The position numbers were made by a program, and so were the translations under genes. A stretch of 41,394 bases of DNA, taken from a virus. Within the stretch, counting starts at the first letter, position 1, and each line of letters opens with the position of its first letter. Below, in pieces: positions 1-41,394 of this stretch. The DNA is taken from IMG/VR virus record IMGVR_UViG_3300045988_021887, positions 1 through 41,394 of that record. The stretch is one strand, 5' to 3'. The notes beneath the pieces were generated by a model, which saw only the letters and a program-made list of their open reading frames with translations, searched no databases and was not told where the DNA came from.

Positions 1-55
1 TGATTTTTAAAATTTTTATTTACTATCTATATCATATATTTAAACTGTAAAAAAA
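1..55. repeat. Terminal direct repeat, identical to 41340..41394 (circular assembly overlap)
   Basis: Base-by-base identity of TGATTTTTAAAATTTTTATTTACTATCTATATCATATATTTAAACTGTAAAAAAA at both ends. A 55-nt length fits a k-mer overlap. Confidence 0.9.
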
Positions 56-59
56 TCAA
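31..59 (-). promoter_or_regulatory. Candidate leftward promoter for the repressor operon
   Basis: On the minus strand, -35 TTGATT (59..54), a 17-nt spacer and -10 TATGAT (36..31). The same sequence occurs at 41370..41394 upstream of the repressor ATG at 41323. Confidence 0.35.
34..50. promoter_or_regulatory. Degenerate operator-like site (13/17 match to the palindrome)
   Basis: ATATATTTAAACTGTAA compared with TTACAGTTTAACTGTAA. It overlaps the candidate leftward promoter. Confidence 0.35.
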
Positions 60-75
60 TTATTTTTTTAGAATT

Positions 76-92
76 TTACAGAAAAACTGTTG
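76..92. promoter_or_regulatory. Degenerate operator-like site
   Basis: TTACAGAAAAACTGTTG has a perfect left half-site TTACAG and a right half-site matching 4/6. Its centre is 20 bp from the perfect site. Confidence 0.35.
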
Positions 93-118
93 ACATTACA
101 GTTTAACTGTAATACAAT
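90..118 (+). promoter_or_regulatory. Rightward early promoter (sigma-A/sigma-70 consensus type)
   Basis: -35 TTGACA (90..95), a 17-nt spacer and -10 TACAAT (113..118), located 34 nt upstream of the cro-like start. The spacer is filled by the 17-bp palindrome. Confidence 0.7.
96..112. promoter_or_regulatory. Operator: 17-bp palindrome TTACAG-N5-CTGTAA
   Basis: TTACAGTTTAACTGTAA lies inside the promoter spacer. An identical copy is at 370..386. Confidence 0.65.
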
Positions 119-151
119 ACAATCAACAAATAGATAAAGCGAGGTGATAAA

Positions 152-364
152 TTGACACAAAAGATGTTTGTTAATGATGGGGTTACCTTAAAAGCTGCAC
201 GTGTTAATGCAGGTTTGACACAAAAGAAAGCAGCGGAAATGCTTGGTATTAGTGAATTTACACTAATCAACTACGAAAAAGGGAAATCCTCCCCAGATGT
301 TCACACACTAAAAAAGATTGAAAATCTTTATGGTGTGCCATATCATCGAATTATTTTTTTATAA
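152..364 (+). CDS. Cro-like XRE-family HTH regulator
   Basis: 70 aa with a TTG start 5 nt after GAGGTG. HTH motif GLTQKKAAEMLGISEFTLINYEKG. Divergent from the repressor gene. Confidence 0.8.
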   Translation: MTQKMFVNDGVTLKAARVNAGLTQKKAAEMLGISEFTLINYEKGKSSPDVHTLKKIENLYGVPYHRIIFL

Positions 365-369
365 TAAAA

Positions 370-386
370 TTACAGTTTAACTGTAA
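370..386. promoter_or_regulatory. Distal operator copy (identical 17-bp palindrome)
   Basis: TTACAGTTTAACTGTAA lies immediately after the cro-like stop, 274 bp centre to centre from 96..112. Confidence 0.6.
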
Positions 387-405
387 TTTTGAAAGAGGTG
401 ATTGT

Positions 406-645
406 GTGTTAGTACAAAATCAAAAAGATTTGAAGCTAGCCAACAAAAGATACGGTCAAAAATCAACAAGGTTTGGATGGGCCGGCAGAAACGATGAGTA
501 CGCACAATACTGGCGAAAACTCATCAAGGCTAAATGGTCTGAACGCCATCAATCAAGATGGAACAAGAAGGTTATCCTATCTTGGGTAAAGCTAGCTAGA
601 ACGGCTGATTTACACGCAAGGAACGAAATGAAATGGAAAGCCTAG
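406..645 (+). CDS. Hypothetical basic protein
   Basis: 79 aa with a GTG start after GAGGTG. Lys/Arg/Trp-rich, no family recognised. Confidence 0.5.
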   Translation: MLVQNQKDLKLANKRYGQKSTRFGWAGRNDEYAQYWRKLIKAKWSERHQSRWNKKVILSWVKLARTADLHARNEMKWKA

Positions 646-935
646 TATATACAGCTAGCCAAGTAGCAGAAATATTTCAAATTTCAATAACTGCAGTATA
701 TGACCTAAGAAATAAAGGCAAGCTAAAACAACTACCGAATGTAAGCGGTGTGAGGTTTAGTAAAAAAGAGGTCGAAGCACTAGCAGGAATTGAAAGTGAA
801 TACTCGGCTATTGGTTACAGAAAGTTGAAAAACGAGGTAGAACGATTAGAAAAAGAAAACAAAAGGTTAAAGAGTGAAATAAAAAAAATCACCAGCCAAA
901 TGCTAGTGATTGTAGGAGATGATTTGAATGATTAA
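633..935 (+). CDS. HTH (excisionase/MerR-like HTH_17 type) DNA-binding protein with C-terminal coiled coil
   Basis: YTASQVAEIFQISITAVYDLRNKGKL followed by EVERLEKENKRLKSEIKK. Early-operon position. Confidence 0.55.
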   Translation: MESLVYTASQVAEIFQISITAVYDLRNKGKLKQLPNVSGVRFSKKEVEALAGIESEYSAIGYRKLKNEVERLEKENKRLKSEIKKITSQMLVIVGDDLND

Positions 936-1119
936 GTTGTGTTACGCACTACGAACAATAACAGGGTTACTTGCTATTGGTGCGGTAGGAAGTATCGAAC
1001 TAGACCAAATAGGCTTATGGACTGGTTTTTTACAAATGATGTTAGGTATAACCACATGGCTATTAACCAGCTATTGGCTAGATGAATGTAAGATTTATGC
1101 AAATAAAAAAGTCCGCTAG
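928..1119 (+). CDS. Small membrane protein
   Basis: 63 aa with two hydrophobic helices (GLLAIGAVGSI, MMLGITTWLLTSYWL). Confidence 0.5.
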   Translation: MIKLCYALRTITGLLAIGAVGSIELDQIGLWTGFLQMMLGITTWLLTSYWLDECKIYANKKVR

Positions 1120-1147
1120 TGAAAAGTGTAGAAGAAGTTTAGCGGAC
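1111..1147 (+). terminator. Hairpin / weak intrinsic terminator
   Basis: 8-bp stem GTCCGCTA...TAGCGGAC with a 21-nt loop, then TTTG. A second 6-bp hairpin GTAGAG/CTCTAC follows at 1153..1177. Confidence 0.3.
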
Positions 1148-1204
1148 TTTGTGTAGAGATATTGGAAAATACTCTACTTGTATTTTAACACAAGGAGATT
1201 TTGA

Positions 1205-1693
1205 ATGCCAAGTTTATATGAACTAAATAAAGATTATAAAGAGTTGCAAGCGATGTTAGAGGTAGCTGAAACGGAAGAGGATATGCAAGCCATCCAAGAT
1301 ACTTTGGATATGTTAGATTGCAGTATCGATGAAAAAATCGAAAATACTGCAATGTTTATCCGAAACATTAAAGGTGATATTCAAGCGTTTAAGGATGAGT
1401 CCAAACGGCTAAGTGCTAAAGCTAAGACTTTGGAAAATATGACAGAACGATTGAAAAATAACATTGATCATGTCATGAAAGAAAACCAACTAACAGAAAA
1501 GAAAGTTGGACAATTTAAATGCTACTACAAAGCAAGCGAAACAGTAGAAATTGATAACTTGGATGCACTACCTGATGAGTTTAGAAAAGTAACAATCGCA
1601 GCAGACAAAGTAGCAATCAAGAAAGCTATCAAGAATGAACAAGAAGTAGCTGGTGCAAGAATTGAAACGCACATGAATTTACAGATTGGTTAG
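1205..1693 (+). CDS. Siphovirus Gp157-family protein
   Basis: 162 aa. The MPSLYEL..Y..L start, the coiled-coil centre and the position directly upstream of Erf are typical of Sipho_Gp157. Confidence 0.65.
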   Translation: MPSLYELNKDYKELQAMLEVAETEEDMQAIQDTLDMLDCSIDEKIENTAMFIRNIKGDIQAFKDESKRLSAKAKTLENMTERLKNNIDHVMKENQLTEKKVGQFKCYYKASETVEIDNLDALPDEFRKVTIAADKVAIKKAIKNEQEVAGARIETHMNLQIG

Positions 1694-1700
1694 GTGAAAC

Positions 1701-2291
1701 ATGGAATTTATAGAAAAAGTAGTAGCTATTCAATCGGAATTGAAAGCACCGAAAGGACAATATAATTCCTTTGGTAAATACAACTACCGCAGTTGTGAAG
1801 ATATTTTAGAGGGTGTTAAACCCTTGCTTGCTAAACATGGTTTAGTGTTGACTGTTCGAGATAGTATCGAGTTAATCGGTGATAGATACTACGTAAAAGC
1901 AACAGCAACTATCACGGATGGTAAAGAGCAACTATCCACAGATGCATACGCTAGAGAAAGCCTTGATAAAAAAGGTATGGATGCATCGCAAGTAACTGGT
2001 TCTACATCGTCTTACGCTAGAAAGTACGCACTTAATGGTTTGTTAGCAATAGACGATACAAAAGATGCTGACACAATGGACAATAGCAAAAAGCCAGCGC
2101 AACAAACGCAAGAAACTGTGTATAACTGGCAAACCCTAAAAGCTAGAGCCACACAAGGTGGTATTAGCGAAGATGATTTGAAACATTATCTAAAAGAAAC
2201 GCTAAAAGTTAATGAGTCAAAAGACATGACACAAGAACTTTATCAGCAAGCGTTTAATTGGGTAAATGCTCAAAGGTACGCTAAACGATGA
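1701..2291 (+). CDS. erf: ERF-family single-strand annealing recombinase
   Basis: Motifs KYNYRSCEDIL and GSTSSYARKYALNGLLAIDD are characteristic of Erf. Confidence 0.8.
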   Translation: MEFIEKVVAIQSELKAPKGQYNSFGKYNYRSCEDILEGVKPLLAKHGLVLTVRDSIELIGDRYYVKATATITDGKEQLSTDAYARESLDKKGMDASQVTGSTSSYARKYALNGLLAIDDTKDADTMDNSKKPAQQTQETVYNWQTLKARATQGGISEDDLKHYLKETLKVNESKDMTQELYQQAFNWVNAQRYAKR

Positions 2292-2845
2292 AGTGGAGTG
2301 TAAAAGGTATTGAACTATTACGTTCGCCGTTAGGTGTAATGGTAGTAATACCAGCACCACATGACAACGATCTATCAAAGATTACTACTGATAAAGAGTA
2401 CACAGTAGAAATCAAACGTAAAACTAAATCAAGAAGTCTAAATGCCAATTCTTATTGCTGGCTCATAGCACAGAAGATTGCAGTTGAGTTAAGCAAAAAT
2501 AGCTACACAACAAAAGAAGATGTATACAAAAAAGCTATAAAGGACTGTGGGCATTTCACATATGTTCCAGTCCGTGAGGATGCAGTCGAACGCTATATTC
2601 AAATATGGCAAGCACATGGTATCGGATGGCTAGCGGAAGATGCTGGCGAATGCCAAAGTCTAAAAGGGTATCACAACATAATGTGTTACCACGGCAGCAG
2701 CGTATACAACACAAAAGAAATGGCAAGGCTTATTGATTGTCTAACAGATGAATGTGAGCAACTAGGTATCAAGTTAGAACCTAGTGAATACATTCAATCA
2801 CTCATAGAGGGGTGGGAGAGTGAACAACAGAAAGAAAAGGGATAA
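2288..2845 (+). CDS. Recombination-module accessory protein (NinB/Orf-like or N-terminal part of HNHc_6-type putative nuclease)
   Basis: 185 aa with an ATGA overlap with erf. The KSRSLNANSYCWL motif resembles the RSLDQN segment of lambda NinB. The function call is weak. Confidence 0.45.
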   Translation: MKWSVKGIELLRSPLGVMVVIPAPHDNDLSKITTDKEYTVEIKRKTKSRSLNANSYCWLIAQKIAVELSKNSYTTKEDVYKKAIKDCGHFTYVPVREDAVERYIQIWQAHGIGWLAEDAGECQSLKGYHNIMCYHGSSVYNTKEMARLIDCLTDECEQLGIKLEPSEYIQSLIEGWESEQQKEKG

Positions 2846-3095
2846 CAAATTATATTCAGTAACACGAAAACAAGCCTATGAACGTGATAACGGACAATGC
2901 GTTATATGTGGCTATAGAGCAGAACAATGCCATCATATAGTGTTCCGTTCACAAGGTGGTTTAAGTGAATTAAGAAATCTAGCTTGCTTGTGTATGCAAT
3001 GCCACAATCAAGCACATGGAGTGTTCGCAAAAGAGATACGCAAGCACTTATTAGAGGAAGTAGAAAAGAGGACTGATGAATATGAAAAAAATTGA
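2820..3095 (+). CDS. HNH endonuclease
   Basis: CVICG...CHHIVFRSQGG...N..CLCMQCHNQAH. GTG start overlapping the previous ORF by 26 nt. Confidence 0.8.
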   Translation: MNNRKKRDNKLYSVTRKQAYERDNGQCVICGYRAEQCHHIVFRSQGGLSELRNLACLCMQCHNQAHGVFAKEIRKHLLEEVEKRTDEYEKN

Positions 3096-3303
3096 TGTAG
3101 TTGAACTATATGTAACAAAACGAATTGATGCGTTACAACGTGAAAATGGTGAGTATCAAATTCATAAAAAAGAAATCAATGAATTAAAAGAAGTGCTGGA
3201 TGTAATCGCAAAAACAAGAACTGTTAGATGTGGCAAGACTTTAACAAAGATTAATGGTTTTGATGTTGATAAACTCATTAAACAAACCACCAGTTATCTA
3301 TAA
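3076..3303 (+). CDS. Hypothetical protein
   Basis: 75-aa ORF in operon context. Confidence 0.5.
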   Translation: MNMKKIDVVELYVTKRIDALQRENGEYQIHKKEINELKEVLDVIAKTRTVRCGKTLTKINGFDVDKLIKQTTSYL

Positions 3304-3313
3304 GGACTAGCCT

Positions 3314-4135
3314 ATGAGTGATAACAAAAAGTATTACTATCTTAGATTAAAAGATAATTTCTTTGATAGTGATGAGTTGAAGATATTAGAAAGCATGAAA
3401 GATGGCTACTTGTACAGTAATGTTCTTTTAAAACTCTACTTACGAAGTCTAAAGAATGATGGAAAGTTAGTTGTTAATGATCGCATTCCTTACAACGCTG
3501 AAATGCTGGCAAGTGTAACTGGACACCAAATAGGAACAGTTAAACAAGCGTTATCAATCTTCAAGGACTTAGGACTAATCGATGTGCTAGAAAATGGTGC
3601 TATCTATATGTTGGATATTCAAAACTTCATTGGTAAAGGCAGTAGTGAGGCTGATAGAAAGAGGGAATATAGACAACGAATAGAAACAGATAGGACAAAT
3701 GTCCAGACAAATCTCCGACAAATCTCCGAGAAATCTCCACCAGAGATAGAGATAGAGTTAGAGAAAGAGATAAAGATAGAGAAAGAGATAGATAGTAGTG
3801 CAAAAAGCACTACAACAAAACGCAAGCGTTTTGAAAAACCTACTCTATCTGAAATCAAACAGTACTGTATTGAAAGAAATAACAATGTAAACGCTGAACA
3901 TTTCTTTGACTACTACGAAAGCAATGGCTGGAAAGTAGGAAAGAATTCCATGAAAGATTGGAAAGCAGCGGTTAGAACTTGGGAACGTAGCGAATACAGA
4001 AATGTAAAAGTGAGTAAGAAACAACAAGCCATTGATGTTGTTAATGATTTAATGCAAGAGTTTGGGGGTGCAAATGAACAATCAGCAACAGATAGTGAAA
4101 GCACTATCGATGTTACAGCTAGCGTACAGTACTGA
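3314..4135 (+). CDS. Phage replisome organizer (Phage_rep_org_N / DnaD-like)
   Basis: N-terminus YYYLRLKDNFFDSDELKILE...GYLYSNVLLKLYL. C-terminal segment FEKPTLSEIKQYC...AEHFFDYYESNGWKVG typical of this family. Confidence 0.8.
   Translation: MSDNKKYYYLRLKDNFFDSDELKILESMKDGYLYSNVLLKLYLRSLKNDGKLVVNDRIPYNAEMLASVTGHQIGTVKQALSIFKDLGLIDVLENGAIYMLDIQNFIGKGSSEADRKREYRQRIETDRTNVQTNLRQISEKSPPEIEIELEKEIKIEKEIDSSAKSTTTKRKRFEKPTLSEIKQYCIERNNNVNAEHFFDYYESNGWKVGKNSMKDWKAAVRTWERSEYRNVKVSKKQQAIDVVNDLMQEFGGANEQSATDSESTIDVTASVQY
3694..3797. repeat. Iteron array / candidate origin of replication inside the replisome-organizer gene
   Basis: GACAAATGTCC (3694..3704), then three tandem 11-bp units GACAAATCTCC, GACAAATCTCC, GAGAAATCTCC (3706..3738). 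A GAGATA/GAGAAA-rich tract follows, with GAGAAAGAGATA at 3761..3772 and 3779..3790. Confidence 0.6.
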
Positions 4136-4754
4136 TATGCCAAAGGAACGCATGAAATTATATGTTTATAAGCTATCAGATATCAACCCAGTTACGTTAG
4201 AACAAGCGGTGAATAATTTAATTGATAGATGTAAATTCTTACCAACGATTGCAGAAATCAGAGAGGAATGTTCCGCATTAAGTGCTTTTGTAAATGCACA
4301 TGAGGAACTTCCGACTGCACAAGATGCATGGGAAAGAGTGTATCAAGTAGCTAGATCATATGGCTATGAAAAGGGTTTAGATAAATTAGAGGGTTTAACA
4401 AAACAATGTGCCAAAGCAATTTGGAAGTCGTTTGACCCTCAAAATGGCGATAACTTCAACGAAACATCATGCAGGGCGCAGTTCGTTAAGAACTACGAAG
4501 TGCAAGAAATAAGAGAACGTGAGCGGTTGAGATTGTCTAATTCAATTAAAGACAATCACTTGTTATTAAAAGCAAGAGAAAAAGCAGAACGTGAACGTGC
4601 ATTGATTGGTGCTGGTCAAAAGCAAATAGAAATGACATCTACAGGAAACTTGGTAGAGGTAGCAAAAGAACCAGTTGATGTAACAGAAATAATCAACAAA
4701 AGCAAAATATCAGACAAAGGTAAAGCATTATTGAAACAAGCAATAGGGGGTTAA
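4074..4754 (+). CDS. Putative helicase-loader-like protein (G39P-like N-terminal region)
   Basis: ATG 4 nt after GGGGGTG (the ORF track starts at TTG 4062). LSDINPVTLEQAVNNLIDRCKFLPTIAEIREE resembles the SPP1 G39P family. Lies next to the replisome organizer. Confidence 0.45.
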   Translation: MNNQQQIVKALSMLQLAYSTDMPKERMKLYVYKLSDINPVTLEQAVNNLIDRCKFLPTIAEIREECSALSAFVNAHEELPTAQDAWERVYQVARSYGYEKGLDKLEGLTKQCAKAIWKSFDPQNGDNFNETSCRAQFVKNYEVQEIRERERLRLSNSIKDNHLLLKAREKAERERALIGAGQKQIEMTSTGNLVEVAKEPVDVTEIINKSKISDKGKALLKQAIGG

Positions 4755-4756
4755 AT

Positions 4757-4975
4757 GTGAAAGAAAGAGTGAAAAAGTTTGATGTAAGTGTAAACGTTAG
4801 TTTCAATGTTAGTTTTCAAGTGCTGGCAAATAATGAGGCGCAGGCAAGAGTAAAGATTGAAAACTTACTTGAAATCATGAGGAATGAGGCAACAGTAGAT
4901 TGCCATATTCATCCGAACTATGACGTCAAAACTAATGAAGTTGAAGTAGAGCTAAACCAGCTTAGTTATTGGTAA
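4757..4975 (+). CDS. Hypothetical protein
   Basis: 72 aa, GTG start 6 nt after AGGGGG. Confidence 0.5.
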   Translation: MKERVKKFDVSVNVSFNVSFQVLANNEAQARVKIENLLEIMRNEATVDCHIHPNYDVKTNEVEVELNQLSYW

Positions 4976-4988
4976 GTAAAGGAGAATT

Positions 4989-5375
4989 ATGAATACAGTA
5001 CAGATTTTAGGTAATTTAGCACGTGATCCAGAAGTGCGTTATACCCAAAGTGGTCGAGCGGTGGCCACATTCACAGTAGCAGCAACTAACACCTATATTG
5101 ACTCCACAACAAATGAAACGAAAGAACAAACTGCTTTCGTCAACTGTGTAGCATGGGGAAAGCTAGGTGAAAGTATCGGTAATTTGCGTAAAGGCAATAG
5201 AGCGTTTGTAGAGGGGCGCTTACAGACACGCAGTTACGAAACACAAGATGGACAAAAGAAGTATGTAACAGAAGTTGTAGCCAACTTTGTAGGAACATCA
5301 TTAACGAATGATGAAACTGCATCCAGCAACTTTGATAGTTTTGAACAACCACAAGATGAAAATGTTCCGTTCTAA
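4989..5375 (+). CDS. ssb: Single-stranded DNA-binding protein
   Basis: OB-fold N-terminus MNTVQILGNLARDPEVRYTQSGRAVATFTVA and an acidic C-terminal tail ending DENVPF. Confidence 0.9.
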   Translation: MNTVQILGNLARDPEVRYTQSGRAVATFTVAATNTYIDSTTNETKEQTAFVNCVAWGKLGESIGNLRKGNRAFVEGRLQTRSYETQDGQKKYVTEVVANFVGTSLTNDETASSNFDSFEQPQDENVPF

Positions 5376-5386
5376 GAGGTGATTGT

Positions 5387-5590
5387 ATGGTTAGGATTAC
5401 AGCATTTACAAATAGTGGGGTTAGGATTTTTGTAACGAAAGATTATGAAACGAAAAAAAGTTTTACAAGAGATTTAGGAAGAGCGCTTGACGGAAGAATG
5501 CAGTGCATATGGTTTGAGGACATAAACGGAATATTAGTAACTCTATCTCCTATAGGCTGCATTATCGAAGTTGAAGAAATCAAGGAGTAG
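5387..5590 (+). CDS. Small hypothetical protein, paralog of 5978..6175
   Basis: 67 aa. Aligns without gaps to the 5978 ORF product (N.G...K..F...F.D..G....SP..C.IE). Confidence 0.55.
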   Translation: MVRITAFTNSGVRIFVTKDYETKKSFTRDLGRALDGRMQCIWFEDINGILVTLSPIGCIIEVEEIKE

Positions 5591-5592
5591 TC

Positions 5593-5967
5593 ATGTTAGT
5601 AAAAAATGAAAATGAATGGTGCTGTTGTTTTGGCGGTTATGTAGGATATCCACAAAAAAGCATGGAGGATGCGGTTAATGATTTTGCGAAAATTTATCCA
5701 GATGTGGAAGTACAAAAAGTTAGAGTTGGGAATCCATATTACTATGTTCCAACTGTTCGTGCAGACAGTGTAATTGAAGATATTGTTGAATATGATCTTG
5801 ACAATGAAATAGCGGAGTGGTCGGAAGATTATCTACTAGATGTAAAACAAGAACATATAGACGAATTACAAGAAGAATTAACAACAGTATTTAGAAAGTG
5901 GGAAGAACGTAACGGATATAAAAATACATCTTTTGTGATTTTTGAAACGATTAATCCTTTTGAGTGA
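5593..5967 (+). CDS. Hypothetical acidic protein
   Basis: 124-aa ORF, tightly packed. Confidence 0.55.
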   Translation: MLVKNENEWCCCFGGYVGYPQKSMEDAVNDFAKIYPDVEVQKVRVGNPYYYVPTVRADSVIEDIVEYDLDNEIAEWSEDYLLDVKQEHIDELQEELTTVFRKWEERNGYKNTSFVIFETINPFE

Positions 5968-5977
5968 GGTGGTAAAC

Positions 5978-6175
5978 ATGGTTGAGTTATTAGTTGTGAT
6001 GAATTGTGGAACAAGTAGATATAAAACAGAAACTTTTAAAGATAAAAACGCTTTTATTGATGCTATAGATAATGTGCAAATAGGAAATAAAAAGTTAATT
6101 TGTTTCACAGATAAATCAGGTAGATATATCGCCGTATCTCCAACTAATTGCGTAATCGAATGTACTGATTGTTAG
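5978..6175 (+). CDS. Small hypothetical protein, paralog of 5387..5590
   Basis: ATG 5 nt after GAGGTGG (the ORF track starts earlier, at 5942). Confidence 0.55.
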   Translation: MVELLVVMNCGTSRYKTETFKDKNAFIDAIDNVQIGNKKLICFTDKSGRYIAVSPTNCVIECTDC

Positions 6176-6184
6176 TGGTGAGTG

Positions 6185-6646
6185 ATGAAAATACTTGATG
6201 CTTGTTGTGGCAGTAGAATGTTTTGGTTCGATAGGGAACACAAAGAAACTGTATATATGGACAAACGAACATTAGATACAACGCTTTGTGATGGTAGGAA
6301 GTTAATCGTAAAGCCTGATGTGATCGCAGATTTCCGTAAGATGCCTTTTGAAGATGAGAGTTTTCACTTGGTAGTGTTTGACCCACCACATTTATTAAAA
6401 GTAGGTGATAAATCATTTTTGGCATTGAAATATGGTCGATTAGAACAAACGTGGCAAGAGGATATAAAACAAGGCTTATCAGAGTGTTGGCGAGTACTAA
6501 AACAAAACGGAACGTTAATCTTTAAATGGAATGAAGAACAAGTAACGTTACCGATGGTTAAATGGTTACTTCCTAATGAGCCAATATTTGGCCAACGTAG
6601 AGGTAAAACAGTATGGTTAGTGTTTTTTAAGGATAAGGAGAAATAA
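6185..6646 (+). CDS. SAM-dependent DNA methyltransferase (amino-MTase, DPPH motif)
   Basis: Motif I-like ILDACCGS and motif IV VVFDPPH. About 153 aa. Confidence 0.65.
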   Translation: MKILDACCGSRMFWFDREHKETVYMDKRTLDTTLCDGRKLIVKPDVIADFRKMPFEDESFHLVVFDPPHLLKVGDKSFLALKYGRLEQTWQEDIKQGLSECWRVLKQNGTLIFKWNEEQVTLPMVKWLLPNEPIFGQRRGKTVWLVFFKDKEK

Positions 6647-6648
6647 AC

Positions 6649-7041
6649 ATGAATAAGATTGTATCCGCTTTATTGGTAGTAGTTATGATTGGTGCGGTAG
6701 TTTGGAGTTTTGCGTTTGGTGTTCCAATGTATATGGTTTGGCAGCAACAAAAGGCAGGCGAGGCAGAACTTGCTAGAGCGGAACAAAATAGGCAAGTTGC
6801 GGTATTAGAGGCTAAAGCAAAACTAGATAGTGCGGAAAGCCTAGCACAAGCGGAAGTAAAACGTGCAGAGGGTACTGCAAAAGCCAATCAAATTATCGGT
6901 CAATCATTGAAAGGTAATGAGGCATACATCCATTGGTTATGGGTAGATACTTTAAAAGATAGTAAAGACCAAATCATCTACATTCCAACAGAGGCTGGTG
7001 TGCCTATTACTGAAAGTTTCAGATTAAAAGAAAGTAAATAG
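6649..7041 (+). CDS. Membrane-anchored SPFH/Band-7 (prohibitin)-like protein
   Basis: N-terminal TM helix, then the Ala/Glu-rich segment AELARAEQNRQVAVLEAKAKLDSAESLAQAEVKRAEGTAKANQIIG...YIHWLW...IIYIPTE, like the C-terminal part of SPFH proteins. Confidence 0.5.
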   Translation: MNKIVSALLVVVMIGAVVWSFAFGVPMYMVWQQQKAGEAELARAEQNRQVAVLEAKAKLDSAESLAQAEVKRAEGTAKANQIIGQSLKGNEAYIHWLWVDTLKDSKDQIIYIPTEAGVPITESFRLKESK

Positions 7042-7048
7042 AACAATT

Positions 7049-7821
7049 ATGAAAATCGAGTTATTTAATGATAATTTTCAGAATTTTAAAAGATATGGAA
7101 TACCAAAAGCACAGTTGGTGATTGCTGATATTCCATACAATCTAGGAAACAACGCTTATGCCAGCAATCCTATGTGGTATGTAGACGGTGATAACAAGAA
7201 TGGTGAAAGCAAAAAAGCTGGTAAAGCATTCTTTAATTCTGATTACAACTTTAACATTGCAGAGTATTTTCACTTTTGCAATCGGTTGCTAAAAAAGAAC
7301 CTAAAGAACGTGGACAAGCACCTTGCATGATAGTTTTTTGTAGTTATCAACAGCAACCAATGGTGATTGAGTACGCAAATAAACACGGTTTTAAAAATTA
7401 TATTCCTATTACCTTTAATAAAAATTATAGTGCGCAAGTTTTAAAAGCAAATATGCGTATTGTTGGTGCGACTGAATATGCGCTAGTTTTATACCGTGAA
7501 AAACTTCCTAAGTTTAATAACAACAAAAAAATGATATTTGATCACTTTGAATGGAAACGTGATAACAAAAATATCGTTCCTAGCATTCATCCAACACAAA
7601 AACCAGTAAGCGTATTGAAAAAGTTGATAGAAATATTTACTGATGAGGGTGATGTAGTAATTGACCCAGTAGCTGGTAGTGGTAGCACATTAAGAGCGGC
7701 TATGGAGCTAGGAAGAAGTGCTTATGGGTTTGAAATCGATAGAAGAATGTACGCTAAAGCTAAAGAGGAAATGTTGAGCGATGTAAAAGTACAAACAAAT
7801 TTAATGGAGTTTGCAGAATAG
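7049..7821 (+). pseudogene. Beta-class N6A/N4C DNA methyltransferase split by a -1 frameshift at an A6 tract (pseudogene, phase-variable or recoded)
   Basis: The N-terminal part (7049..7330) carries ADIPYN. The C-terminal part (frame -1, to 7821) carries HPTQKP and DPVAGSGST. The two frames join at CTA AAA AAG (7289..7297). Confidence 0.7.
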
Positions 7822-7836
7822 AAAAGAGAGATAACT

Positions 7837-8109
7837 ATGAATGAATTTCAAGAAAAAGCAATTAATGCAGCAAGAACAGTTTTATTTAATGAGTTTGGTT
7901 ATAATGCTAATGAAATAGCACCTATGGATATGTATATAGTTTGGTTTTGCAAAACATTACAAAATTGGAAAGCATTGGTAAGCGGTGTACATATCAAAGA
8001 GTATATCGAGGTTACATATAATGGAGATAAACAAGAGGTTTATGTTGATGTGTATCAAAAAGCATGTAATCAATGCTTAAAAGATGGCGGTGATGATCGT
8101 TGCCAATAA
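7837..8109 (+). CDS. Hypothetical protein
   Basis: 90-aa ORF. Confidence 0.5.
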   Translation: MNEFQEKAINAARTVLFNEFGYNANEIAPMDMYIVWFCKTLQNWKALVSGVHIKEYIEVTYNGDKQEVYVDVYQKACNQCLKDGGDDRCQ

Positions 8110-8474
8110 ACAGTAAACAAAAAGGTGCTAGAGGCGAACGGATGTGGCGTGATGTATGCCGTGCCAATGGGTTCGATAAAGTACGGCGAACTGCACAATA
8201 TTGCGGTAATACAGGTGATGCAGCTGATTGTATAGGGTTACCAAATATCCATCAAGAGGTTAAGTGTGTAGAAAGGTTGAATGTATATGGTGCATACAAT
8301 CAAGCGAGCAGGGATGCAAAAGTAGCTGGCAAAGGCGAAATACCTATAGTTGCATGGAAAAGAAAGTATAAGCCATTTTTAGTAGTGATGAGTGCGGATG
8401 ATTTTTTCCGCATATATAGAGAAAGTGAATGGAGTGAAGAACGTAATGGAACAAATGAAAGTGAAATTGGTTAA
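8100..8474 (+). CDS. PD-(D/E)XK nuclease, Holliday-junction-resolvase-like (Hjc/RecU type)
   Basis: SKQKGARGERMW...GDAADCIG...HQEVKCV matches the KG..ER / D / E-x-K layout. TTG start. Confidence 0.55.
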   Translation: MPINSKQKGARGERMWRDVCRANGFDKVRRTAQYCGNTGDAADCIGLPNIHQEVKCVERLNVYGAYNQASRDAKVAGKGEIPIVAWKRKYKPFLVVMSADDFFRIYRESEWSEERNGTNESEIG

Positions 8475-8874
8475 TGAATACGCACAACTACCAACAAGAG
8501 GTAGTGAAGATGCAGCTGGGGTAGACCTATATTGCCCGTTTCACATCAAAGTGCCTGCAGATAGTCAAAAGAAAATACCACTAGGGGTGGCGGTGGAAAT
8601 ACCGAAAGGGTATATGGGGTTACTTGTGCCACGAAGTAGTATGAGTAAAACACCATTACGATGTGCAAATAGCGTAGGGATTATAGATGCTGACTATAGA
8701 GGCGAATTAAGCATCGCATATGAAAATGTATCTTGTAGCGACTACACGATATTTAGAGGTGATCGCATCGCACAATTAATCATCGTACCAGTAGCAATGG
8801 TAGATGTAGTAGAAGTAGATGAATTAAGCGAAACAGAACGAGGTACTGGCGGTTATGGTAGTACTGGTAAATGA
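8446..8874 (+). CDS. dut: dUTP diphosphatase
   Basis: AAGVDLY, RSS, GIIDADYRGE, GDRIAQLII and a C-terminal ERGTGGYGSTGK. Start chosen at MEQMKVKL. Confidence 0.9.
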   Translation: MEQMKVKLVNEYAQLPTRGSEDAAGVDLYCPFHIKVPADSQKKIPLGVAVEIPKGYMGLLVPRSSMSKTPLRCANSVGIIDADYRGELSIAYENVSCSDYTIFRGDRIAQLIIVPVAMVDVVEVDELSETERGTGGYGSTGK

Positions 8875-9385
8875 TTAAACAAGCGTTGATAAGTGGTGCT
8901 AAATCTGATGAATGGTATACACCTATTGAAGTTGTAAGAACAATGCTTGATGTGTATCCACCTAAAAAGGGCGATAGAGTGTTGATGCCATTTGATACAG
9001 ATAAGAGCAATTTTGTAAAAGTAATAACAAAAGAGTATGACGAAAACGCAGTATATGGAATAACTGATTTTATGACTAATACATATGATTTTGATTACTT
9101 AATCACAAACCCACCTTACAGTAACAAGGATGAAATTATAGCAAGATGCATAGAAAGTGGTAAGCCGTGTGTACTGGTATTACCTATTGATGCACTGGGG
9201 GGGTACAAAGGCACAAGCTATACAGTAAAACGAACATAAGTGTCTACGTACCTACAAAAAGAATTAAGTTTATAAGTGAAAATGGCGAGCATAAAAAATC
9301 GCCAGCAAACCATAGCGTGATCATGATGATTAACGCACCTAAAACAGAGATTATATTTGAATATCAAAAGGAGAAATTAACATGA
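8871..9385 (+). pseudogene. DNA (adenine) methyltransferase split by a frameshift at a G7 tract
   Basis: SDEWYTP and ITNPPYS lie in frame 0. Frame 0 stops at 9239, but 60 stop-free codons (VQRHKLYSKTNISVYVPTKRIKFISENG...IIFEYQKEKLT) continue in the -1 frame from the G run at 9197..9203 to the TGA at 9383..9385. Confidence 0.65.
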
Positions 9386-9432
9386 ACAAAAAATTAGTAG
9401 CAGAAGTGGAAGCGTTGAAAGCTGGCAAATAA
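9382..9432 (+). CDS. Possible 16-codon micro-ORF (MNKKLVAEVEALKAGK)
   Basis: ATG 8 nt after AAGGAG. Too short to validate. Confidence 0.2.
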   Translation: MNKKLVAEVEALKAGK

Positions 9433-9433
9433 T

Positions 9434-9643
9434 ATGTGTACACCTATTAGGCAATATACAGGAAATATAGAAACACTAGAAACAAAAACAAAAGATTTAA
9501 AAGCAATGGCGAATATGAATGCAGAAGTTAATAGATATGCATTTAGATATATGCAAGAGTTATTCTTCAATGCGATCATAGGTATATCGATATTCGTTTT
9601 ACTGTTTGGGTTTGTGGTGTTGATTAAAGTGTTAATTGGTTAA
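9434..9643 (+). CDS. Small C-terminally membrane-anchored protein
   Basis: 69 aa with C-terminal TM helix IIGISIFVLLFGFVVLIKVLI. Confidence 0.5.
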   Translation: MCTPIRQYTGNIETLETKTKDLKAMANMNAEVNRYAFRYMQELFFNAIIGISIFVLLFGFVVLIKVLIG

Positions 9644-9648
9644 TGTAT

Positions 9649-9668
9649 GGGCGGTGAAATATCCGCCC
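9649..9668 (+). terminator. GC hairpin (weak terminator or attenuator)
   Basis: GGGCGG-N8-CCGCCC with no clear T-run. Confidence 0.3.
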
Positions 9669-9685
9669 TATCATAAGAGGTGAGT

Positions 9686-9880
9686 ATGAGTGCTTTTTAC
9701 AGAAAAACTAGGCAGTATATACTTTCCGCATATAGCTTTGAAAGTTTAGATGAGATTAGTAGCCGTGTATATGATGCTTATAATGTAGGGGAACTTACAG
9801 ATAAAGAATATCACAAGCTAGTAAAACTTATGGACTATATAGTTGAAAAGGGCGTTAAGTGTATAAAGATAGGGTTATAA
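9686..9880 (+). CDS. Hypothetical protein
   Basis: ATG 5 nt after AAGAGG (the ORF track starts at GTG 9680). Confidence 0.5.
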   Translation: MSAFYRKTRQYILSAYSFESLDEISSRVYDAYNVGELTDKEYHKLVKLMDYIVEKGVKCIKIGL

Positions 9881-9892
9881 GAGGTGAGTAAA

Positions 9893-10204
9893 ATGAATGA
9901 AGAAAATAAAAATGAATTAAGTATTAGTGAACCTGAATGGCAAGCTAGATTTAGAGGAGAGTATAAGGGATTAAAAGAGCGTTACAACAAACTGCACAGA
10001 ATGATTGTTAAATATGATGCTGGAACTTTAGATTTTAAACCAACGTGTCCTATAGATTTATTGCGTAGGCAAAAGGCTACTATGGGAGAGTATTTAAACA
10101 TACTTGAAATTAGAGCAGAAATTGAAAATATACGTGGTTTAGAGGATGATAACACTAAAGTAAAAATCGATTATGAAATAGCAAAGAATGGGAGATTTGC
10201 ATGA
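9893..10204 (+). CDS. Conserved phage protein (crAss001_48-like family by recollection)
   Basis: EWQARFRGEYKGLKERYNKLHRMIVKYDAGTLDFKPTCPIDLL...EYLNILEIRAEIE. Function unknown. Confidence 0.5.
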   Translation: MNEENKNELSISEPEWQARFRGEYKGLKERYNKLHRMIVKYDAGTLDFKPTCPIDLLRRQKATMGEYLNILEIRAEIENIRGLEDDNTKVKIDYEIAKNGRFA

Positions 10205-10449
10205 GTAACTATAGCGGTTACGTTGAACACTCCGACTTTTACATAAGACCTCAAAGTTACCAAGATGCATTTGATTTCTTGTGCCAGTTGGCATTTGAAA
10301 GCGAAGAAACTGTGTTCTGTATTGGCAAAGCTATTGAGTACGATAAGAGTAATGGTTTTGATGAAGATGATAATTTTTATTTAGAAGATGAAGTGATGTT
10401 TGTTTGGAATGAGGAAAAAGGAGCGTGGGTAGAGTATGATCACAGATAA
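10201..10449 (+). CDS. Hypothetical acidic protein
   Basis: 82-aa ORF with ATGA overlap. Confidence 0.5.
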   Translation: MSNYSGYVEHSDFYIRPQSYQDAFDFLCQLAFESEETVFCIGKAIEYDKSNGFDEDDNFYLEDEVMFVWNEEKGAWVEYDHR

Positions 10450-10867
10450 ACAAGGTCAAGAATGGTTACTACAAAAGCTATATGATGCTGGGTGGCGATA
10501 TTATGCTAAAAATGTTGGTGGTACTGCATTTTTAACAACGAAAAAGCCAATTACAAATCAAGGTATATTAGAAATAACAAGTGGTGGTACTACAAGGTGT
10601 ATTAATAACATAAGCGAAATAATGCCTGTGATTGATAGAAATGGTTTAGTAGACATTGCAGAAGAGTTAGGCATTGTTGATTGGTCAAAAGTTTCGGTTG
10701 ATACACCTGTATTAGTAAGTAACGATAATAAAGAATGGGTTAAAAGATATTTTGCGAGATACGAAGATGGAAATGTATATTGCTGGCTGGGTGGAAAAAC
10801 ATCATGGACTGCCATTTGTGAACTTTCGATTGGACATTGGAATTACACAAAACTAGCAGAGGTATAA
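10436..10867 (+). CDS. Hypothetical protein
   Basis: 143-aa ORF. Confidence 0.5.
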   Translation: MITDKQGQEWLLQKLYDAGWRYYAKNVGGTAFLTTKKPITNQGILEITSGGTTRCINNISEIMPVIDRNGLVDIAEELGIVDWSKVSVDTPVLVSNDNKEWVKRYFARYEDGNVYCWLGGKTSWTAICELSIGHWNYTKLAEV

Positions 10868-10871
10868 ATAC

Positions 10872-11006
10872 ATGATATGGTTTATGTTATTTTGTTTGAT
10901 AGTTGCTATGGGTAATGTGGACAATGGCTATGCAAATGCAATTATATTTATAGCTTGGTGCGTGTTGGTTTACTTGATGCTTATAAATGGTGGCTTTAAA
11001 GAGTGA
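10872..11006 (+). CDS. Possible 44-aa membrane peptide
   Basis: MIWFMLFCLIVAMGNVDNGYANAIIFIAWCVLVYLMLINGGFKE, two hydrophobic helices. Below the ORF-track cutoff. It fills an otherwise empty gap on the coding strand. Confidence 0.3.
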   Translation: MIWFMLFCLIVAMGNVDNGYANAIIFIAWCVLVYLMLINGGFKE

Positions 11007-11466
11007 GGTGAAGTGTTTGGGAGAATATGACGAAAAGAAACTAATAGAAATGGCGGTTGAGTACTTACAACCTGTTAAGTTAATTGATGTGCAGATTGCA
11101 TCAATTAAGGAAGAAATCAATCAACTAAGAGCGAACCTTACATCCATAGGTGCTATTGATTACTCAAAAGATAGAGTAACAGGCGGTGGAACTCCGCAAG
11201 GGTTAGAGGGTAGCGTAGCTAGATTTCTTGATACAGTAGCAGAACGTGATAAGCGTATTGATGAGTTATCAAAGTTAAAATGCGATGCGATCACTAAGAT
11301 AGATAGCCTAGATGAAAAGCTAGGGGCAATCATCTTGCGTTATGAATTTGTACTAAACAATACAACAGAAGATGCCTACAAAATGATTGGGTGCTACTCT
11401 ACTAAACAAGCCAAACGATACAAGCAAAAAGCATTATTGGAATTTGGGCAAAAACTTGTCCAGTAA
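10987..11466 (+). CDS. Late-gene transcriptional regulator (ArpU/RinA/DUF1492-like, sigma region-4-like HTH)
   Basis: IDYSKDRVTGGG motif and C-terminal AIILRYEFVLNNTTEDAYKMIGCYSTKQAKRYKQKAL. Last gene before the packaging module. The start is uncertain (ATG 10987 or TTG 11017 after GAGGTG). Confidence 0.6.
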   Translation: MVALKSEVKCLGEYDEKKLIEMAVEYLQPVKLIDVQIASIKEEINQLRANLTSIGAIDYSKDRVTGGGTPQGLEGSVARFLDTVAERDKRIDELSKLKCDAITKIDSLDEKLGAIILRYEFVLNNTTEDAYKMIGCYSTKQAKRYKQKALLEFGQKLVQ

Positions 11467-11521
11467 TGTCCGCAAATGTCCGTAATTGTCCGTGTACCTA
11501 TAGTTTGCTATTAGGTATAAT
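11467..11521 (+). promoter_or_regulatory. Three TGTCCG direct repeats at 10-bp phasing plus a TATAAT box (candidate regulator-dependent late promoter)
   Basis: TGTCCG at 11467, 11477 and 11487. TATAAT at 11516..11521, with no recognisable -35. Confidence 0.4.
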
Positions 11522-11585
11522 TAATATGTAGAAGTTGCCACTAAGCGACTACTACTCACTCTTTCCTTAGGATAAATCAAACACA

Positions 11586-11623
11586 ACAACAAGCACGCCC
11601 ATGTAAGAGCGTGCCTTTGTTGT
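11586..11623 (+). terminator. Intrinsic terminator
   Basis: Core stem GCACGC/GCGTGC (11593..11598 with 11609..11614), extended by ACAACAA/TTGTTGT, with a U-rich 3' side CTTTGTTGT. Confidence 0.6.
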
Positions 11624-11977
11624 ATATGGGCGAAATGGAACGTATAGCGCTAACGGTCGCAGAGTAGCAGCGCAACCATAATTGATTGTTAAGGAAACAA
11701 CACTATACTTTTTTCTAATTTCAATTTGAAGTATGTGTTAAGACAAAATTTTATATGTAAATTTACTGCTAACTGATAAGGGTGGGTCGAATATCCTCAC
11801 AATATATAGCTTATACATTATTAACCTTAAAGATATGAACCTGCCCTAATTGGTTATACACATTGAATACTGACAACTAGCAGCCTCCAAAAGAAACTTA
11901 TTCATATTCTTGTTGTTACTTAACCTAACACGATTACGATCCATCAAAATGTTAGTTGTTGGTATTGAGTGTGTAAT

Positions 11978-12090
11978 GATCATTGAAAACTAGGTGTGTT
12001 TCTCTTTTCCAACTTTGTATTTCTTATTCACATTTGAACTCCAAATTGCGTAAATTGTCATATCATCAACACACCTAGTTTTGAGTGATT
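11978..12090. repeat. Imperfect 23-bp inverted repeat flanking a 67-nt pyrimidine-rich spacer
   Basis: GATCATTGAAAACTAGGTGTGTT (11978..12000) against AACACACCTAGTTTTGAGTGATT (12068..12090). The inner 15 bp are perfect and 20/23 match overall. ATTGAAAACT repeats directly at 12091..12100. Confidence 0.65.
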
Positions 12091-12251
12091 ATTGAAAACT
12101 GGAGTTATATTTGTTTCCTAGGTACTTAACACACAATATAGAGTTTTAGAAGAAATGCTAATTCCTATGTGTTACATTGACAAGAGTTCAATGGTATAAC
12201 TTCGGTTTTAAATAATCAACACAATAAAAATGAATAAAACTATCACATAAT

Positions 12252-12284
12252 GAGGTATATCTACGTGGATATATCTCATTTTTT
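12252..12284 (+). terminator. Intrinsic terminator immediately upstream of the first late ORF
   Basis: 10-bp stem GAGGTATATC/GATATATCTC with one G-U pair, loop TACGTG, then ATTTTTT. It lies 28 nt before the ATG at 12313. Confidence 0.65.
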
Positions 12285-12312
12285 GCATAAATCTATCAAA
12301 GGTGGTACAAGA

Positions 12313-12507
12313 ATGACACAGATACATTGCGATAGAAAACATTGTCTAAACAATGACAAACATGGCATATGTACTGCCAAAACAATCGAATACAATGGCA
12401 GGTGTCAAACATATATTACACATAGTAGTGCAAGTAAAAATAAATGTGGCTTATGTGTTAGATCACATGGGAAATTAAAAAGGAAAGGTGGCGAAGTGCT
12501 GAAATGA
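12313..12507 (+). CDS. Cys-rich DUF1540-like protein
   Basis: ATG after AAAGGTGG. HCDRKHCLNNDKHGICTAKTIEYNGRCQTY resembles DUF1540. The ORF-track start at 12250 would run through the terminator. Confidence 0.5.
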   Translation: MTQIHCDRKHCLNNDKHGICTAKTIEYNGRCQTYITHSSASKNKCGLCVRSHGKLKRKGGEVLK

Positions 12508-12704
12508 TTAAAGCGATTAAACAATTCATTGAAGATAGAAAGTTATTCAAACAAGCAGCCAAGGACTTAAATAATAAAGATTTACAAGCCAAGGCGAAAT
12601 ACGCTTACGAACATCGTGGCGATAACATGATTACACTCATTGATGGTTTAGCTATCTTGTGTGCGGTACTAATCTTAATTGGTATTGTGTGGTGTTGGAT
12701 GTGA
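12504..12704 (+). CDS. Small protein with C-terminal TM helix
   Basis: 66 aa, C-terminal LIDGLAILCAVLILIGIVWCW. Confidence 0.5.
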   Translation: MIKAIKQFIEDRKLFKQAAKDLNNKDLQAKAKYAYEHRGDNMITLIDGLAILCAVLILIGIVWCWM

Positions 12705-12991
12705 ATTATCAACCAACGATAAAGAAGTTATTAACCGCATTACGGATGAATGGTAGACGATATACACTTGATGTAAGGCAATCATGGAGTAAATATGATA
12801 AGCCTTGCAAGATATATATCGTTAATCGAATGTACACAGAGGAAGAATACAAACTGACATTCCCTCATAAGTACAAAAAGGATAAGACGTTCAAACCGAA
12901 ACAACTCTATAAGAAAGAAAGTGAGTATAGCAGTACTAAGCAACATGAAGTACTGCTTTTTTTAGTTAAGACATATAAAGGTGGTGAGTAA
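12701..12991 (+). CDS. Hypothetical basic protein
   Basis: GTG start overlapping the previous stop (ATGTGA). The ORF track starts at 12659. Confidence 0.45.
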   Translation: MNYQPTIKKLLTALRMNGRRYTLDVRQSWSKYDKPCKIYIVNRMYTEEEYKLTFPHKYKKDKTFKPKQLYKKESEYSSTKQHEVLLFLVKTYKGGE

Positions 12992-12993
12992 CA

Positions 12994-13446
12994 TTGACGA
13001 ATATAGAAGAATTAGCACAAAAACTAACTAAGAAAGAACGCATATTCGCTGATGAATACGTTAAGACCACCAACGGAACACAAAGCGCAATTACTGCTGG
13101 ATATTCAGAAAAGACGGCAAGAAGTAAGGGTAGTCAGTTATTAACAAAAATAAACGTGCGCCAATATATAGAGGCAGTCATGAACGAACGTAGCAAAGAC
13201 ACAATCGCAACGGCTGATGAAGTGTTGGAATACTTGACTAGGGTTGTGCGTGGCGAAGAAAAAGATGCGTTTGGTTTAGATGTATCTGTTGCCGATAAAA
13301 CGAAAGCAGCCGAACTCTTAGGTAAAAGACATATGCTATTTACTGACAAGGTTAAGTTGGATGCAGAAATAGAGATTGATATATCAGACCGCATGAAACA
13401 AGCAAGGGTGAAGTCAGATGAAATACAACAAAGCGCAACTGATTGA
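12994..13446 (+). CDS. terS: Terminase small subunit (Terminase_2 type)
   Basis: LTKKERIFADEYVKTTNGTQSAITAGYSEKTARSKGSQLLTK..VRQYIE. Confidence 0.85.
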   Translation: MTNIEELAQKLTKKERIFADEYVKTTNGTQSAITAGYSEKTARSKGSQLLTKINVRQYIEAVMNERSKDTIATADEVLEYLTRVVRGEEKDAFGLDVSVADKTKAAELLGKRHMLFTDKVKLDAEIEIDISDRMKQARVKSDEIQQSATD

Positions 13447-14881
13447 TGCGTTGGGTTCGTTCACTCATGATCCATTAGGCTTTGTTTATTTTGCATTTCC
13501 TTGGGGCGAAAAAGGAACACCGCTTGAAAAATTTGATGGTCCTGATGAGTGGCAAATCAAGATTTTAAAAAAGATTGGTGAAGAATTAAAGAAAGGCAAA
13601 AGTCTTTCAAAGGCAATTAAAATTGCAATCGCATCAGGTCATGGCATCGGAAAATCAACATTAGTATCATTTCTTATTTTATTTGCTATGGCTACACATG
13701 AAAATACAAGGGGTGTAGTTACTGCAAATACAGAAAAGCAGTTATCGTCTAAAACATGGGCGGAGTTAAGCAAATGGTACAACTTATTCATAGGTAAAGA
13801 ACTGTTTGTATACACTGCAACTGCATTGTTTAGTGCTGATAAGCAATATGAGAAAACATGGCGGATAGATGCTATTCCATGGAGCGAAAGCAACCCTGAT
13901 GCATTTGCTGGTCTACATAACCAAGGAAATCGCATTCTTATTATATTTGATGAGGCATCTTCTATAGCTGATATCATATGGGAAGTTGCAGAGGGTGCTT
14001 TAACGGATAAGGAAACAGAAATTATATGGTGCGCCTTTGGAAACCCTACTAAAAATAGTGGACGTTTTAGAGAATGTTTTAGAAAGTATCGCAATTACTG
14101 GCACACAGAACAAATTGATAGTAGAACTGTTAAAGTATCAAACAAAGTTTTGTTAAATGAATGGGTAGAACTCTATGGAGAAGATAGCGACTTTGTAAAA
14201 ATTCGTGTTAGGGGCATTTTCCCTAGTGCATCTGATACGCAGTTTATATCCGCAACAATAGTAGATGAGGCGCAAAAGCGAATTTACAAGCCTACTGATT
14301 TTAGCAACTTACCGACAATTATCGGCGTAGATCCAGCGTGGACTGGTGGCGATACGCTAGAAATCGTTATGCGACAAGGCTATTCTATGAAATGTTTAGC
14401 CACAATAGAAAAGAATGACGATGATATGCGTATGGCTAACCTCATTGCACAATTTGAGGATGAGTACAAAGCAGATGCGGTGTTCATTGACCAAGGCTAC
14501 GGAACTGGTATTTATAGTATCGGTAAATCAATGGGTAGACGATGGCGGTTAGTTGCCTTTGGTGGTGCTAGTCCTAATAATATGTACCTTAATATGCGTG
14601 CATATATGTGGGGAGAAATGAAAGACTGGCTAAAAGAGGGCGGTTCTATTCCACCTAATGACCAAGGACTATATGATGATTTAACAGGTCCAGAGGCTAT
14701 CATCGATAAGAATGGGCGAATACAACTTGAAAGCAAGAAAGATATGAAAGAACGAGGGTTACCATCTCCGAATAAAGGTGATGCATTAGCCTTGACCTTT
14801 GCGTTCAGGGTCAATAAAAAAGTGAATGTAGGGAGTAGGGTTCATGCTAACACAGAGTATGATCCGTTTAAAAGAAGATAA
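13418..14881 (+). CDS. terL: Terminase large subunit
   Basis: Walker A ASGHGIGKST and Walker B ILIIFDEAS, with a C-terminal nuclease region. 487 aa. Confidence 0.9.
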   Translation: MKYNKAQLIDALGSFTHDPLGFVYFAFPWGEKGTPLEKFDGPDEWQIKILKKIGEELKKGKSLSKAIKIAIASGHGIGKSTLVSFLILFAMATHENTRGVVTANTEKQLSSKTWAELSKWYNLFIGKELFVYTATALFSADKQYEKTWRIDAIPWSESNPDAFAGLHNQGNRILIIFDEASSIADIIWEVAEGALTDKETEIIWCAFGNPTKNSGRFRECFRKYRNYWHTEQIDSRTVKVSNKVLLNEWVELYGEDSDFVKIRVRGIFPSASDTQFISATIVDEAQKRIYKPTDFSNLPTIIGVDPAWTGGDTLEIVMRQGYSMKCLATIEKNDDDMRMANLIAQFEDEYKADAVFIDQGYGTGIYSIGKSMGRRWRLVAFGGASPNNMYLNMRAYMWGEMKDWLKEGGSIPPNDQGLYDDLTGPEAIIDKNGRIQLESKKDMKERGLPSPNKGDALALTFAFRVNKKVNVGSRVHANTEYDPFKRR

Positions 14882-14892
14882 GGGGTGATTTA

Positions 14893-15078
14893 ATGTGTAT
14901 GAAAAATAAGATGCCTAACACACCAATGCCAGCACCAGCACCAACTGTACAAACAGATGATGCTACTACAACAACTGGTGAGGAATGGTTCGCTAAAAAG
15001 CGTAAGGGTAAACGTGGTTATGAAAGTACAATTCTATCCGCTGCACCAACAGGCACTAAGAACACATTAGGGGGTTAG
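14893..15078 (+). CDS. Small Pro/Thr-rich basic protein
   Basis: 61 aa, between terL and the portal gene. Confidence 0.45.
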   Translation: MCMKNKMPNTPMPAPAPTVQTDDATTTTGEEWFAKKRKGKRGYESTILSAAPTGTKNTLGG

Positions 15079-15080
15079 AT

Positions 15081-16802
15081 ATGCAAGGTACTATTTTATC
15101 AACACTTGCTAGACAACCAACTGACAAACTACCACAGAAGAAAGACTATAGCAAAATCAAAGCGAAGTTTAAGTCGATGTTCGATAATCGTCAGAAGTAC
15201 ATTTCTAGGTGGAAAGATATTCGGGATTATCAACTACCTTTCCTTGGTGTATTTGATGATGAACAAGACCAATCGAAAGTCTACACTGATAAGATTAATA
15301 ATGGTGTGGCTTGGGAAAGTTGTCAAATATTCGCTAGTGGTGTAATGAGTGGCATGACACCGCCTAGCCGTAAATGGTTTAAACTCACGTTAGAGAATGT
15401 TGAATTAGCTGCTAATAGTAAAGTGGCGGAAGTATTAGACGATAGGGAACAGATACTGTATGCAGTATTTGCTAAGTCTAATTTCTATAACACAGTACAT
15501 CAAACCTATATGGAGTTACCATTTGGTCAAGCACCTATGAGTATCATGCCAGATGCAAAAGTAGGTGTGCGGTTTACATCGTATCCTATTGGTACATACG
15601 CATTAGAGTGTGGCAGTAATGGTGATGTAAATACATTTGGTAGACGATACCGCATGACGGCTGACCAGCTAGTGGAAGAGTTTGGTTATGATGCTTGCCC
15701 TGATAAAGTCAAACGTGCCTATGACGATGGCAAAGGTAATGCAAGTACTTTTGTTGTGTGTTGGTTGGTAATGCCTAACAAAGACCGCAATGGAAAACTA
15801 GGCAATAAGAATATGCCTTATTCCTCTATCTATTGGGTTGAAGAGAGCAACACCGATGAAATACTAAGACATAGTGGTTTTGAAGAATGGGCGATACCTA
15901 TTGCAAGACACACTACTCATGATCTAAGCGGTTATGGTAAGGGGTGTGCATGGTTCGCACAATCAGATGCACAGATGTTACAACTGCTTGAAAAAGATTT
16001 AGTAACCGCTATTGAACTTGGTATTAAACCACCTATGAGCGCTACATCTGATGTTATCGGTAGTGTGAATTTATTCCCCGGCGGTGTAACGGAAGTTGAC
16101 ACAGGCGGTAAAGTTGAGCCGATATTCAATGTAGGCATTGATGTTGCAAATGTACAAGCGAAGATACAGTTTGTATCTGAAAGCATAAAACGTGCCTATA
16201 GTGCTGATTTATTCTTGATGCTTGATAACCTAGATGCAGGACAAATGACTGCACGTGAGGTTATGGAGCGTACACAAGAAAAGATGCAACAGTTAGGTCC
16301 TGTAGTTGAACGCTTACAAAGTGAGTTTTTAAACCCAATCATTGAACGTACTTATGGCATCTTGGATAGGGCTGGAATATTTCCACCGATTGACGATGAA
16401 GTAGCGGAAATGCTGAATGGTTTAGATGTAAAGATTGAATACATCTCACCATTGGCGCAAGCACAGAAAATGTCATCCTTGGTGAATATTGAACAGTACT
16501 ATGCATTCATTATGTCATTAGCACAGGGTAATGCTAACATCGTTCAGAAATTCAACTTTGAAGAGGCAGCGGACATTTACGGCGTTAATCTTGGTGTACC
16601 AATTAAAGTTATTCGTTCCAATGATGAGTACAAAGCAATCATGGCGGAACAACAACAAGCACAACAAGAGGAACAAGAGCATGCACAAGCATTACAAATG
16701 GCACAATTAGCACCTCAAATGGCTGGAGCAGCTAAACAAGCAACAGATGCAGCCAATGACGGAAACCCAGTAATGCAACAATTAATGGGTATGGGGGTGT
16801 AG
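15081..16802 (+). CDS. Portal protein (T7 gp8-type head-to-tail connector)
   Basis: 573 aa. N-terminal RQKYISRWKDIRDYQLP and a Gln/Ala-rich C-terminal tail. Position after terL. Confidence 0.75.
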   Translation: MQGTILSTLARQPTDKLPQKKDYSKIKAKFKSMFDNRQKYISRWKDIRDYQLPFLGVFDDEQDQSKVYTDKINNGVAWESCQIFASGVMSGMTPPSRKWFKLTLENVELAANSKVAEVLDDREQILYAVFAKSNFYNTVHQTYMELPFGQAPMSIMPDAKVGVRFTSYPIGTYALECGSNGDVNTFGRRYRMTADQLVEEFGYDACPDKVKRAYDDGKGNASTFVVCWLVMPNKDRNGKLGNKNMPYSSIYWVEESNTDEILRHSGFEEWAIPIARHTTHDLSGYGKGCAWFAQSDAQMLQLLEKDLVTAIELGIKPPMSATSDVIGSVNLFPGGVTEVDTGGKVEPIFNVGIDVANVQAKIQFVSESIKRAYSADLFLMLDNLDAGQMTAREVMERTQEKMQQLGPVVERLQSEFLNPIIERTYGILDRAGIFPPIDDEVAEMLNGLDVKIEYISPLAQAQKMSSLVNIEQYYAFIMSLAQGNANIVQKFNFEEAADIYGVNLGVPIKVIRSNDEYKAIMAEQQQAQQEEQEHAQALQMAQLAPQMAGAAKQATDAANDGNPVMQQLMGMGV

Positions 16803-17114
16803 ATGAAAACAAAACAAGATTATATTCGTGATCGTGATATTGATGCACTTAACCACGTACTAAGTACTGAACTTGGTAGGTGGTTTTTTTGTAGGCTTTT
16901 AGACCGCACCGACATATTGAAACAATCGTTTACTGGCAATTCTGAAACGTTCTTTAATGAGGGGAAACGAAAAGTAGGTTTAGCCTACATGAATATGCTA
17001 GGTCAGATTGGCGATGGCGTAGATGGTGTAAAGAAATATCATCAAGCACAACTTGAATATATCGAACAACAAAAACTATTTGAGGCATTAACAGAGAAAG
17101 GTGAACAACCATAA
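16803..17114 (+). CDS. Bbp19-like small head-module protein
   Basis: DIDALNHVLSTELGRWFFCRLL...NEGKRKVGLAYMNML pattern. Assignment from memory. Confidence 0.4.
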   Translation: MKTKQDYIRDRDIDALNHVLSTELGRWFFCRLLDRTDILKQSFTGNSETFFNEGKRKVGLAYMNMLGQIGDGVDGVKKYHQAQLEYIEQQKLFEALTEKGEQP

Positions 17115-17740
17115 TGGCAGATGAAATTTTAACTGGTACGAACGATAACACAGGTAGTACAGATGGTGGTACACCGCAAGATACGAATACACAAGACCAA
17201 CAACAAGACACAATCTTAGGTGGCGGTACTGACACAAGCGGTAACCAAGAACCACCTGCAGAACCTATTGTGTATGATTTCACGAAAGCATTTGAGAGTG
17301 GTGAAGTAGACCAAACAATCGCCAGTGAGTTTTCGAAGTTGCTTAATGGTGTTGGCGCAACGCAAGAACAAGCAGTAGAGATGGCTAAATTTGGTGAAAA
17401 GTATGCTACAGACCTTGTAACCGCTTACGAAACTAAAAGGCAAGAGGCTTTAGTAGAACAATACGAAAGTTACAGAGAAAACGCACAACAAGTATTAGGG
17501 AATAAGTTTGACGAAACTGTTGCTAAAGCAGGTGCAGGTGTAGAAGTAGTTGAAAAATCTATTCCAAACATTCGTGAAATTTTAGCCGAAAACGGTTTAG
17601 GTAATCGTGTTGAGTTAATTCAGTTGTTTGCAACGATTGCTGGCATGGCTAGTGAAGATAGCAATACAAGTAATAGCAAGCCAGCTACAGAAATTACAAC
17701 TGAACAAGAATTAGCAAATCGAATTTATAAGGATATGTAA
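17114..17740 (+). CDS. Scaffolding protein
   Basis: 208 aa, acidic and low-complexity N-terminus, helical. Lies between the portal and capsid genes. Confidence 0.6.
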   Translation: MADEILTGTNDNTGSTDGGTPQDTNTQDQQQDTILGGGTDTSGNQEPPAEPIVYDFTKAFESGEVDQTIASEFSKLLNGVGATQEQAVEMAKFGEKYATDLVTAYETKRQEALVEQYESYRENAQQVLGNKFDETVAKAGAGVEVVEKSIPNIREILAENGLGNRVELIQLFATIAGMASEDSNTSNSKPATEITTEQELANRIYKDM

Positions 17741-17754
17741 AAGGAGATTAATTA

Positions 17755-18738
17755 ATGGCAATCGGAACTATGAACCCAACTATTTTAGACGTTGCAAAAC
17801 GCATGACAGGTGATGGTAATCTTGACAAAATTGTTGAGGTGATGAACCAAACAAACGAAATTTTAACAGATATGACTATGCTAGAGGGTAACTTACCTAC
17901 TGGTAATGTATCTACAGTACGAACTGGCTTACCTAAAGTTGCATGGCGTGTGTTTAATGATGGTGTAGAACCTAGTAAATCTGCAACTGCACAAGCTACT
18001 GACACTTGCGGTATGCTAGAAGCGTATGCAGTTGTTGACCGTGAATTGGCAAAGATTGCTAACAACGCAAAAGAATTCCGCTTACAAGAAGATCGTGCAT
18101 TCCTAGAAGCAATGAACCAAGAAATGGCATCTACTCTATTCTATGGTTCTAAAGCAATGCCAGAAAAGTTTGTTGGTTTGACACCACGTTATTCTGATAA
18201 AACCGCTAAAAGTGGTGAAAACATTATTGATGCTGGCGGTACTGGTGCGAACTTAACATCTATTTGGCTTGTGGTATGGAGTCCTAATACAGTACATGGT
18301 ATTTATCCAAAAGGTTCTAAAGCTGGCTTTGAAATGGAAGATGATGGTGTTGTTGATGTAGTAACAAAAGAGGGTAAAAAGTATAAGGCGTACCAAACAC
18401 ATTACCAATGGAAAAATGGCTTAACTGTTCGTGATTGGAGATATGTGGTTCGCATTGCAAACATTGATGTTACTAAACTCAAAAAAGATGCATCCGCAGG
18501 TGCTGATTTAATCGACCTAATGATTGATGCAGAAGAAAAAGTACCTAACTTAGGTATGGGTAGACCAGTTTGGTATATGAATAAAACTGTTCGTGGTTTC
18601 TTGCGTAAACAACTTAACGAAGGGCATAAATATCAAACTGCAGCTGGTGAAGAACCGGGTAAAATTACAGTCGATTTCAATGGCACACCAGTTAGACGAA
18701 CTGATGCATTGATCATTGGTGAACAACAAGTACAATAA
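17755..18738 (+). CDS. Major capsid protein
   Basis: 327 aa with a strong AAGGAG SD. MNPTILDVAKRM...VRTGLPKVAWRVFNDGVEPSKS is typical of BPP-1-type podovirus capsid proteins. Confidence 0.8.
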   Translation: MAIGTMNPTILDVAKRMTGDGNLDKIVEVMNQTNEILTDMTMLEGNLPTGNVSTVRTGLPKVAWRVFNDGVEPSKSATAQATDTCGMLEAYAVVDRELAKIANNAKEFRLQEDRAFLEAMNQEMASTLFYGSKAMPEKFVGLTPRYSDKTAKSGENIIDAGGTGANLTSIWLVVWSPNTVHGIYPKGSKAGFEMEDDGVVDVVTKEGKKYKAYQTHYQWKNGLTVRDWRYVVRIANIDVTKLKKDASAGADLIDLMIDAEEKVPNLGMGRPVWYMNKTVRGFLRKQLNEGHKYQTAAGEEPGKITVDFNGTPVRRTDALIIGEQQVQ

Positions 18739-18757
18739 TTTAAGGGGGTAACTACTT

Positions 18758-19114
18758 ATGATGTTAGATAAAGATAATATGTTTTTCTTCCGAAAAGACA
18801 TTACTACAAATACAAATTCCGATGTTGTTTATAATGGTGGCGCTGGAAATGCATATGTTGCACCTTGGCTTGTTATTCGCCTTGAAAAAGATGTAACTGG
18901 TACACCTTTATTCAATGTGTATACATCTGATAAGGAAAATATGGCAAATGCTGTTTTACTTCATGGTATTACGTTGCCTGCAAATTCTAAAGCAGGTACA
19001 GAGGTTGTTACACGTTTAGGTCAAGGTGCAAAAGAGTATATCAGAATTAACGCCAATAATATGACTGCTGGCGCTATTTCTGCATTCTTGGTGTTTGATG
19101 CGAATACAATCTAA
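18758..19114 (+). CDS. Possible capsid decoration/cement protein
   Basis: 118 aa immediately after the capsid gene. Called by position only. Confidence 0.35.
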   Translation: MMLDKDNMFFFRKDITTNTNSDVVYNGGAGNAYVAPWLVIRLEKDVTGTPLFNVYTSDKENMANAVLLHGITLPANSKAGTEVVTRLGQGAKEYIRINANNMTAGAISAFLVFDANTI

Positions 19115-19125
19115 TGGGGGTAACT

Positions 19126-19380
19126 ATGTTAGTAACAACTAAAAAGAAAATTTACTTATGCGATTTTGGTGTTATTGATGAGGGTGTAGAAATTGATGTT
19201 TCTGCAGAAATCATTGAACAGTTTGGTCATGAAACTTTTGAGGGTATTCCAGTTGAGGAACCAACAGAGGAACATACAGAAGAAACTGTAGAGGAAACTA
19301 CAGAAGAAACTACAGAAGAAACTGCTGAGGAAACTAAACCACAGAAACGTGGCAAAAAAGCGAAAGAAACTGCTGAATAA
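19126..19380 (+). CDS. Acidic repeat protein (TEET repeats, basic C-terminal tail)
   Basis: ATG after GGGGGT. C-terminal EEPTEEHTEETVEETTEETTEETAEETKPQKRGKKAKE. Confidence 0.5.
   Translation: MLVTTKKKIYLCDFGVIDEGVEIDVSAEIIEQFGHETFEGIPVEEPTEEHTEETVEETTEETTEETAEETKPQKRGKKAKETAE
19279..19338 (+). repeat. Five tandem 12-bp units (GARGAAACTNNN)
   Basis: GAAGAAACTGTA, GAGGAAACTACA, GAAGAAACTACA, GAAGAAACTGCT, GAGGAAACTAAA. Confidence 0.85.
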
Positions 19381-19386
19381 TTGAAC

Positions 19387-19416
19387 GAGGGGTGCTTATG
19401 CATCCCTCTTTTTTTA
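19387..19416 (+). terminator. Intrinsic terminator between the head and tail genes
   Basis: GAGGGGTGC-TTAT-GCATCCCTC followed by T8. Confidence 0.7.
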
Positions 19417-19431
19417 TAGAAAGGTGGAAAT

Positions 19432-20025
19432 ATGACACCTACTGATATTTGCAATCAAGCGTTATCGCTTATCAATGCAGGTCGCATCCGTTCTATGACG
19501 GAAGAAACAGAACCTGCTAGACAATGCAGATTGCATTATGATCTAACACGTAGAGTATTGTTAGAACAGTTTGAATGGAACTTTGCACGTAAGCGTGAAC
19601 GAGCGGTATTGTCAGAACATAAGATTGATGGCTGGGGTTATGTGTATGCATACCCTGAAAAGTGCGTTCGCATCCTTGCGGTAATTCCACAGGGGGAACG
19701 ATACCGAGCGGAAAAGCAACGTGAATATGATGTTTATTTGACTGATAACAATACAAAGTACATCGTATCTGATGTACCATTAATGCACATTGATTATGTA
19801 TACGATATTACTGATGCTGATGTAATGAACCCTATATTCGTTAAAGCATTAGTATGTAAGATGGCATCTGACCTAGCAATGCCACTAACAGGCAATAGCG
19901 GTTTATTCGACCAATCATACAAGCTATATCAAGCAGCATTACAAGAGGCAAAATCTATGAGTGCTAAAGAGCGTAGATTAGATATGCCTTATGTTTCTAA
20001 CTATATCAAGGCAAGGAGTTGGTGA
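19432..20025 (+). CDS. Adaptor / tail tubular protein A (T7 gp11 analogue)
   Basis: 197 aa (T7 gp11 is about 196 aa). N-terminal ICNQALSLINAGRI...RQCRLHYDLTRRVLLEQFEWNFA. Position after the head genes. Confidence 0.55.
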   Translation: MTPTDICNQALSLINAGRIRSMTEETEPARQCRLHYDLTRRVLLEQFEWNFARKRERAVLSEHKIDGWGYVYAYPEKCVRILAVIPQGERYRAEKQREYDVYLTDNNTKYIVSDVPLMHIDYVYDITDADVMNPIFVKALVCKMASDLAMPLTGNSGLFDQSYKLYQAALQEAKSMSAKERRLDMPYVSNYIKARSW

Positions 20026-20026
20026 T

Positions 20027-22342
20027 ATGCAACCTATGTATATCGGACAAGTCGCATTTACCACAGGCGAGGTGTCGCCAGATGTATCTAGCCGATTTGA
20101 CCTTGAACAATATAAAAGTGCATTATTGCTTGCTGAAAATGCGGTGATTAGACCTTATGGAGCGGTAGCACGTAGGCAAGGTTCACAGTTTATCGGATAT
20201 GCAAAATACCATGATAGACCTGTTAGACTGTTTGAATTTACAACCAATAAGAACCAATCATTCATGCTTGAATTTGGTGATAGGTATGTTAGAGTATGGC
20301 GCAATGGTGTATATATAAATGTTGAGGTATCAACACCATTTGAGGCGGACGTTGTAGGCGAATTAAACTGCATCCAAAGTGGCGATGTAATGTTCATTTG
20401 TAGTGGTAAGTACCCTATTCAAACGCTATCACGATATAGTGATACTGACTGGCGGTTGAGTGCATACAAACTGACTGAACAACCTTACGATGAAATCAAC
20501 ACGGATAATGGACACACATTAACTGTTAATGGTGATACGATCACATCTACAAAAGACCTTTTCACACAAGATATGGTTGGTAGTGTAATGCAGATTGCAT
20601 ACTATGTGGAGGCGGTACATACACAGATTAGCGGTATCGTTGTAGCGAAAAAAGTCAAACGCTATATGCAACCACAAGGAATAGAAAAGACCTACAACAA
20701 CATTAATTACAATGTTGAAAGCTACAGTACTGATACAGAATTATCGTGGAAATTCACAACGCATGGTACATGGGAAGGTACTGTAAAGTTACAGATTTCT
20801 AATAATGATGGACAGACTTGGAAAGACTACAGAACGTATACATCTAAGAATGACTACAATGTTACTGATACAGGTAAGATAGAGGCTGGAGCAAGGTTAA
20901 AATATATCTCCGATATTAAAGGTGGTTCTGTTAATTGCGACTTATCCATTTTGCCTTTCACTCAATATGGTATCGTTGAGATTAAAAGCGTAACTGATGC
21001 TAAGAATGCAAAGGTTAATGTTCTGAATGGCATTAAAGAGGGTGAGCCTAGCCACCAATGGAAGTTAGGCAGTTGGAATAGGGGTAGAGGTTATCCGAAA
21101 CTATGTACATTCTATCAAGACCGATTCGTAGTTGCTGCTACTGATAGCAAGCCTAATTACATTTGGTTTAGTCGAACTGGTGATTATCCTAATTTCGGTG
21201 TTGAAAAAGTAGGCGGTACAATCACAGATGATAGTGCAATCACACTACCAGTAATTAACCGCAAGATGTATGAAATAAGACACCTTGTACCAGCTAATGA
21301 CTTAATCGTTTTAACAAGTGGTAATGAATGGATAGTAGATGGTAGTAAGACTATCACACCTACTAACTGTTATTTGAAAACACAAACACAACGTGGTGCA
21401 TTGAAATGTGAACCACAGTTTATCGGCAATAGGTGTGTGTTCGTTCAAGAGCGTGGCGGTACTGTTCGTGATATGGGTTATAGCTATGAAAGTGATAACT
21501 ACACAGGGCAAGACCTTACACTATTTGTTAAAACTTTAGTAAAAGGTCATGTGGCGGTTACAAGTGCATACGCACAAGACCCAGATAGTATCATCTACTA
21601 TGTACGAGATGATGGACAACTCAACTGTTTAACTTATATCCCTGAACAAAAGGTATATGGTTGGTCGCATTTTGTAACTAATGGCAAATACCGATATGTT
21701 GAAAGTGTGGCAGAGGGTGAACAAGATACAATCTATTTTGTGGTAGATCGTGTGATTAATAATAAAAATGTGAAATGTATCGAACGTAGTATTCCACTAT
21801 ACACAGAGGACAACTCCGATGTATTCCTAGATTGTTATGTTAAAGTCGCTAATTCAATTAAGACCGATTACATAAACGCACCTCATCTAGTTGGACAAAT
21901 GGTAGATATAGTAGTTGATGGGCAACAGATGCCATCTAGGGTAGTACCACCAACTGGGGTTATTAAATTAGATGGTAAAGCAAATGTAATTACTGTTGGT
22001 TTACCTTATACTACTAAAATCAAAATACCTAGCGTAGAGCAACAAATAAACGATGGAACATTGCAATGCAGATTGGTAACTATAACACGAGTTGCGTTGC
22101 GGTTATATCGTTCATATGGTGGTAGCGTAGGTAAAACATTTGATGATGTAGACGATTTAATTTTAAAACCTAAATCACTATTTACTGGTGATACTGTAAT
22201 AGCACTACCTAAGATAGCAACTAGCGTTAATACAAATACAGAAATTTGCATAAAACACTCAAAACCTTTCCCATTTAACCTATTAGCGGTTACAAGAGAG
22301 GTAGAAATTGGCGGTGGTTTCCCAAATGTTCATGGAATGTAA
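20027..22342 (+). CDS. Nozzle / tail tubular protein B (T7 gp12 analogue)
   Basis: About 771 aa from the ATG after AAGGAG (the ORF track starts at 19991). Size and position match gp12. Confidence 0.6.
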   Translation: MQPMYIGQVAFTTGEVSPDVSSRFDLEQYKSALLLAENAVIRPYGAVARRQGSQFIGYAKYHDRPVRLFEFTTNKNQSFMLEFGDRYVRVWRNGVYINVEVSTPFEADVVGELNCIQSGDVMFICSGKYPIQTLSRYSDTDWRLSAYKLTEQPYDEINTDNGHTLTVNGDTITSTKDLFTQDMVGSVMQIAYYVEAVHTQISGIVVAKKVKRYMQPQGIEKTYNNINYNVESYSTDTELSWKFTTHGTWEGTVKLQISNNDGQTWKDYRTYTSKNDYNVTDTGKIEAGARLKYISDIKGGSVNCDLSILPFTQYGIVEIKSVTDAKNAKVNVLNGIKEGEPSHQWKLGSWNRGRGYPKLCTFYQDRFVVAATDSKPNYIWFSRTGDYPNFGVEKVGGTITDDSAITLPVINRKMYEIRHLVPANDLIVLTSGNEWIVDGSKTITPTNCYLKTQTQRGALKCEPQFIGNRCVFVQERGGTVRDMGYSYESDNYTGQDLTLFVKTLVKGHVAVTSAYAQDPDSIIYYVRDDGQLNCLTYIPEQKVYGWSHFVTNGKYRYVESVAEGEQDTIYFVVDRVINNKNVKCIERSIPLYTEDNSDVFLDCYVKVANSIKTDYINAPHLVGQMVDIVVDGQQMPSRVVPPTGVIKLDGKANVITVGLPYTTKIKIPSVEQQINDGTLQCRLVTITRVALRLYRSYGGSVGKTFDDVDDLILKPKSLFTGDTVIALPKIATSVNTNTEICIKHSKPFPFNLLAVTREVEIGGGFPNVHGM

Positions 22343-22814
22343 TATTTGCCCCTCTAAGCACGTTTCTTTAATTCGTGAGTTATATATCAACTTACGTTCG
22401 ATAGATGCCTTAGAGGTTAAATATATAAATCGAAAAAATTCAAACTATGGCGAAAATGACTTTGTGAACGATATTCTTAGGGAAGATTATCAAAGTCGAA
22501 TTGTTATTGATAATGACAAGCCATTATGTGTGTATGGGGTATCGAACACATCATTAAATGGGATGCATTGCATTTACTTTTTGGGGAGTAAAGATTTTGA
22601 ACGTAGTTTGACATTGCAAAAGCAATTCATAAAAGTTAGTAGAAATATCATTGGGGAATGGCTACAAACTAGGGAAGTACTTTTTAATTACATACATAAA
22701 GAAAATCACCGCACCATTAGATGGCTAAAGTCATTAGGTGCGGTTATTCATTACGATATTAACGATGGGGATATGGTTTTATTCACATTGAGAAAGGGGG
22801 ATGCGAATGTGTAA
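22332..22814 (+). CDS. Internal virion protein A-like (T7 gp13 analogue)
   Basis: About 160 aa. ...NHRTIRWLKSLGAVIH resembles the gp13/DUF2833 pattern. Start uncertain (22308, 22326 or 22332). Confidence 0.45.
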   Translation: MECNICPSKHVSLIRELYINLRSIDALEVKYINRKNSNYGENDFVNDILREDYQSRIVIDNDKPLCVYGVSNTSLNGMHCIYFLGSKDFERSLTLQKQFIKVSRNIIGEWLQTREVLFNYIHKENHRTIRWLKSLGAVIHYDINDGDMVLFTLRKGDANV

Positions 22815-23421
22815 CCCTATTGCATTAACTGCAGCGAGTATGGTTGGTACGTTGTTTACGCAACACCAACAAGGTAAGGCACAAGCTGCAATGTATAACC
22901 AACAAGCAAGGGTGGCAGAGGCTAACGCACGCATAAGTGATCGCAAGCAAGAACAGATTGCAGACCAAGCCTTGCAAGAACGAGATAAGATGTCAGATAA
23001 GATGCGACTTATTCAAGGGCAAAACGTAGCGGAAACTGGTGCTAGCGGTTTAGTTATGAGTGGTACACCATTACAATTAATGGCATCTAGCTATGACGAA
23101 TACAATAAAGATATTCAGAATTGGGAAACTAACAAAAATAACAGTATCTACAATGAATATCTTAATGGTATGAACTACCGCAACGAGGCAAGCACCGCAC
23201 GAGCAGCAGCATCAAATGCTAAATCACAAACTAGAATGGCAATGCTAGGAACGATATTGAGTGGTGCATCTAGTATCTATGGACTTAAAAGTCAGTATGG
23301 CGGAAGTGGTAAAGTTGGCGGATATTATTCACCTAACCTAAAAGCATCTCAACAATCTAACTTGGTTAGAGATGGTAGGTTTGTAAGGAACACTATCAAA
23401 AGTAATAAGTGGGGTATCTAA
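22807..23421 (+). CDS. Internal virion (core) protein, gp14-like
   Basis: About 204 aa, Ala/Gln-rich, hydrophobic N-terminus and C-terminal segment MAMLGTILSGASSIYGL. Position matches gp14. Confidence 0.5.
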   Translation: MCNPIALTAASMVGTLFTQHQQGKAQAAMYNQQARVAEANARISDRKQEQIADQALQERDKMSDKMRLIQGQNVAETGASGLVMSGTPLQLMASSYDEYNKDIQNWETNKNNSIYNEYLNGMNYRNEASTARAAASNAKSQTRMAMLGTILSGASSIYGLKSQYGGSGKVGGYYSPNLKASQQSNLVRDGRFVRNTIKSNKWGI

Positions 23422-25589
23422 TGCGGCTTGTAAATTACAATGGCGAACAAAAACTAAATACAATTAGCGGTGGTGTGCAAGCTACTGGTAATGAATTAGC
23501 GTTTGGCGGAAATCAACAAGGTGTAAAAGGTGTAATTAATGCCATTGATAACATTAACGCACAGATGCAAAAGCGACTTGATGAAGATTTGAACATCGCC
23601 TATATGAACGCTGAAACAGATTATAAAAATCGTATATCGCATGAATTAACCAATAAAGAAACTGGTATTTTGCACAAAGAGTTAAATGGTGCTGCTAATG
23701 TAACGCAACTATTTAACGAAAGTGAATACAATATCAGACAAGAAGTGTTAAGCAATCTACCTAATAACAAACGATTGCGTGAGCGATTTATTCAAATGGC
23801 GGATAAAGATTATCACGCAAATAATATGCGTGTCCAAGTGCATGAGCGTTCTGAACGTGAAAAGTACAAGGATGTAACCTTTAATAATAATGTGAAATCA
23901 TCTGAACAAATTGCAGTACTAGGCTACAACAACCCTAATATTGTATCTAATTCTCTTAGCACCATTAAGAATAGTATTGAAACCATGTATGGTGATAGAG
24001 GCGAAGAATTTGTAAAAGCTAAGTATCAAGAGGTGGCTGACAGAGTAGGCGCTGCAATCATTGATGAAACAGTAACACGGAATGATATTACTGCAGGTCC
24101 ACAAACAATAGCTGCACTAAGAGAAATGGGTGTAAGTGAGGGTGTGTTATCTAAAGCAGCAGTAGCAATCGATAAGGTGAATACACAACAAACTATTGAT
24201 AAACGTATTGTAGGTGATGTAGACACTTTTGGTGAGGGGAACGCGGAAAAAGCAGCAGATGCATATATTGCTACATTACCTAAAGCAGGGCAAGGCGGAA
24301 ATATGAACCTAGCTGCACTTGATAGCGCTGTTAATGAACAGTTAGGTAAGCCGTACTTGCTTGGTGGTGATGGTGGAGAAAGCACAGATTGCGGTAAATT
24401 TACGCTTGATGTGTCCGCAAAAGCTGGCGTTACGTTGAACTACCGCACCGCTGATGGTCAGTATTTACAAGCTGAACAAGAGGGTAATCTTGTTAAAGAT
24501 GTTTCACAAGCACAAAAGGGTGATTTAGTATTTTGGCACGTTCCAAGTAATGAGGCTAGATGGGCAACTAGTGATGATCCGAGTGCAGTTAATTCTGACG
24601 ATAAAGCCTATAAAGGTGTAACTCATGTAGGGGTTTATATGGGTGATGGTAAAGTTGCACAAGCTGGTAGCGGTGGTGTGTCTATTGTTAGTACTGATAT
24701 ATACCCTATCGTTGGTGTAGGTAAGTTTAGCGGTAGTGCTAAAGGTTATACAGATGGCGAACTCTTACAAAAACGAGAAGCATATGTAAAAGCGTACAAT
24801 GTAGAAGAAAGCAAGCGAAAGAAAGCAAGAGCAGAGGCACTAGCAAGACAAAAAGAGGCTATTCAACTACAATTAATTGAAATGGGTAAGAATGGTGCAT
24901 CTAGCGGTGAGATGGCTAATTTCTTAGATAATGCTATTGGTGATAATAAAGAACTAACATTAGCGTTTGGTTCACAAAGAAACCAATTCATGAGAGCAAA
25001 TGAAAGAGAGCAACAAGCTGCTAACCAATCATGGGGAATGAATGAAATTCGTTCTATGATTGGCAATAACAAATCACAAGAAGAAATCTTTAAGTTTATT
25101 GATGATAATCATATTAACTTATCATTGGAGCAATACAACTCATTGCGTAGAACAGTTAATGACCGTGATAACGGAACTGGTGATTATGCACCAGAGTTAG
25201 CTGGTGTGAATTATGTTCTTAATGATAGTTTAGAGAACATGAATGAGCAACAAAAAGGGTTGGCAAGGATAGGTTTTAAACAACAGATGGGTGCGTGGAA
25301 AGCTAAGTTTGTAGCAGCCGAGGGAAGAGAACCAACAACTGGTGAATTAGATTGGGCTGCACACGAAATAGCAGGGCAAACAGTAATTCAAACTACAAAC
25401 GTAGAACACTTTTGGCAAAATGGAGATAATTATAAAACTAATACATCAATGGCTATATTGGCTGGTGATGGTGTAGTTGATTGGAAAGTACTTGGCGATA
25501 CACACTATATAAGACTTTATAAGTCTAATGGTGATTTTGAAGATATAGATGAGGGTACATTCCATGCTAGGTATAATATTGAGGGATAG
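23421..25589 (+). CDS. Internal virion protein (gp15 position) with NlpC/P60 peptidoglycan endopeptidase domain
   Basis: ATG overlaps the previous TAA. See the domain feature at 24330..24720. Confidence 0.75.
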   Translation: MRLVNYNGEQKLNTISGGVQATGNELAFGGNQQGVKGVINAIDNINAQMQKRLDEDLNIAYMNAETDYKNRISHELTNKETGILHKELNGAANVTQLFNESEYNIRQEVLSNLPNNKRLRERFIQMADKDYHANNMRVQVHERSEREKYKDVTFNNNVKSSEQIAVLGYNNPNIVSNSLSTIKNSIETMYGDRGEEFVKAKYQEVADRVGAAIIDETVTRNDITAGPQTIAALREMGVSEGVLSKAAVAIDKVNTQQTIDKRIVGDVDTFGEGNAEKAADAYIATLPKAGQGGNMNLAALDSAVNEQLGKPYLLGGDGGESTDCGKFTLDVSAKAGVTLNYRTADGQYLQAEQEGNLVKDVSQAQKGDLVFWHVPSNEARWATSDDPSAVNSDDKAYKGVTHVGVYMGDGKVAQAGSGGVSIVSTDIYPIVGVGKFSGSAKGYTDGELLQKREAYVKAYNVEESKRKKARAEALARQKEAIQLQLIEMGKNGASSGEMANFLDNAIGDNKELTLAFGSQRNQFMRANEREQQAANQSWGMNEIRSMIGNNKSQEEIFKFIDDNHINLSLEQYNSLRRTVNDRDNGTGDYAPELAGVNYVLNDSLENMNEQQKGLARIGFKQQMGAWKAKFVAAEGREPTTGELDWAAHEIAGQTVIQTTNVEHFWQNGDNYKTNTSMAILAGDGVVDWKVLGDTHYIRLYKSNGDFEDIDEGTFHARYNIEG
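24330..24720 (+). other. NlpC/P60 cysteine peptidase domain
   Basis: LGKPYLLGGDGGESTDCGKF (Cys codon at 24390..24392), GDLVFWH and THVGVYMGDGKVAQAG. Confidence 0.75.
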
Positions 25590-25597
25590 GTGAGAAT

Positions 25598-28500
25598 ATG
25601 TCTAATAACCCATGGAAAATAGAACAACAAAAAATCAACCCATTTATTAACAAGGATGGTGATCATGGAGAGTTAGGCACACCTGTTAATGGAGTTGTAG
25701 GTAATGCGGTAGATGCAGTAAAGCAAGTAGGTAATGCGTTAGGCGGTTTAGCAGATGCACCTTATCTAGTCGATACAACTGGTAGTGGTAAGGATAGAAC
25801 CTTACAGACTGTATCTACCATTGGTGAGGCTTTAAAGGAAAACCCTATTGTAAATAACCCAGCCTTGCAAGCTGCATCAGCACGCTTTATCTACGCAAGT
25901 AGTGATGCGGTAAAAGCTAATGCAGCACTAGACTATGCTAATAAATTAAACATCGGTGCTGATGTTATATTGAATAGTGGCGAAACAGGTTTTACAAGAG
26001 CAGCATATCTTGCAAATCAAGTAGAACGTGGTAGAACTGTACAATCTCTATATGATGAGTACCCAGAACTTTACAAGGTTAAATATGGTTCACAGTCAGA
26101 GGCTATGTATAGTTTAGAGAATTTACAGTCTATCAAATCTACTCATGGTATATGGGATAGCATCCAACAGAATATATGGTCTATCAATGATCAAATGAAA
26201 TTAGGCGATGCTGGTTATGAATTATCCAATACTACAGACCCTAAGAAAATCGAAGAACTCACAAACGAAATTCAACGATTACAAACTAACCTTTCAAATT
26301 ATCGTCATGCAGATGGACTAGATATAGCACAAGCCGTAATTGGTGAAACCGCTGGACAAGGCTACATGATGGCTAAACAAGGTGGTGTAGGTGCGGTAGC
26401 TGGTGCAGTTGCTGGTGCATTAATCGGTGGTTTAGCTACAGAGGGCGTAGGTGCAGGTGCAGGTGCTGCTACTGGTGCTAAATGGGGTGGCGGTGCTGAT
26501 ATGGCACGCAATATGTACAAAATGTCATTTGGCAATAAGTACATCGAACTCATTCAAAAGAAAGATGCAAATGGTAATCGTGTTTACACAGACCAAGAGG
26601 CTAATCAATACGCTATGTCATTTGCTGCTATTGATGCAGGTATTGAGTTTGCAGCAACCGCAGCTATGGGTAAAGCCTTTAAAGCGGTAGCACCTAAAGG
26701 AATGATTGCAAAAGCTATTAGTGCTGGTGTAGGTGATACAGTTAAAACCTTTGATAGAGGTATCGGAACAACAGTTGCGCAGATGGCTAAAAATTCTATT
26801 AAATCTGGTGTACCTGAACTATTTGAAGAGGGCTTGCAAGATGTAAATGAAAAGGTACAACACAACCTAACACGCAAGGATAATGACTTAGAGGGTTATT
26901 ATAGCGTAGGTGATATTGCTATAGGTTCGCTTGATGCTATGAAACAAGCGTTGCCAGCTGTAATAGGGTTTGGTGCTATCGGTGGTGCAGTAGGTGGTGT
27001 GCGTACTGCAAAGGCTTTTCGTGATTTTCAGAAGTTGACACCAGAACAACAACAAGCAGCTATCATCGCAGAGCAAAACCGCAATGGCGCAGTCATTATG
27101 GATAATGTTCGTAAGGATAGCACTACCAATAAAATCGCAAAAGAAAACCCTGAACTATACGGAAAAATCGTACAAGCACAGGGCGATAAGGTTGGAGTAT
27201 CAACTCAATATGTAGATGTAGCGGAATTAGTACAATCTGAAAACGGACAACTGGCAATTCGTGATATGGTTGATAACGGCTTAGTAACACAAGAGGAAGT
27301 GAAAGCAGCTATTGAGGCTGATGCACCTGTTGAAATTCCTATTGGTAGTTATGCACAAGTATCTATGAACCTATCAGATGAAACAGTAGAGGCATTGAAA
27401 CAAACCTCTTACTTTACACGTGGCGGTATGTCATTAGCTACGCTAGAACGTGCAAAACAAGAAGTGGATGTAGCTAAATCTGTATTAAAAGACGATACAT
27501 CTAAACGTGCTGAACGTATCAAAGATGATATTATCCGTAATGAGTTTGAGGGTGCATCTGATGTAGATCGTGAAGTACTTAATCAAGTATTGGCAGACCC
27601 TACGAACATTAAACGTAACTTCAATAACTTATTGCATACCTTGAAAGAGCAATATAGAGAAACCTATGCAAGCGACTTTGACAATGCAGATAAATCTATC
27701 AATGATGCGGTAAGTACTGGTATTGAACCACAATGGTTAGTTGATTATAAAGCTAACAATGGCGGTAAAGCACCACGTACTAATGCAGAACGTAGACGAG
27801 CAGCATATGAGTATAGCAGAGCAACTACAACTGAAAGCCTTAATGGTAACGCTGATGCACTAGCACAATCTGATGCACATTATGCAGATATGGAACATAT
27901 GTTGATGCAAATCGAAAGTTTAGAGGCTATGAAAGATAAAGTCTTTGAATTGGCGAATAATGACATAGCATTACGGATGCAATTATCTAAAAGTGGATAT
28001 GATGTGTACAACGAAGTAGTTAAAGCTATTAGTGAAAGCACAAATAGAAAACAACGTGAAACTGCAAAAGCAAATGCATTATTGATGGCACAACACGCTG
28101 ATATAATGGCACAATATATGCGACAAATGGGTAAAGGCGGTTATACCGCTATGGACTATTTGCGTGATAGCGTGCGTATTAATATGAATGCAGTTTTAGA
28201 CAATCAAAAAGGTTATAATCAAAATACAAAAGCAGTATGGGAAAGCAAACTTGATAAAGTATTAAGTGATTGGGCTAACAATGTAGATAATGCTAATAAT
28301 ATAGGAAGTAAAAAAACAATAGATATAATGGATTCACCATTAGTCTTTAAGTTGATTAATCTTGACTTAAAAAAAATCAAAATTACAGGCGGTGTTTTGC
28401 ATAAAATATTGCGTTCACCTGTATTTGATTCTAACGGTAAAAGAATTTTATCTGGACATAATGATACAGTTTCCATTGATATGTTGAAACAGTTACCTAA

Positions 28501-31500
28501 TACCATTGCAAATCCATCTGCAATATTTAGTGCAGATAATGGCAAAAAAATTATCATTATAACTGAAGTAATTGGTTTAAACGGAAAGCCTATAATGATG
28601 CCAATATTATTGAACAAATACAATGATAGAGGTGATTATCATGTTGTACAATCTTATTATGCTAGAAATACCAATATAGCGTATTATGATTTGTTATTGG
28701 GTGGGGATTTAATATATATAAACAAAGAACGACTTAGTAATAATCCAAAAAACCAGCCACCATGGCTTGGGGGGATTAAACTAAGTCGTTCATTTATTAA
28801 TAGTATACCAAACGAAAATGATTTAGACAATCTCCGAAAACAACATAATTATCAATATTATCAATCCGCATGGCATGGTTCGCCACATGACTTTGACACA
28901 TTTGATTTAGGTGCTATTGGTACTGGTGAGGGCAATCAAGCACATGGTTGGGGTTTGTATTTTGCTAAAGATAAAAAAGTATCCAAACTATATAAAGAGG
29001 TATTGAGTAAAGAACAAGGCTCTAACAAAAGCAGTTTATTTAAAGTAGAAATACCAAATGAAACAGAGTTATTACCAGAGCAACACCCTATTTCTGGATA
29101 TAGTCGATATGTAAGAGATAGCTTGAAAAACGGATTACATAAAATGTCAGAAGAACAACTGGAACGTTTTACAAGTCTATTAATTAAATATCACAAAGGG
29201 TCTATTATTGGTGATGAATGGACAAATAAATACACACGCTTTATGGATGTAGGGTACATAATATCTGAACTACATAACAAAAATAAAACAATAAATGACA
29301 TCAATAAAATTCAAAAAAGAAATATTGATAGATTTTTAAAAACAGTAGGCATCGATGAAGATATTGACACCATATCTAGTAACGATGAACTATTAAAAAA
29401 TGTATATGAAAAGTTTAGAAATGAGTTATATCCAAAATATGAAAAAGAAAAACAAGTAGAACGAGAACGTGAAGAAAAAGCTATCTTGAATGTTAAGACT
29501 GATGTATATGGTGCATTAGAGAAAACAAATATTGATGGTAAACAGCTGTATTCATTCTTATCTCATGCACTTGGCAATGATGAACATTTTAATCTTCATA
29601 ATGTAAAAAATGCTAAAAAAGCTAGTGAATTTTTAAATAGCATCGGTATAAAAGGTATATACTACGATGGCGAACAAGATGGACGATGCTATGTAGTGTT
29701 CGATGATAAGGCAATCAACGTCATTGAAAAGTACAATCAATCTGTTAATGGTATGACCGAAATCATGAAAGATGGTAAACGCATCATCAGCATTTTCAAA
29801 ACTGCAGATAGAAGTACATTCTTACACGAAATGGGTCATGTATTCTTTGATGATATACAAAAATTAGCATCTATGGAAAACGCACCTGAGCAACTTGTAA
29901 CAGATTGGAACAAGTTGAAAGAGTGGAGCGGTTGGGTTGATGGTGAAAACGTAGACAATACCAAAGCACATGAGAAATTCGCACGAGGTTGGGAAAGCTA
30001 CTTGCGAAGTGGTGAAGCACCAACAAGTGCATTGCAAAGAGTATTCCGTCAATTCTCCAAATGGCTAACATACATTTATCGTAGCGTTCAACGATTAGGT
30101 GGTGAAGTACCATCTGACATTAAAGATGTTATGGCACGTATGATCGCAACCCAAGAGGATATTGAGGCATACGCAGAGCAACAACAACTAGAACAGTTTG
30201 AAAAAACTGAACTGTATAAGCAACTATCCGAGCAAGACCAAGCACGTATGCAGTCTTATATTGCAGATGTAAAAGAAAAAGCAAAAGAACGTGTGATGCG
30301 TAAACTCATGAAAGAACTTGATAATAGACCTATCAAGGAATGGGAAGAAGAAAAGGATGCAATACAAGGCGAAATCGAAAAACGATTGATTGAACAATAT
30401 CCTATCTATAAAGACCATCAACGATACAACACATTTGGTGAGACTGCTTTTGAAAAAACACAATACAATTCTATTGAAGAGTTAGAGAAAGCAGAAGTAG
30501 AACAAACTGGCGCTACATTTAACGATGCTATTAATCAAGAAATGGACAATGCAAAAGCAGAGTTTATGCGTGATAATAATGTAGGCAAAACCAACGAACA
30601 AATAGCAGAAGAAATCTTGCTTAGTACACAAGGTCAAATGAAATTAACCGAAGAAGAAAGTAAGATTATCCAACAATCTACTAATCGTGAGTTAGCGAAG
30701 AACTGGGAATTGCTAGAACGTATTCGTAAGTTAGATACTAACGCAGAAACTATCGATACAGAGTTAGACGAAATCGAAAAAGAGGTTAAGCCTACTAAGT
30801 ACGATGAGTTGAAATCTGATAAGAAAAAAGTAGATGCTGCTTTATCTGATACTACTAAGCAACTAGAAAAAGCAGAAGAGCGTATCGAACGCTTACAAGC
30901 TATGTTAAATAACCGCATCAACAATGTACGTTCTATTCGAGGTGCTGGACTTGGTACAATTTCAGACTACATGGAGCGTGCAAGAAAAGAGTTGGGTGCA
31001 TTACCTATTTCTAATGCGGTACAGTTTAAAACGTATCAAAACAAAGCTGTAACTGCTGGTAAAAAAGCAGATAGAGCATTGGCAGTAGGTGATGTTGATA
31101 AGGCACTTGGCTTTAAGCGTGAACAGATGCTACAACAAGCAAGGGCAAGAGTAGCGTTTGAGAATTTTGAAAAGTCCAAGAAATTGCGATTGAAATTAAA
31201 ACAACAATTACAACGCATGACTAGACCCAAGAACCCTATTGCTATTGAACCTAATATGCGTTATTTCTACAATCACATGGCATATCAAATGGGTTTAACT
31301 AAGTATGACGGCTTACAACCTGTTGATGGTTTTGATATGAATAGTGTGTTAGCTGCATTAGATCCTGATGTTGGTATTCTAAATCAACAATCTATGGTTC
31401 AATTAGAACCTTGGATAGTTGAGATGTTCTACTCTAAAACACCTAAACCATTCCGTTCCATCACGATGAATGAGTTAGAAACCTTAGAAGAACTCATGAC

Positions 31501-33742
31501 TGGTATGTATAAGAACGGCAGAAATGAGTATGAGGGTACAACAATTCTCAACGATAAAGGTGATAGTGTATCGTTTGAAAATGCAGTACAAGAAATCATT
31601 GGCGAGGCTACAGAAACATTTGGCAAAGAAAGTGGCGATGTATTCAACAAACTCAACAATCAAACTAAGATGGATGCAGTAAGTGGTAAGTTGTATAGTT
31701 TCCACTTAGCATTGCTTAAAGTTGAAACATTCTTACGCAGAATGGGTGGCGGTAAAAATGGGTTCGCAGTTAAATACATCTATGACCCAATCAATAGAGC
31801 AACACAAGCGTTCAATGAACGTAAAGAAGTGTCTATGCGTAGACTGGCAAAAGATGTAGGAATATATTCCAAGCGTGAACTGTTTGATATGCGAAATGAC
31901 CATTTGTATACAGTTGGTGAGTTATACGGCTTAACAAAAGAGCAACTTATCATGATTGCTCTTAACTGGGGTACGGAAAGCAACCGACAACGTGTAATGG
32001 AAACCACAAAAGCAAATGAGGTTGAAATTGAACGTGCGTTCCAAGAACACATGACTGATAAGGACTGGGAGTTTGTTATTCGTACATGGGATCATATCAA
32101 TTCATTCTTTGAAGAGCGCAGCCGAGTACAAGAGGAATTATACGGAAACCCATTGAAGAAAGTAAAAGGTTTAACATTTACTATTGGTGGTAGAAACATT
32201 GAGGGGCAATATTTCCCTATTGTGTACAATCCTAAAGTCAATGCATCTGTAAGCGACAACCAAGTTGAAGATATTGCTAAAACTATGGTTAGTAGCAATG
32301 CAGTATGGGGAACTGGCATGAGTGCTACTAAATCACGTTTAGATGTGGTTAAGGATAAATCATTGTTACTTGATTTTGATGTAATTCCTAATGCTATTAC
32401 AGAGGCTATTAATCACGTTACAATGCGTAAAGCGGTAACTGATGTTAATAAGCTAATCAGTAATAGAGAATTGCAAAACTACATTGTGGATAAGTTTGGA
32501 GCTGATACGTATCAATTCTTGCGAACTTGGGTTCGTGATAACTGGCAAGATGAACCAGCAAAGGTTAGTGCGTTTGATAGATTAGTACTTACATTAAAGA
32601 AAAATACATCAACCGCAGTTATGGCTGGTAGAATATCAGTAGCTTTACAAAATGCGTTGAACTTACCAGTTGCGTTTTATCGTATTGGTGTAGGTAACAC
32701 TATTAGAGCTATAAATCATGCTGGAATAGGGTTCTATGGACACGGTACAACTACTTATAACAACACTAGAGATTTTGTATTAGCACAATCAATCTTCATG
32801 CGTGAACGTGTTCAAACTTTGGATAAAGACTTGAAACAAGGCTTATCTATTGGTGGTAAAGGTATTCGCATTAACGATACTAATATTGCTAATTATAAAG
32901 CAGAACAACTTGCTGATATTCGAGATGATATAAACCAAATGGGGTTTAGATTGCTTACAGAAACAGACTTTGCATTGTCTATTCCTGTATGGAAATTTGC
33001 ATATGATCAAAAGCAAGCGGAATTAATTGGTAAAGAGGGTGTAAGTCTTGAATGGATAGAACAACAATCTATCGAGGCTGGCGATAGAGCGGTTAGAGAT
33101 ATATTTGGTAGTGGTGATACTAAAGATGCTGCTGCAATTCAACGTGCTAGAAGTTCTGTTATGCAAATGTTCGTACCATTCTATTCCTACGCTAATACGC
33201 TTTATAACATTATTACAGAGGGGAACTACGCACGGAAAGATACTGGTGATCACGCAAGGTTCGTTAAAATGCTATGGTGGACATTGATTTCACAAGCAGT
33301 AGGTATGACGGCTTACAAAGCTATGACGAATGGCGATGATGATAAGCCTGATGATTTAGCTAAGTCATTTATCGAAGAATTAGTTGCACAAGGTACTATG
33401 GGTATTCCATTGGTTAGGGATATAACCAATATGGCTATGAAGTTTGTATTGAGAGAAAGACCTTATAATAAAGGAAACACAGTATTAGCTACAAGCATAG
33501 CAGAAAAATTCTACGATGTTGGAAACGCTATTATGTCAGACAAGAAAGATGGTGTTGATTTAGGCAGAAGTCTTAGTCAGTTAGCGAACAGGGCAACTGG
33601 TTTTAGTGATACTGTTACAGATGGACTATGGACATTAGCTAAATATGCGTTCACCGATACCGATGCAAAACTAGAAGATGTAATCATGGCTATCATGTTT
33701 GACCGTAGACTTAAAACTAAAAAAGATAAAAAGAAACATTGA
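25598..33742 (+). CDS. Giant (2714 aa) polyvalent internal virion / ejection protein (gp16 position)
   Basis: One uninterrupted ORF between the gp15-like gene and the tail-fibre gene. Gly/Ala zipper TM-like segments (26381..26500, about 26960..27000), long coiled coils and the embedded enzymatic modules listed separately. Confidence 0.85.
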   Translation: MSNNPWKIEQQKINPFINKDGDHGELGTPVNGVVGNAVDAVKQVGNALGGLADAPYLVDTTGSGKDRTLQTVSTIGEALKENPIVNNPALQAASARFIYASSDAVKANAALDYANKLNIGADVILNSGETGFTRAAYLANQVERGRTVQSLYDEYPELYKVKYGSQSEAMYSLENLQSIKSTHGIWDSIQQNIWSINDQMKLGDAGYELSNTTDPKKIEELTNEIQRLQTNLSNYRHADGLDIAQAVIGETAGQGYMMAKQGGVGAVAGAVAGALIGGLATEGVGAGAGAATGAKWGGGADMARNMYKMSFGNKYIELIQKKDANGNRVYTDQEANQYAMSFAAIDAGIEFAATAAMGKAFKAVAPKGMIAKAISAGVGDTVKTFDRGIGTTVAQMAKNSIKSGVPELFEEGLQDVNEKVQHNLTRKDNDLEGYYSVGDIAIGSLDAMKQALPAVIGFGAIGGAVGGVRTAKAFRDFQKLTPEQQQAAIIAEQNRNGAVIMDNVRKDSTTNKIAKENPELYGKIVQAQGDKVGVSTQYVDVAELVQSENGQLAIRDMVDNGLVTQEEVKAAIEADAPVEIPIGSYAQVSMNLSDETVEALKQTSYFTRGGMSLATLERAKQEVDVAKSVLKDDTSKRAERIKDDIIRNEFEGASDVDREVLNQVLADPTNIKRNFNNLLHTLKEQYRETYASDFDNADKSINDAVSTGIEPQWLVDYKANNGGKAPRTNAERRRAAYEYSRATTTESLNGNADALAQSDAHYADMEHMLMQIESLEAMKDKVFELANNDIALRMQLSKSGYDVYNEVVKAISESTNRKQRETAKANALLMAQHADIMAQYMRQMGKGGYTAMDYLRDSVRINMNAVLDNQKGYNQNTKAVWESKLDKVLSDWANNVDNANNIGSKKTIDIMDSPLVFKLINLDLKKIKITGGVLHKILRSPVFDSNGKRILSGHNDTVSIDMLKQLPNTIANPSAIFSADNGKKIIIITEVIGLNGKPIMMPILLNKYNDRGDYHVVQSYYARNTNIAYYDLLLGGDLIYINKERLSNNPKNQPPWLGGIKLSRSFINSIPNENDLDNLRKQHNYQYYQSAWHGSPHDFDTFDLGAIGTGEGNQAHGWGLYFAKDKKVSKLYKEVLSKEQGSNKSSLFKVEIPNETELLPEQHPISGYSRYVRDSLKNGLHKMSEEQLERFTSLLIKYHKGSIIGDEWTNKYTRFMDVGYIISELHNKNKTINDINKIQKRNIDRFLKTVGIDEDIDTISSNDELLKNVYEKFRNELYPKYEKEKQVEREREEKAILNVKTDVYGALEKTNIDGKQLYSFLSHALGNDEHFNLHNVKNAKKASEFLNSIGIKGIYYDGEQDGRCYVVFDDKAINVIEKYNQSVNGMTEIMKDGKRIISIFKTADRSTFLHEMGHVFFDDIQKLASMENAPEQLVTDWNKLKEWSGWVDGENVDNTKAHEKFARGWESYLRSGEAPTSALQRVFRQFSKWLTYIYRSVQRLGGEVPSDIKDVMARMIATQEDIEAYAEQQQLEQFEKTELYKQLSEQDQARMQSYIADVKEKAKERVMRKLMKELDNRPIKEWEEEKDAIQGEIEKRLIEQYPIYKDHQRYNTFGETAFEKTQYNSIEELEKAEVEQTGATFNDAINQEMDNAKAEFMRDNNVGKTNEQIAEEILLSTQGQMKLTEEESKIIQQSTNRELAKNWELLERIRKLDTNAETIDTELDEIEKEVKPTKYDELKSDKKKVDAALSDTTKQLEKAEERIERLQAMLNNRINNVRSIRGAGLGTISDYMERARKELGALPISNAVQFKTYQNKAVTAGKKADRALAVGDVDKALGFKREQMLQQARARVAFENFEKSKKLRLKLKQQLQRMTRPKNPIAIEPNMRYFYNHMAYQMGLTKYDGLQPVDGFDMNSVLAALDPDVGILNQQSMVQLEPWIVEMFYSKTPKPFRSITMNELETLEELMTGMYKNGRNEYEGTTILNDKGDSVSFENAVQEIIGEATETFGKESGDVFNKLNNQTKMDAVSGKLYSFHLALLKVETFLRRMGGGKNGFAVKYIYDPINRATQAFNERKEVSMRRLAKDVGIYSKRELFDMRNDHLYTVGELYGLTKEQLIMIALNWGTESNRQRVMETTKANEVEIERAFQEHMTDKDWEFVIRTWDHINSFFEERSRVQEELYGNPLKKVKGLTFTIGGRNIEGQYFPIVYNPKVNASVSDNQVEDIAKTMVSSNAVWGTGMSATKSRLDVVKDKSLLLDFDVIPNAITEAINHVTMRKAVTDVNKLISNRELQNYIVDKFGADTYQFLRTWVRDNWQDEPAKVSAFDRLVLTLKKNTSTAVMAGRISVALQNALNLPVAFYRIGVGNTIRAINHAGIGFYGHGTTTYNNTRDFVLAQSIFMRERVQTLDKDLKQGLSIGGKGIRINDTNIANYKAEQLADIRDDINQMGFRLLTETDFALSIPVWKFAYDQKQAELIGKEGVSLEWIEQQSIEAGDRAVRDIFGSGDTKDAAAIQRARSSVMQMFVPFYSYANTLYNIITEGNYARKDTGDHARFVKMLWWTLISQAVGMTAYKAMTNGDDDKPDDLAKSFIEELVAQGTMGIPLVRDITNMAMKFVLRERPYNKGNTVLATSIAEKFYDVGNAIMSDKKDGVDLGRSLSQLANRATGFSDTVTDGLWTLAKYAFTDTDAKLEDVIMAIMFDRRLKTKKDKKKH
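28300..28700 (+). other. PBECR-like (Barnase-EndoU-ColicinE5/D-RelE-like) nuclease module
   Basis: KIKITGGVLHKILRS...ILSGHNDTVSIDMLKQLPNTIANPSAIFSADNGKKIIIITEVIGLNGKPIMMPILL matches my recollection of the PBECR layout. Confidence 0.5.
28850..29740 (+). other. PARP-like (H-Y-E clade, ART-PolyVal-like) ADP-ribosyltransferase module
   Basis: AWHGSPHDFDTFD (His at 28874..28876), HGWGLYFAKDKKVSKLY (Tyr at 28958..28960) and IKGIYYDG...RCYVVFDDKAINVIEKY. Compare PARP1 LWHGSR / GKGIYFADMVSKSANY / NEYIVYDIAQVNLKY. Confidence 0.5.
29760..30110 (+). other. Zincin-like metallopeptidase module (HEMGH)
   Basis: RSTFLHEMGHVFFDD (29825..29839 encodes HEMGH) followed by AHEKFARGWESYLRSGEAPTSALQRVFRQFSKWLTYIYR. 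Confidence 0.6.
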
Positions 33743-33748
33743 TAAATA

Positions 33749-33773
33749 AGGACTATCCATTATGGGTAGTCCT
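33749..33773 (+). promoter_or_regulatory. Hairpin sequestering the SD and presenting the ATG of the tail-fibre gene
   Basis: AGGACTA(T)CC-ATTATG-GGTAGTCCT: 9 bp plus one bulge. The SD AAGGA sits in the 5' arm and the ATG (33762..33764) sits in the loop. Confidence 0.35.
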
Positions 33774-36281
33774 ATTTATATACAACTGAAAGGGGATGTT
33801 AAATTGACACCAGAAGTACTAAAACCATCTGTAGTGTATCAATGTGATGGGAAAAACAAGAAGTTTATTTTTCCTTATGATTTTGTACAAATCGAGGATA
33901 TTAAACTAACTATCGTTGATGCGGATGGAACAGAGGCGGTACAAGTAGGCAATATCGATTATGACGAAAACACCAAATCGGTAATTTACCCAGCTAATGG
34001 GGATGCACTAGCCGTAGGGCAAAAGGTTATCCTAGAACGTAAAACACCAATTTCACAAGATATGGACTTGCCTGATGAGTATCCATTCGAGAATATCGAA
34101 CACGCAACCGATAAGATCATACTCATTTTACAAGAAATGAAAGCAGAACTAGACCGTTCCTTAAAAATTCGAGTGGATAGCGACAAAAACGCAAATGAAG
34201 TTGCAAAAGATATTGTAGAGCGTTCTGTAAAAGCTGCTAATGATGCAATTAATGCAATGAATGTTATTTCTGAAAAGTCCGATAAGATTAATGCTAATGC
34301 AGATATAATCAACCGATTGGGCGAAGAAATCAAAACGATTGCATTGACTGTTGATGATAAATTGGCAACGGCTAATACCGCACTTGATACATCCTCAACT
34401 AATGTTGCTACTGCAGAACGATTAGTTAGAGATGCAAAGGCTTATGCAGGGCAAACAACTGTTGATAAACGAGATATTAATGATTTAGTCAGTCAAGCAC
34501 GCAATTTAAAAACCGACATTGATAATAAACAAACATCAATCGCAAGTAACGCTATCAAGGCAACAGATGCGGCAAAACGTGCAGAAACAGCAGCTAATAA
34601 AGCAGAACAAATTGCATTGCCTAATGGCGGTGGTTTAATTACAAAAACAGAGGCAAATACAAAGTTTATTCCTAAAGATAGCTTGTATGGCATTGTGTCA
34701 GTAAAAGACTTTGGGGCAGTTGGCGATGGTGTAGCAGATGATACGGCAGCATTTAAACGTGCTAATGATAACTTGAAGAATAAAATCTTGTTGATACCTA
34801 ATGGCATCTACAAAATCAATGAGCATCTATCGTTTAACACAGTCGATAGCGTAATGGATATGGGTACTTATAGCAATATCAAGCCATTCTATCCTACTGA
34901 AACACCGATGCTTAAAGGTGCAAATAATATTGCGTTTGTTAAAAACATTCAATATGGCGATGAAGTCAACCAATGCCAAGGGTTTACTTACAACGATAAG
35001 AAGAATGTATTCGTGTTAGCTTGTATCAATGGTGATGGTACCAACCAAGTATTATATGAACTCAATTCATCTACGTTTGAAATTGTAGGCACTTACAAGT
35101 TTAATGACCCAGATAAGATGGGGCATTGTAACACAATGTGTTATAACAAAAACACTAACAAGATTTATATTGCCAATGGCTTAAAAAATGGTAATAACTT
35201 AACAGTACTTAATGCAGATACAATGCAATATGAACGTACTATCACATTGAATGAACGTGTATTTAATATTGGCTATGACCCAATCACACGTACTTATGTA
35301 AGTATCGTACCTATTAGTGGTCAACAACGCTTACGTGAAATCAACTTATACAATGATGATTTTGTGAAAATGAAAACATATCAAGTTGATTACCAATACG
35401 ATGATTTTAATAACAATGGTGCTTTCATGTTAAATGGATGCATCATGAGTGCTACTTTGGGTAGCTTGGTAGAATGTACACCATTTGGCACAGTTAAACA
35501 GATTATTGAAATCAATAGAACTACTGAAATCGAAGATATAGCTTATTACAACGGAAAATTCTATTTTGCAGTTTTAACAGAAAAACCTAATAAGCGACAC
35601 CAAGTTGATATTTATGTGGGCGATCCAAACAAAGACTATCAAAACTCTATCAATACTGCACGATTAGCAACGCTTGATTATCTCAAACTAACAGGTGGTA
35701 CATTAAGTGGCGCACTTAAAATGGCTAACAATACCTTGATTGAGGGTTATAAGCCAGACGGACATGGTGTTGGTATTGCTAAAGTATCTACTAGCGGTAA
35801 CGTAGAAGTGGGCGATAATTCTGTAAATACCTTTGTTAAAGGTAAAGAGTTTAAGCATTACGACGGAACAGATAGTTATACAGTAATTACCACCAAACAC
35901 TACGGAACTGCTATCTATAAGAAAAAAGATGTGGATGATAACTTTGTTAAGAAAACAGAAGTAGACCAGTTAGGCTTTCCGTATTCTAAGATTGAGGCAG
36001 CGACAGACTGGAACACACTTACAACACAAGGTGCAATCGAAATCAACTTTGACGGCGGTGCTAACAACCCTCCACGTTCGCACAAACAAGGTATGCTAAT
36101 CGTAATGAATTTTGGCAAAGGTAAGATGATAGACCAAACATTCCATGCGTTCAACGGCGAAACATATCATCGTATGTTCATGGCTAACACATGGAAATCT
36201 TGGGGCAGGGTTCAAACATCCTTAAATAGCCGATTGAAATTGTGGAGTGCTACTGGTGGAAACGAGGTGTATGTTGAATAA
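33762..36281 (+). CDS. Tail fibre / receptor-binding protein (T7 gp17-type N-terminal adaptor, composite distal part)
   Basis: N-terminal VVYQCDGKNKKFIFPYDFVQIEDIKLTIV like the T7 tail-fibre N-domain. Coiled coil. SVKDFGAVGDGVADDTAAFKRA (pectate-lyase-3 signature). Repetitive beta-rich region. KLTGGTLSGAL fibre motif. Confidence 0.8.
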   Translation: MGSPIYIQLKGDVKLTPEVLKPSVVYQCDGKNKKFIFPYDFVQIEDIKLTIVDADGTEAVQVGNIDYDENTKSVIYPANGDALAVGQKVILERKTPISQDMDLPDEYPFENIEHATDKIILILQEMKAELDRSLKIRVDSDKNANEVAKDIVERSVKAANDAINAMNVISEKSDKINANADIINRLGEEIKTIALTVDDKLATANTALDTSSTNVATAERLVRDAKAYAGQTTVDKRDINDLVSQARNLKTDIDNKQTSIASNAIKATDAAKRAETAANKAEQIALPNGGGLITKTEANTKFIPKDSLYGIVSVKDFGAVGDGVADDTAAFKRANDNLKNKILLIPNGIYKINEHLSFNTVDSVMDMGTYSNIKPFYPTETPMLKGANNIAFVKNIQYGDEVNQCQGFTYNDKKNVFVLACINGDGTNQVLYELNSSTFEIVGTYKFNDPDKMGHCNTMCYNKNTNKIYIANGLKNGNNLTVLNADTMQYERTITLNERVFNIGYDPITRTYVSIVPISGQQRLREINLYNDDFVKMKTYQVDYQYDDFNNNGAFMLNGCIMSATLGSLVECTPFGTVKQIIEINRTTEIEDIAYYNGKFYFAVLTEKPNKRHQVDIYVGDPNKDYQNSINTARLATLDYLKLTGGTLSGALKMANNTLIEGYKPDGHGVGIAKVSTSGNVEVGDNSVNTFVKGKEFKHYDGTDSYTVITTKHYGTAIYKKKDVDDNFVKKTEVDQLGFPYSKIEAATDWNTLTTQGAIEINFDGGANNPPRSHKQGMLIVMNFGKGKMIDQTFHAFNGETYHRMFMANTWKSWGRVQTSLNSRLKLWSATGGNEVYVE

Positions 36282-36760
36282 TGCCTAATCTAAAAGTTAA
36301 GAAAGGGAATGATACTTTAACATTTGGACTGACCGATAATGTGCGTGATGTTGGTGATAGACGATTAACCTTTGTGATTGGTGGTAAAAAATATTATGCA
36401 CGATTGGGCGATACAAAGACCGCATTTGTAGTGCAACGCACATCCAATGGTAATAAAAACTATATACAAACAAGTCCAATTTCCTTTAAACCATGGGGGT
36501 GGTCGAAGTACCCAACCGATGTGAGAGGGACTGAAAAAATGTTTGTGTACTTACCCAAAGGGAGATATAGGGCGGCTGTATATGCTATTTCTGGAGATAG
36601 CAACGAATTTACAATAACTGAGTCAAAAGACATTGAAGTCAATGTATCTGTTTCTACTGGTCTTATATCAAAGGCTACATTCAATATTGACGGATGGAGA
36701 AGAGAAATGATGACAAAGGATAGTAATTTGAGCATCCAGATAGAACGAATTGGAGAGTAA
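36281..36760 (+). CDS. Hypothetical protein downstream of the tail fibre (fibre accessory?)
   Basis: 159 aa, beta-rich, ATG overlaps the fibre stop. Confidence 0.45.
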   Translation: MPNLKVKKGNDTLTFGLTDNVRDVGDRRLTFVIGGKKYYARLGDTKTAFVVQRTSNGNKNYIQTSPISFKPWGWSKYPTDVRGTEKMFVYLPKGRYRAAVYAISGDSNEFTITESKDIEVNVSVSTGLISKATFNIDGWRREMMTKDSNLSIQIERIGE

Positions 36761-36762
36761 AC

Positions 36763-37311
36763 ATGATTGAAGTATTTTTGCTACCACCATTTGTGGTTGA
36801 GGTTTTTAATGTGAGTGAGGCAATTAGAATTTCATTAGCCATATTCACAAGTGTTGTATTGGTGTTTGTTGATACATTCTTGCGTGTCTTAGTTGAGGCA
36901 CGCAATTTTAATTTAGCGACCAATAGAGAATTAACCATTAAGAATATGTTCCTTGCGATTATATGGCGAGGATGGGCGAGTGTTGAAGTTAATGGTAAGC
37001 AACGCAGATTTTTAGTGAGTGGAAAACTACGAGCAGATATGACTAAGAAATTAGTTAAATCTTATCCTTGGCTTTTCTTATTGTCATTTATCTTGTTAAT
37101 CTTGCCTGATGTGGACTTTCCTATACTAGGTAGAATTGATGTATTTCTATCTACATTGATGTATCTAGTACCTATCATGGTTGAATTAGCATCTATTGTG
37201 GAGAATATGATTGAACTTGAATTTGTGGAAAGTACATGGTTTAAGCGTGCGATGAAATTGGTTAAAGAGTTGATAGCGTTCGTTAAATCAATAAAGGATG
37301 CGATTAAATGA
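36763..37311 (+). CDS. Holin (phage_holin_4_1 / TcdE-like family)
   Basis: 182 aa with several TM helices. The ELASIVENMIE motif resembles the conserved E..SI.EN of this family. Confidence 0.55.
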   Translation: MIEVFLLPPFVVEVFNVSEAIRISLAIFTSVVLVFVDTFLRVLVEARNFNLATNRELTIKNMFLAIIWRGWASVEVNGKQRRFLVSGKLRADMTKKLVKSYPWLFLLSFILLILPDVDFPILGRIDVFLSTLMYLVPIMVELASIVENMIELEFVESTWFKRAMKLVKELIAFVKSIKDAIK

Positions 37312-37499
37312 AAATTAATTATGAGGACACTATAACCTTAGTGGCACTAGCGGCTGCACTAATCATGACTATTTATCTTGAACAAAAAGATTTGGCAAGC
37401 GTAATAGTTGGTGTGTTAGGCGGTTATATCGGTGCTGCTAGTGGTTCTAAACGCTCCCAACATACAAATGGGGGCAGCAATGACAATGAAAAGGAGTGA
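37308..37499 (+). CDS. Small two-TM holin-like protein
   Basis: 63 aa with two hydrophobic helices and a charged C-terminus. Confidence 0.5.
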   Translation: MKINYEDTITLVALAAALIMTIYLEQKDLASVIVGVLGGYIGAASGSKRSQHTNGGSNDNEKE

Positions 37500-37504
37500 T
37501 TAGA

Positions 37505-38164
37505 ATGGCTGAATTAGGACAGTTGAGTGCGGAATATGAAAGTAATGGTGATCCAGCGTGTGTATCTAGTGGCATCAATGATGCAGGCGGTATCTCTTAT
37601 GGTACGTATCAACTAGCAAGTAATTGTGGTAGTGTTGATGCGTTTCTTGGTTGGGGGTTAAAGCAAGGTGGCTTTTACAAGGACTACGCAAGAGCATTGA
37701 TTGATAGCGGTGAAATCAATTCTGATGGTTTTATTGCTAAGTGGCAAGAGTTAGGTACGCTTGATGCGGTAGGGTTTGAACAGATGCAACATGACTATAT
37801 CAAAAGTGCTTATTACGATGTAGCGTGTGAGTACCTAAGACAGAATATGTTTAATGTGGAAAAACATTCCAATGCATTAAAGGATGTAGTATGGAGTCGA
37901 GCAGTACAGTATGGTACTGGTGAAATCGTCAATATGTTCAATGATGCGTTGAAGTTAATGGAAAAAGCATTAGATATTGAATTACCAAACCTATCCTATA
38001 TCGATGATAAGCGGTTTGATTATGACCTTATCGCTGGTATCTATGATACGTGCATGAGCCTTGAATGGAATAGTAGCGTGTTACGTGAAAGTCTAAATAA
38101 TCGATTTGCTGATGAAAAGTTTAAGGCTTTAAAAATGCTAATGGAAGAGGTAGAGGGGGCATAG
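37505..38164 (+). CDS. Putative endolysin (lysozyme/chitosanase-like, VgrG3-C-terminal-like fold), no recognisable wall-binding domain
   Basis: ATG 8 nt after AAGGAG. SAEYESNGDPACVSSGINDAGGISYGTYQLASNCGSVDAFL. Position after the holins. Confidence 0.55.
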   Translation: MAELGQLSAEYESNGDPACVSSGINDAGGISYGTYQLASNCGSVDAFLGWGLKQGGFYKDYARALIDSGEINSDGFIAKWQELGTLDAVGFEQMQHDYIKSAYYDVACEYLRQNMFNVEKHSNALKDVVWSRAVQYGTGEIVNMFNDALKLMEKALDIELPNLSYIDDKRFDYDLIAGIYDTCMSLEWNSSVLRESLNNRFADEKFKALKMLMEEVEGA

Positions 38165-38168
38165 ATGA

Positions 38169-38600
38169 ATGTTTTATTTGTCTAAGATACTAACTTATAT
38201 CAAAACACACAAACGCACCGTACAAGTGCTAATTCCGCTATTAGTGTTTGTATTCCTTTGTGTAGGGTGTTATCACTTGTACAACAAAAGACAGATTGAA
38301 AAGCCTGTTGTGGTAACTCAACAACAAGCTAAATCTCCAAAGGAATTGGCCAAGGCAATCCATGTAACAGAACAACAAGCGAAAGAGGTTATTTCCATTA
38401 AGGAAAGAACTCAACCAGTAGCGACATACTACACACAAGCACCTACAGTAGAAAAAGCTGCAGAAAAGGTTAAACAGGATATTGCGCATAGCAACCCTAA
38501 TTTACCTAAAGCAGCAACTGAAAAATCTGATAGAACCGCAGTAGTTGCTAACACAGATGAACAAAAGGTAGATGTATATAAGATTAATCTAAATAAATAA
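38169..38600 (+). CDS. N-terminally membrane-anchored (signal/lipobox-like LCVGC) protein of the lysis cassette
   Basis: 143 aa. Basic N-terminus, hydrophobic helix, then a Gln/Lys/Ala-rich region. Confidence 0.5.
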   Translation: MFYLSKILTYIKTHKRTVQVLIPLLVFVFLCVGCYHLYNKRQIEKPVVVTQQQAKSPKELAKAIHVTEQQAKEVISIKERTQPVATYYTQAPTVEKAAEKVKQDIAHSNPNLPKAATEKSDRTAVVANTDEQKVDVYKINLNK

Positions 38601-38624
38601 CATAAAATAAAAGCTGGTGTTACT

Positions 38625-41394: not shown

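Follow-up and report, generated by a model that had tools for sequence, protein, structure and literature searches.

A probable late-operon control region of temperate Veillonella phages contains an apparently undescribed hairpin-array RNA motif

What is known of late gene control in Firmicutes phages mainly concerns Ltr proteins, which activate a promoter located upstream of terS. In such Ltr (RinA/ArpU/LtrA-C) regions the activator gene ends the early region, direct repeats lie just distal to it, a terminator is found in the spacer and the packaging genes follow downstream (PMC3753634). RinA, ArpU and LtrC were shown to have their binding sites in direct repeats that follow directly on their own genes, and activator and repeats are exchanged together, i.e. 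regulator and binding sites are swapped as a unit on an otherwise common spacer (PMC3753634). The locus analysed here has the same layout, and differs from the Ltr phages in its diderm Firmicute host (Veillonella), in the only distant ArpU similarity of its regulator and in a spacer of ~850 nt that is filled with a conserved hairpin array, a feature for which the Ltr phages offer no described counterpart.

Two further systems bear comparison. The PR′-qut-tR′ region of lambda, as here, combines a late regulator gene, a promoter, an untranslated leader, an intrinsic terminator and a long late operon with more terminators. Unlike lambda, the present phage has no Q-family protein (no Pfam match), its repeats are phased and lie upstream, whereas the lambda Q-binding element is placed within the promoter, and its highly structured leader has four times the length of that of lambda. 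The put sites of HK022 (as well as EAR, nut and the LoaP leader) consist of structured RNA located after a promoter and before terminators, as does the array described here, which could likewise act in cis. However, HK022 put comprises two short stem-loops (~70 nt in total) with no sequence or model match at our locus, where 1–5 modules of 87–165 nt have a common G·G lower stem.

The window, i.e. the whole stretch of 41 394 nt analysed (positions 1 to 41 394 of IMG/VR record IMGVR_UViG_3300045988_021887), represents the entire genome of a temperate phage, opened within the immunity region: a cro-like gene lies at 152–364, and the minus strand encodes a repressor and an integrase at the right-hand end. 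Genes for Gam, Erf, NinB, a replisome organizer, SSB, methyltransferases, RusA and dUTPase occupy the early region. At the start of the late region, three small genes precede terS (Terminase_2), after which come terL and the gene for a T7-type portal. Copies of the regulator (10987–11466) that are 98% identical occur in Veillonella parvula DFI.7.83 and in Veillonella MAGs, and IMG/VR yielded 175 relatives for the regulator and 228 for the first late gene. Near DNA, distant DNA and protein searches of annotated phage records returned no match to the region or to the regulator, and the lineage is absent from INPHARED. The first late protein (phrog_33034) showed only a weak likeness to DUF1540 (E = 0.054), its homologues being unannotated and found in this phage group only. 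The segment 11467–12312 is probably the late-operon control region of this family of temperate Veillonella phages.

The genome is tightly packed with one big gap, as the preliminary description had stated: the region measures 846 nt, against 194 nt for the next-largest plus-strand gap and a median of 2 nt. Its non-coding character also stands, in that 11467–12312 holds no ORF of at least 50 amino acids on either strand, although the maximum of about 14 codons previously given for the coding strand was too low; the longest ORF is 45 amino acids in length (minus strand), and plus-strand ORFs of 21–32 codons are present (e.g. 11983–12078, with a TTG start). Coding potential was considered for these and rejected, as they are short, unconserved and located in hairpin loops, where indels among relatives are not multiples of three. 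A GC-rich patch at 11627–11678 was borne out (55.8% GC vs. 33.1% for the region), and so was a 23-bp inverted repeat, which had nevertheless been understated: it is one (H3) of four tandem long hairpins. The plus strand of the region folds at −203 kcal/mol (z = −7.4 vs. shuffles; z = −4.7 for the minus strand). No Rfam 15 family (ribozymes, riboswitches, Y RNA, 6S, GOLLD and ROOL included) matched anywhere in the window at the gathering threshold, and an E-value search of 11300–12500 gave seven matches, all well under the gathering scores of their families. The best of these was a miRNA precursor model (E = 0.0085; 29.4 bits vs. 74), the type of match that any long hairpin yields. A tRNA scan gave nothing meaningful. 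The features of the region are collected in Table 1.

Table 1. Features of the late-operon control region and its borders (window coordinates; RNA motifs in plus-strand sense).
Feature	Position	Strand	Description or basis
Late regulator gene (159 aa)	10987..11466	+	phrog_36 'transcriptional regulator', E = 2e-13
TGTCC ×4, phased direct repeats	11457, 11467, 11477, 11487 (span 11457..11491)	+	Presumed regulator-binding sites
TATAAT, −10 box of predicted late promoter	11516..11521	+	Sequence
5′-terminal stem-loop of leader	11528..11555	+	−10.4 kcal/mol
Three-way-junction domain	11563..11696	+	MFE fold; closing stem 11563–11570 with 11689–11696
T1, terminator-like hairpin	11586..11625	+	Bidirectional in form; A-tract before, interrupted U-tract after
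Small hairpin between T1 domain and array	11699..11739	+	MFE fold; counterpart in relative L083
H1, first long hairpin (87 nt)	11770..11856	+	8 bp, A·A mismatch, 9 bp
H2 (119 nt)	11857..11975	+	−32.7 kcal/mol; lower stem CAUU-G-AAUAC / GUAUU-G-AGUG, G·G mismatch
H3 (117 nt)	11976..12092	+	−32.2 kcal/mol; lower stem CAUU-G-AAAAC / GUUUU-G-AGUG
H4	core 12095–12209, extended 12086..12218	+	−28.1 kcal/mol; G·A mismatch in window's copy
T2 cassette	12231..12298	+	Direct repeats TGAATAAAACTATCA (12231–12245) and TGCATAAATCTATCA (12284–12298) flank T2
T2, predicted intrinsic terminator	12249..12286	+	13–14 bp stem with one conserved G·U, then U6; −15.5 kcal/mol
First late gene and RBS	12300..12507	+	AGGTGG 12300–12305; ATG 12313; 64 aa, Cys-rich

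The regulator is best regarded as a putative distant ArpU/Ltr-like activator, its family assignment coming from sub-threshold or PHROG-level similarity: residues 41–156 aligned with TIGR01637 (phage_arpU) at E = 0.0014 and 18.9 bits, under the curated cut-off of 43.1, and Pfam gave no match, including to the Q family, even at E up to 5. The phased direct repeats of the earlier claim are real; they recur with a period of exactly 10 nt and overlap the end of the regulator gene, spanning its stop codon. The TATAAT box was also found as described, and places the predicted start of the late transcript at ~11526–11528. This promoter block is kept as TAGGTATAAT or TAGTATAAT in most regulator classes, with a TATAAG variant of the −10 box in relative L085 and no −10 box identified in L084.

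The type of repeat covaries with the class of regulator. TGTCC repeats go with the regulator class of the window; in relatives of a second class (~47% identity, C-terminus NVSKCQ) the repeats are ATGTCAG, placed on an identical core (CCTATAGTTTGCTATTAGGTATAAT); and a third (~50% identity) has TCGGA-type repeats at the same place, ahead of ATATAGTATAAT, so that only the TGTCC and ATGTCAG classes have the core in common. Given this pattern and the Ltr precedent, we therefore take 11457–11521 to be the regulator-dependent late promoter, with transcription predicted to start near 11528. The phased repeats are probably regulator-binding sites, and not part of a qut or put element. The promoter part appears to fit the Ltr paradigm on three sequence-level features, and it is very likely that the ArpU/Ltr-like regulator would bind the four helically phased TGTCC repeats and activate the promoter at 11516–11521.

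Comparative analysis makes it highly probable that a plus-strand transcript running from 11528 to ~12312 would be an untranslated, highly structured leader (~770 nt), in which a 5′ stem-loop and the T1-bearing three-way domain precede a series of long hairpins in tandem. The 5′ stem-loop displayed little covariation because its sequence is near-invariant in close relatives. The three-way domain encloses the T1 hairpin and a GC-rich stem bearing a variable hairpin, and the consensus fold of 27 sequences contained compensatory changes in 7 of its 43 pairs. T1 had been proposed as a plus-strand intrinsic terminator. The hairpin is real and conserved, with two compensatory pairs (GCACGC/GCGUGC to GCGCAC/GUGCGC), but it has the makings of an intrinsic terminator only in part because its U-tract is interrupted (CUUUGUUGU), and the terminator scan lists it for the minus strand only. 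In L084 and L085 T1 is replaced by a different hairpin without a U-tract, and a terminator role of T1 is therefore not universal.

The four long hairpins of the window (H1–H4) are stacked head to tail with no spacer and are 87–119 nt long, H2–H4 having stems of 23–26 bp with one 1×1 mismatch. H1 has an architecture like that of the other long hairpins and a sequence type of its own, occurring as two alleles (~100% and ~77% identity) that both fold. Most hairpins contain a near-invariant lower stem, AUU-G-AAAAC / GUUUU-G-AG with a G·G mismatch (consensus YAUU-G-AAWACU paired with RGUWUU-G-ARUR), in which G8·G41, U7-A42 and A10-U39 are invariant; the upper stem (14–17 bp) differs in sequence between unit types, yet covaries. 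The apical part of H4 bears the palindrome CCUAGG (12117–12122), and positions 12086–12092 are common to the 5′ base of H4 and the 3′ base of H3. Possible mimicry of host CRISPR repeats (an RNA anti-CRISPR) was considered, since the lower stem loosely resembles the distal pre-crRNA:tracrRNA duplex of streptococcal type II-A systems; a metagenome scan for arrays with the arm motif was too unspecific to bear on it, the matches listed being mostly single ones on assorted contigs.

Pairing in these stems is maintained by covariation. In a table of 68 distinct stem variants, pooled and anchored on the internal mismatch, 98% of cells were paired, a percentage inflated by the units having been chosen for folding, which does not inflate the variety of pair types; 16 of the 21 pairs were changed on both sides (348 cells). 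The covariation score was 0.73, compared with 0.27 for shuffles and at most 0.13 for slid registers. Compensatory changes were also present in the individual alignments of H2 (5 of 23 pairs) and H3, one-sided changes in both being nearly all to G·U. Stems were 92–96% and loops 78–80% identical among relatives. G·U pairs outnumbered A·C mismatches in the stems by 545 to 15, and the plus strand was the more stable in 140 of the 163 units, which argues for selection on the plus strand as a single strand; with a promoter upstream and a terminator downstream, the selected strand is therefore the RNA. The preliminary description had pointed to conservation and covariation among related phages as a check, and the structures are indeed conserved, with compensatory changes in T1, H2, H3, T2 and the pooled stems. 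Its suggestion that the region encodes one or more small RNAs is supported in so far as the region forms this conserved plus-strand RNA structure.

All of the first 80 relatives retain the region as modules. The promoter block was present in every locus, and the T1 domain, the spacer, H1 and H2 were kept in all but a few deleted or truncated loci, with H3, H4 and other unit types being present, absent or swapped. Across more than 200 related contigs, each spacer examined contained 1–5 long hairpins, mostly 3–4, and this was also the case in lineages with a regulator and first late protein only ~47% identical to those of the window. A strict motif pattern matched twice in the 41-kb window, both times in the spacer, and 427 of 466 motif matches in 1.73 Mb of related DNA (>200 relatives) were in the spacer and on the plus strand. 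Most of the 39 outside matches sit in gene-dense flanks, and the few that were inspected fell within genes or coincided with a terminator of the usual type. Distant clostridial homologues of the regulator (29–34% identity) mostly lack a long spacer, and the leader is therefore specific to the Veillonella lineage.

This distribution bears on whether the features act in DNA, as cos, pac or terminal repeats, as an origin or priming signal, or as a miniature-transposon array. The position upstream of the packaging genes, the several metagenomic contigs that break inside the region and the MITE-like combination of conserved hairpin ends with variable interiors would all accord with a DNA-level role. 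Correia, ERIC, RUP and BOX elements, in particular, are similar in having units of ~100–150 nt with conserved inverted ends and variable interiors, and their transcripts fold and can be cut by RNases. However, those elements are dispersed in both orientations in host chromosomes, whereas the present motif is found mainly in one spacer of one phage family in one orientation; a MITE or other dispersed repeat was ruled out by the distribution and fixed orientation of the motif in the window and in the related phage DNA scanned. The excess of G·U over A·C, together with the fixed orientation, indicates selection on the fold of one strand. The contig breaks show the scatter that repeats and mosaic junctions would produce, and terS comes only after three small genes. 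The same strand-specific folds, scattered breaks and intervening genes speak against the physical genome ends that had been suggested for this region, and we regard action in DNA as very improbable.

T2 had been proposed as a second plus-strand terminator, and here the scan agreed (12249–12280 followed by T6). Its two alleles differ by compensatory changes, with a U-rich tract always following, and it is the best-conserved block in comparisons with distant lineages (88–89% over 61–71 nt, with flanking proteins ~47% identical). Repeats of the form TGWATAAA..TATCA, like the 15-nt repeats of the cassette in the window, flank the leader T2 in L083 and L085 and a second T2 copy in L072. In the window and most relatives T2 ends ~30 nt before the first late gene, and a scan of the window listed no promoter-like site between T2 and the ATG of that gene. 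Some lineages have one extra hairpin unit downstream of T2, and in others accessory genes on the minus strand have been inserted after T2 and ahead of the first late gene, so that late transcription apparently has to run across them. Both L072 and L136 contain a second T2 ~1 kb into the late operon, and the late operon of the window, which ends at 38800–38823, has a strong internal terminator at 19387–19408. From T2, its second copies, the inserted genes and the 19387–19408 terminator it follows that late transcription has several terminators to pass. T2 itself is likely a genuine intrinsic terminator, which every transcript reaching the late genes would have to pass. Inspection by eye found no segment able to pair with the 5′ arm of T2 as an antiterminator.

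The explanation that we favour, at slightly better than even chances, is a predicted Ltr-type late promoter followed by a hairpin-array leader that would gate read-through of T2 and would probably be cut by RNase III. The hairpin modules may act in cis as RNA signals, with RNA polymerase itself, or a protein of the phage or of its host, binding their sequence-specific lower stems, a step that we hold tentatively and put somewhat below an even chance. Its outcome would be read-through of T1, T2 and the terminator at 19387, i.e. processive antitermination or attenuation control. The near-perfect duplexes of 23–26 bp are expected to be substrates of host RNase III, and the chances appear evenly balanced that this enzyme cuts the leader into hairpin-sized pieces, giving an mRNA with a processed 5′ end. 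The two readings are mutually compatible. Against the favoured explanation count the copy number of 1–5 and the location of some units downstream of T2, neither of which would be foreseen for a fixed element that has to act ahead of a terminator, and the finding that T1 is not a terminator in all relatives. A search of the phage proteins revealed none that is N-like, Q-like or a known RNA binder, and no RNA-binding or defence protein was recognised among the early or first late proteins. The terminator-gated late expression put forward in the preliminary description is consistent with the anatomy of the region, the lambda-like part of the proposal giving way to a regulator that is probably ArpU/Ltr-like, not Q-like.

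The same stems raise the alternative that the hairpins serve only as RNase III processing or stability elements, comparable to those of T7, T3 and SP82, with host RNase III trimming the leader and defining a stable 5′ end while a leaky T2 sets the level of late expression and antitermination plays no part. Duplexes of at least ~20 bp are cleaved by bacterial RNase III, and the sites for this enzyme in phages have a common sequence through duplication. Both points would suit the array, in which H2, H3 and H4 exceed this length with 23–26 bp stems and a single internal mismatch, and the upper stems vary freely while remaining paired, so that duplex length is what is kept. The T7, T3 and SP82 hairpins, too, are long duplexes with a conserved internal mismatch or loop and a sequence common to the copies within one phage; yet they are intergenic, ~60 nt long and have small loops, whereas the present hairpins lie head to tail in a leader, and not between genes, with inserts of 40–115 nt. 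Moreover, cleavage would leave a monophosphorylated 5′ end, and the invariance of the G·G and of the positions next to it suggests a reader more specific than RNase III. We consider processing as the sole function rather unlikely.

Less likely still is that the unit from promoter to T2 is a gene for a trans-acting non-coding RNA, with the late genes expressed by read-through as a by-product. Such an RNA might act as a multi-site sponge or decoy that titrates a duplex-RNA-binding factor of the host or the phage, or as a small-RNA precursor that releases the hairpin interiors. CsrB-like sponges and type III toxI arrays have a similar layout, with a promoter, repeated modules and a conserved terminator, a variable copy number would be compatible with it, and the interiors are variable and cargo-like, with the common short motifs CCUAGG and UGUCAUAU. 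However, no partner protein or target was identified for a trans-acting RNA and no defence-related matches were found nearby, some units are located downstream of T2, and the interiors evolve faster than the stems, most unit types being without a conserved seed. A type III toxin–antitoxin system was specifically rejected, with units of 87–165 nt here compared with repeats of ~34–45 nt and no PADLOC toxin (ToxN/AbiQ-type) match among the downstream proteins.

GOLLD and ROOL, which like the present leader are RNAs of several hundred nucleotides from Firmicutes phages and prophages, have a fixed complex architecture, in contrast to this variable-copy array of similar hairpins in a 5′ leader, which has no Rfam match. 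The likeness of the hairpins to RNase III sites of phages and to MITE-like repeats is one of form only, and no known RNA family fits. Literature searches found no paper describing a hairpin-array element of this kind, and the motif appears to be undescribed. A bolder reading, which we offer as possible though doubtful, is that the array represents a new class of modular phage RNA whose G·G lower stems recruit a protein or RNA polymerase for terminator-resistant transcription, or else soak up a host duplex-RNA-binding factor. If true, this would amount to RNA-based processive antitermination in phages of Negativicutes, or to a late-infection sponge, with the number of modules and their interiors free to vary.

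The region thus appears to be a late-operon control region of known kind that contains an apparently undescribed RNA motif. Behind the same kind of promoter as in the Ltr phages comes a long predicted leader RNA whose conservation exceeds that of the proteins encoded next to it, with repeated modules and a conserved closing terminator. The motif offers a new structured RNA with hundreds of natural variants for study, and the covariation of repeats and regulators provides three ready-made orthogonal activator/operator pairs, as predicted from sequence. The phages concerned are abundant human oral and gut Veillonella phages, and if the modules control read-through or yield RNAs, they would add an RNA layer to the switch to lysis and packaging.

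The hairpins of the leader RNA (spacer 11467-12312) form a tandem array, and neighbouring units share about 7 nt, GUGAUUAU doubling as 3′ base of one hairpin and 5′ base of its successor. At these boundaries (window 11968-11991 and 12077-12100) the 5′ core of a unit is complementary to the 3′ core of the preceding unit, so that short junction hairpins are possible as an alternative register of the array. The interior of several unit types opens with self-complementary UUCCUAGGAA (CCUAGG), at 12117-12122 in H4, the fourth long hairpin of the array, and in equivalent units of the related contigs L118, L028, L003 and L097; loop-loop pairing between RNAs could occur through this motif. Some lineages have a GC-rich multi-helix junction as the interior rather than an AU-rich loop.

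In public gene calls the first late gene begins at ATG 12250, within the hairpin of T2 (the intrinsic terminator at 12249-12286), and encodes the 85-aa protein P0001 (12250-12507). The ribosome-binding site AGGTGG supports ATG 12313 as the start, with a predicted product of 64 aa. The first late protein is Cys-rich, bears a weak likeness to DUF1540 and is restricted to the present phage group. Some relatives have T2 separated from the first late gene by an insertion of one to three minus-strand accessory genes, among them one for an HTH protein (Table). Those of L097 have a minus-strand promoter near consensus (TTGACT, 17 nt, TATAAT), the spacer of which is the palindrome ACTTGCGAAAACGCAAGT. 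The T2 hairpin is itself duplicated in L072 (~6180-6260) and L136 (~9551), the second copy lying about 1 kb into the late operon; in L072 this copy has the direct repeat TGTATAAATCTATCA on either side, resembling a small cassette. The strong terminator within the late operon of the window sits between genes 19114-19380 and 19432-20025.

Accessory insertions and further terminators in the window and its relatives
Feature	Coordinates	Strand	Remarks
Accessory insertion	L229 1738-2357	-	Between T2 and first late gene
Accessory insertion	L097 ~6850-7030	-	Between T2 and first late gene
Accessory insertion	L197 5411-5870	-	Between T2 and first late gene
Strong intrinsic terminator	19387-19408 (window)	+	GAGGGGTGC..GCATCCCTC plus T7; within late operon
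Bidirectional terminator	38800-38823 (window)	both	End of late operon, ahead of integrase region

Elsewhere in the window, a very basic 79-aa protein (406-645; pI 10.7), rich in Arg, Lys and Trp, is encoded directly after the cro-like gene; it had no family match and could conceivably be an RNA-binding or N-like protein. The second-largest gene-free stretch of the plus-strand gene string is a 194-nt gap at 9240-9433. A crAss001_48-related protein (9884-10204) is encoded immediately upstream of the regulator block, the portal (15081-16802) is of T7 type (PF12236) despite the phage being temperate and having an integrase, and the tail region holds a 2714-aa ORF (25598-33742).

The presumed binding-site repeats of the distant ArpU/Ltr-like regulator encode its own last codons (window 11440-11491; just past the regulator stop in L100, L172, L097 and L202), as exemplified by aatgtcagtaaatgtcag, which yields the C-terminus NVSKCQ of the class with ATGTCAG repeats. 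Three repeat types (TGTCC, ATGTCAG and TCGGA) pair with three regulator classes, and a promoter core is common to two of these. The regulator classes and their matching repeats would thus constitute natural orthogonal activator/operator sets.

What the first reader, a model, noticed from the sequence alone, without database searches (positions are those of the whole stretch)
28223..29731. AT-rich cassette of about 1.5 kb inside the ejection-protein gene encodes a toxin-type nuclease module plus a PARP-like ADP-ribosyltransferase module
Seen in the sequence:
- The middle of the 2714-aa ORF becomes visibly more AT-rich between about 28220 and 29700. I did not compute GC.
- The block is bracketed by near-identical codon triplets for Y-N-Q: TATAATCAA at 28214..28222 and TACAATCAA at 29732..29740. 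This looks like a recombination junction for an inserted module.
- The first half reads KITGGVLHKILRS...SGHNDTVSIDMLKQLPNTIANPSAIF...KKIIIITEV, the layout I associate with PBECR (Barnase-EndoU-ColicinE5/D-RelE-like) RNase modules.
- The second half reads AWHGSPHDFDTFD...HGWGLYFAKDKKVSKLY...IKGIYYDG..RCYVVFDDKAINVIEKY. This aligns motif for motif with the human PARP1 catalytic core (LWHGSR / GKGIYFADMVSKSANY / SVKGLG / NEYIVYDIAQVNLKY), that is, the H-Y-E ART fold.
- The position of the catalytic Glu is Cys here (29687..29689), so the chemistry may differ or the module may be inactive.

Inference: the host gene occupies the T7 gp16 position, and gp16 is ejected into the cell. These effector modules would therefore be delivered with the DNA, as T4 Alt is. 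They could act in host takeover or counter-defence.
Basis: partly seen in the sequence, partly recalled or inferred. Interest (0 to 1): 0.85.

Follow-up and report, generated by a model that had tools for sequence, protein, structure and literature searches.

The report
Swappable effector cassette in ejection protein
A giant protein that a Veillonella phage probably injects with its DNA carries a 1.5-kb exchangeable cassette encoding a predicted RNase and a predicted ADP-ribosyltransferase; this is a clear new example of the known "polyvalent protein" strategy, not a new kind of system.

Summary
Bases 28223-29731 are the most AT-rich part of the 2714-aa ORF (30.4% GC against 38.3%), and Y-N-Q codons bracket them.

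The first half is a Pfam MuF_C domain (E=6.5e-16), which belongs to the phage BECR (PBECR) RNase clade. The second half belongs to the ART-PolyVal family. It is split by a 185-aa helical insert, so the window's own score is below threshold. However, 25 of 26 full-length homologues hit PF18760, and the AlphaFold model matches viral ART-PolyVal models (E=5e-9).

The gene sits in the T7 gp16 position of a temperate Veillonella podophage and belongs to the Bordetella BPP-1 Bbp10 family.

In 72 related phages the slot holds 8 first-module types (MuF_C alleles, LPD3, PBECR5 or none) and 7 ART-insert types, in 28 combinations. Some modules are 100% identical at nucleotide level inside backbones only 60-75% identical.

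Every module ends in aromatic-x-Gln, just upstream of an invariant HExxH...E domain. These may be processing sites, which is inferred and untested.

Verdict: new member of a known kind (polyvalent proteins, Iyer et al. 2017).

The parts
25598..33742 (+). 2714-aa internal-virion (ejection) protein gene. It belongs to PHROG 9880 and the Bordetella BPP-1 Bbp10 family, and it sits in the T7 gp16 position.
   Evidence: ORF list and translation. phrog_9880 hit at E=4.8e-140. tblastn matches to Bbp10-like genes of BPP-1, Caulobacter, Xanthomonas and Vibrio podophages, all starting from aa ~1376 onward. Gene order is shown.
28211..28222 (+). Junction J1: G-Y-N-Q (aa 872-875), the end of the N-terminal backbone.
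   Evidence: All 72 homologues have [Y/L]-x-Q at this point. Nucleotide homology to relatives that carry other modules stops at 28191-28216.
28223..28864 (+). Module 1 (aa 876-1089): a MuF_C / PBECR-clade predicted metal-independent RNase. The Pfam match covers aa 954-1047 (nt 28457-28738). The conserved residues are His954 (28457-28459) and Ser1019 (28652-28654).
   Evidence: PF18819 at E=6.5e-16, 58.8 bits against a cut-off of 27.6. His and Ser are conserved in diverse MuF_C homologues. The His-plus-Ser/Thr criterion comes from Iyer 2017. The module is absent or replaced in homologues. It is 100% identical at nucleotide level in L015 despite a 60-75% identical backbone.
28850..28864 (+). Junction J2: Y-Q-Y-Y-Q (aa 1085-1089), between module 1 and the ART module.
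   Evidence: [Y/F]-x-Q precedes (S/A/T/L)AWHGSP in every homologue that has an ART. In 21 of 21 distant ART-PolyVal starts, Gln lies 3 residues before the W/Y of the [WY]HG motif. Homology resumes at 28792-28862.
28865..29740 (+). Module 2 (aa 1090-1381): ART-PolyVal-family predicted ADP-ribosyltransferase. Conserved residues are His1093 (28874-28876), Tyr1121 (28958-28960), Tyr1132 and Asp1369 (29702-29704).
   Evidence: PF18760 scores 25.8-26.4 bits, below the 31.2 cut-off, and matches profile positions 10-66 only. Of 26 full-length homologues, 25 hit PF18760, best E=4.6e-14. Conserved residues are shown. The AF2 model has pLDDT 91.9. BFVD Foldseek gives 23 hits at E<=1e-3, many of them named ART-PolyVal.
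29048..29602 (+). Variable helical insert inside the ART (about aa 1151-1335). It falls into 7 sequence types among relatives.
   Evidence: The AF2 secondary structure is all helical here. Identity to other alleles is 20-30% while the ART core is 72-100%. Nucleotide homology breaks at about 28994-29063 and 29626-29651.
29729..29740 (+). Junction J3: K-Y-N-Q (aa 1378-1381), the end of the cassette.
   Evidence: [Y/F]-x-Q| followed by [STN][IV]NG is found in all 72 homologues. It is encoded by four synonymous codon combinations. An equivalent motif lies about 30-45 aa upstream of HExxH in BPP-1, Carin1, SAC, Nostoc and vir555 phages. It is also present in 65% of 132 distant representatives, against 22% of control windows.
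29741..30127 (+). Conserved HExxH...E domain immediately after the cassette, a putative zincin-like metallopeptidase. It contains HEMGH (aa 1410-1414, nt 29825-29839) and HEKFARGWESY (aa 1458-1468, nt 29969-30001).
   Evidence: The H, E and H of the motif and the downstream E are invariant in 27 diverse representatives. The domain is conserved in BPP-1 and vir555. There are 9450 relatives at E<=1e-3. No Pfam, NCBIfam or PDB match was found, and the AF2 model of this part is all helical.
22308..25589 (+). Upstream internal-virion genes: a T7 gp13-like gene (22308-22814), a T7 gp14-family gene (22801-23421), and a 726-aa NlpC/P60 plus lysozyme-like protein in the gp15 position (23409-25589).
   Evidence: PF11090, PF24072 and PF00877 hits. 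PHROG internal virion protein and endolysin hits.

Best explanation
**What it is.** Bases 28223-29740 are a two-module effector cassette. It is embedded in the giant internal-virion (ejection) protein of a temperate Veillonella podophage. That protein belongs to the Bordetella BPP-1 Bbp10 family and sits in the T7 gp16 position. It is therefore a 'polyvalent protein' in the sense of Iyer et al. 2017.

**The two modules.**
- Module 1 (aa 876-1089) is a MuF_C/PBECR-clade domain. It carries the His-plus-Ser configuration of predicted metal-independent endoRNases.
- Module 2 (aa 1090-1381) is an ART-PolyVal domain with an intact H-Y-(Y)-D set of conserved residues. A roughly 185-aa variable helical insert splits it, and this insert may set target specificity.

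**How the cassette evolves (shown).**
- The cassette occupies a dedicated slot just upstream of a conserved HExxH...E domain.
- The slot is refilled by recombination among co-circulating phages. It can hold MuF_C alleles, LPD3, PBECR5, an ART with different inserts, or single modules.
- All of these module types are more AT-rich than the backbone.

**How it works (inferred).**
- The protein is packaged in the capsid and ejected with the DNA.
- The modules then act on host RNA and on host proteins or nucleic acids at the very start of infection, for takeover or counter-defence.
- Less certainly, the invariant aromatic-x-Gln motifs that end every module are sites where the polyprotein is cut, possibly by the adjacent HExxH domain, to free the effectors.
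For: **Domain identity.**
- MuF_C scores E=6.5e-16, above the gathering threshold. Iyer 2017 classify MuF-C as a PBECR.
- His954 and Ser1019 are conserved across MuF_C relatives that are only 26-40% identical.
- For the ART, 25 of 26 full-length homologues hit PF18760.
- H1093, Y1121, Y1132 and D1369 are nearly invariant. They match the H-Y-D triad described for this family.
- The AF2 model has pLDDT 91.9. It has 23 significant BFVD matches, many named ART-PolyVal or polyvalent.
- The best-probability PDB hits are all ART-superfamily folds: tankyrase-2, RES toxin and MbcT.

**Slot and exchange.**
- The cassette region is 31-55% conserved, against 80-90% for the backbone.
- Module presence, absence and replacement occur exactly at the junctions.
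- Replacement modules are LPD3 and PBECR5, the latter at E=4.6e-33.
- In L015 the module is 100% identical at nucleotide level over 28245-28785 while the backbone is 60-75% identical. The converse holds for the ART module in L017.
- Eight module-1 types and seven ART-insert types occur in 28 observed combinations.
- The cassette has lower GC than the backbone in 71 of 71 relatives.

**The same slot in distant Bbp10-like proteins.** It holds PBECR1 in BPP-1, ART-PolyVal in Caulobacter Jess A (E=6e-22), PBECR5 in Cobetia Carin1 and a GNAT in a Vibrio phage.

**Virion location.** The gene order is gp13-like, gp14-like, hydrolase, this gene, then tail fibre. The same order is seen in BPP-1. As a precedent, the 2811-aa polyvalent protein gp47 of phage phi24B was detected in virions by mass spectrometry.

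**Junction motif.**
- P1 Gln is invariant at about 200 junctions.
- The motif is kept through synonymous codon changes.
- It is positionally enriched upstream of HExxH in distant relatives, 65% against 22%.
- The H, E, H and downstream E of the HExxH domain are invariant.
Against: - No enzymatic activity, packaging or ejection has been measured for this protein or for any close relative.
- The window's own ART-PolyVal score is below Pfam's threshold.
- Foldseek against solved structures gave no significant hit for the ART (best E=0.5), the MuF_C module or the HExxH domain.
- The MuF_C part of the model has low confidence, with pLDDT 45-83.
- The canonical ART catalytic-Glu position is Cys here and Asn in most of the family. 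The conserved Asp lies at the far end of the strand. I could not measure its distance to the NAD site because no coordinates were available.
- The HExxH region is predicted to be all helical, without the zincin beta-sheet. No Pfam, NCBIfam or PDB relative was found.
- A zincin that cuts after Gln with a variable P1' residue would be unusual. This is from general knowledge of metallopeptidase specificity.
- The aromatic-x-Gln before the ART forms part of its first beta-strand in the model, so it may be structural rather than a cleavage site.
Confidence: 0.72

Rival explanations
1. The modules are real and delivered, but they are never released. The aromatic-x-Gln motifs are conserved domain-boundary or linker elements that keep swapped domains in register and supply short homology for recombination. 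The effectors act while still tethered to the ejectosome at the inner membrane. The HExxH domain is either an effector protease or degrades the cell wall.
For: - In the AF2 model the motif before the ART is part of beta-strand 1, and KYNQ ends the last strand.
- Recombination breakpoints map at or near the motifs.
- N4 vRNAP and the ArdC/TraC1 polyvalent proteins are transferred unprocessed, according to Iyer 2017.
- The phi24B authors propose a peptidoglycan role for the peptidase of gp47.
Against: - Nine bases are too few for homologous recombination.
- The motif is conserved at the amino-acid level through four synonymous codon combinations.
- It occurs at the ends of unrelated folds: LPD3, PBECR5, MuF_C, ART and the backbone.
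- It shows a sharp positional peak about 31 residues before HExxH across relatives that are at most 50% identical to each other.
Confidence: 0.4
2. The ART-like module is not a transferase. It may be an NAD+ glycohydrolase or phosphorylase like the RES/MbcT toxins, or a catalytically dead NAD/ADP-ribose-binding module. The cassette would then deplete or sense NAD+ rather than modify targets.
For: - The best Foldseek PDB hits are RES toxins and MbcT. Both are NAD+-degrading ART-fold toxins.
- The canonical catalytic Glu position is Cys or Asn.
Against: - Those hits are not significant (E>=0.5).
- H-Y-Y plus a conserved Asp is the configuration Iyer 2017 assign to transferases of the Tox-ART-HYD2 clade.
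- PARPs that lack the Glu are still mono-ADP-ribosyltransferases (established knowledge).
- Depleting NAD+ in the cell the phage is about to use would be costly to the phage (my argument).
Confidence: 0.15
3. The cassette serves competition rather than takeover. It would act as a polymorphic-toxin-like payload against rival phages or bacteria, or in superinfection exclusion by the lysogen, and that conflict would drive its diversification.
For: - Iyer et al. note that HYD2-clade ARTs are shared with polymorphic toxins and may act as toxins or virulence factors.
- Combinatorial module turnover resembles that of Rhs/CDI toxin tips (general knowledge).
- The phage is temperate: it carries an integrase and a repressor.
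Against: - The gene lies in the late structural operon between the internal-virion and tail-fibre genes.
- There is no adjacent immunity gene and no internal promoter enrichment.
- The modules are internal to a virion protein, not C-terminal tips.
Confidence: 0.12
4. The region is a non-enzymatic hypervariable spacer, for example a length or antigenic variant of a structural protein. On this view the domain matches are relics.
For: - The region is the least conserved part of the protein.
- Some relatives carry only about 206-230 aa here.
- One NCBI fragment shows an ART truncated to its first roughly 30 residues.
Against: - The predicted catalytic residues are conserved across alleles and across distant families.
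- Every variant filling the slot is a recognised polyvalent-protein effector domain.
- Identical modules spread between diverged backbones.
Confidence: 0.05

Closest known systems
Polyvalent proteins of phages and conjugative elements (Iyer, Burroughs, Anand, de Souza, Aravind 2017, PMC5512222)
   Same: - It is a giant multidomain protein encoded among virion genes.
- It combines a PBECR-clade domain (MuF-C), an ART of the H-Y-D type and an HExxH domain. MPTase, ART, MuF-C and PBECR are hub domains of that network.
- The prediction is the same: delivery with the DNA, and possible release by the peptidase.
   Different: - The scaffold here is a T7 gp16-position ejection protein of the Bbp10 family. 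The cases discussed in the paper's main text are MuF, portal or N4 vRNAP fusions. 'gp16' and 'BPP-1' are not mentioned in that text.
- No Pfam model, including MPTase-PolyVal, hits the HExxH domain.
- The conserved aromatic-x-Gln module boundaries are not mentioned in the sections of the paper I read.
Bordetella phage BPP-1 Bbp10 and other Rauchvirus-like gp16-position proteins (Caulobacter Jess A gp039c, Cobetia Carin1 gp32)
   Same: - They are homologous from aa ~1376 onward, at about 23-29% identity.
- The gene order is the same.
- They have the same HExGH...HExFAxGFExY domain, with an effector module just upstream: PBECR1, ART-PolyVal or PBECR5. A [F/Y/L]-x-Q|G motif lies between the module and the domain.
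   Different: - The N-terminal 875 aa are not detectably similar.
- The Veillonella protein lacks the LPD22 domain.
- It carries two modules in tandem.
- These GenBank proteins are annotated 'crystallin motif', 'lysis protein' or hypothetical, not as effector carriers.
Phage T4 Alt
   Same: It is a capsid-packaged ADP-ribosyltransferase that is injected with the DNA and acts on host proteins at the onset of infection.
   Different: - Alt belongs to the R-S-E clade and is a stand-alone protein.
- It is targeted to the capsid by a signal that the prohead protease removes.
- Here the ART is of the H-Y-D clade and is embedded in an ejection protein.
Stx phage phi24B gp47 (bioRxiv 10.64898/2026.04.10.717836)
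   Same: It is a 2811-aa podophage protein with LPD and MuF-C domains. Mass spectrometry found it to be abundant in virions, and the authors propose it is an ejection protein.
   Different: - Its domain set is different (LPD5, LPD1, LPD38).
- No ART was reported.
- No cassette polymorphism was described.
Helicobacter prophage jhp1044 mosaic polyvalent proteins, and polymorphic toxin (Rhs/CDI) tip exchange
   Same: PBECR and other effector domains are shuffled combinatorially among orthologous proteins. This has been interpreted as an arms race.
   Different: - Here the exchange is confined to one internal slot with fixed junction motifs.
- In polymorphic toxins the variable part is the C-terminal tip, and it comes with an immunity gene.

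Membership tests
Pfam MuF_C (PF18819) / PBECR clade | Profile score above the curated gathering threshold | tested here: met
   The score is 58.8 bits against a cut-off of 27.6, E=6.5e-16. The match covers aa 954-1047 and profile positions 8-102 of 103. The direct PBECR2 hit is only E=0.14.
Pfam MuF_C (PF18819) / PBECR clade | [quoted passage not shown] | tested here: met
   His954 (SGHND) and Ser1019 (VQSYY) align with His and Ser in all diverse MuF_C relatives examined. The criterion is quoted. This was tested at sequence level only.
Pfam MuF_C (PF18819) / PBECR clade | BECR fold: an N-terminal helix followed by 4-5 strands | tested here: inconclusive
   The AF2 model shows a helix followed by four strands (model residues 91-144), but pLDDT is only 45-83. 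Foldseek found no BECR-fold hit in the PDB.
Pfam MuF_C (PF18819) / PBECR clade | Metal-independent endoRNase activity | not testable with these tools
   This needs a biochemical assay. It is only a prediction even for the family as a whole, and Mu gp30's own copy is thought to be inactive.
Pfam ART-PolyVal (PF18760) | Profile score above the curated gathering threshold | tested here: not met
   The window protein scores 25.8-26.4 bits against a cut-off of 31.2. It matches only profile positions 10-66 of 140, because the 185-aa insert splits the domain.
Pfam ART-PolyVal (PF18760) | Full-length homology to bona fide family members | tested here: met
   Of 26 homologues that align over 97-100% of the ART half, 25 hit PF18760 (best E=4.6e-14). 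Caulobacter Jess A has a full-length match at E=6e-22 in the same slot.
Pfam ART-PolyVal (PF18760) | H (strand 1), Y (strand 2), D (strand 5) triad | tested here: met
   H1093, Y1121 and D1369 are nearly invariant in the alignment. The triad is as stated by Iyer 2017. Spatial proximity could not be checked.
Pfam ART-PolyVal (PF18760) | Structural similarity to family members | tested here: met
   The AF2 model (pLDDT 91.9) has 23 BFVD hits at E<=1e-3, the best at 5e-9. Many are named ART-PolyVal-like or polyvalent. These targets are predicted structures, not solved ones.
Pfam ART-PolyVal (PF18760) | NAD+-dependent ADP-ribosyl transfer | not testable with these tools
   I found no experimentally characterised member and no solved structure.
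PARP-like H-Y-E ADP-ribosyltransferases | Catalytic Glu at the start of strand 5 | tested here: not met
   The position is Cys1364 here, Cys or Phe in close relatives and Asn in most of the family.
PARP-like H-Y-E ADP-ribosyltransferases | Significant sequence or structure match to PARP catalytic domains | tested here: inconclusive
   Pfam PARP hits occur only in relatives, at E=0.006-0.03. Foldseek matches tankyrase-2 at E=1.1, probability 0.69.
Polyvalent proteins (Iyer et al. 2017) | Two or more distinct effector-type domains in one large polypeptide encoded with virion or transfer genes | tested here: met
   MuF_C, ART-PolyVal and an HExxH domain occur together in a 2714-aa protein located between the gp14-like and tail-fibre genes.
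Polyvalent proteins (Iyer et al. 2017) | Zincin-like MPTase domain (HExxH helix, downstream Glu, three-stranded sheet) | tested here: inconclusive
   HExxH and the downstream E are invariant in 27 diverse relatives. However, there is no Pfam or PDB hit, and the model is all helical.
Polyvalent proteins (Iyer et al. 2017) | Packaged in the virion and transferred into the host | not testable with these tools
   This is inferred from gene position. The precedent is phi24B gp47, detected in virions by mass spectrometry.
T7 gp16-type ejection protein | Gene order gp13 - gp14 - gp15 - gp16 - tail fibre | tested here: met
   PF11090 (T7 Gp13) hits the gene at 22308 and PF24072 (T7 gp14) hits the gene at 22801. 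A 726-aa hydrolase follows at 23409, then this gene, then a pectate-lyase-like fibre gene at 33762.
T7 gp16-type ejection protein | Sequence homology to T7 gp16 | tested here: not met
   No Pfam, NCBIfam or PDB-sequence match to gp16 was found. The only family assignment is phrog_9880, of unknown function. The equivalence is positional only.

The most novel reading that the evidence does not exclude
The invariant aromatic-x-Gln motifs that end every module are processing sites. They also lie about 31 residues upstream of the HExxH motif in thousands of related giant proteins. On this reading the ejection protein is a polyprotein. An embedded, so far unclassified HExxH...E peptidase, or another protease, cuts after Gln to release interchangeable effectors in the capsid or in the newly infected cell. 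That would give polyvalent proteins a defined, portable 'cut here' signal, and it would explain how unrelated modules can be dropped into the slot and still function.
Probability: 0.3. Interest if true: 0.7.

Novelty: new member of a known kind. Interest (0 to 1): 0.45.

Why it matters
Veillonella is an abundant human oral and gut commensal, and its phages are barely characterised.

**What the locus shows.** At population scale (222 IMG/VR relatives), a podophage ejection protein carries a dedicated slot. Predicted RNase, ADP-ribosyltransferase and other modules are shuffled through it like cartridges. This pattern is the signature of an ongoing arms race with host defences.

**What it offers for experiments.**
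- It provides a compact natural system of 8 x 7 module types on one scaffold.
- It could be used to test what ART-PolyVal and MuF_C/PBECR domains do. Neither family has a characterised member that I could find.
- It could be used to test whether polyvalent proteins are processed, and at which sites.

**Limits.** The idea of injected multi-effector proteins was set out in 2017. This finding therefore extends and sharpens a known concept and does not found a new one.

Tried and rejected
**Searches that found nothing useful**
- Megablast of the gene against GenBank phages gave no match.
- tblastn of the cassette alone gave only three short hits to the ART N-terminal motif.
- Foldseek of the ART model and of the 725-aa model against the PDB gave nothing at E<=1e-3. 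I therefore make no claim of a solved-structure match to PARP, DarT, barnase or a zincin.
- Profile searches of PDB sequences with the ART family (A1) and with the giant-protein family (A6) returned only chance coiled-coil hits.
- NCBIfam gave nothing for the giant protein or for the HExxH region.
- Word-index homologue searches for the MuF_C half and the HExxH region returned only 7 and 10 near-identical fragments. Those parts of the 725-aa model consequently rest on shallow alignments.
- Literature searches for PF18760/ART-PolyVal/MuF_C were swamped by an unrelated abbreviation. Searches for Bbp10/Rauchvirus and for Veillonella podophages found nothing on this protein.

**Ideas considered and dropped**
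- I considered a prohead protease as the agent that cuts at aromatic-x-Gln. ORF 17114-17740 hits a PHROG labelled 'protease'. It has no Pfam, NCBIfam or PDB support and sits where a scaffold gene is expected, so I dropped it.
- I considered internal promoters or terminators in the AT-rich block. The region has 12 promoter-like sites against 13.1 +/- 4.1 expected, and 1 terminator-like site against 1.2 expected. There is no enrichment.
- I considered the reverse-strand ORF 28219-28623 (134 aa, TTG start) as a gene. I judge it a by-product of AT-richness and found no support for it.

Full report
**1. The observation**

The window has a 2714-aa ORF at 25598..33742 on the + strand.

GC content falls sharply in the middle of the ORF.
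- A sliding profile drops from 0.36-0.46 to 0.26-0.34 between about 28200 and 29700.
- Bases 28223-29731 are 30.35% GC. The rest of the gene is 38.3% and the window as a whole is 36.6%.
- Only 0.5% of all 1509-bp windows are as low.
- The drop affects all three codon positions and goes with a Lys/Asn/Ile/Tyr-rich, Ala/Arg-poor composition.

TATAATCAA (28214-28222) and TACAATCAA (29732-29740) encode the only two Y-N-Q tripeptides of the protein.

**2. Genomic setting**

The window is a temperate podophage.
- It carries an integrase (39061-40143, minus strand) and a repressor-like gene.
- It carries terminase, portal, a GP7-family major capsid protein and tail tubular proteins A and B.
- These are followed by a T7 gp13-like gene, a T7 gp14-family gene, a 726-aa NlpC/P60 plus lysozyme-like protein, the giant ORF, and a pectate-lyase-like fibre gene.

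Bordetella phage BPP-1 has the same order: bbp12, bbp11, bbp10, then the fibre gene. The giant ORF is therefore in the T7 gp16 position, but it shows no detectable sequence homology to gp16. Its only family label is phrog_9880, of unknown function.

Relatives in bacterial genomes are almost all in Veillonella (V. parvula, V. fallax and several MAGs), so Veillonella is the host. IMG/VR holds 222 relatives from human-associated samples, and I analysed 80 of them.

**3. What the two halves are**

*First half.* It gives a significant Pfam MuF_C match: PF18819, E=6.5e-16, 58.8 bits against a cut-off of 27.6, covering aa 954-1047. The direct PBECR2 hit is only E=0.14.
- Iyer et al. 2017 state that the MuF-C domain is a member of their phage-BECR (PBECR) clade of predicted metal-independent RNases.
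- They define the active configuration as a His in the N-terminal helix plus a Ser/Thr in strand 4, and they regard Mu's own copy as inactive.
- In an alignment with MuF_C relatives that are 26-40% identical, His954 (SGHND) and Ser1019 (VQSYY) are conserved throughout.

*Second half.* It gives a sub-threshold ART-PolyVal match: PF18760, 25.8-26.4 bits against a cut-off of 31.2, restricted to profile positions 10-66 of 140. The reason is a helical insert of about 185 aa between the N-terminal core (AWHGSPHDFDTFDLGAIGTGEG...GWGLYFA...Y) and the C-terminal core (GIKGIYY...CYVVFDDK).
- Homologues that align over the whole half exist, and 25 of 26 hit PF18760, with a best E of 4.6e-14.
- An AlphaFold model built on a 44-sequence alignment is confident (pLDDT 91.9, pTM 0.83). 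It shows the expected split beta-sheet with a long helical excursion.
- Against predicted viral structures it has 23 hits at E<=1e-3 (best 5e-9). Many are named ART-PolyVal or polyvalent protein, and one is a Bbp10-like 'crystallin motif' podovirus protein.
- Against solved structures nothing is significant. The hits with the highest probability are all ART-superfamily folds: RES toxin, MbcT, tankyrase-2, and, at low probability (0.03-0.13), cholera toxin A1 and exotoxin A.

**4. The catalytic residues**

The family alignment shows nearly invariant H1093, G, P, the IGTGEGxQ loop, Y1121 (GLYFA), Y1132 and D1369 (VVFDD).
- Iyer et al. describe this family as H (strand 1), Y (strand 2), D (strand 5), belonging to the Tox-ART-HYD2 clade. 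The window protein has all three.
It is Cys or Phe in close relatives and Asn in most of the family.
- It is therefore not a lost Glu, and it says little about activity.
- From established knowledge, PARPs that lack this Glu (H-Y-Φ) are still mono-ADP-ribosyltransferases.
- Whether D1369, at the far end of the strand, can reach the NAD+ site could not be checked without coordinates.

**5. The cassette is exchangeable**

Across 56 distinct full-length relatives, the backbone is 80-90% conserved. Residues 851-1350 are only 31-55% conserved.

- ART only, with aa 876-1086 missing (L054, L056, L061, L066, L068, L071, L072);
- MuF_C only, with aa 1092-1376 missing (L074, L075);
- an unrelated 206-230-aa module (L052, L062, L063, L076);
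- an unrelated 418-aa module (L069, L078);
- the unrelated 230-aa module followed by an ART (L010, L012, L020).

Pfam identifies the unrelated modules as LPD3 and PBECR5, the latter at E=4.6e-33.

Segment-wise identities are mosaic.
- L015 and L023 have flanks 68-78% identical in protein but a MuF_C module that is 100% identical.
- L017, L018, L033, L034 and L073 have flanks 61-70% identical but an ART that is 88-98% identical.
- At nucleotide level, L015 is 60-75% identical in the backbone and 100% identical over 28245-28785.
- L017 jumps to 89-98% over 28785-29685 and falls back at 29730.
- Breakpoints cluster at about 28191-28216, 28792-28862, 28994-29063, 29626-29651 and 29732-29735.

Clustering gives 8 first-module types and 7 ART-insert types in 28 observed combinations among 72 sequences. 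The cassette is lower in GC than its backbone in all 71 relatives, by a mean of 7.4 points, whatever module it holds.

**6. The same slot in distant phages**

GenBank relatives align only from aa ~1376-1397 onward, that is, from just after the cassette. The modules they carry just upstream of the homologous region are shown below.

| Phage protein | N-terminal domain | Module in the slot |
|---|---|---|
| BPP-1 Bbp10 | LPD22 | PBECR1 (aa 643-729) |
| Caulobacter Jess A | LPD22 | full-length ART-PolyVal (E=6e-22) |
| Cobetia Carin1 | LPD22 | PBECR5 |
| Vibrio phage 1.185.O | LPD22 | GNAT |
| vir555 | no LPD22 hit | ART-PolyVal (weak hit, E=0.007) |

**7. The junction motif and the HExxH domain**

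*The motif.* In all 72 Veillonella-phage sequences, every module boundary reads [Y/F/L]-x-Q|.
- The backbone ends GY(A/N/K)Q.
- MuF_C ends NYQYYQ.
- LPD3 ends YTQTYNQ.
- PBECR5 ends VEVYFQ.
- The ART ends EKYNQ.
- Gln is invariant at about 200 junctions.

At J3, four synonymous codon combinations encode Y-N-Q (24, 21, 16 and 4 sequences). The conservation is therefore on the peptide, not on the DNA.

*The downstream domain.* Directly after the cassette comes ...STFLHEMGH...(about 45 aa)...HEKFARGWESY.
- The same pattern is found in BPP-1 (HESGH...HEQFARGFEAY) and in vir555.
- A full HMMER scan with this domain finds 9450 cluster representatives at E<=1e-3. Almost all lie inside proteins of 1500-3900 aa.
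- In 27 diverse representatives, the H, E and H of the motif and the downstream E are invariant.
- Their other Pfam domains are MuF_C, LPD22, LPD3, ART-PolyVal, ddrB-ParB, PBECR5 and GNAT. No Pfam model covers the HExxH domain itself.

*The motif in distant relatives.*
- In 132 representatives, 65% have [F/Y/W]-(x)-Q in the 34 residues ending 28 before HExxH, against 22% of control windows. There is a sharp peak at position -31.
- In 21 of 21 ART-PolyVal starts, Gln lies 3 residues before the W/Y of the [WY]HG motif.
- The same motif is seen in BPP-1 (KFYQ|G), Carin1 (AYNQ|G), SAC (ALNQ|G), the Nostoc phage (PLFQ|G) and vir555 (TQFQ|A, ARFQ|L).

*What I infer.* I infer, but have not shown, that these are processing sites. 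Iyer et al. proposed that MPTase domains process polyvalent proteins into functional units.

*Evidence against this inference.*
- The AF2 model of the HExxH region is all helical, and no zincin is recovered by Foldseek.
- The motif before the ART is part of its first strand.
- A zincin with P1-Gln specificity would be unusual.
- A PHROG 'protease' label on ORF 17114-17740 found no support elsewhere.

**8. Mechanism**

*Shown:*
- a two-module cassette of recognised polyvalent-protein effector families;
- conserved predicted catalytic residues;
- a fixed slot;
- lateral exchange of modules.

*Inferred from gene position and precedent:*
- The protein is packaged in the capsid and ejected. T4 Alt is an injected capsid ART. 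The 2811-aa polyvalent protein gp47 of phi24B was found in virions by mass spectrometry. In T7, gp16 reaches the cytoplasmic side of the envelope.
- The RNase-like module is likely to act on host or defence RNAs, and the ART on host proteins or nucleic acids, within the first moments of infection.
- The variable ART insert is a plausible specificity determinant.
- The rapid combinatorial turnover points to conflict with host defences.

**9. Novelty**

The kind of system is known. Polyvalent proteins were described in 2017, and MuF-C, ART and MPTase are hubs of that network.

What is new is the instance and its resolution:
- a Veillonella prophage family;
- a gp16-position (Bbp10-family) scaffold that databases annotate as 'hypothetical', 'crystallin motif' or 'lysis protein';
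- a documented population of cassette alleles;
- a conserved aromatic-x-Gln boundary next to an unclassified HExxH...E domain.

I rate it a new member of a known kind, with moderate interest. The processing-site reading, if confirmed, would be the more interesting result.

Noticed in passing
window 29741-30127 (aa 1382-1510), with HEMGH at 29825-29839 and HEKFARGWESY at 29969-30001: A conserved HExxH...E domain follows the cassette directly. The H, E, H and downstream E are invariant in 27 diverse relatives. It has 9450 relatives in the 1.84-billion-protein library, almost all inside proteins of 1.5-3.9 kaa. No Pfam, NCBIfam or PDB model covers it. It may be an unmodelled clade of polyvalent-protein metallopeptidase.
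   Followed up: partly
window ~30875-30900 (aa ~1760-1769): This is a second, smaller polymorphic site in the same protein. Eight relatives (for example L015, L018, L027, L029, L050, L054, L075) carry a 68-aa insertion in a coiled-coil segment. It looks like a length variant of the rod rather than an effector module.
   Followed up: no
window 23409-25589: The 726-aa protein in the T7 gp15 position combines an N-terminal lysozyme/endolysin-like region (PHROG 10475) with an NlpC/P60 peptidase domain (PF00877, aa 313-378). The cell-wall-degrading activities therefore sit on this protein rather than on the gp16-position protein, as they do in T7.
   Followed up: no
window 17114-17740: A 208-aa ORF between the portal and capsid genes hits phrog_458, which is labelled 'protease' (E=5.6e-24). 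It has no Pfam, NCBIfam or PDB support. Its position suggests a scaffolding protein, so the PHROG label may be misleading.
   Followed up: partly
window 26380-26500 and 26960-27010 (aa ~262-300 and ~455-470 of the giant protein): These are glycine- and alanine-rich hydrophobic stretches: GGVGAVAGAVAGALIGGLATEGVGAGAGAATGA and LPAVIGFGAIGGAVGGV. They could be membrane-inserting segments of the ejection protein. This was not analysed.
   Followed up: no
window ~39800-41394: This is a second low-GC region of about 30%, at the integrase/repressor end of the window. It is the only other place where 1509-bp windows are as AT-rich as the cassette.
   Followed up: no
proteins P0121, P0036, P0061, P0126, P0129 (NCBI Veillonella genome records) and L089:3001-3418: In several deposited bacterial genomes the giant gene is called as fragments of 130-360 aa, which suggests frameshifted or decaying prophages. 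P0129 has an ART cut down to its first ~30 residues and joined directly to ...LYNQ|SVRG. The V. infantium contig (L089) keeps only a 71-aa remnant and a 36-aa remnant.
   Followed up: partly
window 28219-28623, minus strand: A 134-aa reverse-strand ORF with a TTG start lies inside the AT-rich cassette. There is no supporting evidence for it, and it is probably a by-product of base composition.
   Followed up: no
L090 (BPP-1 bbp10), L092 (Jess A gp039c), L093 (Carin1 gp32), L095 (Vibrio 1.185.O gp18), L096 (Xanthomonas SAC gp23): The GenBank annotations of these homologous giant genes are 'crystallin beta/gamma motif-containing protein', 'lysis protein', 'coil containing protein' or hypothetical. 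They miss the LPD22, PBECR1, PBECR5, ART-PolyVal and GNAT domains that Pfam detects in these proteins.
   Followed up: partly
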